A stretch of DNA of 64,000 nucleotides from Antedon mediterranea (lineage: Eukaryota; Animalia; Echinodermata): contig NC_092675.1 in assembly GCF_964355755.1 (NCBI RefSeq), positions 5,761,812 through 5,825,811 of the forward strand, given 5' to 3'. The position numbers and the translations under genes are program-made. How positions within the stretch are numbered: position 1 is the stretch's first letter; the number at the start of each line of letters is the position of its first letter. The notes beneath the pieces were generated by a model. It was given only the letters and a program-made list of their open reading frames with translations. It was not told the origin of the DNA and searched no databases. Shown piece by piece: positions 1-64,000 of the stretch.

Positions 1-669
1 TATCAACCAATGAACCATTCAGTAGCAGAAGGAAGAGAAGCATATGTTAATTGTATTCTTAGAGATATCCAAGAAATCATGAAACGTAACTATGACGTCA
101 TCTGGACCAAAGGTGCTTATGTTATCAGCCAACCAAGTAATGGATTTGATCTGGCACGATTTACTTTTCACAATCGATATGATGATGGAAGACACTTTTT
201 GAGGATGAGACCAGTCAAGAGAGAAGATGCAGGGGATTACCAATGTTTTTAAAATACAATGGTAGTATCCTTCTTACTTCAAGTATTGGGAAGCTCAATG
301 TGCGTGAAATACCATCAGATGTATTTCCAATTGTACGCTTTACGAAGTTGGCTTACAACATCGACGACATTATCTTTGTGACTTGTGTATGTGAAAAAAC
401 AACTCCTGAACCTGATTTAAAGTGGGACACATCATCACAATTTTATTTTTCACATGAAAAATGGCCAATTATATCAAACGATACACACATTTGGATTGAG
501 GAATCAGAAACAGCATCCGCCCTTATGAATGGCTCTCGATACGTATGTAAATTAAAAGTACCAGATGAAGTTGCTCCAAGATATGCTGAAAGCGAACCAC
601 TTTACGTCATAAATAAAGATGTCAATAAAACTATTAAGCATGTGACATCACCAGAAAGAAAGCATATGA
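1..669 (+). pseudogene. Ig-superfamily membrane protein gene, 5' part (V/I-type Ig domain plus second Ig domain); starts before the window, frameshifted at ~246-250 and interrupted by a transposon at 670
   Basis: ORF 10..252 has Ig hallmarks (VNC..., VIWTK, FLRMRPVKREDAGDYQC = D-x-G-x-Y-x-C). ORF 243..698 continues with a second domain (VTCVC...PEPDLKW...YVCKL). Adding one T to the T5 run at 246-250 joins the frames (YQCFLKYNG). Confidence 0.8.
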
Positions 670-804
670 TAGTAGGCATGTTAAGGAGCATATTTTAGGC
701 AAATCCTTCAAATTGTGATAACATTTTGAAACTTTGCACAGTTATTCATTAGGGTGTCAAAAATATGAAATGGAAGGGTTGCACAAAATTTTGTCAGGGG
801 AAAG

Positions 805-1420
805 CCGCCATTTTGGATTTCAAAATGGCGGACCTCAAATTTTCACTTGTCATGTATATCTCTGCTAAAGAGGCACCTAGAGTTCTGATTTACATGCAAA
901 ATATAATATGGTAGTGGGGTCACCAAACATATTGGTATAATTAACATTTGATTGCATGGCGGCCATGTTGGATTTCAAAATGGCGGACTTCAAATGTTCA
1001 CTTTTCAGGTATATCTCTGCTAAAAAGGCACCTAGAATTCTGATTTTAGGTGCAAATTATAATTATGGTAATGGGGTCACCAAACATATTCGTATAACTA
1101 ACATTTTGATTGCATGGCGGCCATGTTGGATTTCAAAATGGCGGACCCCCAATAACTTTCCAGGTATATCTCTGCTAAAAAGGTACACAGAGTTCTGATT
1201 TTAGGTGCAAATTATATGGTAATGGGTCACCAAATATATTGCTATTTAACTAACACTTTGATTATATGGCGGCCATTTTGAATTTCAAAATGGCAAGCTC
1301 AAAATATTTCAGTACGGTACCTACAGTTATAATTTTAGGTACAAAGTATAATATGGTATTGAGGTCAACAAACATATTGGTATAACGTCTTTGATTGCAT
1401 GGCGGCCCTTTTGAATGTAG
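805..1420. repeat. Subterminal ~120-bp tandem repeats of the left Academ arm
   Basis: Recurring unit GCCATGTTGGATTTCAAAATGGCGGAC...TATATCTCTGCTAAAAAGGCACCTAGA...GGGGTCACCAAACATATT, about 4-5 copies. Confidence 0.9.
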
Positions 1421-1429
1421 CTCAAACCT

Positions 1430-2440
1430 GGTAACCACACAGCTCTGTACATCATAAATCACTCTTTCTGCATTTACAGTGTCCAAGTCCAAGATCACAG
1501 TCGGTGTGTCACAGCGATTTGTGACATCTGAAAGTTCCGGCAATGAACTCCAAACTGGACTAAATTTGTTGCCGTCCTTCCTCCATCCCCAGTTTGCTGG
1601 GTCCTGTTCAACCCTGAATGCATCTAGTAGACAGTTGTACCACTTTCTGGCTTGTAGAAAAGACCGTTTCACATGTTCTCTTAATGCCGCAGATGTTGGG
1701 GGGGGGGGGGATATTTTCAATAGTCTGTAGTAAAAAGATATCGTCTTGCATCATTTACCTTCTTTCTACTGTACATAGTTACAACAAACTGTTCTAGATA
1801 ATCTGTGTCACTAACATCCCCTACAGACAATGACATCGTCTCAAATTCCTTTCCTTGAACAGATGAAGTTGTATCAGAACTGCTAAAGGAATGAAAGAAC
1901 AAGTAAGCGGCTGATGCTTGTGATCCAAGAGAAGTAATCTTGTGTATTGAGATATACTTCAAGTGCTTCCCCACTCCAAACTCGATCCAAAGCTTGTGGA
2001 TGCCAGGTATTCTGTGGAAAGTTGACAATGAAATAACAACATCACTGTCTACAGTCTTGACAAGAATGCGCGGACAAATTTTAGCGGCATGTTAAACATG
2101 AACAAACATACGTTCATCTGCCTCTTCTATGTTACATGGCATCAGCGGTTTTATATTTACAGACTGGTTTGTTACAGCTCTGTATCGCTCTCAGAGACCC
2201 TACAAACATTCCGTGATTTGTGTCAATGTTCTCTACTACTTCAGTTACAATTAATGAAACAACTCTGATTTGTTGTCATCATATCTCGAATATGTGGTCC
2301 AATTGTTGGGCATGTTCCCACTGGCTTTGACGCCCCTCCTTACACCAGAGGTTTGAACGCGTACTAGCGCGTACTAGACTTTAAGCCGTCGTTAAAGTAT
2401 CTATCGAAAACCAAATCTGGTCACGTCACTGATCGAAGTT
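1430..2440 (-). pseudogene. Decayed Academ XPG-like nuclease / Cys-rich C-terminal fragment (left arm)
   Basis: Minus-strand fragments LVFDRYFND, LWIEFGVGKHLKYISIH, YLFFHSFSSSDTTSS, PPTSAALREHVKRS, DPANWGW; frameshifts and stops. Confidence 0.75.
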
Positions 2441-2479
2441 GATGGTCTATATATGATTGTACGACAAAATGAAGCACCA

Positions 2480-3530
2480 TTAGTTGCTGCCAAGGTGTTA
2501 GATGGACCAGCAATAATCAATATGCTCAGGCCCAATGATTCGAAGACAGTTTAAAGTCTGGTACGCGTTCAAACCGCGTCTCTGGTGTAAGGAGGGTCGT
2601 TAAAGCCAGCAGGAGCTTGCCCAACAATTGGACCACATTTTTTAGATTTGATGACAACAAATCAGAGTTGTTTTCATTTATTGTAACTGAAGTAGTAGAG
2701 AACATTGGCACAAATCACGGAATGTTTGTAGGGTCTTTGGGAGACAGAGCTGTAACAAACCAGTAAATATACAATCGCTGATGCCATGTAACATAGAAGA
2801 GGCAGATGAACGTATGTTTGTTCACGTTAAACTTGCCGCTGAAATTTTCCACGCATTGTCAAGACTGTACACAGTGATGTTGTTGTCAGCTTTCCACAGA
2901 ATACCTGGCATCCACGAGCTTCGGATCGAGTTTGGAGTGGGGAAGCACTTGAAGTACATCCCAATACACGAGATTGCTTCTTCTCTTGGATCACAAGCAT
3001 CAGCCGCTTACTTGTTCTTTCATACCATTAGCGGTTGTGATAGAACTTCATCTGTTTAAGGAAAAGGTAAAGCTACATTTAACGAGACTTTGAAAAAGAT
3101 GCCATGTATGACTCCAGTTTTTGAGAGGATGTCATTGTCTGTAGGGCATGTTAGTGAAACAGACACAGATTATCTAGAACAGTTTGTTGTAACTATGTCT
3201 ACTGCAGAACATTTAATGATGCAAGACGATATCTTTTTACAACAAGAGAAAGACTATTGAAAATATCCCCCAACATCTGCGGCATTAAGAGAACTTGTGA
3301 AACGGAAGCCAGGAAGTGGTACGACTGTCTAGATGCATTCAGGGTTGAACAGGACCCAGCGAACTGGGGATAGAGGAAGGACGGCAACAAATTTAGTCCA
3401 GCTTGGAGTTCATTGCCAGAACTTTCAGATGTCACAAAGGTTTTAATTCGCTGTAGACACACCGACTGTGATCTTGGATGCTGTAAATGCAGAAAGAGTG
3501 ATTTACGATGTACAGAGCTGTGTGGTTGCC
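2480..3530 (+). pseudogene. Decayed Academ XPG-like nuclease fragment (right arm)
   Basis: Plus-strand fragments VLDGPAIINML, CNIEEADERMFVHV, IEFGVGKHLKYIPIH, FHTISGCDRTSS; inverted paralog of the left arm with independent lesions. Confidence 0.75.
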
Positions 3531-3619
3531 AGGGAAAATGTGATCTACAATAAGTGTCCGTGTTAAATGCATGTAATTATGAACATAAACAAATAGTGTA
3601 AAGCCAGTACGGGTTGAGC

Positions 3620-4390
3620 TACATTCAAAATGGCCGCCATGCAATCAAAGACGTTATACCAATATGTTTGTTGACCTCAATACTATATTATACTTTGTAC
3701 CTAAAATTTTAACTGTAGGTACCGTACTGAAACATTTTGAGTTCGCCATTTTGAAATTCAAAATGGCCGCCATGCAATAAAAATGTCAGTTAAATACCAA
3801 TATGTTTGGTTACCCATTACCATATAATTGGCACCTAAAATCAGAACTCTGTGTACCTTTTTAGCAGAGATACCTGAAAAGTGAAAATTTGAAGTCCGCC
3901 ATTTTGAAATCCAAAATGGCCGCCATGCAATCAAAATGTTAGTTATACCAATATGTTTGGTGACCCCATTAACATATAATTTGCACCTAAAATCAGAACT
4001 CTAGGTGCCTTTTTAGCAGAGATATGCCTGAAAAATGAAAATTTGAAATCCGCCATTTTGAAATCCAACATGGCCGCCATGGAATCAAAATGTTAGTTAT
4101 ACCAGTATGTTTGGTGACCCCACTACCATATAATTTGCACCTAAAATCAGAACTCTAGGTGCCTCTTTAGCAGAGATATACCTAAAAAGTGAAAATTTGA
4201 AGTCCGCCATTTTGAAATCCAAAATGGCCGCCATGCAATTAAAATGTTAGTTATACTAATATGTTTGGTGACCCCATTACCATATAATTTGCACCTAAAT
4301 TCAGAACTCTAGGTGCCTATTTAGCAGAGATATACCTGAAAAGTGAACAATTTGGGTCCGCCATTTTGAAATCCAAAATGGCGGCTTTCC
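3620..4390. repeat. Subterminal ~120-bp tandem repeats of the right Academ arm
   Basis: Reverse complement of the left-arm unit (CCGCCATTTTGAAATCCAAAATGGCCGCCATGCAATCAAAATGTTAGTTATACC...), about 6 copies. Confidence 0.9.
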
Positions 4391-4511
4391 CCTGACCAAA
4401 TTTTGTGCAACCTTCCATTTCATATTTTTGACACCCTAATGAATAACTGTGCAAAGTTTCAGAATGTTATCACAATTTGAAGGATTGGGTCACTTAACAG
4501 GCCTACTATGA

Positions 4512-4780
4512 CATGGACATCTAGGCCCCATTTGCTAAAAACAACCAATCTGAAGGCGTCAAACATAACTGATCCTACAAAATCTGTAGAACCAGTAAAT
4601 ATATTATATATTGGCATAGGAATAATTATAATTGTTGGAGCACTCATAATATTTGGTCAAGTATGGTCATACAGAAAAGATCGGGCTTATAAATTTTTAA
4701 AGCAAAATAAGAATAAATTAGATAAAGAACGTTTGATAGACGATAACCAAAACAATTGCCAAGAGGAAGACGTCGTTTAA
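4512..4780 (+). pseudogene. Ig-superfamily gene, 3' part: S/T-rich stalk, transmembrane helix, cytoplasmic tail
   Basis: ILYIGIGIIIIVGALIIFGQVW followed by basic YRKDR, stop TAA at 4778-4780, AATAAA downstream (~4803). In frame with the 5' part once the element and one TSD are removed. Confidence 0.8.
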
Positions 4781-5097
4781 AGTAAACCTTAGAAAGATAT
4801 TCAATAAATAAATATATATTGAGGCAGTTTTAACTTATTTGATCTTGATTTTTGTCTATATCCTGCCTATGCAGCTCTTTGATTTTAAAAAAATAACGAA
4901 ACAATTGTAGAAAATGCTTAGAGATTATGTAATTGTTGCTTATGTAACATTGAATGAATAAAGGAGGTGGTTAACCACAAAAGATAAAAATAAATTGATG
5001 TAGTTATTAATTATATTTACAATAAATAAATCACCCAGAATACTTTTCGTTCAAATTATTAGAAAAAAGGTAACAATTTAAAATGAATCAAAAGAAA

Positions 5098-6454
5098 CTA
5101 GATTTGAACTCGTCACGGTGACGAGTTATTAGGATATCGTGCAACGCATCGTAACATGCACATGCTATTTATTAGCTGGCTTAGTCTACAGTAGGGTGCA
5201 CCACAACGAACTGTGTCGACAGAGATAAAAATCCGCCATATGATGATGTCATAACATACTTACGGTCTAAATTTCACATGAATTCATATCTACAAAAAAA
5301 TAGGTGTCACCAGCCATTCCGGGGAGCTATAATTGATTGAAAATAATAAGAGAATGTACTTTATATACAAAATGAAACGGTTTAATGTTAGTTCTCATCT
5401 CATTCATATGTTTTATTCCTCTGTTGTTCAATCAATCATTTCTTATAGTACTGTATTATTGTTTGGTTTTCTCATATCAATGTAAACAGTAAAAGTCAAA
5501 TTCAGAGATTAGTAAATAAGGCCAGCAGAGTTATCGGTGTAGAAGTGAAACCTTTAGATGAAATGTTTAATACATTCATACTTCAGAAATTTGACACAAT
5601 TATGCAAGACCCATCACACCCATTACATTCAGACATCATTATAAGTAGATCAGGAAGGGTTAGACTGACACAGAAAAAAATATCCACAAACCGTTTCGGA
5701 TTTTCACCAATGTACATAGCATGCAATTTATTTAACAAAAACTTTTCAAGATAGTCCACTTGTATCATTTGTATTTATTTATATAGTTATCACATCGTAT
5801 TATTTATTCTACTCAGGTACAAAACAAATCTCGAAATTGTTACCAATTTTGACAACAAAGTTATCTTGTATCTTTTATCTTGTAAAATAGGCATATTTTT
5901 ACACAAATTTGCATATAATACCCATTTTAAAGCGCACGATTTAAAAAGTTTGACGTGCACGTGTTTACATTCATAATTCGTCAAAAATGAAAGGAACTTA
6001 TCATAAAAGGTATACAAAACAACAAGTGCAAAACGGTCTGTCTAAGCTGCGTGAGAGGTAAGTACGTAAAAGCGCGTGCGTGACGCGACATTTTGTGAAA
6101 AATGTAAAATGCTTAAAATGTCCTTAAACGTGTAGAAAGTTGAAATTGATTTTGAGCAATTTAAACTTTCAATGCGCGCGTACGCGCGAAAATACAAATG
6201 TTCAAAATGTTGCTGATGATACAGGAAGATGACCCTTGACATGAAGCAAATATGTTTCATTTGAAAAAGGCTGTTAGTTTTGATTTTATAGTGTTGTTAA
6301 ACTGCACAACTACATTTATACGTGCATCTGCTGGTCAAGTTACAAAATAACTGCTTTCGTCCTTTTAGAGATCTGTCACTAATAAAAAATGATCACAAAA
6401 AAAAATATTTTTAACAATAACAATAGGCTAGGCCTAACATAGAGCGATAGCCTA
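5098..6454 (-). mobile_element. Non-autonomous Helentron (HINE), AGGCTATCGC terminal type, inverted relative to the main cluster
   Basis: Reverse-complement 3' end CTAGATTTGAACTCGTCACGGTGACGAGTT at 5098, 5' head GCGATAGCCTA at 6444-6454. Internal homology to units 40621-43024. Confidence 0.8.
5346..5883 (+). mobile_element. 5'-truncated non-LTR retrotransposon (Rex1/Babar-like LINE 3' end) inserted in the HINE
   Basis: RT C-terminal remnant (KRFNVSSHLIHMFYSSVVQS...IQRLVNKASRVIG...IMQDPSHPLH...SGR), short TATCTT(G) tandem tail, AAAATA duplicated at 5340-5345 and 5884-5889. HINE sequence resumes on both sides. Confidence 0.7.
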
Positions 6455-7031
6455 GTGAGAAAATTAAAAATGTGTGTTTACACTGTCAATTTACACAAAA
6501 GTACAACTTTCAGCAAGTGTAATAAAAAGAAATCGTACAACTCAATCATAATAGCCACCAAAATTACACCTGATACAGTAGCTCCATTAAAACTGTTACT
6601 TATCTTAGTGTCTATTGTCACTTCATGTTTATCTACTATATTTTTATCATGTTTGTAGTGGAGTGTCAACAGAGACAGTACAGATTGACAAATATTGATG
6701 TGTGATTAAATGTGTTTATTTTTCAGGAACTGTGACCATAAATGTTCATTTTATGGTATAAGTAATCTTATAACATAAGACATAATCTTAGAGAGCCACT
6801 ATCTAATACCAAGTCATTATTAATTAAATCTGTTGGTCGTCACATATATTTTTTTTCTGTTTGTTTTGTTTTGTTTTAATTAATTTCCACACATTAATGA
6901 TTATTTTACATAAACATAATACATTTAAAATGTGGAATTTACAGCATAATGGGCATGATGTTGATGATAACAATAGTTATCATTAAGAACATCGGAGATA
7001 TTTTACTACTCTACTGTAAAGATATTGCTTT

Positions 7032-7161
7032 TTAGTTATCCGCTTGGTATACCAAGCGGATAACTCCTTGTTATTGTATGAGATCAACATTTTTGGTTAT
7101 CCGCAACTTAGTTGCAGGATAACCCTTGTGATTGTAAATATCTTTTTCATCTTCTTTGTTA
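7032..7161 (+). mobile_element. Two orphan HINE 5' heads (hairpins) stacked before the next unit
   Basis: TTAGTTATCCGCTTGGTATACCAAGCGGATAAC at 7032 and TTGGTTATCCGCAACTTAGTTGCAGGATAACC at 7093, each followed by a short T-rich tract. Confidence 0.8.
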
Positions 7162-8751
7162 TTAGTTATCCGCTTAGTAGCGGATAACTCCTTGTAATCG
7201 TCCTGTTTCATCATATTTTTTTTTTTTTTCTGTATTATACTTATTTCCTTCCGTCATTTTTGTGCGTCGCGTTTCTCTAAAACGTGTAAACAGAACATAT
7301 CGTAACTTTGTCAACATATCGACATTTACGTGAACTTGTGCACCTCCTATTTTTGAATGACGTCAGAGTTGCGCAACGTGACTTACGCGTGATTTTATGA
7401 ATTTCAATGATTGATCATAGACTGAAAACCAAACATAATTTTGTTTTGACACTTTGTGAAAATTTAAGTCACATCAAGCGCAAACTTTCTATGGATTAAA
7501 AATAGCATCTTTCACAAAAAGTTACGCGCGCACGCACGTTTAAAATTTTAGAGTGCGAAAAATCAACTTCTAATCAACTTTCTATGCGTTTCATGTCATT
7601 TTGAGCATGTCAAAAATTCCCACGCGCGCGAAACTTTTTACGCACGCGGTGCACACGTAGCGTTAAAAACATGCTTTTTTCGCGTGATTTATGTTTTTTC
7701 AGCCTTTTATAGTAATGTTACCAACTTTTAAACAATTTCGACTTAAAATTACGTCATACGAGCACGTCGAATTAAATAATTTGCACGCGTTTCTGATGAA
7801 AAAGTTTAAAAATTCGTCAAAATTATGCCTATTTTTAAACAGTCATAGATTCTAAACTACATGGAGAACTTTTTTTTAATTACATATTCTGGAAGTTGAT
7901 GAGTTGTAGATATCGAATCATGCATTAATATGGCTAACCGGACATTGTGACGTCATCGTATGGCCACGCGAATATAAAATATAGGATTTTTGTCTCTTTC
8001 GTCATAGCTCATCACATTTAATAGAGCGCATCTCCACTTATTCGTAGTCGATTTTCATCCCGATTTTAATATATTCTAGGTCAATCAACTATCTTTTGCA
8101 TGAATTAAAAAATTTTTAATTTTTTTAACGTCATCATGCCTAAAAATTTAAATTACGTTGGTCATTAATTTCATCTTTACAGTAAATTTTAATCTGTTAT
8201 AGCTCGTAAGAATAAAATGAGATAATCACGATTAAAACGTTTTCAGGAAGCTATTGTATTGTAGATACAAAATCATGTAAAAATTGTGCCAATCGAATGT
8301 TGTGACGTCATCATATGGCCAGTTAAATACAAAAAGTCGTATTTTCATCTTTTGCGTTATATTTCATTACATTTAAAAGAACGCGCATCAATATTTCACG
8401 TATTCAAATTTCTACTACACGTTAATATGTTGTTGCTGAGATAATTTCATTCTGAAATTTCTACTTTTGCATTTCATTTTGAAACCGTCAAGATTTTAAA
8501 AATTACAATAAAATACGGGTCCCGTAATTTCACCTATTTTACACTGTTTGTGATATGTATACAGATTGTACCGTGTATACTATGTATATGACACAAAATA
8601 ACAGAATTCAGAAATAACAACATATCATATTCTTCAGTTCAGGTCATAATGCCTTAATATTTTTCTGTGTGCAATATTCTAACGTATGACGTGCACGTGG
8701 CGTTTGTCGAGCGGATAACTAACTCGTCAAAGTGACGAGTTTCATGTCTAG
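7162..8751 (+). mobile_element. Complete non-autonomous Helentron (HINE), AGTTATCCGC type, ~1.6 kb
   Basis: 5' hairpin AGTTATCCGC-TTAGTA-GCGGATAACT; 3' subTIR GCGGATAACT + hairpin AACTCGTCAAAGTGACGAGTT + CTAG. Confidence 0.9.
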
Positions 8752-10270
8752 TTCTTCTTTCTTTCCCGGATTTTTGTCTACAGCATATCCCCTATTGCTT
8801 GTGACTATATCATATATATAACTTTGTCATCATATGGACATTTACCTGAAGTTGTGCACCTCCATATTTTGAATGACGTCAGAGTTGCGCAACATGACTT
8901 ACGCGCGATTGTATGAATTTCTATGATTGATCACAGGATAAAAAATAAAAGTCATTTTGTATTGACACTTGGTAAAAATTTAAGTCATATCAAGGGCAAA
9001 CTTTCTATGGATTAAAAATGGCATGTTTCACAAGAAGTTACGCGCGCACGCGCATTTAAAATTTCAAAATGCGCAAAATTAATTTCTAATCAACTTTCTA
9101 CGCTGATCATGACATTTTGAGCATGTCAAAAATTCCCACGCGCGCAAAAAAAATTACGCGTAAGGTGCGCACGGAGCATGAAAATCATGTGTTTTTCTCT
9201 TGAATTATAATTTTACAGTCTTTCGTAGTCATTTTAAAAAAGATTGACATCATTTCAAATTAAAATGATGTCATACGAACACGTTGATTTAGACCATTTG
9301 CGCGCATTTTAGTTGCAAAAGTGACAAAATATTGTCAAAATTATGCTTATTTTTAATCTATTATAGCTCTTCAGGATCGAAGGTGACCCCCAATTTTTTT
9401 TACTTATTATGTAAGAAGATAAATTGTAGATATGAATTCATGCAGAATTTTTACCTCTCGGATGTTATGACGTCATCGTATGGCCACACGAATGTAAAAT
9501 ATAGGATTTTTGTCTCTTTTGTTATTGCTCATCACATTCAACAGAGCGCATCTCGCTTATACGTATTCAATTTCCTCCGAGATTTTATTATTGTCTCTGT
9601 CAATAAACTATCTTTCGCATGAGTTAAAAATATTTTTATTTTTATGACGTCATCATGTCTAAAAATGTAAATAACGTGGGTCACTTCTTTTCATCTTTAC
9701 AGTAAACTTCAATCTGTTATAACTCGTCAGAATAAAAAGTGACGCGCATGATTAAAACTTATTATAGAAGTTGTTGGATTGTAGATATGAATTAATATAC
9801 AAATTTTGTCTATCTGATGTCCTGACGTTATCATATGGCCAGTTGAATTCAAAAAGTCATATTTTCATTTCTTGCGTAAAATTTCATTGCGTTTAAACGA
9901 GAGCTCATGTCACTTTTACGTGCCCAAAATTCTTCAAATTTGTATTAATGTAATTATTTAGATAATTATCTTCTAAAATAGTTATCTTTATGTCAATTTG
10001 ATGACGTCATCGTGTTAATAATTGGATTTAAAAGATGGGTTTCGTAATTTCGTCTATGCTACACTGTATATAACATATACTACAGTGTATTCTGTAAATA
10101 CTGTAATATGTTGTATGCTACAAAATAGGTACAATTCAGCACTGTAAACGTATTTAAATCATGTAATAGGAAGGCATAATAATTGTCGGCGTTCATATAT
10201 TTTAAACGTATGTGCATGTTGCGTTTGTACGGATAACCCGAACTCGTCAAAGTGACGAGTTCAAATCTAG
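8752..10270 (+). mobile_element. Headless HINE body (probably belongs to the head at 7093)
   Basis: Starts at the pyrimidine tract and ends CGGATAACCCGAACTCGTCAAAGTGACGAGTTCAAATCTAG. The subTIR variant (AACC) matches the GGTT head at 7093. Confidence 0.8.
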
Positions 10271-10283
10271 TTTTTCTGTATTA

Positions 10284-13200
10284 TTAGTTATCCGCATTCA
10301 GCGGATAACTCCTTGTAATCGTCCTGTTACTTTTTTAGTTATCCGCATTGAGCGGATAACTCCTTGTAACTGTCCTGTTACTTTTTTTTTTTCTTTCCTT
10401 CTCCCCCATTTTTGTGTCTCGCGTATCTCAAAAACTTGTGAACATAACATGTTATAACTTTGTCAGCATGAGGGCATTCACGTGAAGTTGTGCACCTCCT
10501 ATTTTTGAATTATGTCAGAGTTGCGCAACATGACTTACGCGCGATTTTATGAATTTCACATATTTAACATAGGTCAAAAACCAAATAACATTTTAAATTG
10601 AAACTTATCAAAAGTTTAATTTATATCATGCGCTAACTTTCTGTTGAAAAAAAATTGCGTGTTTTACACAAAGTTACGCGCGCACGCGCATTTAAAATTT
10701 CAAAATGCGCAAAATTAATTTATAATCAACTTTCTACGCGTTTCATGTCATTTTAAGCATGTCAAAAATTCCCACGCGTGCGCAAATTTTTACGTGTGCG
10801 GTGCGCACGTAGCGTTGAAAATATAATTTTTTCGCGTGATTTATGTTTTTCCAGCCTTTTCTAGTAATTTTACCAACTTTTAAACAATTTCGACTTAAAG
10901 TTACGTCATACGAGCACGTCGAATTGGACAATTTGGGCGCGTTTTTGATGAACAAGTTCAAAAATTCGTCAAAATTATGCCTTTTTTTAAACAGTCGTAA
11001 TTTCTAAACTGCACGGTCAACTTTTTGTGGATGACATTTTCTGGAAGATAATGAGTTGTAGATATCGGATCATGTATTAATATGGCTAACCGGACATTGT
11101 GACGTCATCGTGTGGCCACGCGAATATACAATTTAGGATTTTTGTATCTTTCGTCATAGCTCATCACATTTAATAGAGCGCTTCTCCACTTATTCGTTTT
11201 CCATTTTCACCCCGATTTTAATATTGTGTAGGTCAATCAACTATCTTTCGCATGAGTTAAAATATTTTTAATTTTTGTCACGTCATCATGCCTAAAAATT
11301 TAAATTACGTGTGGCATTAATTTCATCTTTACATTAAATTTTAATCTGTTATAGCTCGTAAGAATAAAATCTGATAATCACGATTAAAACGTTTTCTAGA
11401 AGCTATTTGATTGTAGATAGGAAATCATGTGAAAATTTTGCCAATCGGATGTTGTGACGTCATCATATGGCCAGTTAAATAAAAAAAGTCGTATTTTCAT
11501 CTTTTGCGTCATAATTCATTACATTTAAAAGAGCGCGCATCAATATTTTACGTATTTAAATTTCTTCTACACATTAATATGTTGTTGCCGAGATAATTTC
11601 CTTCCGAAATTGCTACCTTAGTGTTTCATTTTGATACCGTCTCCATGTTAAAAATTGAAATAAATGGCGGGTCCCGTAATTTCACCTATTCTACACTGTA
11701 TATAATATATATACAGATTATACTGTTTGTACTATATACTATATGACACAAAATTGACAGAATTCAGCACTAACAACATATCATATTCATCAGTTCAGGT
11801 CATAATGCCATAATCTTTTTCTGTGTGGAATATTCCAACGTATGACGTGCACGTGGCGTTTGTCGTGCGGATAACTAACTCGTCAAAGTGACGAGTTACA
11901 TGTCTAGTTTTCTTCTTCTTTCTTTCTCCCTCATTTTTGTGGCTCACGTATCTCAAAAACTTGTAAACATAACATTTCATAACTTTGTCTGCATATGGAC
12001 ATTTACGTGAAGTTGTGCACCTCCTATTTTTGAATGACGTCAGAGTTGCGCAACGTGACTTACGCGCGATTTTATGATTTTTTATGATTGATCATAGACT
12101 AAAAACCAAGCATAATTTTGTTTTGACACTTAGTGAAAATTTAAGTCATATCAAGGGCAAACTTTTTGTGGATTAAAAATGGCGTGTTTTACAAGAAGTT
12201 GCGCGCGCACGCGCATTTAAAATTTCAAAATGCGCAAAATTAATTTCTAATCAACTTTCTACACTGATCATGACATTTTGAGCATGTCAAAAATTCCCAC
12301 GCGCGCGAAAAATTTTACACGCGCGGTGCGCACGTAGCGCTACAGACATGTTTTTTTTGCATGAATTATGTTTTTCCAGCCTTTTATAGTAATTTTACCA
12401 ATTTTTTAACAATTTCGACTTAAAATTACGTCATACGAGCACGTCGAATTGTACAATTTGCGCGCATTTTTAATGAAAAAGTTCAAAAATTCTTCAAAAT
12501 AATGCCTTTTTTAAAAAAGTCATAGATTCTAAACTACGAGGTGAACTTTGTTTTAATTACATATTCTGGAAGTTGATGAGTTGTAGATATCGGATCATGA
12601 ATCAATATGGCTTACCGGACATTTTGACGTTATCGTATGGCCACACGAATGTAAAATATAGGATTTTTGTCTCTTTCGTTATTGCTCATCACATTCAATG
12701 GAGCGCATCACGCTTATCTGTATTCCTTTTTCTCCGAGATTTTAATATTGTCTAGGTCAATCAACTATCTTACGCATGAGTTAAAATATTTTAATTTTTA
12801 TGACGTCATCATGCCTAACAATTTAAATTAAGTGGGTCATTAAATTCATCTATACAATAAATTTTAATCTGTTATAGCTCGTAAGAATAAATTGTGATAA
12901 TTACGATTAAAACGTTTTCTGGAAGCTATTGGATTGTAGATACGAATTCATGTGAACATTTTGCCAATCGGATGTTGTGACGTCATCATATGGCCATTTG
13001 ACTTAAAAAAGTCGTATTTTGATCTTTTGCGTCATAGTTCATTACATTTAAACAGCGCGCATCAATATTTCACATATTCAAATTTCTTCTACACGTTAAT
13101 ATGTTGTTGCTGAGATAATTTCCTTATGAAATTGCTATCTAAGCGTTTCATTTTGATACCGTCGCCATGTTAAAAATTGGAATAAATGGCGGGTCCCGTA

Positions 13201-13436
13201 ATTTCACCTTTTCTACACTGTATGTAATATGTATGCAGATTATACTGTAGTGTTTGCATGTATACTATATGACACAAAATTGACAGAATTCAGCACTAAC
13301 AGCATATCATATTCTTCAGTTCTTGTCATAATGCCATAATCTTTATCTGTGTGCAATATTCCAACGTATGACGTGCACGTGGCGTTTGTCGTGGTGCGGA
13401 TAACTAACTCGTCAAAGTGACGAGTTTCATGTCTAG
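10284..13436 (+). mobile_element. Nested HINE pair: heads at 10284 and 10335, inner unit ending 11907, headless body 11908-13436
   Basis: Two consecutive AGTTATCCGC...GCGGATAACT heads and two tails GCGGATAACTAACTCGTCAAAGTGACGAGTT...GTCTAG. Confidence 0.85.
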
Positions 13437-13550
13437 TTAGTTATCCGCTTAGTAGCGGATAACTCCTTGTAATCGTCCTGTTTCATCAAATTTTTTTCCT
13501 GTATTATTGGTTATCCGCACTTGGCGGATAACCCCTTGTTATTGTCAGGA

Positions 13551-13584
<34 letters not shown>

Positions 13585-14796
13585 GTTATCCGCACTTGGC
13601 GGATAACCCCTTGTTATTGTCAGGATCTTTTTTTTTTTTTTTTTTTTTTTTCTATGTTATTCTTCTTTCTTTCCCCGAATTTTGTTCGCAGCATATCTCT
13701 ATCTTCTGGCCAACATAAGATTGTATAACTTTGTCATAACGTTGACCTATAGCTATAGATGTGCAGCCAAGCTTTTGGACGATTTTGGAGTTGCGCAGCG
13801 CAAGTTACGCGCAATTTTATGAATTTCAATGATTGATCATAGAATAAAAACCAAAAGTAATTTTGTATTGAAACTTGGTGAAAGTTTAAGTTATATCAAG
13901 CGCAAACTTTCTATGGATTAAAAATGGCATGTTTCACAAAAAGTTACGCGCGCACGCGCGTTTAAAATTTCAAAATGCGAAAAATCAATTTCTAATCAAC
14001 TTTCTACGCGTTTCATGTCATTTTGAGCATTTCAAAAATTCCCACGCGTGCGCAATTTTTTTACGCGCGCGTGCGCACGTAGTGCAAAAACATCTCTTTT
14101 TTGCTTGATTTTTGTTTTTTCAGCCTTTTCTAGTAAATTTACCAATTTTCAATCAATTTCGACTTAAAATCACGTCATACGAGCACGTAAAATTGAACAA
14201 TTTGCGCGCGTTTTTGATGAAAAAGTTCAAAAATTTGTCAAAATTATGCCTTTTTTCAAACAGTCATAAATTTTAAACTACGCGGTGAACTTTTTTAAAA
14301 TTACATATTCTGGAAGTTGATGAGTTTTATTTCTCGAATCATGCATTGATATGACTAACCGGACGTTGTGACGTCATTGTTTGGCCACTCGAATATGAAA
14401 TATAGGATTTTTGTCTCTTTCGTCATAGCTCGTCACATTTAATAGAGCGTATCTCCACTTATCCGTATTCCATTTCCCCTCATTTTTTTATATTGTCTAA
14501 CTCAATCAATTACCTTTCGCATGATTTACAATTTTTAAAATTGTGATGACGTCATCATGTTCAAAAGCGTCAATAACTTTGGTCACTTATTTTCACCTAT
14601 CCTGAACTGTATGTAGTACGTTTACAGTATATAGTGTATACTGTATATACTTTGACGTGACACAAAATAGAGAGCGCACTAACATTTTTTTCAATGGCAT
14701 AATCGTTTTTCTGTGCGCAATATTCTAACGTATGATGTGCACGTAGCGTTTACGCGGTGGATAACCTTACTCGTCCATAGTGAGGAGTTCAAATCT
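13437..14796 (+). mobile_element. Three stacked HINE heads (13437, 13507, 13582) and a unit with a degenerate 3' end
   Basis: Head hairpins visible. The tail reads GGATAACCTTACTCGTCCATAGTGAGGAGTTCAAATCTTT: mismatched hairpin and no CTAG. Confidence 0.8.
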
Positions 14797-16189
14797 TTTT
14801 TTTATATTCTTCTTTCTTTCCACGAATTTTGTTGGCAGCGTATCTCTAATTCTGGTCAACATAAGATTGTATAAATTTGTCATAAGATTGACGAGCTGAT
14901 GAATTTTAGATATAGATTCATATTCATTTTTTCTATCTGATTTCTTTTTTTCTTCATATGGCCAGTTAAATTTTAAAAAGTCGGATTTTCATTTCTCGTA
15001 AAAGTTTGTCGTGTTTAAAAAAACGCGCATGTTAATTTTACGTGGCCAAAATTATTTACCTTTTTAGAATGTAATTATTTAGATAATTTTTTAGATAACT
15101 ATGGTTTTAAATTTTTATCTTCATGTTTCATTTTTATGATGTCATCATTTAAAAAATGTGAATAAAATATGGGCCTCGTAATTGTTTCTGTGCTTCACTG
15201 TATATCTAGACGTATGATTCAAAATAGACACAATTCAGTAAAAGTTCATCGTTTTTAAATGACCGCGCCTCTCACTTTTATGTGCCTGAATTTCCTGAAA
15301 ATGTAAACATGTTGCAGCTCAGACAAAATTGTCCTATTGGATGCTGTGAAGTCATTCTATGGGTCATGCTATGAGATGATGCTATGGCCAGTAATTGGAA
15401 AGGTATTTAGAAAGGTAGGATTTTCATGTATTTTTGTCATAATTCATCACTTCAACATATTACGTATATCTCAGTCGTAGTGGCAAATTTTCTTTTTAAA
15501 TTAAATTTGTTATGTTCTCGTTGAGATGAATTACTTTTCGAAAATGGACATGCCTTTATGTTTTTTTTATAACATCAAACAATATTATTCCCGTGATTTC
15601 AGCTCTGCTATACACCATAATGTACTCTACAGTACAACCAGTTAAAGAATTACAGAGCAGAGGAGACAATAAATTGTTATTATTATTCAGTGTTTTGATC
15701 TAATTGAGTTTAAGTTACAGTGAAACTTGCTTCAATAGATATAATAGTTCTAATAAAACTAATATCATCACACCATAACTGTTAAAAATAATATTTTATT
15801 TTAAACAAATAATAAGTATAAAATGTATGCATTTATAAAAGCTTTCATTGGTTAATGCAAATTGTACACAATTTTCAAAATTATAGTAGGCTGTTTATAC
15901 TACAGTAGTTTATTTGGTGATCAGTAATTTTACATTACATTACCTACATTATATACATGTTAATTTGTGGATTAATTAAACGCATATTTATTAATCTATT
16001 TATAGAAGATTCTTATTTTTTAACAATCATTAATATAATTAATAATTTAATCATTTGCCGCGTTTAGACAATTGCTATGAAAGAGCGAATGACTGCATTG
16101 ATGACTGCCTAAATATTCGGATCCTATTATAGTTGAAGAGATGAAACCATTCTATTAAACACCTAAAAAGCAAAACAAAATAACTTGAT

Positions 16190-17345
16190 TATTCTTGCAA
16201 ATGAGTAAATTACTGTGAATCTGGATAGATAGAAAAAATAAAATAAAAAACAACTATGCAACTGAAATTATGTATATACCTAATGAAGTATTGGTAATCG
16301 TATAAAACAAAACGTATTTTCTACTTCTGTAAAATGTAACTTTTTATTTTTAACATTACTTGAATACCGGTAAATATTGAAAGATTATTATGTGCAGAGA
16401 TTACAACATTGCATATTCAAATTCAGAACAATATCTATAATAATATAACTAACATAAAAACAAGATTAAAATGTGTTTACTCACCAGATATTGTTTCTCC
16501 TATACAGGAGAATGACATGGGTTGAAGTTACAGATTATTTGCTGCTCCTGTTGCATAGATAATGAACTGATTATTCTTCCAAATGAGTAAATTACTGTAT
16601 TAATAATTTCATGTGGACCTGGATAGATAGAAAAAATAATATAAAAAACAATTATAAAACTGAAATTATGTATAGACCTAATGAAGTATTGGTAATCGTA
16701 TAAAACAAAACGTATTTTTTTCTTTTGTAAAATGCAACTTTTTATTTTTAACATTACTTGAATACCGGTAGATATTGAAAGATTATTATGTGCACAGAAT
16801 ATTCAAATTCAGAACAATATTTATAATAATATAACTGAAATAAAAACAAAATTAAAATGTGTTTAGACACCAGATATTGTTTTTCCTATACAGGAGAATG
16901 ACATGGGTTGAAGTTACAGATTATTCGCTGCCCCTCTTGCATAGATAATAAATTGATTATTCTTCCAAATGAGTAAATTACTGTATTAGTAATTTCATGT
17001 GGACCTGGATAGATTAAAAAAATAATATAAAAAAAAAACAAATATACAACTGAAATTATGTATAGACCTAATGAAGTATAGGTAATGGTATAAAACAAAA
17101 CGTATTTTCTTCTTCTGTGAAATGTTACTTTTTATTTTTAACATTACTTGAATACTGGTAGATATTGAACGATTATTATGTGCACAGAGATTGCAACATT
17201 GCATATTCAAATTCAGAACAATATCTATAATAATATAACTCACATAAAAACAAGATTGAAATGTGTTTAGACACCAGATATTGTTTTTCCTATACAGGAG
17301 AATGACATGGGTTGAAGTTACTGATTACTCGCTGCCTCTTGGGCA
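16190..17345. repeat. ~390-400-bp tandem repeat (about 3 copies) downstream of the transposase ORF
   Basis: ACCAGATATTG...CCTATACAGGAGAATGACATGGGTTGAAGTTAC recurs at ~16483, ~16869 and ~17273; homologous array in copy 2. Confidence 0.9.
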
Positions 17346-17475
17346 TAGAGAGTCATAATGATTTTCAGCTTGTTTTTATCAAATTGTTTTTTTTTATTTG
17401 TATCCAGTTCTTTTTTCAATTCCTAAAAAGTTTTTACAGAAATATAATTCAAATACTTAAAAGGTATTGCTGCAA

Positions 17476-20400
17476 TTAAAATTTAATTTGAATGGCTTCA
17501 TGATAGCTATAATAAATTGGAATTACTTCAGCCTGTACTGAATCAAGACCTTTGCTATAAACATGATCAATCAATGTATTGTTTTCAGTGGTGGAACATG
17601 TAACATGTTGTCGGTATTCATTCTCTGACATTAAATTATTCACTCTGGAAGATTGTTTGAAAAGATTTTCGTTAAAATCACCCATTACAATACATTTTGT
17701 ACTCACTTTTTGTAACTCTTCCAAATAGTTTCTCAAATTTTGACAGAATTGATTAATATCATAGCTTGGGGGTCGATAAATTACTGACACGGAAACTGAA
17801 ATTGGACTTGTTATTAAAAATGAAACTGCTTCTATATCATAATTAGGTATGTTTAATCTGCTTGAAAACTTGTTTTTGGTATACACTGCAACGCCGCCAT
17901 GAGCCTGATTTTTCATTTTGGAACTCAGATCATTTCTATTAGAATACGAATCATACCTTGTTTGGTGATACAATTTATACGGCTCAATATTTACTTCAAA
18001 AACATCGTCATCTTTATTCAACCACGTTTCAGTCAGACATATGATACTAGAATTCATAAACAAATCATTGCACTGAAGATCAGCAAAATGCTGTTTAAGT
18101 CCTTGAATGTTATGTAACATTATTGAAAATTTAGAATCCGAATCATGACCTTGTTTTTCACATTGTACATATGAATCCATATTATTTAAGCATTTCTTTA
18201 TGTTTGGATCACAATAAATCAGATTAGGATTAAGATGTTCAATAGTAAGTCCAGATATTGAAGTAACACGACTGAGGGCTACGTATGCTTGTCCAGGTGC
18301 AAAGGTACTGTTAAGGCAAACTACTGCTTCATTCATTGTCAATCCTTGGACTTTATGAACTGTGCATGCATATGCTAATTTGAGAGGAAATTGTTTTCGA
18401 CTATATTTATTCCCCATAGATTCTTTAAACATTTCAATTGCCTGAACACCGATGCTATTATTATCAAACTTTACTTTAATAGTTACTGGTTTGGCGTTAT
18501 TATTGGGTTTGACTATTTCATAAACATGTCCCATACATCCATTCGTTAAGCCTTTTTTAACATCTACATTTTTAATCAACATCACTCTGGCATTAAGTGC
18601 AATCCACAAATAATTTAGTAAACTAGTTTGACGTGAATTCCGAGGTTTGTCACAAATTTTGCTCTGTTTCTTGGCGTTTACTACACTATCTTCTGCTTCA
18701 ATGCATACAATGTCTGTACAGGTTTTGTGCAACATTTTTTTATTCCATTCATCAACTTGTTTATTGCGTGGGTAAATATGAACAGCATCTTCACATTCTT
18801 CCCCTGTTTCACGTGATTTTAAAACAAATAAATCGTTATCAGACAAACAATCATGTTTTTCTTTTGTACGCAATTTGTTTAACAATAAAGCAAATTCTTT
18901 ATCTTCTTTTTGTCTCATGATTTGGTCTAACTGTACTTGCTTAAAGTTATCTAACCACAGTGAGCTTTCCAATGTGTCTTTATATAACGAACTGCCCATC
19001 ACTGGGGGTAACTGATAAAAATCACCAACAGCAATTACTGAAATGTTACCAAATGGACTATCGTTGCGTACTTGTTTTATTTGCCTTAATCTTCCGTGGA
19101 TATACCAAAGTAACCTTTGATTTACCATTGATATTTCATCTATAATAACAATTTGCAACTGACACAACTGATTACGAAGTGCACTTATTTTTTCTTCTCC
19201 AAGTGGTTGATACGGAAGTGAAATATTAATCGGGATAGACAAAGCGCTATGAATTGTTTGGCCTTTAATATTATATGCTGCGATTCCTGTAGGAGCTAAT
19301 TTCAATATTGACAAATCATCGGGATTTTCCATAATTTTTCCAAGAATACGTGTCGCTTCATTATAAATACAGTTTACCAAATGACTTTTTCCTGTACCAG
19401 CGCCACCAGTTATGAAAGTGTAAAATGCTTCAGGTTTTTTACCATTAGCTTTGTCTAAACACCATTGTCTTGTCTTATAAAATATATGTTGTTGTTTTTC
19501 ATTTAAAGATCGAATCATTTTGTTCAATTCTGGTCTTGGAATATTAGATGAATTAGACTCTACTTTAGATGTATGATTTTTTTGAATTCCAAAATCTGGA
19601 ATGAAAAATTCATCTTCTTCATCATCAACCTCTACATTTGGCTTTGGGTTGTCTAACCTTTCTTTTTCGCTTTCTGGACATAATAAACTCCATGCATCTT
19701 CTTGTGGTCCAAATTTTGATAAACATTCCTGTGCTTCTTCAACATCATCAGCACTTTTTTCATATTGTTCCATGTTTCCATGAACTATTGACTTTACCGT
19801 TTGTAATTGACAGTCACATAATTTCACACATCCTTCCTCATGAAATTGTTCGTACGTTTCAAAATTTGGAGGTTTTAACTGTTCATCTTTTCGAAATGGT
19901 AGAAATAACTGAAGTATACTCAAAAAATATTTCTCAGGTGCTGTATCCATTGGAAATCGAGGGTATCTTACTATAGCATTACTAGTTCGTGTTCTTTTTT
20001 GGATGAATCCCAACTGTTTTTTTAACTGAAATACATTATTTTTTTGTTTGTTTCCTTTCATTTCTGATGAACTCAATATTCTATATTCCGAACAAAATTT
20101 TGCAAGGCACATTTTATTAAATTCAGAACTATTAGGTCGAGCTTTATATTTGTCGATCTTATTTGGCAACCATGCACTTACATCATCATCTTCTTTGTTT
20201 TTAATTACACTTAGTGGTAAACTCATTCTGACAGGATTAGGTCCTACTGGGATAAATTCAACTTTCCTTGAACATTCTTTTAATCTTAAACTACAAACAC
20301 GATAAATACTTTCTTGTGCAGACACTTCTCGATTATTCATATAAACATTACCAAGTTTTCGCAAACTTTGCCTAGCATCTTCATTGCCTTCTTTTACTTC

Positions 20401-23400
20401 TGATGCTGCATGATTTAACAGTAAACCCATTTCACGTTCAGATTTTGACATATATCCTATAACGTAAATTATACATGCATATACATTTGTAATATATTGA
20501 ATATCCATATTAGCATTCCATGCTCTCAATAAGGAAGGATTATATTGATTTACCCACACATCTTGAGGGTTTCTCTTTATAACTATTTTTTCCTCAGTAG
20601 CTACACAATTATTTGCTTTCTCAAATGCACTCTGTGTAATACCTAAACTTTGGAAAAGTTCTATTGCATTTTTATATGTTTCTTCATTAGTCACAGCATC
20701 TTTTACTGAGGTTAACAGCTCCATTGCTTGTTTATTGTCATCATTATCATCATTGTCTTTATCCACAATTGTAGGTCTCATAACAAATGTATTTCCAGAA
20801 GGTTGTCTGGGAAAGTTAAATCTGCAATTTGTTCCCTTTTTTTTACATGATTTAGAATGTCTTTTACTGTGAATTTGCACACTTTTAACAATTTCATTCA
20901 GTTCACGATCTACAGTTTCACATGGCACAGCACAAGAAATATATTTATCAACAAAATTAATAACTTCATTATCTTTATCTGTACCAAAAATAGGAGCATT
21001 TTCAACCCATACTAACATATGAACATGTGGACTTCCTCTCATTTGAAATTCAATTCGGTAAAAATAATCTACGACTTTACCAATAGGCTGTGCTTCAGAC
21101 AAAATTACATTTTTCAAAAAAGTATGAAAGCGTTTATCAAACATTCTGGCAACAGTCACTGGATTTGATTTCAACAAATTACATTTATCTGCCCATTCTA
21201 ATTCTTCAATGTTTCTTTGGTCTCCAGACTGACTTAGCAATGTCGTCATTATTTCTTTCCAACGGAAATCAGCACTTGAGAATGAAAGAAAGAATGTTGG
21301 TTTTCCAATCTGTCTAACCATTGCTATTATATCTTTTTGTGTAGCTTGCCAGTACGGTGGAGTTCCACGAATTTGTTTTAGAAATTTATAACCCCTATCA
21401 GATTTTAAAATCTCCTGAATTTTGGTAACATTTTTTAAATCGGATACAGTAACTTTGCTAAAATCATCTTTTTTACTTGACCCTTTTCGCAATGCAATGG
21501 AAATACTTGATAAAATTTGTTGAAGTTCATATAAAGATTGAGCATAAAATATGAATTCTGTATTTTGTGCAAACCTGTTATCTATATGCATTAATCTATT
21601 GTGAAAATAACGTCCAAGTGTTATTTTAACATCTCTCGTATCATGGAATGTTGGTTGTCCTGTTGGAAATAACACTGGAAATGATTTTGCTTCATTGCTT
21701 TTATTACTTAACAATGCAATAGGACTATTATTTTCACATGGTGCACAACAAATTATGTCATTAAAATATTCATCAACCAAATTCTGTCGCCTGTCAACAG
21801 GTTGAAGACTTGTATCAAAGGTAGCACCACATAATCGGTCTTCTATTTCTTCTTCTTTTTCTTCTTCTTCATTGTTTTCATTTTCATTAGTAGTTTCCCT
21901 TTCGATGTTATCTTCAGATAAATAATTGTGCCATTCTTCATTAATAGCTATATCAAAATAGCACTTGTTATGATCTTGTAAATATTTAAGAGCTTGAATA
22001 ACATTGGCAGTGTTAACAAATTTATATTTGTAATAACCTTTGTAAGACAACTTTCGCTTCAATTTTACGGATATTAATTGATCATCAACCTGTGGTCTAG
22101 GCAGCATTTTAACAGTTTCAATAGTATTTGAAGGTACACATACAACAGGTCCATGTACTCCATGCTGTCCACCTTTAGGTAAATTCATTAATTTCATAAA
22201 AGGAATGTTTAATCCAATTAAATGCTGCTCTAAATTATTTAAACACCTGAGCTCAGGAGGAATATCGTGTAGTTGTAAATTGTTTGAATTGGCTTCTGCA
22301 GGAACTTTCCCGTTTAACATTTTTCTGTGGCATGTGAAACAAATCCATAAACGACATCTTGGTGATTCGACAAATTGACAAGGTTTATTACATTCATTAT
22401 TGCAAAGATGCAAATACTTTTCATTTATACAAGCCTTATTTTTGTATTTAGCTTTGATGCACTTCATAACTTGATCTTTGAATAACAATTTAAAGCATAC
22501 ACAACAAACATATTCAGGACCACGAGAAACTGTTCTCCTGAAGTTTTCTAAAACAATCTCAAAATTAGTGTTTTCTGTTTTGATTTTTTCCCGATTCTTC
22601 ATGTTTTTATTCATGATTTTGTTTCGGAACCCTTCATCACCATGATACTTTTCTGTAAATCTTTGCTTACACTTTTGCTTACACCTTTGACGAAATTTTA
22701 AATTACCTCGATATTTCTCAGCCAATTTTTGTTTACAGTTTTGTCTAAATTTCAAATTACTCCGATACTTCTCTGCCAATTTGTCTTTACAGTTTTGTCT
22801 AAATTTCAAATTACTCCGATACTTTTCTACCAATTTCTGCTTACAGTTTTGTCTAAATTTAAAATTACTCCGATACTTCTCTGCCAATTTCTGCTTACAG
22901 TTTTGTCGAAATTTCAAATTATTCCGATACTTCTCTGCCAATTTCTGCTTACAGTTTTGACGAAATTTCAAATTACTTCGATACTTCTCTGCCAATTTTT
23001 GGGTAACATTTTCTCTGAATTTGGAATTATTACAATACTTCTCTGCTAATTTTTGCTTCAAGTTTTGTTGAAATGTTAGATCATTGTGATACTTTTCCTT
23101 ATTTCTTTGATTATTGTTTTGTCTAGTTTTATGTCTAAATATTGTATCATTGTTATATCTATTTTTCTTTGTTTCTTTCAAATTTTGCCTATACTTTTCA
23201 TTAAATTTATAATTTAACAAATTGGTGGCTTTTTTGGTTGTTCGGTAATGCAAATTAATGTTGTAGTTATGTCTAGCTTTATTTCGTACCTTACCATTAT
23301 ATTCAGGATCACATCTATACATTTTGTATTGTCTTTTTCTGTTATCTTTACTTTTTTGGAATTTATAATCATCATCATCACAATATTTCATTTTTTGTGC

Positions 23401-26400
23401 CTCTTTTACTTTACGTTTCTTTTTTTCTCTGTATACAGGATCACTTTGATATTTGTTTCCGATTTCATTTGTTTCTTCTGAATTATTTTTTTCTTCTCTT
23501 TCCCGTTTAATTCTCTGTCGATTCTTAGCACTTTCTTTTCTAATTCTATAAGATTGTTTTCGTTTTCTGCTCAATATTTTTACTCTGCTTTCTGAACAAG
23601 GTCTTTCAACAGTTTTACTCTGTTTGTGTTTTGGTTCTATATCTTCAAATGTGTCACAAGTTTCATTTCGCGTTTGCTTTCGTTTCTTTGTTGTAGAATT
23701 CTTTACAGAAAAATTCGCCTCTGTATTTGACAGTTTATTGTGGGATGTCACGTTCATATCAACTTTTCCTGTTGTTTCCTGAACATTATTTTGACTAACA
23801 TTGACAGATTCCACTACATTAAAATGCACATTCATGGTGTACAAAATATATATACCATTGTCAGTTGTAACATCATCTATTCTTCCCGGCTTTTTAGCAG
23901 AAAACAATTGCCACGTCAAAAGTTGATCATTAAATGAATAAATATCTGTATTAAGCAAGTTTGCCATTGCACTTATTTCAGTATTGGATGCCCACGTTCC
24001 ATTATCCATTACTCTTTTTTTTAACACATATTCCTTAACTGATCTATACTCGTGACTAAATGTATTAATAAACAAGTCACCAGTCTCCAATAAATGATTA
24101 GTAATTGCTCTTCTTAAAAGAAAATGATTATCTTCAGTACCAGAAATAATGTATGAAATTGCACGATAAAAACAATTACCATCACCTGTAATATTCGTAA
24201 TTTGAAGAGGATGTCCAATCTGACTAGCTCTGTTAATACCACAATTCATATCGGTATGTTCACAATGAATGCCTACTTCATTACACATGTTTTTCTTTTG
24301 TGCTTCTGAGATAGGAATAAATTTAAAATTCTCGTCAGGTCTTCTTTCATACTGAACATTAACAATTTCAATATCACTATCACTTTGCCATCCATTACTT
24401 GATGAGACATGACCTTCTTTATTATGTTTTTTGCCTTTAACGTTAGAATCAATATTCTTGTCTGGTAATCCTGTACTACATTTATATTGATAAGACGTAC
24501 TAGGTTCATCAACATCGACATTTCCAAAGTTGCTTTGTTCACAATTATCATCTAGCACAGAAGCGGAACATAACATCATAGACTTATTTTCAATATTTAC
24601 ACCAGTCAGTTCAAACTCGGTGTCATGTAAATTACAGTTCATTGACCTTGCTAATCTTATACAATAGTCGTACACACCTTGCCAAGATGTACTGTAAAGT
24701 AAAATACTCTTTCCATGCTCACTAACACGACCAAATCGATCTCTTGCATGTGGATCAAATATAAGGAAACCATTTACACGTTTAATAATAGAAAATGTGC
24801 TTCTGTTGAAATTCATAAAAAATGCATCATGTTGGTGTAATTCTTGTTCAAGAGCTTGGTTTAATGACAAGGCTCCATACTCAGCCATAAATTCGAGATT
24901 CCCATCTATTATGCCAAAAACTGATTCTTTGGGAGATATTACAAATGTGTTATCCAAGATATCCAATTCTTTCGGCAGTTCAGAAATCATTAAAAGGTCC
25001 TCGTGCATAGTGGAATCTTTCTGAATGTAACGGTACAACTCGTTTCCAAGAGTCAATATTGTATCAAGGTCTTTGGTGTAAAAATCATTTCCATTCCTCT
25101 TTGTAGAATAAAGAATAGCTACAAGACTATTTGCAACACACTGTTTACCACTTGCAAAGCCAAATCTATAATTCCCTTGATTAAAATTACCCTGTGCTAC
25201 AGTTATATTTTCATTACTATTATATACTTGTAATTCATTTATTGATTGTGTTTTCTGCCTTTTTCGTGTATTTTTTTGTTTTGGTACATCATCGATTATC
25301 AATTCTTCCGAAAAATTATTTTTTGTTAAAATTTCAATGTCCACATCGATAGTATGTTGGTCACATTTAGGTTTAGTATGGGACCTAATTTTTTTAGTCA
25401 TTGCTTTTTTGCATCCGTCATCAATTATGAATACTTCATTTTCCTCAAATTCACAACTTGCACATGTTTGATTTTTATGATCTGTACCATTACTATCAAT
25501 TATTCTACTTCTGTCATTTATTTTGCTATTATTTTGTGTTTTCGCATCTTCAGTCGCTGTGTTGTCGTTTTCTACAGTACATTCTATTTTAAAATCCTCG
25601 TCAGTTTTCGTTTCAGAATTGTCATTATTACCCATGTTCTTTATATCTTTGCCAAACCGTTCCATAGTATCGCAATCATTCTTTAAATTCACATTACCTT
25701 GTGCTTTTTTGTTATCAATCTTCTTAGTTTTGACAAAACGACCTTTGTTATTTCGTAAACGTTTCGAACCACCACCTGATTGTTGTTGTATTCCGTTTGT
25801 TACTTTTGTATTTTTCAAAACATCACACATAGGCCTACCACTGTCGTCAAATATTGTTTGTGAATTTCCCAATACATTCGTTTTAGAATTTTCTTTGTTG
25901 TATTCTCTGTAAGTATTTGTATTCATATTCCATTCCATTTTGTTATTATTTCGTCTTTCATAGAAATCTTTTACACCTTTGCCAATATATTTTACACCTG
26001 GTTCTAAACTTATACCATTTATAACGGGCTTTCTCCTTTTCTTATTTCCTCTATTTTTACATCTTTTTTTTTTGTTGTCGGTTCTTTTCTTTGATCTTAC
26101 TCTCATCCAATCACTACCAAGTAAATCTTCACTTCCTGTTTGTTGACATTTTAATTTGGCATTATTACAACGTTTTTCTTTATTTTTCGTTAATTCTGGA
26201 AAGTCTGCAGTGACAGATTCATCAGGTTCTAGAATCGTATATCTATTGAAATGACAGGGAATACCTATTTCACCCAACATGTTATTAACAAAATTACTAT
26301 TCCCACACATTGAACAAATCCAAATTACCCTGGAATTACATAGTTTGTCTTCAAAAACATCTCTTACACATTTCACATGAAAATATTGACTACAACAGTC

Positions 26401-26817
26401 ACATGTTATGCAATTGTCGTCTACTTTCACTTCAATATTACAGAAATCGCATGTATCATCAAACTCTGAAGTGACCTCTGTACCATAAGATAATATGTTT
26501 ATGATATCATCAATTATTCCTTTAAATTCAGTTGTATCTTTCATAAATTCACAATTGACATTACCTGTATCATCATTTCTGTCGTCTTTGACATTCTCAG
26601 TTGAACAGCATTCATCAAGTAGGTCCAAGATGTCATTAACAACTATTTTAAATTCTGCTGTCTTATCCATAACTCCATTATTAACATTACCAGTTGTATT
26701 GACAAAAATCTGCTTTTTACTTGTAACTTCTTTATTCACATTCTTACACAAATAAATTATCATTGTAAAGATAATCAACAAAAAGATACCAACTAATGTT
26801 ATGAATTCCATATCCAT
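17476..26817 (-). CDS. Helentron Rep/helicase/endonuclease polyprotein, 3113 aa
   Basis: PHD finger (CDFC..CDCC..H..C..C..C, ~26300-26450); peptidase C76-like (QGNFNQG..GKQCVANS..FDPH, ~24740-25200); OTU (GDGNCFYRAIS..W..HF, ~23810-24190); Zn-binding CCVC region; HUH Rep (PTFFLSFS, RIEFQMRGSPHVH, YVIGYMSK); PIF1 helicase (GGAGTGKS, IIDEISM, GDFYQLPPV, QFPLKLAYACTVHKVQG); APE endonuclease (HNIQGL, LTETWL, YRPP, GDFN, IDH). Confidence 0.95.
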   Translation of the reverse strand: MDMEFITLVGIFLLIIFTMIIYLCKNVNKEVTSKKQIFVNTTGNVNNGVMDKTAEFKIVVNDILDLLDECCSTENVKDDRNDDTGNVNCEFMKDTTEFKGIIDDIINILSYGTEVTSEFDDTCDFCNIEVKVDDNCITCDCCSQYFHVKCVRDVFEDKLCNSRVIWICSMCGNSNFVNNMLGEIGIPCHFNRYTILEPDESVTADFPELTKNKEKRCNNAKLKCQQTGSEDLLGSDWMRVRSKKRTDNKKKRCKNRGNKKRRKPVINGISLEPGVKYIGKGVKDFYERRNNNKMEWNMNTNTYREYNKENSKTNVLGNSQTIFDDSGRPMCDVLKNTKVTNGIQQQSGGGSKRLRNNKGRFVKTKKIDNKKAQGNVNLKNDCDTMERFGKDIKNMGNNDNSETKTDEDFKIECTVENDNTATEDAKTQNNSKINDRSRIIDSNGTDHKNQTCASCEFEENEVFIIDDGCKKAMTKKIRSHTKPKCDQHTIDVDIEILTKNNFSEELIIDDVPKQKNTRKRQKTQSINELQVYNSNENITVAQGNFNQGNYRFGFASGKQCVANSLVAILYSTKRNGNDFYTKDLDTILTLGNELYRYIQKDSTMHEDLLMISELPKELDILDNTFVISPKESVFGIIDGNLEFMAEYGALSLNQALEQELHQHDAFFMNFNRSTFSIIKRVNGFLIFDPHARDRFGRVSEHGKSILLYSTSWQGVYDYCIRLARSMNCNLHDTEFELTGVNIENKSMMLCSASVLDDNCEQSNFGNVDVDEPSTSYQYKCSTGLPDKNIDSNVKGKKHNKEGHVSSSNGWQSDSDIEIVNVQYERRPDENFKFIPISEAQKKNMCNEVGIHCEHTDMNCGINRASQIGHPLQITNITGDGNCFYRAISYIISGTEDNHFLLRRAITNHLLETGDLFINTFSHEYRSVKEYVLKKRVMDNGTWASNTEISAMANLLNTDIYSFNDQLLTWQLFSAKKPGRIDDVTTDNGIYILYTMNVHFNVVESVNVSQNNVQETTGKVDMNVTSHNKLSNTEANFSVKNSTTKKRKQTRNETCDTFEDIEPKHKQSKTVERPCSESRVKILSRKRKQSYRIRKESAKNRQRIKREREEKNNSEETNEIGNKYQSDPVYREKKKRKVKEAQKMKYCDDDDYKFQKSKDNRKRQYKMYRCDPEYNGKVRNKARHNYNINLHYRTTKKATNLLNYKFNEKYRQNLKETKKNRYNNDTIFRHKTRQNNNQRNKEKYHNDLTFQQNLKQKLAEKYCNNSKFRENVTQKLAEKYRSNLKFRQNCKQKLAEKYRNNLKFRQNCKQKLAEKYRSNFKFRQNCKQKLVEKYRSNLKFRQNCKDKLAEKYRSNLKFRQNCKQKLAEKYRGNLKFRQRCKQKCKQRFTEKYHGDEGFRNKIMNKNMKNREKIKTENTNFEIVLENFRRTVSRGPEYVCCVCFKLLFKDQVMKCIKAKYKNKACINEKYLHLCNNECNKPCQFVESPRCRLWICFTCHRKMLNGKVPAEANSNNLQLHDIPPELRCLNNLEQHLIGLNIPFMKLMNLPKGGQHGVHGPVVCVPSNTIETVKMLPRPQVDDQLISVKLKRKLSYKGYYKYKFVNTANVIQALKYLQDHNKCYFDIAINEEWHNYLSEDNIERETTNENENNEEEEKEEEIEDRLCGATFDTSLQPVDRRQNLVDEYFNDIICCAPCENNSPIALLSNKSNEAKSFPVLFPTGQPTFHDTRDVKITLGRYFHNRLMHIDNRFAQNTEFIFYAQSLYELQQILSSISIALRKGSSKKDDFSKVTVSDLKNVTKIQEILKSDRGYKFLKQIRGTPPYWQATQKDIIAMVRQIGKPTFFLSFSSADFRWKEIMTTLLSQSGDQRNIEELEWADKCNLLKSNPVTVARMFDKRFHTFLKNVILSEAQPIGKVVDYFYRIEFQMRGSPHVHMLVWVENAPIFGTDKDNEVINFVDKYISCAVPCETVDRELNEIVKSVQIHSKRHSKSCKKKGTNCRFNFPRQPSGNTFVMRPTIVDKDNDDNDDNKQAMELLTSVKDAVTNEETYKNAIELFQSLGITQSAFEKANNCVATEEKIVIKRNPQDVWVNQYNPSLLRAWNANMDIQYITNVYACIIYVIGYMSKSEREMGLLLNHAASEVKEGNEDARQSLRKLGNVYMNNREVSAQESIYRVCSLRLKECSRKVEFIPVGPNPVRMSLPLSVIKNKEDDDVSAWLPNKIDKYKARPNSSEFNKMCLAKFCSEYRILSSSEMKGNKQKNNVFQLKKQLGFIQKRTRTSNAIVRYPRFPMDTAPEKYFLSILQLFLPFRKDEQLKPPNFETYEQFHEEGCVKLCDCQLQTVKSIVHGNMEQYEKSADDVEEAQECLSKFGPQEDAWSLLCPESEKERLDNPKPNVEVDDEEDEFFIPDFGIQKNHTSKVESNSSNIPRPELNKMIRSLNEKQQHIFYKTRQWCLDKANGKKPEAFYTFITGGAGTGKSHLVNCIYNEATRILGKIMENPDDLSILKLAPTGIAAYNIKGQTIHSALSIPINISLPYQPLGEEKISALRNQLCQLQIVIIDEISMVNQRLLWYIHGRLRQIKQVRNDSPFGNISVIAVGDFYQLPPVMGSSLYKDTLESSLWLDNFKQVQLDQIMRQKEDKEFALLLNKLRTKEKHDCLSDNDLFVLKSRETGEECEDAVHIYPRNKQVDEWNKKMLHKTCTDIVCIEAEDSVVNAKKQSKICDKPRNSRQTSLLNYLWIALNARVMLIKNVDVKKGLTNGCMGHVYEIVKPNNNAKPVTIKVKFDNNSIGVQAIEMFKESMGNKYSRKQFPLKLAYACTVHKVQGLTMNEAVVCLNSTFAPGQAYVALSRVTSISGLTIEHLNPNLIYCDPNIKKCLNNMDSYVQCEKQGHDSDSKFSIMLHNIQGLKQHFADLQCNDLFMNSSIICLTETWLNKDDDVFEVNIEPYKLYHQTRYDSYSNRNDLSSKMKNQAHGGVAVYTKNKFSSRLNIPNYDIEAVSFLITSPISVSVSVIYRPPSYDINQFCQNLRNYLEELQKVSTKCIVMGDFNENLFKQSSRVNNLMSENEYRQHVTCSTTENNTLIDHVYSKGLDSVQAEVIPIYYSYHEAIQIKF
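22690..23060 (-). repeat. Coding 54-bp minisatellite (18-aa QKLAEKYRSNLKFRQNCK, about 7 copies)
   Basis: Directly visible in DNA and translation. Confidence 0.9.
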
Positions 26818-27375
26818 TATTCAAAATTTGTATAAGAAACAAACCTACAAATTTCTTCAAATTAATAAACTTTGTATTCTGCAATTCCAATGAATATTAC
26901 AATTAAGTTCTTTTTATCAATTCAAGAAATCCTTGCTAAAACAAAATAAATTATTAAAATTCCAAAAACAATTCAATTATATATTGTCTTTTGTTTCTAT
27001 GATTTTTAATTTTTGTCCTAATTTTTTTTCTTTTAATATATTTTTTTTTTGTCTGCTTTTTTTTCAATAGTTCAATTATACAATTTCACTGAATAAAAAA
27101 ATTAGCTTCTGCTTAATATTGGCTTAATGAAATACTATTTAATATTATTATAAATATTATTTTAAACTTCTCTTTAATACTTGGTTGTGCTAAATAGTTT
27201 CAGATTCTAATTTTTATTCTTTTTACAATTCTACTTAATAACAGATTCAAATAAAAGTGATCTTTAAATCTTCTTTAATTAATTCTTTTGTAATAAACTC
27301 TGTTTAATATTTATTTCTTTATAATAAGCTTCTGTTTTATTCTTCAAACTTTTGTTTGTATAATCAAACTTTAAC

Positions 27376-27740
27376 TTTACACTTTTGCTTTTGCAAAAAT
27401 GGTTTTGTAATAAACTTTTGTTTATTAGTTGTTTCCTTGTGATTAACTTCTGTTATCTTCAAGGTTTTACACTTTTGCTTTTGCAAAAATGGTTTTGTAA
27501 TAAACTTTTGTTTATTGGTTGTTTCCTTGTGATTAACTTCTGTTATCTTCAAGGTTTGACACTTTTGCTTTTGCAAAAATGGTTTTGTAATAAACTTTTG
27601 TTTATTAGTTGTTTCCTTGTGATTAACTTTTGTTATCTTCAAGGTTTTACACTTTTGCTTTTGCAAAAATGGTTTGTAATAAACTTTTGTTTATTAGTTT
27701 TTTCCTTGTGATAAACTTCTGTTTACTTCAAGGTTTTACT
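27376..27740. repeat. 90-bp tandem repeat, about 4 copies, upstream of the ORF
   Basis: ACACTTTTGCTTTTGCAAAAATGGTTTTGTAATAAAC... period 90; the minus strand reads as a 30-aa repeat. Confidence 0.9.
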
Positions 27741-27898
27741 GAATGTTTCAAAGATACTTTTAAAAAATGTTTAAAAAGAAATTGTGCATAAATATTAAAA
27801 TTCGGTAACCCCTCGTAGAAACTCTCTTTGGAGAGTGGATCTTTTTCTAAAGACCCGGATCTCTTCTGAGATCCAGTGGGTTTATATAAGACAGTCAC

Positions 27899-27930
27899 CT
27901 ACAATAAAAGAAAAAAAAAAGAGTTAGTTA
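27899..27930 (-). promoter_or_regulatory. Candidate 3' splice acceptor for the exon leading to the transposase ORF
   Basis: Minus strand AACTAAC (branch-like) TCTTTTTTTTTCTTTTATTGTAG|GTGACTG. Confidence 0.55.
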
Positions 27931-28479
27931 TTAATTTTAAGATACACTGTACAGTACTAAGAATTACAGTCAAACAATTATAAATTGAATCAGTAGATAA
28001 ATCAGTGTTTTTACAAATACCTAAATAATAATATACACATCCCCCCTGTGGAATGTAACATGATCTATTGGGCCTAGCAAAACAAATTAGGACCAACTCA
28101 TTACTAAATTCAGGATAGACCCATTTTATAAAATTGCAAATTTATGTCTGGAGAAACTGACCACCACATTTATGTTAAAAAGGATGATTGTCCCAAATTT
28201 TGAAGTAAATTGTGATAATATATTTGTGACTTTGGTTTATACAATATAAATAAATCACTATAGAAGATATTTTGACCTAAAAATATGTCAAAACTTCATT
28301 ACATGGAATGTGTCGGAAACAAATTCTTTCATAACAATTTCACCTTCAAAATTAATCTGAAAATAGGTTTAATTATTCAATGTTCTAATAAAATAGAATT
28401 TTATACACAAACATATTTGGTCACTCAGTATAGTCAATTTACAAACAACACATGTTTATCAATTATTGGAGGGCATAAA

Positions 28480-31400
28480 GTAAGGAAAATATGTTTTTTC
28501 CGTTTTACAGATAATTTTCTAATACTCACAGCTGTAACTGGCACTGTATATTTTCTGTACAACTACAATCTAAAAAATAAAAGGAAAATCATTAATAATG
28601 GCAATAAACAACATTAACACTTTTTCAAAATCAACATGCTTCTTAATCAATGTCTGAAAAATTAAGAAATTTTCTCAAAATGAATTTGGGTATTAGACAG
28701 CTGGTTAGGGCCTACATGTTGTCTCAATGCTAATTTCATTTAATATTTTATTCACAAACCATAAAATCTGAATTATGTAAATGTTTCATAATAGAACATG
28801 CCTACAAAATAACAGGCAACGGTTCACAAAGTAAAGAAAATATGTTTTATCCGTTTAACAGATAATCTACTAATACTCACAGCTGTAGCTGACACTGTAT
28901 ATGTTCTACAATCTAAAAAAAAAAACAAGGAAAAACATTAATAATTGGCAATAAACAACATTAACACTTTTTCCAAATCAACATGCTTTTTAATCAATGT
29001 CTGAAAAATTAAGAAATTCCTCAAAATGACTTTGGGTATGAGACAGCTGGTTAGGCCTACATGTTGTCTTAATGCTAATTTCATTTAATATTTTATTCAC
29101 AAACCATAAAATCTGAATGATGTAAATGTTACATAATAGAAAATGCCTACAAAATAACAGGCAACGGTTCACAAAGTAAAGAAAATATGTTTTCTCCGTT
29201 TAACAGATAATCTACTAATACTCACAGCTGTAGCTGACACTGTATATTTTCTACAATCTAAAAAAACAAAACAAGGAAAAACATCAATAATTGGCAATAA
29301 ACAACATTAACACTTTTTCCAAATCAACATGCTTCTTAATCGAGGTCTGAAAAATTAAGAAATTTCCTTAAAATGACTTTAGGTATGGGACGGCTGGTTA
29401 GGGCCTACATGTTGTCTCAATGCTAGTTTAATTTAATATTTTATTCACAAACCATAAAATCTGAATTATGTAAATGTTTCATAATAGAAAATGCCTACAA
29501 AATAACAGGCAACTGTTCACAAAGTAAGGAAAATATGTTTTCTCCGTTTAACAGATAACCTACTAATACTCACAGCTGTAGCTAACACTGTATATTTTCT
29601 ACAATCTAAAAACAACAAGGAAAAACATTGATAATGGCAAAAAAACAACATTAACCCTTTTGTTAAATCAACATGCTTCTTAATCAATGTCTGAAAAATT
29701 AAGAAATTTCCTCAAAATAACTTTGGGTATGGGCCAGATAATTGGGGTCTACATGTTGTCTCAAAACTACTTTCATTTAATATCTTATTCACAAACCATA
29801 AAATCTGAATTATGTAAATGTTTCATAATATAAAATGCCTACAAAATAACAGGCAACAGTTCACAAAGTAAGGAAAATATGTTTTCTCCGTTTAACAGAT
29901 AATCTACTAATACTCACAGCTGTAGCTGAAACTGTTAATTTTCTACAATCTAAAAAAAACAAGGAAAAACATTAATAATGGCAATAAACAACATTAACAC
30001 TTTTTCCAAATCAACATGCTTCTTAATCAATGTCTGAAAAATTAGGAAATTTCCTCAAAATGACTTTGGGTATGGGCCGGCTGATTGCGGCCTACATGTT
30101 GTCTCAATGGTAATTTCATTTAATTGTTTGATCACAAACAATAAAATCTGAATTACGTAAATGTTTCATAATAGAAAATGTCTACAAAATAACAGGCAAC
30201 AGTTCACAAAGTAAGGAAAATATGTTTTCTCCGTTTAACAGATAATCTACTGATACTCACAGCTATAGCTGAAACTGTATATTTTCTACAATCTAAAAAA
30301 AAACAAGGAAAAACATTGATAATGGCAATAAACAACATTATCACTTTTTCCAAATCAACAAGCTTCTTAATCAATGTCTGAAAAATTAAGAAATTTCCTC
30401 AAAATGACTTTGGGTATGGGTCGGCTAATTGGGGCCTACATGTTGTCTCAATGCTAATTTCATTTAATATTTTATTCACAAACCATAAAATCTGAATGAT
30501 GTAAATGTTTCATAATAGAAAATGCCTACAAAATAACAGGCAACAGTTCACAAAGTAAGGAAAATATTTTTTCTCTGTTTAGCAGATAATCTACTAATAC
30601 TCACAGCTGTAGCTGACACTGTATATTTTCTACAATCTAAAAAAAAAACAAGGAAAAACATTAATAATTGGCAATAAACAACATTAACACTTTTTCCAAA
30701 TCAACATGCTTCTTAATCGAGGTCTGAAAAATTTAGAAATTCCTCAAAATGACTTTGGGTATGAGACAGCTGGTTAGGGCCTACATGTTTTCTCAATGCT
30801 AATTTCATTTAATATTTTATTCACAAACCATAAAATCTGAATGCTGTAAATGTTTCATAATAGAAAATGCCTACAAAATAACAGGCAACTGTTCACAAAG
30901 TAAGGAAAATATGTTTTCTCCGTTTAACAGATAATCTACTAATACTCACAGCTATAGCTAACACTGTATATTTTCTATAATCTAAAAACAACAAGAAAAA
31001 ACATTGATAATGGCAATAAACAACATTAACCCTTTTGCTAAATCAACATGCTTCTAATCAATGTCTGAAAAATTAAGAAATTTTCTCAAAATAACTTTGG
31101 GTATGGGCCGGCTGATTGGGGTCTACATGTTGTCTCAATACTAATTAAATTTAATATCTTATTCACAAACCATAAAATCTGAATTATGTAAATGTTTCAT
31201 AATATAAAATGCCTACAAAATAACAGGCAACAGTTCACAAAGTAAGGAAAATATGTTTTCTCCGTTTAACAGATAATCTACTAATACTCACAGCTGTAGC
31301 TGAAACTGTTAATTTTCTACAATCTAAAAAAAACAAGAAAAACATTGATAATGGCAATAAACAACATTAACACTTTTTCCAAATCAACATGCTTCTTAAT

Positions 31401-32446
31401 CGAGGTCTGAAAAATTAAGAAATTCCTCAAAATGACTTTGGGTATGAGACAGCTGGTTACGGCCTACATGTTGTCTCAATGCTAATTTCATTTATTATTT
31501 TATTCACAAACCATAAAATCTGAATGCTGTAAATGTTTCATAATAGAAAATGCCTACAAAATAACAGGCAACTGTTCACAAAGTAAGAAAAATATGTTTT
31601 CTCAATTTAACAGATAATCTACTAATACTCACAGCTGTAGCTAACACTGTATATTTTCTACAATCTAAAAACAACAAGGAAAACATTGATAATGGCAATA
31701 AACAACATTAACCCTTTTTCCAAATCAACATGCTTCTTAATTAATGTCTGAAAAATTAGGAAATTTCCTCAAAATGACTTTGGGTATGGGCCGGCTGATT
31801 AGGGCAAGCAACAGTTCACAAAGTAAGGAAAATATGTTTTCTCCATTTAACAGATAATCTACTAATACTCACAGCTGTAGCTGAAACTGTTAATTTTCTA
31901 CAATCTAAAAAAAACAAGGAAAAACATTGATAATGGCGATAAACAACATTAACACTTTTTCCAAATCAACAAGCTTCTTAATCAATGTCTGAAAAATTAA
32001 GAAATTTCCTCAAAATAACTTTGGGTATGGGCCGGCTGATTGGGGTCTACATGTTGTCTCAATACTACGTTCATTTAATATCTTATTCACAAACCATAAA
32101 ATCTGAATTATTTAAATGTTTCATAATATAAAATGCCTACAAAATAACAGGCAACAGTTCACAAAGCAAGGAAAATATGTTTTCTCCGTTTAACAAATAA
32201 TCTACTGATACTCACAGCTGTAGCTGAAACTGTATATTTTCTACAATCTAAAAAAAACAAGGAAAAACATTGATAATGGTAATAAACAACATTAACACTT
32301 TTTCCAAATCACCAAGCTTCTTAATCAATGTCTGAAAAATTAAGAAATTTCCTCAAAATAACTTATTTTATTCACAAACAATAAAATCTGAATTATGTAA
32401 ATGTTTCATAATAGAAAATGCCTACAAAATAACAGGCAACAGTTCA
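28480..32446. repeat. ~345-bp satellite-like tandem array, 12 units, inside Helentron copy 1
   Basis: ACTCACAGCT recurs at ~28524, 28875, 29220, 29568, 29912, 30255, 30599, 30944, 31286, 31627, 31867 (short unit) and 32210. Confidence 0.95.
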
Positions 32447-33100
32447 CTCCCAATCATGAAACCATTAATCATCTCTACAAACTATTTATTTAATATACAC
32501 TACTTACTATATTCTAGAGATACTAAAGTAGAAACAATTGTGTATCTCTTCCAACAGCTACAAGACAAAAATATATTATTATTATAAATATCAATACAAA
32601 TTGTGATCAAAACATCCACAATATTTGTAACAATGACAGGTGCGAAAGGGAACTGCGCTGACCTACGTCACTACTACTAGGACTACTGGAGTAAGCCTAG
32701 ACAACATGCTATTGTAAGAAGAACGAGTCATTGTTTCTTCTCTTTAAGAATTTATACAACTAAAAATTAAGCTAGAGTTAATATAATATAAGCCAGGTGC
32801 AAAAGGGAACTAGCGCCGTTTAGTCCTACTAAAAACAGCAAGTATTCTTGTACAGGCTAGGCCTAGGTACACTATGAATGTAGCAGACATATTTGTTCGT
32901 ATTTACCGGGACCGTATTTAACATACACATGGCCATACACGATTGTCGTGCTGCTACGAAAGCCATCGGGCTGAAAAACGTCACGACGTTTGCCGGCCGT
33001 CTCTGAAAGTCTGACATCCTTCCGTATATCTATAGTAGGCTAGGGTATCGTTAGTAAGTAGCAATTACAAAACAACTACAAATCAAACAATCCACATAAT

Positions 33101-33110
33101 TTCTTACCTA
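33101..33110 (-). promoter_or_regulatory. Candidate first-exon splice donor of the transposase transcript
   Basis: Minus strand TAG|GTAAGA at 33108/33107, about 300 bp inside the inferred element end. Confidence 0.4.
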
Positions 33111-33403
33111 TTTCTTATAGTATATCAATTCTCAACAAACTTGAGTTTGTTATTTATTTATTTAATCGTTGAAGTTCGACGATATAAAATGGTATTTGTA
33201 ACAATATTATCAGAGAGCGACTCTTAAAAACCAACATGGAGTTTACCAACGACATACCACAACACAACACGTTGTCGAATTTTCTCGAAATTCGGTTCAC
33301 CTACAGTATGGCATGCAATCCTCGCCAAAATTACCAATATTTAACGAATAACGAAAATTAGTTTTCACGTCAGACCTATTATATGTATTCTACGTGTATA
33401 TTA

Positions 33404-36400
33404 TTGGTTATCCGCACTTGGCGGATAACCTCTTGTTATTGTCAGGATCTTTTTTTTTTTTTTTTTTCGATATTCTTCTTTCTTTCCACGAATTTTGTTC
33501 GCAGCGTATCTCTAATTCTAGCCAACATAAGATTCTATAACTTTGTCATAAGATTGACCTGTAGCTCTAGATGTGCAAGAAACTTTTTTTTTCGAATTTC
33601 GAGTCGCGCAGCGTAAGTTACGCGCGATTTTATGAATTTCATTGATTGATCATAGAATAAAAACTAAAAATTGTTTTATATTGAAACTTTGTGAAAATTT
33701 AAGTGATATCATGCGCAAACTTTCTATGGATTAAAAATGGCAGGTTTCACAAAAAGTTACGTGCGCACGCGCGTTTGAAATTTCAAAATGCGAAAAATAA
33801 ATTTCTAATCAACTTTCTACGCGTTTCATGTCATTTTGAGCATTTCAAAAATTCCCACGCGTGCGCAATTTTTTTACGCGCGCGTGCACACGTAGCGCAA
33901 AAACATCCTTTTTTTGCTTGATTTTTGTTTTTTCAGCCTTTTCTAGTAAATTTATCAATTTTAAATCAATTTCGACTTAAAATCACGTCATACGAGCACG
34001 TAGAATTAAACAATTTGCGCCCATTTTTGATGAAAAATTTCAAAAATTCGTGAAAATTATGCCTTTCTTTAAAAAAGCATAGATTCTAAACTCCGTGGTG
34101 AACATTTTTAAAATTTCAGATTCTGGAAGTAAATGAGTTGCAGATATCAAATCATGCATTGACATGGCTAACCGGACATTTTGACGTCATCGTATGGCCA
34201 CTCGAATATAAAATATAGGATTTTTGTCACTTTCTCATAGCTCATCACATTTAATAGAGCGCATCTGCACTTATCCGTATTCCATTTCCCCCCATTTTGT
34301 TATATTGTCTAGGCCAATCAATTATCTTTCGCACAATCTACCATTTTTTAAATTGTGATGACGTCATCATGTCCAAAAGCGTCAATAACTTGGGTCCCTT
34401 ATTTTCACCTATTCTGCACTGTATGTAGTACGTATACAGAATACAGTGTATACCGTATATACTTTGACGTGACGCAAAATAGAGAGCGCACTAACATTTT
34501 TTCAATGGCATAATCGTTTTTCTGCGCGCAATATTCCAACGTATGACGTGCACGTGGCGTTTGCGCTGCGGATAACCTAACTCGTCCGTAGTGACGAGTT
34601 CAAATCTAGTATTTATTTCTTTCTTTCCACACTTCTCTCCCATTTTTTGTGGGCAGCGTATCTCTAATTCTAGCCAACATAAGATTGTATAACTTTGTCA
34701 TAAGATTGCCCTGTAGCTGTAGATGTGCAAGAAACTTTTTTTTTCAAATTTCGAGTCGCGCAGCGTAAGTTACGCGCGATTTTACGAATTTCAATGATTG
34801 ATCATAGATTAAAAACTAAAATTCATTTTGTATTGAAACTTGGTGAACATTTAAGTCATATAATGCGCAAACTTTCTATGGACTAAAAATGGCATGTTTT
34901 GGAAAAAGTTACGCGCGCACGCGCGTTTAAAACTTCAAAATGCGAAAAATCAATATCTGATCAACTTTCTACGCGTTTCATGTCATTTTGAGCATTTGAA
35001 AAATTCCCACGCTTGCGCAATTTTTTTACGCGCACGTGCGCACGTAGCGCAAAAACATCATTTTTTTGCTTGATTTTTGTTTTTCCTGTCTTTTTTAGAA
35101 AATTTACCAACTTTCAAACAATTTCGACTTAAAATCACGTCATACGAGCACGTAGAATTAAACAATTTACGCACATTTTTGATGAAAAAGTTCAAAAATT
35201 AGTCAAAATTATGCCTTTTTTTAAACAGTCATAAATTCTAAACTACGTGGTGAACTTTTTTGTAATTATATATTCTGGTAGTAGATGAGTTGCAGATATC
35301 AAATCATGCATCAATATGGCTAACCGGACATTGTGACGTCATCATATGGCCACTCGAATATAAAATATAGGATTTTTGTCTCTTTCCTCGTAGCTCGTCA
35401 CATTTAATATAGCGCATCTCCACTTATTTGTATTCCATTTCCCCCCATTTTTTTATGTTGTCTAGGTCTATCAATTATCTTTCGCACGATTCACCATTTT
35501 AAAAATTGTGATAACGTCATCATGTTCAAAAGCGTCAATAACTTTGGTCACTTATTTTCACCTATTCTGCACTGTATGTAGTACGTATACAGTATATAGT
35601 GTATACCGTATATACTCAGACGTGACGAAAAATAAAGAGCACGCTGAAATTGTTTCAATTACTTAATCGTTTTTCTGCGCGCAATATTTTAACGTACGAC
35701 GTGCACGTGGCCTTTGCGCTGCGGATAACCTAACTCGTCCGTAGTGACGAGTTCAAATCTAGTATTTATTTGTTTCCTTCCACCCTTCTCCCCCATTTTT
35801 TGTGCGCAGCGTATCTCTAATTCTGGCCAACATATGATTGTATAACTTTGTCAAAAGATTGCCCTGTAGCTGTAGATGTGCAAGAAACTCTTTTTTTCAA
35901 ATTTCGAGTCGCGCAGCGTAAGTTACGCGCGATTTTATGAATTTCAATGATTGATCATAGAATAAAAACTAAAAGTCGTTTTGTATTGAAACTTGGTGAA
36001 CATTTAAGTCATATAATGCGCAAACTTTCTATGGATTAAAAATGGCATGTTTCATAAAAAGTTACGCGCGCACGCGTATTTAAAATTTCAAAATGCGAAA
36101 AATCAATATCTAATCAACTTTCTACGCGTTTCATGTCATTTTGAGCATTTCAAAAATTCCCACGCGTGCGCAATTGTTTTACGCGCACGTGCGCACGTAG
36201 CGCAAAAACATCATTTTTTCTATTGATTTTTGTTTTTCTTTTCTTTTTTAGAAAATTTACCAGCTTTCAAACAATTTCGACTTAAAATCACGTCATACGA
36301 GCACGTAGAATTAAACAATTTACGCGCATTTTTAATGAAAAAGTTCAAAAATTTGTCAAAATTATGTCTTTTTTTAAACAGTCATAGATTCTAAACTACG

Positions 36401-36915
36401 TGGTGAACTTTTTTATAATTACATATTATGGTAGTAGATGAGTTGCAGATATCAAATAATGCATCAATATGGCTAACCGGACATTCTGACGTCATCGTAT
36501 GGCCACTCGAATATAAAATATAGGATTTTTGTCTCTTTCCTCGTAGCTCGTCACATTTAATATAGCGCATCTCCACTTATTTGTATTCCATTTCCCCCCA
36601 TTTTTTTATGTTGTCTAGGTCTATCAATTACCTTTCGCACGATTTACCATTTTCAAAATTGTAATGACGTCATCATGTTCAAAAGCGTCAATAACTTTGG
36701 TCACTTATTTTCACCTATTCTGCACTGTATGTAGTACGTATACAGTATATAGCGTATACCGTATATACTCAGACGTGACGAAAAATAGAGAGCACACTGA
36801 AATTGTTTCAATGACTTAATCGTTTTTCTGCGCGCAATATTTTAATGTATGACGTGCACGTGGCCTTTGCGCTGCGGATAACCTAACTCGTCCGTAGTGA
36901 CGAGTTCAAATCTAG
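33404..36915 (+). mobile_element. HINE (33404-34609) followed by two headless HINE bodies (34610-35762, 35763-36915)
   Basis: One GGTTATCCGC head and three tails GCGGATAACCTAACTCGTCCGTAGTGACGAGTTCAAATCTAG. Confidence 0.9.
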
Positions 36916-36974
36916 TTAGACGTTGCGTTTTCGCGGATAACCTAACTCGTCCGCAGTGACGAGTTCAAATCTAG
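36916..36974 (+). mobile_element. Orphan Helentron 3' terminus
   Basis: TTAGACGTTGCGTTTTCGCGGATAACCTAACTCGTCCGCAGTGACGAGTTCAAATCTAG with no body. Confidence 0.85.
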
Positions 36975-39900
36975 TTGGTTATCCGCACTTGGCGGATAAC
37001 CCCTTGTTATTGTCAGGATCTTTTTTTTTTTTTTTTTTTTTTTTCTATGTTATTCTTCTTTCTTTCCCCGAATTTTGTTCGCAGCACATCTCTATCTTGT
37101 GGCCAACATAAGATTGTATAACTTTGTCATAAGGTTGACCTATAGCTGTAGATGTGCAGCCAAGCTTTTGGACGATTTTGGAGTTGCGCAGCGTAAGTTA
37201 CGCGCGATTTTATGAATTTCAATGATTGATCATAGAATAAAAACTAAAAGTTGTTTTGTATTGAAACTTTGTGAAAATTTAAGTGAGATCATGCGCAAAC
37301 TTTCTATGGATTAAAAATGGCATGTTTCACAAAAAGTTACGCGCGCACGCGCGTTTGAAATTTCAAAATGCGAAAAATCAATTTCTAATCAACTTTCTAT
37401 GCGTTTCATGTCATTTTGAGCATTTCAAAAATTCCCACACGTGCGCAATTTTTTTACGCGCGCGTGCGCACGTAGCGCAAAAACATCTTTTTTTTGCTTG
37501 ATTTTTGTTTTTTCAGCCTTTTCTAGTACATTTACCAATTTTCAATCAATTTCGACTTAAAATCACGTCATACGAGCACGTAGAATTGAACAATTTGCGC
37601 GCGTTTTTGAAGAAAAAGTTCAAAAATTCGTCAAAATTATGCCTTTTTTAAAACAGTCATAGATTCTAAACTCCGAGGTGAAAATATTTAAAATTTCAGA
37701 TTCTGGAAGTAGATGAGTTGTTTTTCTCGAATCATGCATTGATATGGCTAACCAGACATTGTGACGTCATCGTATGGCCACCCGAATATAAAATATAGGA
37801 TTTTTTTCTCTTTCGTCATAGCTCGTCAATTTAATAGAGCGCATCTCTACTTATCCTTATTCCATTTCACTCAATTTTTTTATATTGTCTAGATCAATCA
37901 ATTACCTTTCGCATGATCCACCATTTTAAAAATTGTGATGACGTCATCATATTCAAATGCGTCAATAACTTTGGTCACTTATTTTCACCTATTCTGCACT
38001 GTATGTAGTACGTATACAGTATATAGTGTTATACCGTATATACTTAGACGCGACGCAACATAGAGAGCGCACTAACATTTTTCAATGCCATAATCGTTTT
38101 ATTTTTTTGCGCGCACTATTCTAACGTATGACGTGCACGTGGCTTTTGCACTGCGGATAACCTAACTCGTCCGTAGTGACGAGTTCAAATCTAGTTTTTT
38201 TTTTCTTTATTCTTCTTTCTTTCCACGAATTTTGTTCGCAGCGTATCTCTAATTCTAGCCAACATATGATTCTATATTCTTTGTTATAAGATTGGCCTGT
38301 AGATGTAGATGTGCATGACATTTTTTTTTTCGAATTTCGAGTCGCGCAGCGTAAGTTACGCGCGATTTTATGAATTTCAATGATTGATCTTTGAATAAAA
38401 ACTAAAAGTCATTTTGTATTGCGCGATTTTATGAATTTCAATGATTGATCTTTGAATAAAAACTAAAAGTCATTTTGTATTGAAACTTGGTGAAAATTTA
38501 AGTCATAATATTCTCCAACTTTCTATGGATTAAAAATTGCATGTTTGACAGAAAATTATGCGCGCCCGCGCGTTTAAAATTTCAAAATGCGTAAAATCAA
38601 TTTCTAATCAACTTTCTACGCGTTTCAGGTCATTTTGAGCATTTCAAAAATTCCCACGCGTGCGCAATTTTTTTACGCGCGCGTGCGCATTTAGCGCAAA
38701 AACATATTTTTTTTGCTTAATTTTTGTTTTTTCAGCCTTTTCTAGTAAATTTACCAATTTTCAATGGATTTTGACTTAAAATCACGTCATACGAGCACGT
38801 AGAATTGAACAATTTGCGCGCGTTTTTGATGAAAAGTTCAAAAATTTGTGAAAATTATGCCTTTTTTTAAAAAGTCATAGATTCTAAACTACGTGGTGAA
38901 CTTTTTTTAAATTACATATTGTGGAAGTAGATGAGTTGTAGATATCGAATCATGCATCAATATAGCTAACTGTACATTGTGACGTCATCGTATGGCCACT
39001 CAAATATAAAATATAGGATTTTTTTCTCTTTCGTATAGCTCATCACATTTAATAGAGCGCATCTCCACTTATCCGTATTCCATTGCCCTCCATTTCTTTA
39101 TATTGTCTAAGTCAATCAATTATCTTTCGCATGATTCATTAGTTTAAAAATTGTGATGACGTCATCATGTCCAAAAGCGTCAATAACTTTGGTCACTAAC
39201 TTTCACCTATTCTGCACTGTATGTAGTACGTATAGAGTATAATATAGTGTATACCGTATATACTTAGACGTGACGCAAAATAGAGAGAAAACTAAAATTG
39301 TTTCAATGGCATCATCGTTTATCTGCGCGCAATATTCTAACGTACGACGTGCACGTGGATTTTGCGCTGCGGATAACCTAACTCGTCCGTAGTGACGAGT
39401 TCAAATCTAGTTGGTTATCCGCTCTTGGCGGATAACCTCTTGTTATTGTCAGGATCTTTTTTTTTTTTTTCTATGTTATTCTTCTTTCTTTCCCAAAATT
39501 TTGTGTCACGTGTATCTCAAATTCTGATCAACATTACATCGTATAACTTTGTCAGAAGATTAACCTCTATGTGTAGAAGTGCAGGACAGCTCGTTTTTTT
39601 ACTTTAGAGTCGCGCAGCGTAAGCTACGCGCGATTTTATGAATTTCGCGTATTTAACATAGACTAAAAAGCAAAAGTCATTTTGTAATGACACTTGGTGA
39701 ACATTTAAGTCATATCAAGGGCAAACTTTCTATGGATTAAAAATGGCATGTTTGACATAAAGTTACGCGCGCACGCGCGTTTAAAATTTCAAATTGCGAA
39801 AAATTCATTTCTAATCAACTTTCTACGCGTTTCAGGTCATTTTGAGCATTTCAAAAATTCCCAGGCGTGCGCATATTTTTTACGCGCGCGTGCGCACGTA

Positions 39901-40620
39901 GTGCAAAAACGTCTTTTTTTTGCTTGATTTTTGTTTTTTCAGCCTTTTCTAGTACATTTACCAATTTTCAATCAATTTCGACTTAAAATCACGTCATACG
40001 AGCACGTAGAATTGAACAATTTGCGCGCGTTTTTGATGAAAAAGTTCAAAAATTTGTGAAAATTATGCCTTTTTTTAAAAAGTCATAGATTCTAAACTCC
40101 GAGGTGAAAATATTTAAAATTTCAGATTCTGGAAGTAGATGAGTTGTTTTTCTCGAATCATGCATTGATATGGCTAACCAGACATTGTGACGTCATCGTA
40201 TGGCCACCCGAATATAAAATATAGGATTTTTTTCTCTTTCGTCATAGCTCGTCAATTTAATAGAGCGCATCTCTACTTATCCTTATTCCATTTCACTCAA
40301 TTTTTTTATATTGTCTAGATCAATCAATTACCTTTCGCATGATCCACCATTTTAAAAATTGTGATGACGTCATCATGTTCAAATGCGTCAATAACTTTGG
40401 TCTCTTATTTTCACCTATTCTGCACTGTATGTAGTACGTATACAGTATATAGTGTTATACCGTATATACTTAGACGCGACGCAACATAGAGAGCGCACTA
40501 ACATTTTTCAATGCCATAATCGTTTTATTTTTTTGCGCGCACTATTCTAACGTATGACGTGCACGTGGCTTTTGCGCTGCGGATAACCTAACTCGTCCGT
40601 AGTGACGAGTTCAAATCTAG
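36975..40620 (+). mobile_element. Head-to-tail HINE units 36975-38194, 38195-39410 (headless) and 39411-40620
   Basis: Heads, tails and CTAG|TT junctions visible; ~1.2-kb units. Confidence 0.9.
38361..38482. repeat. ~61-bp local tandem duplication within a HINE body
   Basis: CGCGATTTTATGAATTTCAATGATTGATCTTTGAATAAAAACTAAAAGTCATTTTGTATTG twice. Confidence 0.9.
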
Positions 40621-43024
40621 TTAGGCTATCGCTCTCTGTAGAGCGATAGCCTATTGTTATTGTCAAAGATTTCATTTTTTCTGCTCATTTTTTGTGCGCA
40701 GCAGATCTCTAAATTGGCAATAGCTGTTATGTTGTAACTTGGCCAGCAGATGCACGTATATATGTAGTTGTGCAACAAACTTTGGTTTAATGAAAATATG
40801 GTCGCGTAGCGTAACTACGCGCGATTTTCTGAAATTCTTAGATTGACTATAACTTGAAAACCAATAGCTATTTTTAAATACCACTTGACACACGTATGCT
40901 TCATGTCAAGGGTCATCTTCCTGTATCATCAGCAACATTTTGAACATTGGTCAAATCGCGCGTACGCGCGCTTTGAAAGTTAAAAATGCTCAAAATCAAT
41001 TTCTAATCAACTTTCTACACGTTTCAGGACATTTTAAGCATTTCACATTTTTCAAAAAAAATTGCGTTGCGCGCGCGCTTTTGCGCACTTCGCTCGTACG
41101 CAGCCTAGAAAGCCCGTTTTTGCGCTTGATTATTGTTTTTCATAGTTTTATGATATATTTCTTTCATATTTGATGAATTATGAATGCAAAATAATGACAC
41201 ACGTGCACGTCAAACTTTAAAAATCGTGCGCTTGAAAATTGGTAATTTTATGCTAATTTGTGTAAAAATATGCCTATTTTGAATCGATTATAGCTCTCCA
41301 GGATGTCTGGTGACCCCCAATTTTTTTAACTTAATATGTAAGCAGATATGTTGTAGATATGAATTCATGCAAAATGTTTACCTCTGGGATGTTGTGACGT
41401 CATCGTATGGCCACACAAATGTAAAATATAGGGATTTTGTCTCTTTCGACACAGTTCGTGACATTCAATAGAGCGCATACCGCGTAAACGTTATCAATTT
41501 TCTTCCAGTTTTCAATATTCTATTACTAAAACAATTCCTCTTTAGACTTATGAACTTTTTTTTTTTATTTGAAAAGGTTATCATTTTCAAACAATTGAAT
41601 AAACGTGAGTGGTGTAAAATAAAAAATAACCGTCAACTAAACCGTTTACAATGCTAATACCGTCAACTGTTGACACTTATTAAACGATTTTGATGTATTC
41701 CAGCTGTTCGTTACAATCGTTGTAGTGCAGCCTATTGTAGACTAAGCATAATAAATAACATGTGCGTGTTACGATGCGTTGGGCGATAGCCTAACTCGTC
41801 AAAGTGACGAGTTCAAATCTAGTTAGGCTATCGCTCTCTGTAGAGCGATAGCCTATTGTTATTGTCACAAATTTCATTTTTTCTGCTCAATTTTTGTGCG
41901 CAGCAGATCTCAAAAACGGCGGTAGCAGTTATGTTGTAACTTGGCCAGCAGATGCACGTATATATGTAGTTGTGCAACAAACTTTGGTTTAATGAAAATA
42001 TGGTCGCGTAGCGTAACTACGCGCGATTTTCTGAAATTCTTAGATTGACTATAACTTGAAAACCAATAGCTATTTTTAAATACCACTTGACACACGTATG
42101 CTTCATGTCAAGGGTCATCTTCCTGTATCATCAGCAAAATTTTGAACATTGGTCAAATCGCGCGTACGCGCGCTTTGAAAGTTAAAAATGCTCAAAATCA
42201 ATTTCTAATCAACTTTCTACACGTTTCAGGACATTTTAAGCATTTCACATTTTTCAAAAAAATTTGCGTTGCGCGCGCGCTATTGCGCACTTCGCTCGTA
42301 CGCAGCCTAGAAAGCCCGTTTTTGCGCTTGATTATTGTTTTTCATAGTTTTATGATATATTTCTTTCATATTTGATGAATTATGAATTGAAATTAATGAC
42401 ACACGTGCACGTCAAACTTTAAAAATCGTGCGCTTGAAAATTGGTAATTTTATGCAAATTTGTGTAAAAATATGCCTATTTTGAATCGATTATAGCTCTC
42501 CAGGATGTCTGGTGACCCCCAATTTTTTTAACCTAATATGTAAGCAGATATATTGTAGATATGAATTCATGCAAAATGTTTACCTCTGGGCTGTTGTGAC
42601 GTCATCGTATGGCCACACAAATGTCAAATATAGGGATTTTGTCTCTTTCGACACAGTTCGTCACATTCAATAGAGCGCATACCGCGTAAACGTTATCAAT
42701 TTTCTTCCAATTTTCAATATTTTATTACTAAAATAATTCCTTTTTAGACTTATGAACTTTTTTTTTTAATTTGAAGAGGTCATCATTTTCAAACAATTGA
42801 ATAAACGTGAGTGGTGTAAAATAAAAAATAACCGTCAACTAAACCGTTTACAATGCTAATACCGTCAACTGTTGACACTTATTAAACGATTTTGATGTAT
42901 TCCAGCTGTTCTTTACAATCGTTGTAGTGCAGCCTATTGTAGACTAAGCATAATAAATAACATGTGCGTGTTACGATGCGTTGGGCGATAGCCTAACTCG
43001 TCAACGTGACGAGTTCAAATCTAG
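40621..43024 (+). mobile_element. Two tandem HINEs of the divergent AGGCTATCGC type (40621-41822, 41823-43024)
   Basis: Head TTAGGCTATCGCTCTCTGTAGAGCGATAGCCTA; tail GCGATAGCCTAACTCGTCAA(A/C)GTGACGAGTTCAAATCTAG; both 1202 bp, similar but not identical. Confidence 0.9.
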
Positions 43025-44348
43025 TTGGTTATCCGCACTTGGCGGATAACCTCTTGTTATTGTCAGGATCTTTTTTTTTTTTTTTTTTTTTTTTTTTCTA
43101 TGTTATTCTTCTTTCTTTCCCTGAATTTTGTTGGCAGCGTATCTCTAATTCTGGCAAACAGAAGATTGTGTAACTTTTTCATAAGATTGACCTGTAGCTG
43201 TAGATGTGCAGGACGTTTCGTTTTTTGACTTTAGAGTCGCGCAGCGTAAGTTACGCGCGATTTTGTGAATTTTGCGTATTTAACATAGATTGAAAACCAA
43301 AAAGCAATTTTAATTGAAACTTGGCAAAAGTCTAATTTATATCATGCGCTAACTTTCTATGGATTTAAAATGGCACTTTTCCAAAAAGTTACGCGCGCAC
43401 GCGGGTTTAAAATTTCAAAATGCGAAAAATCAATATCTAATCAACTTTCTACGCGTTTCATGTCATTTTAAGCATTTCAAAAATTCCCACGCGTGCGCAA
43501 TTTTTTTACGCGCACGTGCGCACGTAGCGCAAAAACATCATTTTTTTGCTTGATTTTTGTTTTTCATGTCTTTTTTAGAAAATTTACCAACTTTCAAACA
43601 ATTTCGACTAAAAATCACGTCATACGAGCACGTAGAATTAAACAATTTACGCGCATTTTTGATGAAAAAGTTCAAAAATTAGTCAAAATTATGCCTTTTT
43701 TTAAACAGTCATAAATTCTAAACTACGTGGTGAACTTTTTTATAATTACATATTCTGGTAGTAGATGAGTTGCAGATATCAAATCATGCATCAATATGGC
43801 TAACCGGACAATGTGACGTCATCATATGGCCACTCGAATATAAAATATAGGATTTTTTTCTCTTTCCTCGTAGCTCGTCACATTTAATATAGCGCATCTC
43901 CACTTATTTGTATTCCATTTCCCCCCATTTTTTTTATGTTGTCTAGGTCTATCAATTATCTTTCGCACGATTCACCATTTTAAAAATTGTGATGACGTCA
44001 TCATGTTCAAAAGCGTCAATAACTTTGGTCACTTATTTTCACCTATTCTGCACTGTATGTAGTACGTATACAGTATATAGTGTATACCGTATATACTCAG
44101 ACGTGACGAAAAATAAAGAGCACGCTGAAATTGTTTCAATTACTTAATCGTTTTTCTGCGCGCAATGTTTTAACGTATGACGTGCACGTGGCCTTTGCGC
44201 TGCGGATAACCTAACTCGTCCGTAGTGACGAGTTCAAATCTAGTTGGTTATCCGCACTTGGCGGATAACCCCTTGTTATTGTCAGGATCTTTTTTTTTTT
44301 CTTTTTGGTTATCCGCACTTGGCGGATAACCCCTTGTTATTGTCAGGA

Positions 44349-44381
<33 letters not shown>

Positions 44382-47300
44382 CTATGTTATTCTTCTTTCT
44401 TTCCCCGAATTTTGTTCGCAGCACATCTCTATCTTGTGGCCAACATAAGATTGTATAACTTTGTCATAAGGTTGACCTATAGCTGTAGATGTGCAGCCAA
44501 GCTTTTGGACGATTTTGGAGTTGCGCAGCGTAAGTTACGCGCGATTTTATGAATTTCAATGATTGATCATAGAATAAAAACTAAAAGTTGTTTTGTATTG
44601 AAACTTTGTGAAAATTTAAGTGAGATCATGCGCAAACTTTCTATGGATTAAAAATGGCATGTTTCACAAAAAGTTACGCGCGCACGCGCGTTTGAAATTT
44701 CAAAATGCGAAAAATCAATTTCTAATCAACTTTCTATGCGTTTCATGTCATTTTGAGCATTTCAAAAATTCCCACACGTGCGCAATTTTTTTACGCGCGC
44801 GTGCGCACGTAGCGCAAAAACATCTTTTTTTTGCTTGATTTTTGTTTTTTCAGCCTTTTCTAGTACATTTACCAATTTTCAATCAATTTCGACTTAAAAT
44901 CACGTCATACGAGCACGTAGAATTGAACAATTTGCGCGCGTTTTTGAAGAAAAAGTTCAAAAATTCGTCAAAATTATGCCTTTTTTAAAACAGTCATAGA
45001 TTCTAAACTCCGAGGTGAAAATATTTAAAATTTCAGATTCTGGAAGTAGATGAGTTGTTTTTCTCGAATCATGCATTGATATGGCTAACCAGACATTGTG
45101 ACGTCATCGTATGGCCACCCGAATATAAAATATAGGATTTTTTTCTCTTTCGTCATAGCTCGTCAATTTAATAGAGCGCATCTCTACTTATCCTTATTCC
45201 ATTTCACTCAATTTTTTTATATTGTCTAGATCAATCAATTACCTTTCGCATGATCCACCATTTTAAAAATTGTGATGACGTCATCATATTCAAATGCGTC
45301 AATAACTTTGGTCACTTATTTTCACCTATTCTGCACTGTATGTAGTACGTATACAGTATATAGTGTTATACCGTATATACTTAGACGCGACGCAACATAG
45401 AGAGCGCACTAACATTTTTCAATGCCATAATCGTTTTATTTTTTTGCGCGCACTATTCTAACGTATGACGTGCACGTGGCTTTTGCACTGCGGATAACCT
45501 AACTCGTCCGTAGTGACGAGTTCAAATCTAGTTGGTTATCCGCACTTGGCGGATAACCCCTTGTTATTGTCAGGATCTTTTTTTTTTTTTTTTTTTTTTT
45601 TTTTTCTATGTTATTCTTCTTTCTTTCCCCGAATTTTGTTCGCAGCACATCTCTATCTTGTGGCCAACATAAGATTGTATAACTTTGTCATAAGGTTGAC
45701 CTATAGCTGTAGATGTGCAGCCAAGCTTTTGGACGATTTTGGAGTTGCGCAGCGTAAGTTACGCGCAATTTCATGAATTTCAATGATTGATCATAGAATA
45801 AAAACTAAAAGTTGTTTTGTATTGAAACTTTGTGAAAATTTAAGTGAGATCATGCGCAAACTTTCTATGGATTAAAAATGGCATGTTTCATAAAAAGTTA
45901 CGCGCGCACGCGCGTTTGAAATTTCAAAATGCGAAAAATCAATTTCTAATCAACTTTCTATGCGTTTCATGTCATTTTGAGCATTTCAAAAATTCCCACG
46001 CGTGCGCAATTTTTTTACGCGCGCGTGCGCACGTAGCGCAAAAACATCTTTTTTTTGCTTGATTTTTGTTTTTTCAGCCTTTTCTAGTATATTTATGAAT
46101 TTTCAATCAATTTCGACTCAAAATCACGTCACACGAGCACGTAGAATTGGATAATTTGCGTGTGTTTTTGATGAAAAACTTCAAAAAATCGTCAAAATTA
46201 GACCTTTTTTTAAACAGTCATAAATTCTAAACTACGTGGTGAACATTTTTAAAATTACATATTCTGGAAGTAGATGAGTTGTTTTTCTCGAATCATGCAT
46301 TGATATGGCTAACCGGACATTGTGACATCATCGTATGGCCACCCGAATATAAAATATAGGATTTTTTTCTCTTTCATCATAGCTCGTCAAATTTAATAGA
46401 GCGCATCTCCACTTATCCGTATTCCATTTCACTCAATTTTTTTATATTGTCTAGATCAATCAATTATCTTTCGCATGATTCACCATTTTTAAAATTGTGA
46501 TGACGTCATCATGTTCAAATGCGTCAATAACTTTGGTCACTTATTTTCACCTATTCTGCACTGTATGTAGTACGTATACAGTATATAGTGTATACCGTAC
46601 ACACTTAGACGCGACACAAAATAGAGGGCTCACTAACATTTTTTCAATGGCATAATCGTTTTTCTGCGCGCAATATTCTAACTTAGGTGTCATGCGCGTG
46701 GGTTTTGCGATGCGGATAACCTAACTCGTCCGTAGTGACGAGTTCAAATCTAGTTGGTTATCCGCACTTGGCGGATAACCCCTTGTTATTGTCAGGATCT
46801 TTTTTTTATTTTTCTTTTTCTCTTTTTTTTTCTATTTTCTTCTTTCTTTCCACAAATTTTGTTGCTAGTGTATCTCTAAATCTTCTTAACATAACATTGT
46901 ATAACTTTATCAGAAGATTGACCTCTATCTGAAGATGTCGTAATAAGGTTTTCAGTCGTGTCCGAGTTGCGCAGCGTAAGTTACGCGCGATTTTATGAAT
47001 TTCAATGATTGATCATAGAATAAAACCTAAAAGTTTGTTTGTATTGAAACTTGGTGAAAATTTAAGTCATATAATGCGCAAACTTTCTATGGATTAAAAA
47101 TTGCATGCTTCACAAAAAGTTACGCGCGCACGCGCGTTTGAAATTTCAAAATGCGAAAAATCAATTTCTAATCAACTTTCTACGCGTTTCATGTCATTTT
47201 GAGCATTTCAAAAATTCCCACGCGTGCGCAATTTTTTTACGCGCGCGTGCGCACGTAGCGCAAAAACATCATTTTTTTGCTTGATTTTTGTTTTTCCTGT

Positions 47301-50300
47301 CTTTTTTAGTAAATTTACCAACTTTCAAACAATTTCAACTTAAAATCACGTCATACGAGCACGTAGAATTAAACAATTTACGCGCATTTTTTATGAAAAA
47401 GTTCAAAAATTTGTCAAAATTATGCCTTTTTTTAAACAGTCATAGATTCTAAACTACGTGGTGAACTTTTTTAAAATTACATATTCTGAATGTAGATGAG
47501 TTGTAGATATCGAATCATGCATCGATTTGGCTAACCGGACATTGTGACGTCATCGTATGGCCACACGAATATCAAATATAGGATTTTTGTCTCTTTCGTC
47601 ATTGCTCATCACATTTAATAGAGCGCATCTCCACTTATCCGTATTCCATTTTCCCCCATTTTTATATATTGTCTAGGTCAATCAATTATCTTTCGATTGA
47701 TTTACCATTTTTAAAATTGTTATGACGTCATCATGTCCAAAAGCGTCAATAACTTTGGTCACTTATTTTCACCTATTCTACACTGTATGTAGTACGTATA
47801 CAGTATAATAGTGTATACCGTATATACTTAAACGTGACACAAAATAGAGGGCGCACTAACATTTTTTTCAGTGGCATAATCGTTTTTCTGCACGCAATAT
47901 TCTAACGTATGACGTGCACGTGGCTTTTGCGCTGCGGATAACCTAACTCGTCCGTAGTGACGAGTTCAAATCTAGTTGGTTATCCGCACTTGGCGGATAA
48001 CCTCTTGTTATTGTCAGGATCTTTTTTTTTTTTTTCTTCTATCTTATTCTTCTTTCTTTCCCAGAATTTTGTCCACAGCGTATCTCTATCTTCTGGCCCA
48101 CATAAGATTGTATAACTTTGTCATAAGATTGACCTATAGCTGTAGATGTGCAGCCAAGCTTTTGGACGATTACGGAGTAGCGCAGCGTAAGTTACGCGCG
48201 ATTTTATGAATTTCAATGATTGATCATAGATTAAAAACCAAAAGTCATTTTGCATTGAAACTTAGTGAAAATTTAAGTCATATCATGCGCAAACTTTCTA
48301 TGGATTAAAAATGGCATGTTTCATAAAAAGTTACGCGCGCACGAGCGTTTAAAATTTCAAAATGCGTAAAATCAATTTCTAATCAACTTTCTACGCGTTT
48401 CAGGTCAGTTTGAGCATTTCAAAAATTCCCACGCGTGCGCAGTTTTTTTACGCGCGCGTGCGCACTTAGCGCAAAAACATCTTTTTTTTGCTTGATTTTT
48501 GTTTTCTCAGCTTTTTCTAGTAAATTTACCAATTTTCAATCAATTTCGACTTAAAATCACGTCATACGAGCACGTAGAATTGAACAATTTGCGCGCGTTT
48601 TTGATGAAAAAGGTAAAAAATTCGTCAAAATTATGCCTTTTTTAAAACAGTCATAGATTGTAAACTACGTGGTGAACTTTTTTAAAATTACATATTCTTG
48701 AAGATAATTAATTGTAGATTTCGAATCATGCATCGATATGGCTAACCGGACCTTATGACGTCATCGTATGGCCACTCGAATATAAAATATAGGATTTTTG
48801 TCTCTTTCGCATAGCTCATCACATTTAATAGAGCGCATCTCCACTTATCCGTATTCCATTGCCCTCCATTTTTTTATATTGTCTAGGCCAATCAATTATC
48901 TTTAGCATAATCTACCATTTTTTAAATTGTGATGACGTCATCATGTCCAAAAGCGTCAATAACTTGGGTCCCTTATTTTCACCTATTCTGCTCTGTATGT
49001 AGTACGTATACAGTATATAGTGTATACCGTATATACTTTGACGTGACACAAAATAGAGAGCGCAATAACATTTTTTCAATGGCATAATCGTTTTTTTGCG
49101 CGCAATATTCTAACGTACGACGTGCACGTGGCGTTTGCGCTGCGGATAACCTAACTCGTCCGAAGTGACGAGTTCAAGTCTAGTTGGTTATCCGCACTTG
49201 GCGGATAACCCCTTGTTATTGTCAGGATCTTTTTTTTTTTTTTTTTTTTTTTTCTATGTTATTCTTCTTTCTTTCCCCGAATTTTGTTCGCAGCACATCT
49301 CTATCTTGTGGCCAACATAAGATTGTATAACTTTGTCATAAGGTTGAGCTATAGCTGTAGATGTGCAGCCAAGCTTTTGGACGATTTTGGAGTTGCGCAG
49401 CGTAAGTTACGCGCGATTTCATGAATTTCAATGATTGATCATAGAATAAAAACTAAAAGTTGTTTTGTATTGAAACTTTGTGAAAATTTAAGTGAGATCA
49501 TGCGCAAACTTTCTATGGATTAAAAATGGCATGTTTCACAAAAAGTTACGCGCGCACGCGCGTTTGAAATTTCAAAATGCGAAAAATCAATTTCTAATCA
49601 ACTTTCTATGCGTTTCATGTCATTTTGAGCATTTCAAAAATTCCCACGCGTGCGCAATTTTTTTACGCGCGCGTGCGCACGTAGCGCAAAAACATCTTTT
49701 TTTTGCTTGATTTTTGTTTTTTCAGCCTTTTCTAGTAAATTTATGAATTTTCAATCAATTTCGACTTAAAATCACGTCACACGAGCACGTAGAATTGGAT
49801 AATTTGCGCGTGTTTTTGATGAAAAACTTCAAAAAATCGTCAAAATTAGACCTTTTTTTAAACAGTCATAAATTCTAAACTACGTGGTGAACTTTTTTAA
49901 AATTACATATTCTGGAAGTAGATGAGTTGTTTTTCTCGAATCATGCATTGATATGGCTAACCGGACATTGTGACATCATCGTATGGCCACCCGAATATAA
50001 AATATAGGATTTTTTCTCTTTCGTCATAGCTCGTCAAATTTAATAGAGCGCATCTCCACTTATCCGTATTCCATTTCACTCAATTTTTTTATATTGTCTA
50101 GATCAATCAATTATCTTTCGCATGATTTACCATTTTTAAAATTGTGATGACGTCATCATGTTCAAATGCGTCAATAACTTTGGTCACTTATTTTCACCTA
50201 TTCTGCACTGTATGTAGTACGTATACAGTATATAGTGTATACCGTACACACTTAGACGCGACACAAAATAGAGGGCTCACTAACATTTTTTCAATGGCAA

Positions 50301-50400
50301 TATCGTTTTTCTGCGCGCAATATTCTAACTTAGGTGTCATGCGCGTGGGTTTTGCGATGCGGATAACCTAACTCGTCCGTAGTGACGAGTTCAAATCTAG
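43025..50400 (+). mobile_element. Head-to-tail HINE units 43025-44243, orphan head 44244-44304, 44305-45531, 45532-46753, 46754-47975, 47976-49183, 49184-50400
   Basis: Every junction reads TCTAG|TTGGTTATCCGC. Confidence 0.92.
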
Positions 50401-53400
50401 TTGGTTATCCGCTCTTGGCGGATAACCCCTTGTTATTGTCAGGATCTTTTTTTTTTTTTTCTTTTTTTTCTATTTTCTTCTTTCTTTCCAAGAATTTTGT
50501 TGCACGCATATCTCTAATTCTGGCTAACATAAGATTGTAAAACTTTGTCATAAGATTGACCTATATCTGTAGATGTGCAAGAAACTTAGATTTTTTATTT
50601 TCGAGTTGCGCAGCGTAAGTTACGCGCAATTTTATGAATTTCAATGATTGATCATAGATTAAAAACCAAAAGTCATTTTGTATTGAAACTTGGTGAAAAT
50701 TTAAGTCATATCAAGCTCAAACTTTCTATGGATTAAAAATGGCATGTTGCGCAAAACGTTACGCGTGCACGCGCGTTTAAAATTTTAAATTGCGAAAATT
50801 CAACTTCTAATCAACTTTCTACGCGTTTCATGTCATTTTGAGCTTTACAAAAATTCCCACGCGTGCGCAATTTTTTTACGCGCGCGTGCGCACGTAGCTC
50901 AAAAACAATTTTTTTTTGCTTGATTTTTGTTCTTCCAGCCTTTTCTAGTAATTTCACCAATTTTTATACAATTTCGACTTAATATCACGTCATACGAGCA
51001 CGTAGAAATTGACAATTTGCGCGCATTTTTGAAAAAAAAGTTCAGAAATTCGTCAAAATTATGCCTTTTTTTAAACAGTCATAAATTCTAAACTACGTGG
51101 TGAACTTTTTTTAAATTACATATTCTGGAAGTAGATGAGTTGTGTTTATCGAATTATGCATTAATATGGCTAACCAAACATTATAACGTCATCGTATGGC
51201 CACTCAAATATAAAATATAGAATTTTTTTCTCTTTCGTCATAGCTTGTCACATTTAATAGAGCGCATCTTTACTTATCCGTATTCCATTTCCCTCAATTT
51301 TTTTGTATTATCTAGGTCAATCAATTATCTTTTACATGATTTACCATTTTTTAAATTGTGATAACGTCATCATGTCCAAAAGCGTCAAAAACTTTGGTCA
51401 CTTATTTTCACCTATTCTGAACTGTATGTAGTACGTATACAGTATAATAGTGTATACTGTATACTTAGACGTGACGCAAGCTAGAGAGCGCACTAAAAAT
51501 TTTTCAATGGTATAAGCGTTTTTTCTGTGTGCAATATTCTAACGTATGACGTGCACGTGGCGTTTGCACTTCGGAAAACCTGAATCAAATTCGATTATTT
51601 TTGTCTTTTTTCTTTTTTTTTTCTGGTACGAGTGAAATTAAAAAATGCGCCAAATTAATTTCTATTTAATTTGCGTACATTTCAGGTCACTTTGAGCATT
51701 TCAAAATTATCTAAATTGTTTGCGGTTTGCGCACGCACTTGTACGCACAGCTCGTACAAAGCGTAGAAAAATTTTTTTTGCAATTGATTTTTTTGGTCAT
51801 AGGCCTACGTTCACGATTTCTTTCATTTTCATGCATTTTTATTGCAAATTAACGATGCACTTGCATGTTAAACTTTATAAATCGTGTGCTAAAGAATGGG
51901 TAATATAATACGAACTTGTGCAAAAATATACTTATTTTGATTCAGTTCTAGCTTCTTAGGATGGCAGGTTACCCATTTTTTTAAATGTATTATAGAAGCT
52001 AAATCAATTAATGTACAATTTGCACCTAAAGGATGTTCTGGCGTCACCATATGGCCACTCGAATTTTAATGATAGATTTTGTATTAGTTAATCCCATTTA
52101 ATAGAGCGCATCGCGCTAATGCGTTTTAATGTTCTTGACAAATCAATTTTCTTTTACACATGAGTTAACAAAGTGACCCACGTGATTAAAACTTAAGGAA
52201 ATTATTGAATTGTATATATGAAGTCTTATACAAATTTTGTCTATCTGATTTCATGACGTCATTATATGGCCAGTTGAATTTAAAAAGTCAGATTTTCATC
52301 TCTTTCGTAAAAATTAATCGTGTTTAAAATAGAGCGCATCTCAAGTTAACGTTCCCAAAATTTTTCAAATTTGTATTAATGTAATTATTTAGATAATTAA
52401 ATTATATAACATATACAGTGTATTCTGTAATATGCTGTCATAAAAATTTTCCTATGGGATGCTGCGAGGTGATGCTATGGGGTCATGCTATTAGGTCATG
52501 GTATGGCCAGTAATTGGAAAGGTAGGATTTTTATTTGTTTTTTGGCATAGTTCATCACATATTACGCATCTCAGTTGTACGTGCCAAATTTAATTATTAT
52601 TATTTATATTATATTATTTAATTATGTTATCGTTGAGATGAAATATTTTCAGAAAATAAACATACTTTTATGTTTCATTTTGATGACATCAAACAATTTT
52701 TTCTCCCGTAATTTCAGTTCTAAACACAATAATATATTACAGTACAACTAGTTACAGAATTAATTATGTGTGAATAATAATAGCAATTTATTGTCTCCTC
52801 TGGTCTATGTATTGATCCAATGGAATCTCAGTTACAGTGAAACTTACTCCAATAGATATAAAAGATAAAATAGATAAAACTAATATCACCACACCATAAC
52901 TGTTAAAAATAATCTTTTATTTCAAACAAATTGAAGAAAATTTACAATAAGTATAAAATAATTTATATGTATTTATAAAAGCTTTCATTGGTTATTGCAA
53001 ATTGTACCAAATTGTCAACATATAGTAGCCTTTTTATACTATACAGTAGTTTATTTCGTGATCAGTAATTTTACTTTACATTATATACATGTTAGTTTGT
53101 CAGTTGTAGATTCATTACACTTTTATTTTTTGATTTATTTATAGAAGATTCTTATTTTTTTAACAATCATTAATATAATTGATAATTTAATCATTTGCCG
53201 CGTTTAGACAATAGTTATGAAAGAGCGAATGACTGCATTACTGACTGCCTAAAAATCCGGATCCTATTATAATTGAAGAGATGAAACCATTCTATTGAAC
53301 ACCTAAAAACCAAAACAAACAAATTTTTGCAAATGAGCAAATTTATTTTATTTATTTATTTTATTTTATTCAGTTAACAACCAACAGCAATGAAACCGCC

Positions 53401-53429
53401 ACTAACAGGTTGAATCTAAATTACTGTAT

Positions 53430-54450
53430 TAGCATTGGTAATCGTATAAAACAAAACGTATTTTCTTCTTCTGTTAAATGTAACTTTATTTTTAACATTA
53501 CTTGAATACCGGTAGACATAGCATATTCAAATTCAGAACAATATTTATAATAATATATCTCACTTAAAAACAAGATTAAAATGTATTTACTCACCAGATA
53601 TTGTTTCTCCTATACAGGAGAATGACATGGCTTGAAGTTACAGATTATTCACTGCCACTCGTGCATAGATAATAAATCGATTATTTTTGCAAATGAGTAA
53701 ATTACTGTATTAGTAATTTAATGTGGTCCTGGATATATAGAAAAAATAATATAAAAAACAATTATACAACTGAAATTATGTATAGACCTAATGAAGTATT
53801 GGCAATCGTATAACACAAAACGTATTTTCTTCTTCTGTAAAATGTAACTTTTTATTTTTAACATTACTTAAATACCGGTAGATATTGAAAGATTATTATT
53901 TGCACAGATTGCAACATTACATATTCAAATTCAAAACAACATTTATAATAATATAACTCACTTAAAAACAAGATTAAAATGTGTTTACTCACCAGATATT
54001 GTTTCTCATATACAGGAGAATGACATGGGTTGAAGTTACAGATTATTCGCTGCCTCTCTTGCATAGATAATAAATTGATTATTCTTCTTGCAAATGAGTA
54101 AATTACTGTATTAGTAATTTCATGTAGACCTGGATAGATAAAAAAAAAATAATATAAAAAACAATTATACAACTGAAATTATGTATAGACCTAATGAAGT
54201 ATTGGTAATCGTCTAAAAAAAAACTTTCTTCTTCAGTAAAATGTAACTTTCATTTTTAACATTACTTGAATACCGGAAATATTGAAAGATTATTATGTGC
54301 ACAGATTTACAACATTGCATATTCAAATTCTGAACAATATTTATAATAATATAACTCACATAAAAACAAGATTAAGATTAAGATTTCGCCTATACAGGAG
54401 AATGAAATGGGTTGAAGTTACAGATTATTCGCTGCCCCTCGTACATAGAG
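53430..54450. repeat. ~395-bp tandem repeat (about 2.5-3 copies), homolog of 16190-17345
   Basis: TATACAGGAGAATGA.ATGG.TTGAAGTTACAGATTATTC at ~53611, ~54010 and ~54391. Confidence 0.9.
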
Positions 54451-54776
54451 AGTCAAATGATTTTCAGCTTGTTTTTATCAAATTGGTTTTTTTTTTCTTG
54501 ATTTGTTTCCAGTTTTGTTTTCAATTCTTAAAAAGTTTTTATAGTATTCTGCTGGATGATTTTCCTGTTTATTATATATTAATATATTTTTGACGTTCTT
54601 GACCACGCTTGCACATAATTATAGTGATAGGCCTAATAGTATTTCATTTTGGTTTTTCAGTTTTTCTCCATTTCATAATGTAAGAATGTAATGAACAAGT
54701 TGAAATAATAATGCTATGCAAGTTCAGTTTCTATTTACTAAAATATAATTCAAATACTTAAAAACCATTGATGCAA

Positions 54777-57700
54777 TTAAAATTTAATTTGAATGGCTTC
54801 ATGATAGCTATAATAAATTGGAATTACTTCAGCCTGTACTGAATCAAGACCTTTGCTATAAACATGATCAATCAATGTATTGTTTTCAGTTGTAGAACAT
54901 GTAACATGTTGTTTGTACTCATTCTCTGCCATTAAATTATTCACTCTGGAAGATTGTTTGAAAAGATTTTCATTAAAATCACCCATTACAATACATTTTG
55001 TGCTCATTTTATGTAACTCTTCCAAATGTTTTCTCAAATTTTGACAGAATTGATTAATATCATAACTTGGGGGTCGATAAATTACTGACACGGCAACAGA
55101 AATCGGACTTGTTATTAAAAATGAAACTGCTTCAATATCATTATTACATATGTTTAATCTGCTTGAGGACGTATTCTTTGCATACACTGCAACTCCACCA
55201 TGAGCCTGATGTTTTATTTTGGAACTGAGATCATTTGTATTAGAATACGAATCATACCTTGCTTGGTGATACAATTTATACGGCTCAATGCGTACGTCAA
55301 AAAAATCATCATCCTTGTTTAACCATGTTTCAGTTAGACATATGATATTAGAATTCATAAACAAATCATTACACTGAAGATCAACAAAATGTTGTTTAAG
55401 CCCTTGAATGTTATGTAACATTATTGAAAATCTAGAAGCCGAATCATGACCTTGTTTATCACATTGTACGTATGAATCCATATTATTTAAGCACTTTTTT
55501 ATGTTTGGATCACAATAAATCAGACTAGGTTTAAAATTTTCAATAGTAAGTCCAGTTATTGAAGTAACACGACTGAGGCCTACATATGCTTGACCATGCG
55601 TAAAAGTATCTTTAAGGCAAACCACTGCTTTATCCATTGTCATTCCTTGCACTTTATGAACTGTGCATGCATATGCTAATTTGAGAGGAAATTGTTTTCG
55701 ACTGTATTTTTTCCCCATAGATTCTTTAAACATTTCAATTGCCTGAATACCAATGTCATTATTGTCAAATTTTACTTTAATAGATACTGGTTCGGTGTTA
55801 TGATCAGGTTTGACTATTTCATCAACATGTCCCATACATCCATTCGTTAAGCCTTTTTTAACATCTACATTTTTAATCAACATCACTCTGGCATTAATTG
55901 CAATCCACAAATAGTTTAGTAAACTAGTTTGACGTGAATTCCGAGGTTTGTCACAATTTTTGCTCTGTTTCTTGCTATTTACTACACTATCTTCTGCTTT
56001 AATGCATACAATGTCTGTACAGGTTTTGTGCAACATTTTTTTATTCCATTCATCAACTTGTTTGTTGCGTGGGTAAATATGAACAGCATCTTCACATTCT
56101 TCACCTGTTTCACGTGATTTTAGAACTAATAAATCGTTATCAGACAAACAATCATGTTTTTCTTTTGTACGCAATTTGTTTAACAATAAAGCAAATTGTT
56201 TATCTTCTTTTTGCCTCATGATTTGATCTAACTGTACTTGCTTAAAGTTATCTATCCACAGTGAGCTTTCCAATGTGTCTTTATATAACGAACTGCCCAT
56301 CACCGGGGGTAACTGATAAAAATCACCAACAGCAATTACTGAAATGTAACCAAATGGACTATCGTTGCGTACTTGTTTTATTTGCCTTAATCGTCCGTGG
56401 ATATACCAAAGTAACCTTTGATTTACCATTGATATTTCATCTATAATAACAATTTGCAACTGGCCCAATTTATTACGAAGTGCACTTATTTTTTCTTCTC
56501 CAAGTGGTTGATACGGAAGTGAAATATTAATCGGGATAGACAAAGCGCTATGAATTGTTTGGCCTTTAATATTATATGCTGCGATTCCTGTAGGAGCTAA
56601 TTTCAATATTGACAAATCATCGGGATTTTCCATAATCTTTCCAAGAATACGTGTCGCTTCATTATAAATACAATTTACCAAATGACTTTTTCCTGTACCA
56701 GCGCCTCCAGTTATGAAAGTGTAAAATGCTTCAGGTTTGTTACCATTAACTTTGTCTAAACACCATTGTCTGGTCTTATAAAATATATGTTGTTGTTTTT
56801 CATTTAAAGATCGAATCATTTTGTTCAATTCTGGTCTTGGAATATTAGATGAATTAGACTCTAATTTAGATGTAGGATTTTTTTGAATTCCAAAATCTGG
56901 AATGAAAAATTCATCTTCTTCATCATCAACCTCTACATTTGGCTTTGGGTTGTCTAACCTTTCTTTTTCGCTTTCTGGACATAATAGGCTCCATGCATCT
57001 TCTTGTGGTCCAAATTTTGATAAACATTCCTGTGCTTCTTCAACATCATCAGCACTTTTTTCATATTGTTCCCTGTTTCCATGAACTATTGACTTTACCG
57101 TTTGTAATTGACAGCCACATAATTTCACACATCCTTTCTCATGAAATTGTTCATACGTTTCAAAATTTGGAGGTTTTAACTGTTCATCTTTTCGAAATGG
57201 TAGAAATAACTGAAGTATACTCAAAAAATATTTCTCAGGTGCTGTATCCATTGGAAACCGTGGGTATCTTACTATAGCATTACTAGTTCGTGTTCTTTTT
57301 TGGATGAATCCCAACTGTTTTTTTAACTGAAATACATTCTTTTTTTGTTTGTTTCCTTTCATTTCTGATGAACTCAATATTCTATATTCTGAACAAAATT
57401 TTGCAAGGCACATTTTATTAAATTCAGAACTATTAGGTCGAGCTTTATATTTGTCGATCTTATTTGGCAACCATGCACTTACATCATCATCTTCTTTGTT
57501 TTTAATTACACTTAGTGGTAAACTCATTCTGACAGGGTTAGGTCCTACTGGGATAAATTCAACTTTCCTTGAACATTCTTTTAATCTTAAACTACAAACA
57601 CGATAAATACTTTCTTGTGCAGACACTTCTCGATTATTCATATAAACATTACCAAGTTTTCGCAAACTTTGCCTAGCATCTTCATTGCCTTCTTTTACTT

Positions 57701-60700
57701 CTGATGCTGCATGATTTAACAGTAAACCCATTTCACGTTCAGATTTTGACATATATCCTATAACGTAAATTATACATGCATATACATTTGTAATATATTG
57801 AATATCCATATTAGCATTCCATGCTCTCAATAAGGAAGGATTATATTGATTTACCCACACATCTTGAGGGTTTCTCTTTATAACTATTTTTTCCTCAGTA
57901 GCTACACAATTATTTGCTTTCTCAAATGCACTCTGTGTAATACCTAAACTTTGGAAAAGTTCTATTGCATTTTTATATGTTTCTTCATTAGTCACAGCAT
58001 CTTTTACTGAGGTTAACAGCTCCGTTGCTTTTTTATTGTCATCATTATCATCATTGTCTTTATCCACAATTGTAGGTCTCATAACAAATGTATTTCCAGA
58101 AGGTTGTCTGGGAAAGTTAAATCTGCAATTTGTTCCCTTTTTTTTACATGATTTAGAATGTCTTTTACTGTGAATTTGCACACTTTTAACAGTTTCATTC
58201 AGTTCACGATCTACAGTTTCACATGGCACAGCACAAGAAATATATTTATCAACAAAATTAATAACTTCATTATCTTTATCTGTACCAAAAATAGGAGCAT
58301 TTTCAACCCATACTAACATATGAACATGTGGACTTCCTCTCATTTGAAATTCAATTCGGTAAAAATAATCTACGACTTTACCAATAGGCTGTGCTTCAGA
58401 CAAAATTACATTTTTCAAAAAAGTATGAAAGCGTTTGTCAAACATTCTTGCAACAGTCACCGGATTTGATTTCAACAAATTACATTTATCTGCCCATTCC
58501 AATTCTTCAATGTTTCTTTGGTCTCCTGACTGATTTAACAATGTCGTCATTATTTCTTTCCAACGGAAGTCAGCACTTGAGAATGAAAGAAAGAATGTTG
58601 GCTTTCCAATCTGTCTAACCATTGCTATTATATCTTTTTGTGTAGCTTGCCAGTACGGTGGAGTTCCACGAATTTGTTTTAAAAATTTATAACCCTTATC
58701 AGATTTTAAAATCTCCTGAATTTTGGTAACATTTTTTAAATCGGATACAGTAACTTTGCTAAAGTCATCCTTTTTACTTGACCCTTTTCGCAATGCAATG
58801 GAAATACTAGATAAAATTTGTTGAAGTTCATATAAAGATTGAGCATAAAATATGAATTCTGTATTTTGTGCAAACCTGTTATCTATATGCATTAATCTAT
58901 TGTGAAAATAACGTCCAAGTGTTATTTTAACATCTCTCGTATCATGGAATGTTGGTTGTCCTGTTGGAAATAACACTGGAAATGATTTTGCTTCATTGCT
59001 TTTATTACTTAATAATGCAATAGGGCTATTATTTTCACACGGTGCACAACAAATTATTTCATTAAAATATTCATCAACCAAATTTTGTCGCATGTCAACA
59101 GGTTGGAGACTTGTATCAAAGGTAGCACCACACAATTGGTCTTCTACTTCTACCTCTTCTTCTTCAATGTTTTCTACACATGTTTGATTTTCATGTACAT
59201 TAGTATTTGCATTTTCGATGTTTTCTTCAGATAAATAATTATGCCATTCTTCATTAATAGCTATGTCAAAATAGCACTTGTTGTGATCTTGTAAATATCT
59301 AAGAGCTTGAATAACATTGGCAGTGTTAACAAATTTATATTTGTAATAACCTTTGTAAGATAACTTTCGCTTCAATTTTACAGATATTAATTGATCATCA
59401 ACCTGTGGTCTAGGCAGCATTTTTACAGTTTCAATAGTATTTGATGGTACACATACGACTGGTCCATGTATTCCATTCTGTCCACCTTTCGGTAAATTCA
59501 TTAATTTCATAAAAGGAATGTTTAATCCAATCAAATGCTGCTCTAAATTATTTAAACACCTGAGCTCAGGAGGAATATCGTGTAGTTGTAAATTGTTTGA
59601 ATTGGCTTCTGCAGGAACTTTCCCGTTTAACATTTTCCTGTGGCATGTGAAACAATTCCATAAACGACATCTTGGTGATTCGACAAATTGACAAGGTTTA
59701 TTACATTCATTATTGCAAAGATGCAAATACTTTTCATTTATACAAGCCTTATTTTTGTATTTAGCTTTGATGCACTTCATAACTTGATCTTTGAATAACA
59801 ATTTAAAGCATACACAACAAACATATTCAGGACCACGAGAAACTGTTTCCCTGAAGTTTTCTAAAACAATATTAAAATTAGTGTTTTCTGTTTTGATTTT
59901 TTCCCGATTTTTCATATTTTTCTTAATGATTTTTTTCCGGAACCCTTCATCACCATGATACTTTTCTGTAAATCTTTGCTTACATCTTTGACGAAATTTT
60001 GAATTCCCTCGATATTTCTCTGCCAATTTATGCTTACAGTTTTGTCTAAATTTCAAATTACTCCGATACTTTTCTGCCAATTTGTCTTTGCATTTTTGCC
60101 TAAATTTCAAATTACTCCGATACTTTTCTGCCAATTTGTCTTTGCATTTTGTTCTAAATTTTAAATTACTCCGATACTTTTCTACCAATTTATCTTTCCA
60201 TTTTTGTTTAAATTTCAAATTAGTCCGATACTTTTCAACAAATTTTTCTTTACAGTTTTGTCTAAATTTAAAATTACTTTGATACTTCTCTGTCAATTTT
60301 TGGGTAATGTTTTCTCTGAATTGTGAATTACTACAATACTTCTGTGTTAAATTTTGTTTCAAATTTTTTCGAAATTGTGGATCATTGTGATATCTTTCCT
60401 TATTTCTTTGTTTATTATTTTGCCTAGTTTTATGTCTAAACATTGTTTCATTGTTGTATCTATTCTTCATTGTTTCTTTTTTGGTTGTTCGGTAATCCAA
60501 ATCAATGTTGTAGTTATTTTTAGCTTTATTTCGTACCTTAACATTATATTCAGGTTCACATCTATACTTTTTGTGTTGTCTTTCTCTGTTTTCTTTCCTT
60601 TTTTGGAATTTATAATCATCATCACCATATCTTATTTTTTGCGCCTCTTTTACTTTGCGTTTCTTTTCCTCTCTGTATACAGAATCACTTTCATATTTGT

Positions 60701-63700
60701 TTCCGGTTTCTTTTATTTCTTCTGAATTATTTTTTTTTTCTCTTTCCCGTTTAATTTTCTGTCGATTCTTTTCTATTTCTTTTCTAATTCTATAAGATTG
60801 TTTTCGTTTTCCGCTCAATATTTTTACTTTGCTTTCTGAACAAGGTTTTTCATCAGTTTTACTCTTTTTGTGTTTTGGTTCTTTGTCTTCAAATGTGTCA
60901 CAAGTTTCTTTTCCAGTTTGCTTTCGTTTCTTTGTTGTAGAATTCTTTACCAAAAAAATCGCCTCTGTATTTGACAGTTTATTGTGGGATGTCACATTCA
61001 TATCAACTTGTCCTGTTGTTTCCTGAACATTATTTTGACTCACATTGACAGATTCTACTACATTAAAATGCACATTCATGGTGTACAAAATATATATACC
61101 ATTGTCAGTTGTAACATCATCTATTCTTCCCGGCTTTTTAGCAGAAAACAATTGCCACGTCAAAAGTTGATCATTAAATGAATAAATATCTGTATTAAGC
61201 AAGTTTGCCATTGCACTTATTTCAGTATTGGATGCCCACGTTCCATTATCCATTACTCTTTTTTTAAACACATATTCCTTAACTGATCTATATTCGTGAC
61301 TAAATGTATTAATAAATAAGTCATCAGTTTCCAATAAATGATTAGTAATTGCTCTTCTTAAAAATAAATGATTATCTTCAGTCCCAGAAATAATGTATGA
61401 AATTGCACGATAAAAACAATTACCATCACCTGTAATATTTGTAATTTGAAGAGGATGTCCAATCTGACTAGCTCTGTTAATACCACAATTCATATCGGTA
61501 TGTTCACAATGAATGCCTAATTTATTACACATGTTTTTCTTTTGTGCTTCTGAGGTAGGAATAAATTTAAAATTCTCGTCAGGTCTTTCTGCATACTGAA
61601 CATTAACAATTTCAATATCACTATCACTTTGCCATCCATTACTTGATGAGACATGACCTTCTTTATTATGTTTTTTGCCTTTAACGTTAGAATCAATATT
61701 CTTGTCTGGTAATCTTGTACTACATTTATACTGATAAGAGGTACTAGGTTCATCAACGTCGACGTTTCCCAAGTTTCTTTGTTCACAATTATCATCGAGC
61801 ACAGAAGCGGAACATAACATCATAGACTTATTTTCAATATTTACACCAGTCAGTTCAAACTCGGTTTCATGTAAATTACAGTTCATTGACCTTGCTAATC
61901 TTATACAATAATCGTACACACCTTGCCACGATGGACTGTAAAGTAAAATACTCTTTCCATGTTCACTAACACAACCAAATCGATCTCTTGCATGTGGATC
62001 AAATATAAGAAATCCATTTACACGTTTGATAATAGAAAATGTGCTTCTGTTGAAATTCATAAAAAATGCATCATGTTGGTGTAATTCTTGTTCAAGAGCT
62101 TGGTTTAATGACAAGGCTCCATATTCAGCCATAAATTCGAGATTCCCATCTATTATGCCAAAAACTGATTCTTTGGGAGATATTACAAATGTGTTATCCA
62201 AGATATCCAATTCTTTCGGCAGTTCAGAAATCATTAAAAGGTCCTCGTGCATAGTGGAATCTTTCTGAATGTAACGGTACAACTCGTTTCCAAGAGTCAA
62301 TATTGTATCAAGGTCTTTGGTGTAAAATTCATTTCCATTCCTCTTTGTAGAATAAAGAATAGCTACAAGACTATTTGCAACACACTGTTTACCACTTGCA
62401 AAGCCAAATCTATAATTCCCTTGATTAAAATTACCCTGTGCTACAGTTATATTTTCATTACTATTATATACTTGTAATTCATTTATTGATTGTGTTTTCT
62501 GCCTTTTTCGTGTATTTTTTTGTTTTGGTACATCATCGATTATCAATTCTTCCGAAAAATTACTTTTTGTTAAAACTTCAATATCCACATCGATAGTATG
62601 TTGGTCACATTTAGGTTTAGTATGGGACCTAATTTTTTCAGTCACTGCTTTTTTGAATCCGTCATCAATTATCAATACTTCATTTTCCTCAAATTCACAA
62701 CTTGCACATGTTTGATTTTTATGATCTGTACCATTACTATCAATTATTCTACTTCTGTCATTCATTTTGCTATTATTTTGTGCTTTCGCATCGTCAGTCG
62801 CTGTGTTGTCGTTTTCTACAGTACATTCCATTTTAAAATCCTCGTCAGTTTTCGTTTCAGAATTGTCATTATTACCCATGTTCTTTATATCTTTCATAGT
62901 ATCGCAATCATTCTTTAAATTCACATTACCTTGTGCTTTTTTGTTATCAATCCTCTTAGTTTTGACAAAACGACCCTTGTTATTTCGTAAACGTTTCGAA
63001 CCACCACCTGATTGTTGTTGTATTCCGTGCGTTACTTTTGTATTTTTCAAATCATCACACATAGGCCTACCACTGTCGTCAATTATTGTTTGTGAATTTC
63101 CCAATATATTCGTTTTACCATTTTCTTTGTTGTATTCTCTGTAAGTAGTTGTATTCATATTCCATTCCATTTTTTTATTATTTTGTCTTTCATAGAAATC
63201 TTTTACACCTTTGCCAATATATTTTACACCTGGTTCTATACTTATACCATTTATAACGCGCTTTCTCCTTTTCTTATTTCCTCTATTTTTACATCTTTTT
63301 TTTCTGTTGTCGGTTCTTTTCTTTGATCTTACTCTGATCCAATCACTACCAAGTAAATCTTCACTTTCTGTTTGTTGACATTTTAATATTGCATTATTAT
63401 AACGTTTTTCTTTATTTTTCGTTAATTCTGGAAAGTCTGAAGTGACAGATTCATCAGGTTCTAGAATCGTATATCTATTGAAATGACAGGGAATACCTAT
63501 TTCGCCAAACATGTTATCAACAAAATTATTATTCCCACACATTGAACAAATCCAAATTACCCGGGAATTACATAGTTTGTCTTCAAAAACATCTCTTACA
63601 CATTTCACATGAAAATATTGACTACAACAGTCACATGTTATGCAATTGTCGTCTACTTTCACTTCAATATTACAGAAATCGCATGTATCATCAAACTCTG

Positions 63701-64000
63701 AAGTGACATCTGTACCATAAGATAATATGTTTATGATATCATCAATTATTCCTTTAAATTCTGTTGTATCTTTCATAAATTCACAATTGACATTACCTGT
63801 ATCATCATTTCTGTCGTCTTTGACATTCTCAGTTGAACAGCATTCATCAAGTAGGTCCAAGATGTCATTAACAACTATTTTAAATTCTGCTGTCTTATCC
63901 ATAACTCCATTATTAACATTACCAGTTGTATTGACAAAAATATGCTTTTTACTTGTAACTTCTTTATTCACATTCTTACACAAATAAATTATCATTGTAA
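54777..64000 (-). CDS. Helentron Rep/helicase/endonuclease polyprotein copy 2 (>3072 aa; N-terminus lies just beyond the window)
   Basis: Same domain order and motifs as 17476..26817, open throughout. The called start MIIYLC corresponds to residue 19 of copy 1. Confidence 0.95.
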   Translation of the reverse strand, partial: TMIIYLCKNVNKEVTSKKHIFVNTTGNVNNGVMDKTAEFKIVVNDILDLLDECCSTENVKDDRNDDTGNVNCEFMKDTTEFKGIIDDIINILSYGTDVTSEFDDTCDFCNIEVKVDDNCITCDCCSQYFHVKCVRDVFEDKLCNSRVIWICSMCGNNNFVDNMFGEIGIPCHFNRYTILEPDESVTSDFPELTKNKEKRYNNAILKCQQTESEDLLGSDWIRVRSKKRTDNRKKRCKNRGNKKRRKRVINGISIEPGVKYIGKGVKDFYERQNNKKMEWNMNTTTYREYNKENGKTNILGNSQTIIDDSGRPMCDDLKNTKVTHGIQQQSGGGSKRLRNNKGRFVKTKRIDNKKAQGNVNLKNDCDTMKDIKNMGNNDNSETKTDEDFKMECTVENDNTATDDAKAQNNSKMNDRSRIIDSNGTDHKNQTCASCEFEENEVLIIDDGFKKAVTEKIRSHTKPKCDQHTIDVDIEVLTKSNFSEELIIDDVPKQKNTRKRQKTQSINELQVYNSNENITVAQGNFNQGNYRFGFASGKQCVANSLVAILYSTKRNGNEFYTKDLDTILTLGNELYRYIQKDSTMHEDLLMISELPKELDILDNTFVISPKESVFGIIDGNLEFMAEYGALSLNQALEQELHQHDAFFMNFNRSTFSIIKRVNGFLIFDPHARDRFGCVSEHGKSILLYSPSWQGVYDYCIRLARSMNCNLHETEFELTGVNIENKSMMLCSASVLDDNCEQRNLGNVDVDEPSTSYQYKCSTRLPDKNIDSNVKGKKHNKEGHVSSSNGWQSDSDIEIVNVQYAERPDENFKFIPTSEAQKKNMCNKLGIHCEHTDMNCGINRASQIGHPLQITNITGDGNCFYRAISYIISGTEDNHLFLRRAITNHLLETDDLFINTFSHEYRSVKEYVFKKRVMDNGTWASNTEISAMANLLNTDIYSFNDQLLTWQLFSAKKPGRIDDVTTDNGIYILYTMNVHFNVVESVNVSQNNVQETTGQVDMNVTSHNKLSNTEAIFLVKNSTTKKRKQTGKETCDTFEDKEPKHKKSKTDEKPCSESKVKILSGKRKQSYRIRKEIEKNRQKIKREREKKNNSEEIKETGNKYESDSVYREEKKRKVKEAQKIRYGDDDYKFQKRKENRERQHKKYRCEPEYNVKVRNKAKNNYNIDLDYRTTKKETMKNRYNNETMFRHKTRQNNKQRNKERYHNDPQFRKNLKQNLTQKYCSNSQFRENITQKLTEKYQSNFKFRQNCKEKFVEKYRTNLKFKQKWKDKLVEKYRSNLKFRTKCKDKLAEKYRSNLKFRQKCKDKLAEKYRSNLKFRQNCKHKLAEKYRGNSKFRQRCKQRFTEKYHGDEGFRKKIIKKNMKNREKIKTENTNFNIVLENFRETVSRGPEYVCCVCFKLLFKDQVMKCIKAKYKNKACINEKYLHLCNNECNKPCQFVESPRCRLWNCFTCHRKMLNGKVPAEANSNNLQLHDIPPELRCLNNLEQHLIGLNIPFMKLMNLPKGGQNGIHGPVVCVPSNTIETVKMLPRPQVDDQLISVKLKRKLSYKGYYKYKFVNTANVIQALRYLQDHNKCYFDIAINEEWHNYLSEENIENANTNVHENQTCVENIEEEEVEVEDQLCGATFDTSLQPVDMRQNLVDEYFNEIICCAPCENNSPIALLSNKSNEAKSFPVLFPTGQPTFHDTRDVKITLGRYFHNRLMHIDNRFAQNTEFIFYAQSLYELQQILSSISIALRKGSSKKDDFSKVTVSDLKNVTKIQEILKSDKGYKFLKQIRGTPPYWQATQKDIIAMVRQIGKPTFFLSFSSADFRWKEIMTTLLNQSGDQRNIEELEWADKCNLLKSNPVTVARMFDKRFHTFLKNVILSEAQPIGKVVDYFYRIEFQMRGSPHVHMLVWVENAPIFGTDKDNEVINFVDKYISCAVPCETVDRELNETVKSVQIHSKRHSKSCKKKGTNCRFNFPRQPSGNTFVMRPTIVDKDNDDNDDNKKATELLTSVKDAVTNEETYKNAIELFQSLGITQSAFEKANNCVATEEKIVIKRNPQDVWVNQYNPSLLRAWNANMDIQYITNVYACIIYVIGYMSKSEREMGLLLNHAASEVKEGNEDARQSLRKLGNVYMNNREVSAQESIYRVCSLRLKECSRKVEFIPVGPNPVRMSLPLSVIKNKEDDDVSAWLPNKIDKYKARPNSSEFNKMCLAKFCSEYRILSSSEMKGNKQKKNVFQLKKQLGFIQKRTRTSNAIVRYPRFPMDTAPEKYFLSILQLFLPFRKDEQLKPPNFETYEQFHEKGCVKLCGCQLQTVKSIVHGNREQYEKSADDVEEAQECLSKFGPQEDAWSLLCPESEKERLDNPKPNVEVDDEEDEFFIPDFGIQKNPTSKLESNSSNIPRPELNKMIRSLNEKQQHIFYKTRQWCLDKVNGNKPEAFYTFITGGAGTGKSHLVNCIYNEATRILGKIMENPDDLSILKLAPTGIAAYNIKGQTIHSALSIPINISLPYQPLGEEKISALRNKLGQLQIVIIDEISMVNQRLLWYIHGRLRQIKQVRNDSPFGYISVIAVGDFYQLPPVMGSSLYKDTLESSLWIDNFKQVQLDQIMRQKEDKQFALLLNKLRTKEKHDCLSDNDLLVLKSRETGEECEDAVHIYPRNKQVDEWNKKMLHKTCTDIVCIKAEDSVVNSKKQSKNCDKPRNSRQTSLLNYLWIAINARVMLIKNVDVKKGLTNGCMGHVDEIVKPDHNTEPVSIKVKFDNNDIGIQAIEMFKESMGKKYSRKQFPLKLAYACTVHKVQGMTMDKAVVCLKDTFTHGQAYVGLSRVTSITGLTIENFKPSLIYCDPNIKKCLNNMDSYVQCDKQGHDSASRFSIMLHNIQGLKQHFVDLQCNDLFMNSNIICLTETWLNKDDDFFDVRIEPYKLYHQARYDSYSNTNDLSSKIKHQAHGGVAVYAKNTSSSRLNICNNDIEAVSFLITSPISVAVSVIYRPPSYDINQFCQNLRKHLEELHKMSTKCIVMGDFNENLFKQSSRVNNLMAENEYKQHVTCSTTENNTLIDHVYSKGLDSVQAEVIPIYYSYHEAIQIKF
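59980..60360 (-). repeat. Coding 54-bp minisatellite in copy 2
   Basis: KLAEKYRSNLKFRQKCKD-type 18-aa repeats, more heterogeneous than in copy 1. Confidence 0.85.

Follow-up and report, generated by a model that had tools for sequence, protein, structure and literature searches.

Micro-exons carried by the units of a tandem array are spliced to each other, and an exon of the exon-12 type is spliced to the acceptor before position 27898, in contigs of one sequencing run that is likely RNA. The array lies on the minus strand (28477..32447) of the window, i.e. the whole 64,000-nt stretch of Antedon mediterranea DNA that was analysed, and it precedes the long ORF of an element that, judged from its protein, is a Helentron (HLE2). 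Internal arrays of Helitrons are usually viewed as the raw material of satellite DNA. Since the units of the present array appear to be transcribed and spliced one after another into the leader of the transposase, at least one satellite of this kind belongs to the gene of its element. A spliced exon per satellite unit in a Helentron transposase leader seems to be new; leaders spliced from repeats are already known from IR1 of EBV, as described in the available part of bioRxiv 10.1101/2025.04.23.648900.

The exon-intron array and its splice junctions

The array is made of ~344-bp units, 12 of which bear an exon, and the units share 88-97% pairwise identity. The preliminary description of this DNA had claimed that every unit carries an acceptor, a short exon and a GTGAGT donor, and indeed a T-rich tract, TAG, an exon and GTGAGT follow each other in 12 out of 12 units. 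Eleven of the exons have the claimed length of 32 nt. On the minus strand they occupy 32216..32247 (micro-exon 1, used as the reference for placing the exon-to-exon junction contigs), 31873..31904, 31633..31664, 31292..31323, 30950..30981, 30605..30636, 30261..30292, 29918..29949, 29574..29605, 29226..29257 and 28881..28912 (micro-exon 11). Micro-exon 12 (28530..28569, minus strand) is longer, 40 nt, owing to an 8-nt insertion, and the exon sequence that had been quoted is one of several variants. The minus-strand donors, which read AGCT/GTGAGT and each follow a T-rich tract ending in TTTAG, are at 32215, 31872, 31632, 31291, 30949, 30604, 30260, 29917, 29573, 29225, 28880 and 28529. Ten of their spacings (341-348 bp) agree with the unit of ~345 bp given earlier, whereas one is 240 bp and reflects an internal deletion. 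The introns between the micro-exons measure 208-316 nt, the shortened one preceding micro-exon 3.

Downstream of the array lies the last leader intron (27899..28529, minus strand, 631 nt), which has GT..AG ends, contains 11 ATGs and finishes in a strong pyrimidine-tract acceptor. The AG of this acceptor is 27900-27899, and the exon therefore begins at 27898. Directly upstream of the array there is a candidate 50-nt exon (32508..32557, minus strand) with a tract-TAG acceptor, a GTAAGT donor at 32507 and no ATG. Two additional acceptor-like sites are conserved in the units, in 12 and 11 of them respectively; among the loose ends listed none points to their use.

A motif of this kind can arise by chance. 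When one unit was shuffled 2000 times with its dinucleotides kept, a pyrimidine tract ending in YAG and followed within 15-80 nt by GTRAGT appeared in 37 cases (1.85%), and in 4.9% when GTRAG was accepted. Across the 64 kb the minus strand has 14 donors of such motifs, of which the array accounts for 12, and the plus strand has one. As all 12 units go back to one event, the motif by itself is modest evidence, and it is the junction contigs described below that confirm the observation.

Coding micro-exons have a length that is a multiple of three and keep the frame open. This identity was ruled out, given the lengths of 32 and 40 nt and the stops that appear in all frames once the exons are joined. 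The joined micro-exons contain no ATG either, which together with the stops in all three frames makes them non-coding.

Five sequencing runs contain the stretch; none is recorded as RNA, and X1 is likely RNA by guess. Contigs of X1-X4 were placed on 27745-28810, where the listing leaves out 50 loose-end rows, and contigs of X1 alone on 32165-33400, where 6 of the 15 loose-end rows are listed. All the junction evidence comes from X1, with two contigs per junction and 9-19 letters each. Among the loose ends listed, two contigs break exactly behind 27898 and continue into 19 letters that are the reverse complement of the end of an exon of the exon-12 type. This tail carries a letter that is unique to exon 12 among the 12 exons, and differs from exon 12 of the window at one position; the same difference is seen in X2-X4 contigs at 28541. 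At the other end of the array, and again among the loose ends listed, two contigs leave the exon end at 32216 into 12 letters of the canonical exon start, and in two the exon start at 32247 is immediately preceded by 9 letters of the exon end. The DNA of the window contains neither of the junction words, the nearest match to the exon-exon word differing at 6 of 21 letters. All three loose-end sites coincide to the letter with the predicted AG and GT borders, which makes chance unlikely. In other words, the micro-exons are spliced to each other and an exon-12-type end is spliced forward to 27898. The strong acceptor claimed at 27899 is thus borne out, and the concatenated micro-exon junctions, which had been named as a check together with the junction to this acceptor, are seen in X1. 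These contigs also contradict the case that had been named as refuting, i.e. an array that is always skipped as one intron.

Of the two contigs with the 27898 junction, one belongs to a variant that differs at 11 other letters; X2 contains a similar variant, so that two sequence types likely splice alike. The site is crossed unspliced and unbroken by record 17 of X3 (27745-28193) and record 25 of X4 (27745-28037), and no piece among those listed for X2 bridges it. X1 covers intron sequence as well, in all 30 bins of 27745-28810, and consequently contains pre-mRNA or DNA. The bins give a depth of ~81 for the unlisted contig with the spliced 27898 junction against 35.1 for the unspliced path, contig depth being a poor measure. 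We note that the units are collapsed in contigs built from short reads, which do not show how many exons a transcript contains or in what order. In each of the two contig sets three listed joints are without GT..AG ends, and these were taken for DNA variants between copies.

The start of the leader is less clear. The candidate first donor proposed in the preliminary description is present in the sequence as AG/GTAAGA (33102..33107, minus strand), but no joint or loose end falls on it among those listed for X1, and record 8 of that run (33089-33334, 246 letters, depth 27.9) crosses it unbroken. The same picture would result if the first exon were very short or if a branch had been clipped. No first exon upstream of the array was found among the X1 contigs on 32165-33400, and the X1 junctions listed give no sign that the candidate exon at 32557-32508 is used. 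In the same region the bin 33089-33130 has a surplus of depth (90.3 as against 43.9 expected from the listed records) that was left out of account. X1 is without cover at 33383-33400, which is uninformative.

The conservation of the splice signals was compared with that of the rest of the unit, as had been suggested. All 12 signal columns (acceptor positions -3 to -1, donor positions -3 to +6) are invariant, as against 222 of the 303 other intron columns, which gives a naive P of 0.024. For GT and AG taken by themselves, invariance gives P=0.29, and the conservation of the exon body does not exceed that of the intron (23/32 vs 222/303 columns). When the pattern is slid round the unit, the 12 columns are fully invariant at 14 of 344 offsets (~4%) and the 8-column pattern AG+GTGAGT at 45 of 344. 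By this comparison of the units the higher conservation of the splice signals would be borderline; the test is weak for the splice dinucleotides, and its outcome leans slightly towards selection.

The host element and the leader of its ORF

The RepHel ORF (17476..26817, minus strand) is uninterrupted from the ATG at 26817 to the stop at 17476. It has 9342 nt, 3113 amino acids and 39.6% A on the sense strand. Its product contains a PHD-like Cys/His pattern, Herpes_teg_N, OTU, DUF6570, the Helitron Rep, a PIF1 helicase and a C-terminal endonuclease (EN); PF14214, PF05970 and PF03372 occur together in one ORF in both copies of the element in the window. An AP endonuclease that is C-terminal to Rep/Helicase is a Helentron (HLE2) feature according to the available part of PMC4067079, which also gives F/Y-x-R preceding (V/I)ExQxRG-S-PHxH in Rep motif 2 as diagnostic of Helentrons. 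Rep motif 2 of RepHel, at residue 1918, is YFYRIEFQMRGSPHVH and conforms to this signature. In the part of PMC11417382 available, DUF6570 is a marker of HLE2, and Herpes_teg_N and EN are enriched in its subgroup b; all three are present in the RepHel ORF. Of 11 protein matches to RepHel, 7 are from Antedon mediterranea, with identities of 56-100%, and the closest proteins are those of this species. The gene model P0002 begins inside the RepHel ORF. Subfamilies of 56-64% identity are represented by P0005-P0007.

The second copy of the element extends from 54777 to beyond 64000, with its leader outside the window, and its ORF is 94.9% identical. Helentrons are characterised by subterminal inverted repeats and a terminal hairpin at their own ends, and by insertion between T and T. 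The two copies diverge at a T run near 15325/52443. For terminal structure and reversed ORFs we refer to the accessible text of PMC5148889. No inverted repeat of at least 9 bp was detected between 33700-33000 and 15700-14700, and a comparison with the 3' zone of copy 2 gave only three AT-rich 9-11-mers. Tandem HINE-like units of 1.2 kb flank the element and bear a hairpin and an inverted repeat, and they may provide the element ends. Further tandem arrays are present within the element (90 bp x4, 54 bp x7 and 386 bp x2.8); such internal arrays are common in Helitrons and Helentrons, as the available section of PMC12628747 has it.

The last leader exon (26818..27898, minus strand) would comprise 1081 nt. 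X1 contigs cover 27898-27745, and the remainder, 27745-26818, is probably exonic as well, given its AUG depletion. The only ATG in 27898-26818 compares with averages of 19.6 and 12.6 expected from mono- and dinucleotide shuffles, and in neither set did any of the 1000 shuffles have so few. In the same segment each of the other five orders of A, T and G is present 9-26 times. The opposite (plus) strand is mildly ATG-poor too, with 9 as against 14-16 expected (P 0.03-0.05). The segment includes the 90-bp x4 tandem repeat (27376..27739, minus strand), which is without ATG. The introns have 4-11 ATGs each, and those tested show an ordinary density of 17-19 ATG per kb. The modelled spliced leader (12 exons and the last exon) would have 1473 nt and one ATG, whereas the same span contains 82 when unspliced; the ATG at 27789 would open the sole uORF of this leader, with 9 codons (27760..27789, minus strand). 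Only 5 of 96 single changes in a micro-exon would create an AUG, and the absence of AUGs from these exons is thus no evidence of selection.

In the scanning model of initiation, upstream AUGs stop ribosomes from reaching a downstream ORF. Given the AUGs of the introns, a retained intron would then block the translation of RepHel. Such a gate applies to any leader intron, however, and does not account for twelve. On the whole, the claim that the transposase 5' leader is built from an amplified exon-intron module is supported by the junctions and by the AUG depletion of 27898-26818, but the part of it that made 33107 the first donor is not.

Origin and role of the array

The explanation that we favour, and regard as fairly probable, is that the array arose when a pre-existing leader exon was multiplied in tandem along with its intron flanks, and that splicing both hides the expansion and gates translation. 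A tandem duplication of the Helentron type would have copied a 344-bp piece with one whole exon, and each added unit would have brought one exon, one intron and no AUG. The transcript would continue as far as the ATG at 26817. With any intron left in, 4-11 AUGs would precede the ORF and block scanning ribosomes, and the transposase would in that case come only from fully spliced RNA. The amplified array would be tolerated because splicing removes the new AUGs; unit number would be mostly tolerated drift, with the splice signals held by weak selection. A distant relative, L001, has a pyrimidine-tract CAG directly before the first ATG and no array in the 2.4 kb upstream. This pattern, as read from the sequence, fits a spliced leader that is older than the array, and with the other tandem arrays throughout the element it favours the amplification of a leader exon that already existed.

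It is also conceivable, if rather unlikely, that the array is spliced but was itself selected, either because many short leader introns disguise the 9.3-kb A-rich ORF (escape from silencing of the HUSH or piRNA type, better export) or because the number of units tunes the output. The RepHel frame stays open over 9342 nt, with A making up 39.6% of its sense strand, and HUSH repression follows sense-strand A content (L1 ORF2 has 41% A) and is counteracted by introns, in the available text of PMC8770142; TASOR-like proteins occur in invertebrates (PMC10578480, available in part). The invariance of all 12 signal columns (naive P ~0.02) and the splicing-gated transposase of the P element (PMC9762592, in the part at hand) point the same way. 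A module amplified for this very purpose might, with at least 12 leader introns, disguise RepHel as a host gene and form a multi-step gate with a stringency set by satellite copy number, which we consider a rather unlikely arrangement. If true, a transposon would have made a satellite into a counter-defence and a dial, in convergence with the EBV IR1 leader. However, GT and AG alone give P=0.29, AG+GTGAGT is matched at 45/344 offsets, the exon body shows no higher conservation than the intron (23/32 vs 222/303), and L001 is without such an array in 2.4 kb upstream. Moreover, the intron itself and not splicing was protective in the HUSH study, within the text available of PMC8770142, which would make exons unnecessary for escape.

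That the exons are spliced into a non-coding, circular (back-spliced) or minor RNA, with the ORF expressed from a later start, seems improbable. The collapsed exon-to-exon junctions are compatible with forward or back-splicing, none of the placed contigs connects the array to the ATG, and a contig at background depth (27.9) crosses the donor 33107 unbroken; but the end of the exon-12 type connects in the forward sense to 27898, where the spliced path has a depth of ~81 vs 35.1 unspliced (a poor measure, as stated above), and the AUG depletion extends from 27898 to the start of the ORF. Rfam gave 0 matches on 26500-33500 (E up to 1), and the folding of the unit has a z of -0.67 relative to shuffles. 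It is very improbable that the junctions stem from processed, retro-copied DNA or from errors of assembly, with the motif as a product of chance in a T-rich satellite. X1 is RNA by guess only and covers introns, and 1.85-4.9% of shuffled units contain the motif, yet the three loose-end sites are precisely on the predicted AG and GT borders, the 27898 junction is present in two sequence types while X3 and X4 contigs pass it unbroken, and a processed copy itself presupposes spliced RNA. We give hardly any credit to the idea that the units serve as alternative first exons, each under a promoter of its own. No first exon was found upstream of the array, and the Drosophila hydra gene has nine tandem first exons, seven of them flanked by DINE-1 (PMC1904467, available in part). 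The acceptors are used, though: an X1 exon end lies directly before the exon start at 32247, and the exons are therefore internal and not first exons. Additional transcription starts within the array may nevertheless exist.

The array offers a natural series for asking whether, in an invertebrate, leader introns shield a long, A-rich transposon ORF that has no introns of its own from being silenced, and whether the output of transposase depends on the number of repeats.

Related systems and further searches

In the available parts of PMC4067079, PMC11417382 and PMC12628747, Helentrons/HLE2 share with this element the RepHel-EN in one ORF, OTU, Herpes_teg_N, DUF6570, the signature of Rep motif 2, the internal arrays and the HINE-like neighbours. 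They differ in that their internal arrays are treated there as satellite-like DNA, whereas here each unit provides a spliced leader exon. A literature search judged by titles and abstract openings, with most subscription papers outside it, produced no case of a spliced array with an exon per unit in a Helitron, and the literature on crinoid repeats gave nothing on this element.

In architecture the array resembles the leader of EBV IR1 (W repeat), an analogy for which we claim no homology. In IR1 every unit of a DNA tandem repeat contributes exons, which are joined head to tail in the 5' leader of the EBNA mRNAs, and the repeat number of the transcripts largely equals that of the genome, skipping being rare (bioRxiv 10.1101/2025.04.23.648900, in the portion available). 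The unit exons of the present array are likewise spliced head to tail (X1 loose ends at 32216, 32247 and 27898). In contrast, the W exon pairs of IR1 have ~193 nt and code for the EBNA-LP repeats, and the Wp promoters lie within IR1, according to the same portion of that source. In the present array each 344 bp contain a single 32-nt exon; the exons are free of AUGs and have stops in every joined frame, i.e. the joined micro-exons encode no repeated protein domain.

The P element intron IVS3 is similar in that splicing decides the production of transposase, but it is a single intron of the coding region, for which regulation by piRNA and splicing factors has been shown (PMC9762592, available text). 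The present array has at least 12 leader introns and a proposed gate that would act via upstream AUGs. In Drosophila hydra a 5' exon module was tandemly duplicated in a Helentron-derived setting beside DINE-1; as far as the accessible text of PMC1904467 goes, this is a host gene with alternative first exons, whereas the exons described here are internal, in series and inside the element.

In tandem arrays that host snoRNAs or miRNAs, every intron contains a small RNA that is structured or bears box motifs. An intronic host array of this kind was rejected on 0 Rfam matches (E up to 1), the folding z of -0.67 and the absence of a C/D box from the one intron scanned. A pattern scan of JGI metagenome contigs gave 0 matches, and 0 of 43 viral candidates were retained. 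We suggest that the arrays of other Helentrons can be screened cheaply for oriented acceptor-exon-donor modules, which gene predictors likely miss. No tandem repeat was seen upstream of the main frame in three relatives identified by a protein scan of 77 candidates, and among these three the Rep domain is found in L001 only.

Candidate splice sites around the probable spliced leader

The exon that follows the micro-exon array, i.e. the one joined to exon 12, has a donor-like start on the minus strand (GTGACT, within 27900-27893) that is only one letter off the micro-exon donor GTGAGT. Because the exon starts in this way, a donor-like site is remade when exon 12 is joined to it, and re-splicing from this site may be possible. 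Around the candidate first donor (33102-33107, minus strand), the depth of run X1, probably an RNA run, rises to 90.3 at 33089-33130 as compared to about 27 on both sides. One reading of this rise is that divergent copies have about 34 bp in common round the candidate donor. In L001, a distant HLE2 relative, a pyrimidine tract ending in CAG (L001 2370-2420) is found immediately 5' of the first ATG of the RepHel frame, a pattern which hints that spliced leaders may be general within the HLE2 group.

A tandem repeat beyond the RepHel stop codon

A tandem repeat of 386-398 bp lies on the minus strand, 3' of the stop codon, in both Helentron copies (16214-17336 in copy 1 and 53431-54462 in copy 2). 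Like those of the micro-exon array, its units resemble an exon-intron module: a candidate acceptor (tract-CCAG) is seen in three copy 1 units, a candidate donor (CTG|GTGAGT) in one of the three copy 1 units and in two copy 2 units, and a second GTGAG is located 31 nt beyond this donor. The repeat may be a second spliced array, in part decayed, within the 3' UTR.

Features of the RepHel protein and the gene models

The N-terminus of the RepHel ORF (26817-26750, minus strand; MDMEFITLVGIFLLIIFTMIIYLC) is hydrophobic and resembles a signal peptide or a membrane anchor, and this hydrophobic stretch is shared with the subfamilies P0003-P0007. A start of this kind is unusual in a nuclear transposase. 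An in-frame coding repeat of 54 bp (18 residues, K/R-rich, about 7 copies; 22673-23131 and 59957-60376) is variable among element copies and subfamilies. The gene models P0001 and P0002 lack parts of what is a single open frame in the window; the frame for the end of P0002 is present there at 1717-2091, and P0001 has its Herpes_teg_N-OTU block in duplicate.

Flanking repeats

Head-to-tail arrays of 1.2-kb non-coding units extend over 33401-51581 and about 7030-14890. The units have a hairpin together with an inverted repeat at one end, while their opposite end bears an inverted repeat that is palindromic. In the orientation of the RepHel ORF the hairpin is 5', which matches the HLE2-reverse layout that PMC11417382 describes. 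The units may be non-autonomous partners of the Helentron or its termini. A large imperfect inverted repeat at 702-4486 (arms about 702-2367 versus 4486-2558) is made in part of 154-155-bp tandem units, has short broken open frames in its interior and is likely to be another element.

Follow-up and report, generated by a model that had tools for sequence, protein, structure and literature searches.

The window, the whole 64,000-nucleotide stretch of Antedon mediterranea DNA that was analysed, contains an array at 33404-51590 which parses entirely into HINE units and pieces. As originally predicted, 15 units of about 1.2 kb (1153-1227 bp each) are arranged in one orientation with no unrelated DNA between them, and the two autonomous copies proposed for the same chain were confirmed, both ORFs being free of internal stops and antisense to the units. 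Two short pieces had been missed, one tail-only (36916-36974, 59 bp) and one head-only (44244-44304, 61 bp), and three units, starting at 34610, 35763 and 38195, are headless. The features are as follows.

5098..6454, minus strand (inverted): solitary older family-B copy outside the chain, 81-85% identical to B07
7032..14796, plus strand: left nest of 1.5-kb relatives L1-L4, unit M and orphan heads at 7032, 7093, 10284, 13437 and 13507
13507..36974, plus strand: autonomous Helentron A1, probable extent from the sequence parse and an empty allele
17476..26820, minus strand: A1 ORF, 3114 aa, with Herpes_teg_N, OTU, DUF6570, Rep (HUH), PIF1 helicase and AP-type endonuclease
33404..36915, plus strand: block a01-a03 within the 3' arm of A1; headed unit 33404-34609, headless units 34610-35762 and 35763-36915
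36916..36974, plus strand: tail-only piece with subTIR, hairpin and CTAG, likely the true right end of A1
36975..38194, plus strand: unit a04, equal to a10 except for poly-T length
38195..39410, plus strand: headless unit a05 with a 61-bp internal duplication, likely the body of the orphan head at 44244
39411..40620, plus strand: mosaic unit a06, diverged from a04 by 24% in the 5' part and 2.5% in the 3' part
40621..43024, plus strand: family-B dimer B07+B08, 97.5% identical, with a different subTIR and exact joints to family-a ends on both sides
43025..44243, plus strand: mosaic unit a09, diverged from a02 by 21% in the 5' part and 1.9% in the 3' part
44244..44304, plus strand: orphan head with subTIR, IR and T-tract, cut within its own T-tract
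44305..45531, plus strand: unit a10, twin of a04
45532..50400, plus strand: units a11, a12, a13 and a14; a11 and a14 (99.1% identical) flank two unlike units
50401..51590, plus strand: unit a15, hairpin and CTAG lost, continuing into the left arm of A2
51591-54776: left arm of A2, holding degenerate sequence of family B and of the 1.5-kb family
54777..63998, minus strand: A2 ORF, at least 3073 aa, still open where the window ends, 93% identical to A1 in amino acids, catalytic motifs intact

The units have subTIRs at both ends, a 5' IR, a 3' palindrome and no ORF of at least 150 aa, which corresponds to HINE / DINE-1 elements, with subTIRs of about 10-11 bp, slightly shorter than the 11-15 bp reported for these. 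The tail motif was matched 17 times within the window and 0 times in 100 shuffles; since the window was picked for its array, all in-window counts are inflated. The distinct terminal family described earlier as interleaved at 40621-43024 was borne out. Its subTIR is AGGCTATCGC. The family is 74% identical to family a, and after the diagnostic loop only about 20 exact terminal bases are common to the two families.

Pfam Helitron_like_N, PIF1 and Exo_endo_phos were detected with intact motifs in the ORFs of both A1 and A2, as was DUF6570, the HLE2 marker (PMC11417382), with E-values of 1e-19 and 6.8e-20; no integrase domain was found in these long ORFs. The RepHel with a C-terminal AP-type endonuclease points to the EN-bearing Helentrons (HLE2) for both, and the nearest database matches carry the same domain set. 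A1 would consist of a head (13507-13581), the nested unit M (13582-14796), the body (14797-33403), the nested a01-a03 and the tail (36916-36974). In other copies the A1 arm runs into a family-a subTIR tail, the ends thus being common to the HINEs and the autonomous partner. An ORF antisense to the termini was described for Helentron-Da-40 and FoHeli4/5 in the available text of PMC4067079 and PMC11417382. An independent opposite-strand element around the ORF was considered and rejected: the scan of the ORF flanks (14600-17600, 26700-33500 and 51400-54900) revealed no separate termini, and no inverted repeat there was subTIR- or terminal-hairpin-like except the known head at 33406. A RepHel profile scan returned 80 loci, mostly helicase-only and all with at most 41% best-segment identity, which were not used. 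The tail pattern search of metagenome contigs gave 0 stretches.

The predicted junction TCTAG|TT(G/A)G was exact in 12/12 cases, 11 in the array and one at 13436. At nine of the 12 the ends brought together are intact and unlike, including two junctions between families with subTIRs unable to pair; the remaining three could be circle joints. The subTIRs pair at junctions between family-a units, and no such pairing is formed at family a-to-B and B-to-a junctions, so that the latter are unlikely to be the circle joint of one element. Because nine junctions unite unlike intact ends, two of them cross-family, they are most simply explained by copies having inserted repeatedly at the ends of residents. 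The array is not a plain chain, as insertions are nested inside one another as well as placed end to end.

The nesting is clearest in block a01-a03. Runs X6, X7 and X9, all from one sample, yielded contigs in which the A1 arm passes 33403 directly into a tail like 36916-36974, and no A1 arm joined to a head was found among the listed contigs of these runs. Units a01-a03 are therefore an insertion inside autonomous A1, located outside any T-tract. The empty-allele site (n=1) carries an extra TTA, which may be a 3-bp duplication or flanking sequence brought in with the insertion. The block has one head and three tails, and it likely moved as a whole since two of its three units are headless. The A1 arm differs from the contigs at 1/264 and 0/62 positions while a02 and a03 are 4.5% apart, which indicates that the block is older than its insertion. 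The earlier claim that elements were added singly is thus wrong for part of the array, given this single insertion and the composite appearance of a04..a10.

The expectation that neighbours differ held for most adjacent pairs and failed for 2/14, which are nearest kin (a02/a03, 95.5%; B07/B08, 97.5%), as concatemers predict; these two pairs weigh against the explanation favoured below. The mean adjacent identity of the 13 family-a units, the B dimer being excluded, was 90.0% compared with 89.6% after shuffling (P=0.25), and no higher-order period was detected, so adjacent units are not, overall, closest relatives in periodic blocks. The twins are non-adjacent. Units a04 and a10 have 0/1220 mismatches compared with 23/292 and 28/232 in their flanks, and their 1176-bp exact match ends 2 nt past CTAG; a11 and a14 have 11/1217 mismatches compared with 24/294 and 32/288. 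Twin identity halts at the unit ends, the flanks being 8-12% different. Only 2/29 exact matches of at least 110 bp cross a junction beyond the shared TT, by 5 and 12 bp. Neither the near-identical neighbours of a rolling-circle concatemer nor the cross-junction identity tracts and periodic blocks of an unequal-crossover satellite characterise the array, and the adjacency and exact-match data support the original view that it is neither. The headless a05 after a04 and the orphan head before twin a10 are in the order expected of a permuted circle, and a04..a10 has, judging from its sequence, the look of a terminally redundant, circularly permuted composite. Trees from the two unit halves disagree. 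This strong mosaicism also fits the integration of circles by homologous recombination and likewise weighs against the favoured explanation. Alleles seldom present in the runs were shared within the array, which is a hint only, as the six positions were chosen post hoc and the runs represent another individual.

In the left nest, headless remainders matching orphan heads lie at 10271, 8752, 11908 and 14797 and the four orphan-head/headless-remainder pairs rejoin to normal head sequence. CTAG precedes 12 of the window's 22 heads; seven others lie inside another head, one in the A1 arm and two in host-like DNA; no insertion of a family member into any unit body or the A1 interior was observed in the window. 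Heads with unique AT-rich flanks were common among the loose ends listed from the run contigs, so end targeting is not exclusive. In run X1, from another organism, a tail-to-head contig had a depth of 84.8 compared with 2-3.8 for unique-flank heads, and head-polyT-head joints recurred in runs X6, X7 and X9. Contigs aligned to a tail-to-head joint did not distinguish joined ends from solitary ones, since depth is summed over contigs and the rows considered were 24 of 945 loose ends. The depths point to a very large number of HINE copies and around ten autonomous arms but do not amount to a copy number. The runs contain only 0.55-0.63 of the array's words and are therefore likely not from the assembled individual.

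The putative insertion sites comprise four T|T sites, each in a T-tract, four A|T sites and, at the joints, G|T. Many events are nestings just behind a resident head, not at its terminus, and four match the TT/poly-T target preference known for Helentrons (PMC4067079, in the text available). Of the 128 T8 windows in the units, 114 (89%) are same-strand windows close to an end, so this preference is enough to account for the four insertions into T-tracts and for some of the co-orientation. All four TTA|T insertions were near ends, where 28/230 of the TTA|T sites in 11 intact units are situated (~2e-4).

The array was probably built as a nest of HINEs and two autonomous partners by repeated same-strand insertion at or just behind resident ends, some of it likely as multi-unit blocks. 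RepHel would cut its target on the 5' side of a T. Resident tails, with their subTIR, hairpin and CTAG followed by T, would be what it normally terminates on, T-rich DNA behind a resident head would make a good target, and each insertion would leave the site reusable. Skipped terminators could give composite circles that re-insert as blocks, e.g. a01-a03, and a04..a10 may have been copied from an inner head for slightly more than one round. Mosaics would arise via recombination or template switching between neighbours. A more specific version, tentative at present, is that RepHel actively reads resident subTIRs and makes its cut some 40-50 nt downstream of a GCGGATAAC-type motif in the sense strand. 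Non-autonomous units from several families would then serve as cassettes, which could be gained, leave as composite circles, become permuted and insert again. Such a ruler would place insertions precisely at CTAG|T, at 40-42 nt, and also behind the IR of the head, at 34-52 nt here.

Alternatively, the array could be a passive hot spot, in which the family only prefers T-rich sites, the best T-tract lies in its own head, resident ends are unrecognised and exact joints result from circle closure or end bypass of nested composites. The clustering of T8 windows near ends (89%), the poly-T preference (PMC4067079), the self-insertion yielding multiple 5' ends reported in the available text of PMC5148889 and the three possible circle joints fit this explanation. 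It is nevertheless unlikely, as nine of the 12 junctions, both cross-family types included, unite unlike full ends with no headless remainder, CTAG|TT is no T-tract, and the arm insertion at 33403 lies outside one. Rather less probable still is the entry of circular copies into residents by single crossover, giving co-orientation, exact circle joints and chimeras with no end targeting. The mosaics a04/a06 and a02/a09 (5' 21-24% and 3' 2-2.5% divergence), the disagreeing half-unit trees and the order of a04..a10, which fits crossover of a composite circle with an identical resident, are in accordance with it. However, no adjacent reciprocal chimera pairs were found among the units, family B offers family a only the short exact terminal match given above, and the nested A|T or T|T insertions and the empty allele are signatures of transposition.

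Satellite-like growth from one ancestral concatemer by unequal crossover and gene conversion would account for the two adjacent nearest-kin pairs and the post hoc run-rare alleles, but it is very improbable in view of the shuffling result, the two short junction crossings among 29 long matches and the missing higher-order period. An assembly path threaded through near-identical repeats, chiefly the identical a04 and a10, is the least probable of these. The 1176-bp exact repeat does flank the permuted block, no run contig spans the array and none of the listed contigs links 33403 to 33404; on the other hand, each nested insertion has both edges, which are complementary, tail-to-head and head-to-head joints were found in independent runs, and a threaded path still requires real a09-to-head and a04-to-a05 joints. 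Slippage duplication could have made the orphan head at 44244 and microhomology deletion the headless a05, but two unrelated events would then be required beside an identical twin pair.

If built by repeated insertion at resident ends, the array illustrates how dispersed elements can become long mixed arrays without unequal crossover. Target choice and joining in the Helentron group are still inferred and not demonstrated. With two apparently intact predicted transposases, a young block with an empty allele and repeated unlike exact joints, target choice (resident end versus plain T-tract) becomes testable. For annotation, tail-only pieces, headless units and double heads may be parts of nested elements. 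If the ruler were true, a HUH transposase of a eukaryote would here be driving a site-specific cassette array. Integron cassette arrays and the self-targeting DIRS-1, Zepp and HeT-A/TART also place co-oriented units at a regenerated site, with hairpin-forming single-strand joints. The likeness to them is an analogy only, as the enzyme here is a HUH RepHel and not a tyrosine recombinase or reverse transcriptase and there are no cargo genes; the array is not integron-like, with no integrase domain in the long ORFs and no ORF of at least 150 aa in the units.

Tandem, nested and adjacent unlike Helitrons are already known; the literature searched gave no case of ends joined this precisely across families, and the available parts of bioRxiv 2025.11.06.686955, PMC12001565 and PMC7492417 describe no mixed exact-joint arrays. 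According to the accessible text of PMC4067079 and PMC11417382, Helentron/HINE/DINE-1 elements (HLE2 subgroup b) share with those here the 5' subTIR and IR, the 3' subTIR 40-42 nt from the end, the 3' hairpin, T-rich targets and a RepHel with EN, OTU, Herpes_teg_N and DUF6570. The present elements differ from that description in their constant ends, 5'-TT and 3'-CTAG, which have been described for proto-Helentron, in several A|T targets and in the 18-kb mixed-family chain with exact joints. Short duplicated heads ascribed to self-insertion, and composite mobilisation, are described in the text available for Fusarium FoHeli (PMC5148889), where one FoHeli4 sits 2 bp from the 5' end of another, and for HelenXT233 with two left ends (PMC11417382). 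Those are few cases with partial copies, whereas the present locus alone combines both halves of split elements with an empty allele and no fewer than nine exact heterologous joints. Precise CTAG-to-5' joints are also found in the Helitron tandem arrays of bat, plant centromeres and the D. pseudoobscura Y, explained in the accessible parts of PMC5876387, PMC4067079 and bioRxiv 2021.06.02.446622 as concatemers or terminator bypass, whereas neighbours here are mostly unlike and twins non-adjacent. In the double insertions at a single target described by McGurk and Barbash (PMC5932611, in the portion available), tandems likewise come from reuse of a preferred site and not from rolling-circle replication; those tandems keep target-site duplications in the joint, whereas the joints here are spacer-free and the element's own end serves as target.

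The original observation of 12 CTAG|TT junctions was borne out: all 12 were exact at the positions given for the window, which is AT-rich eukaryotic DNA with a GC content of 32%. The tail motif had 17 matches in the window and none in 100 shuffles. The array at 33404-51590 consists of 15 units of 1153-1227 bp, 13 of family a (mutual identity 85-100%) and two of family B (74% identity to family a). The head, or 5' end, reads TT-subTIR-IR followed by a T-tract, and the tail, or 3' end, subTIR-hairpin-CTAG; 40-42 nt separate this subTIR from the unit's terminus. The available parts of PMC4067079 describe a matching HINE/DINE-1 anatomy and report the same TT/CTAG termini for the proto-Helentron.

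Manual parsing of sequence comparisons within the window located 22 heads: 12 after CTAG, seven within another head, one in the arm of the autonomous Helentron A1 and two in host-like DNA. Circle closure can explain three of the 12 exact joints (the 43025-unit to the orphan head, a13|a14 and B07|B08), and unlike full ends are joined at the remaining nine. The subTIR stem folds at a|a joints and cannot form at a|B or B|a joints. All eight self-insertions outside junctions were on the same strand and at most ~75 nt from an end. Four were in T-tracts and are uninformative on targeting, because 114 of 128 T8 windows are near ends anyway; the other four were at TTA|T, sites of which only 28 of 230 are near ends. 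The head insertion sites, at 34, 37, 44, 50, 50 and 52 nt, agreed only loosely with the tail spacing; one further head site, in a T-tract, had an ambiguous spacing, and the arm site (33403) did not agree. Beyond this locus, one tail|head contig of sequencing run X1 (another organism, share 0.22) had a depth of 84.8, versus 2-3.8 at uniquely flanked heads. Head-polyT-head joints were repeatedly found in runs X6, X7 and X9. Heads with unique AT-rich flanks were present among the loose ends listed for the runs, so family members also occur outside arrays.

The array is partly nested, with three units lacking a head and one head lacking a body. The 59-bp piece at 36916-36974, a tail only, had been predicted beforehand to be the true end of A1, and this was checked with contigs aligned to 33050-33449. 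In X6, X7 and X9, which are one sample and likely not the assembled individual, two contigs per run extended past 33403 into CACGTTGCG...GCGGATAACC, the homologue of this piece; a join of 33403 to a head was absent among the contigs listed for this interval. Judged from these contigs, a01-a03 is therefore an insertion within A1's arm. Compared with the empty allele, the filled one carries one TTA more. TTA occurs at 33401-33403 and 36916-36918 around the block and once in the empty allele; this may be a target duplication of 3 bp, which would be unusual for a Helentron, or a flank brought from the donor. Units a02 and a03 are headless, hence cannot start transposition, and diverge from each other by 4.5%, against 1/264 and 0/62 between A1's arm and its sister copies; the block was thus likely put together at another site and mobilised as one piece. 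Four orphan heads of the left nest (7032-14796) rejoin with downstream headless remainders as normal head sequence.

The mean identity of adjacent family-a units, with the B dimer left out, was 90.0% versus 89.6% in shuffled order (P=0.25), and two of 14 adjacent pairs (a02/a03, B07/B08) were nearest kin. The twins a04/a10 (0/1220 mismatches; flanks 23/292 and 28/232) and a11/a14 (11/1217; flanks 24/294 and 32/288) are non-adjacent and match with unit precision; in a04/a10, a 1176-bp exact match stops at CTAG|TT. The unit after a04 is the headless a05, and a10 is preceded by the orphan head (44244-44304). The order a04 to a10 is as expected if a circle of head, a04, a05 body, a06, B07, B08 and a09 was copied, which would start at the inner head and last just over one round; alternatively, the composite circle would cross over with an identical resident. 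The series a11-a12-a13-a14 has a similar terminal redundancy, without a confirming split element. Two mosaics were at the top of 91 pairs: a06 against a04 (divergence 24% 5', 2.5% 3') and a09 against a02 (21% and 1.9%). The trees of the units' two halves disagree.

The autonomous elements carry the following ORFs:
17476-26820, minus strand: ORF of A1, 3114 aa
54777 to window edge, minus strand: ORF of A2, at least 3073 aa

They are 93% identical and contain Rep, PIF1, EN, OTU, Herpes_teg_N and DUF6570 domains. The best five of 625 homologues were Antedon mediterranea proteins (81-90% identity), with sea-urchin proteins among those ranked below, which makes a crinoid the likely host. Own termini flanking the antisense ORF were looked for in the window and none were found; ORFs antisense to the termini have precedent in the available parts of PMC4067079, PMC5148889 and PMC11417382. 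The 1614-aa catalytic core shows 87 synonymous and 87 non-synonymous codon differences between A1 and A2, a hint of purifying selection, and both elements could be functional. An in-frame 54-bp (18-aa) repeat lies in the N-terminal half of RepHel (22673-23068 and 59957-60341, both minus; ~7 copies per ORF). Tandem arrays inside the arms (16214-17336, 27376-27739, 28477-31805, 53522-54375) have periods of 386-398, 90 and 344 bp, the last in 9.7 copies, and are possible satellite seeds. The unit tail directly 5' of the A1 body (14768-14796) has hairpin mismatches and no CTAG, and that 5' of the A2 body (51570-51590) has lost the hairpin; both terminators are broken, as if read-through had been retained.

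Elsewhere, 702-4486 is a large imperfect inverted duplication (702-1416 vs 4486-3756, 86%; 1427-2367 vs 3533-2558, 81%). Each of its arms contains tandem repeats of 154-155 bp, and in appearance it is a TIR or foldback element. The 162-aa frame at 1262-1750 (minus) and the 170-aa open frame at 186-698 (plus) had no Pfam match. The solitary family-B copy holds a ~540 bp insert (5345-5884) with broken frames similar to the C-terminus of a reverse transcriptase of LINE type.

The observations themselves comprise the anatomy, the nesting, a single empty allele, the twins and the mosaics. By established rolling-circle chemistry, RepHel would cut on the 5' side of a T, at target and terminator alike. 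Circle joints are precise according to the available parts of PMC5876387. The array was probably built by insertion at resident tails and T-rich head stretches, composite circles and recombination. The target would be the tail of a resident copy or the T-rich sequence following a head, and would persist through insertion; bypassed terminators would yield composite circles, and recombination would mix the units. A passive poly-T preference plus circle closure, set beside the T-tract insertions and the three closable joints on one side and the nine unlike joints and the TTA|T sites on the other, is rather unlikely. Circle integration by homologous recombination, to be read with the mosaics, is unlikely. 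Unequal crossover, with two adjacent pairs of nearest kin and adjacent identity near that of shuffled order, is improbable, and an assembly artefact, given the tail|head and head|head joints found in the runs, is very improbable.

Helitrons in tandem, self-insertion that leaves several 5' ends, directly adjoining unlike Helitrons and double insertion are already described in the available parts of PMC4067079, PMC5148889, PMC5932611 and bioRxiv 2021.06.02.446622. No array of mixed families that combines exact joints with permuted composites was found in the literature searched, mostly papers outside subscription; similar cases may exist in supplements (e.g. the FoHeli multiple-termini table) or in primary bat, maize and plant-centromere studies. 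The array is a real, well-resolved variant of Helentron behaviour already known.
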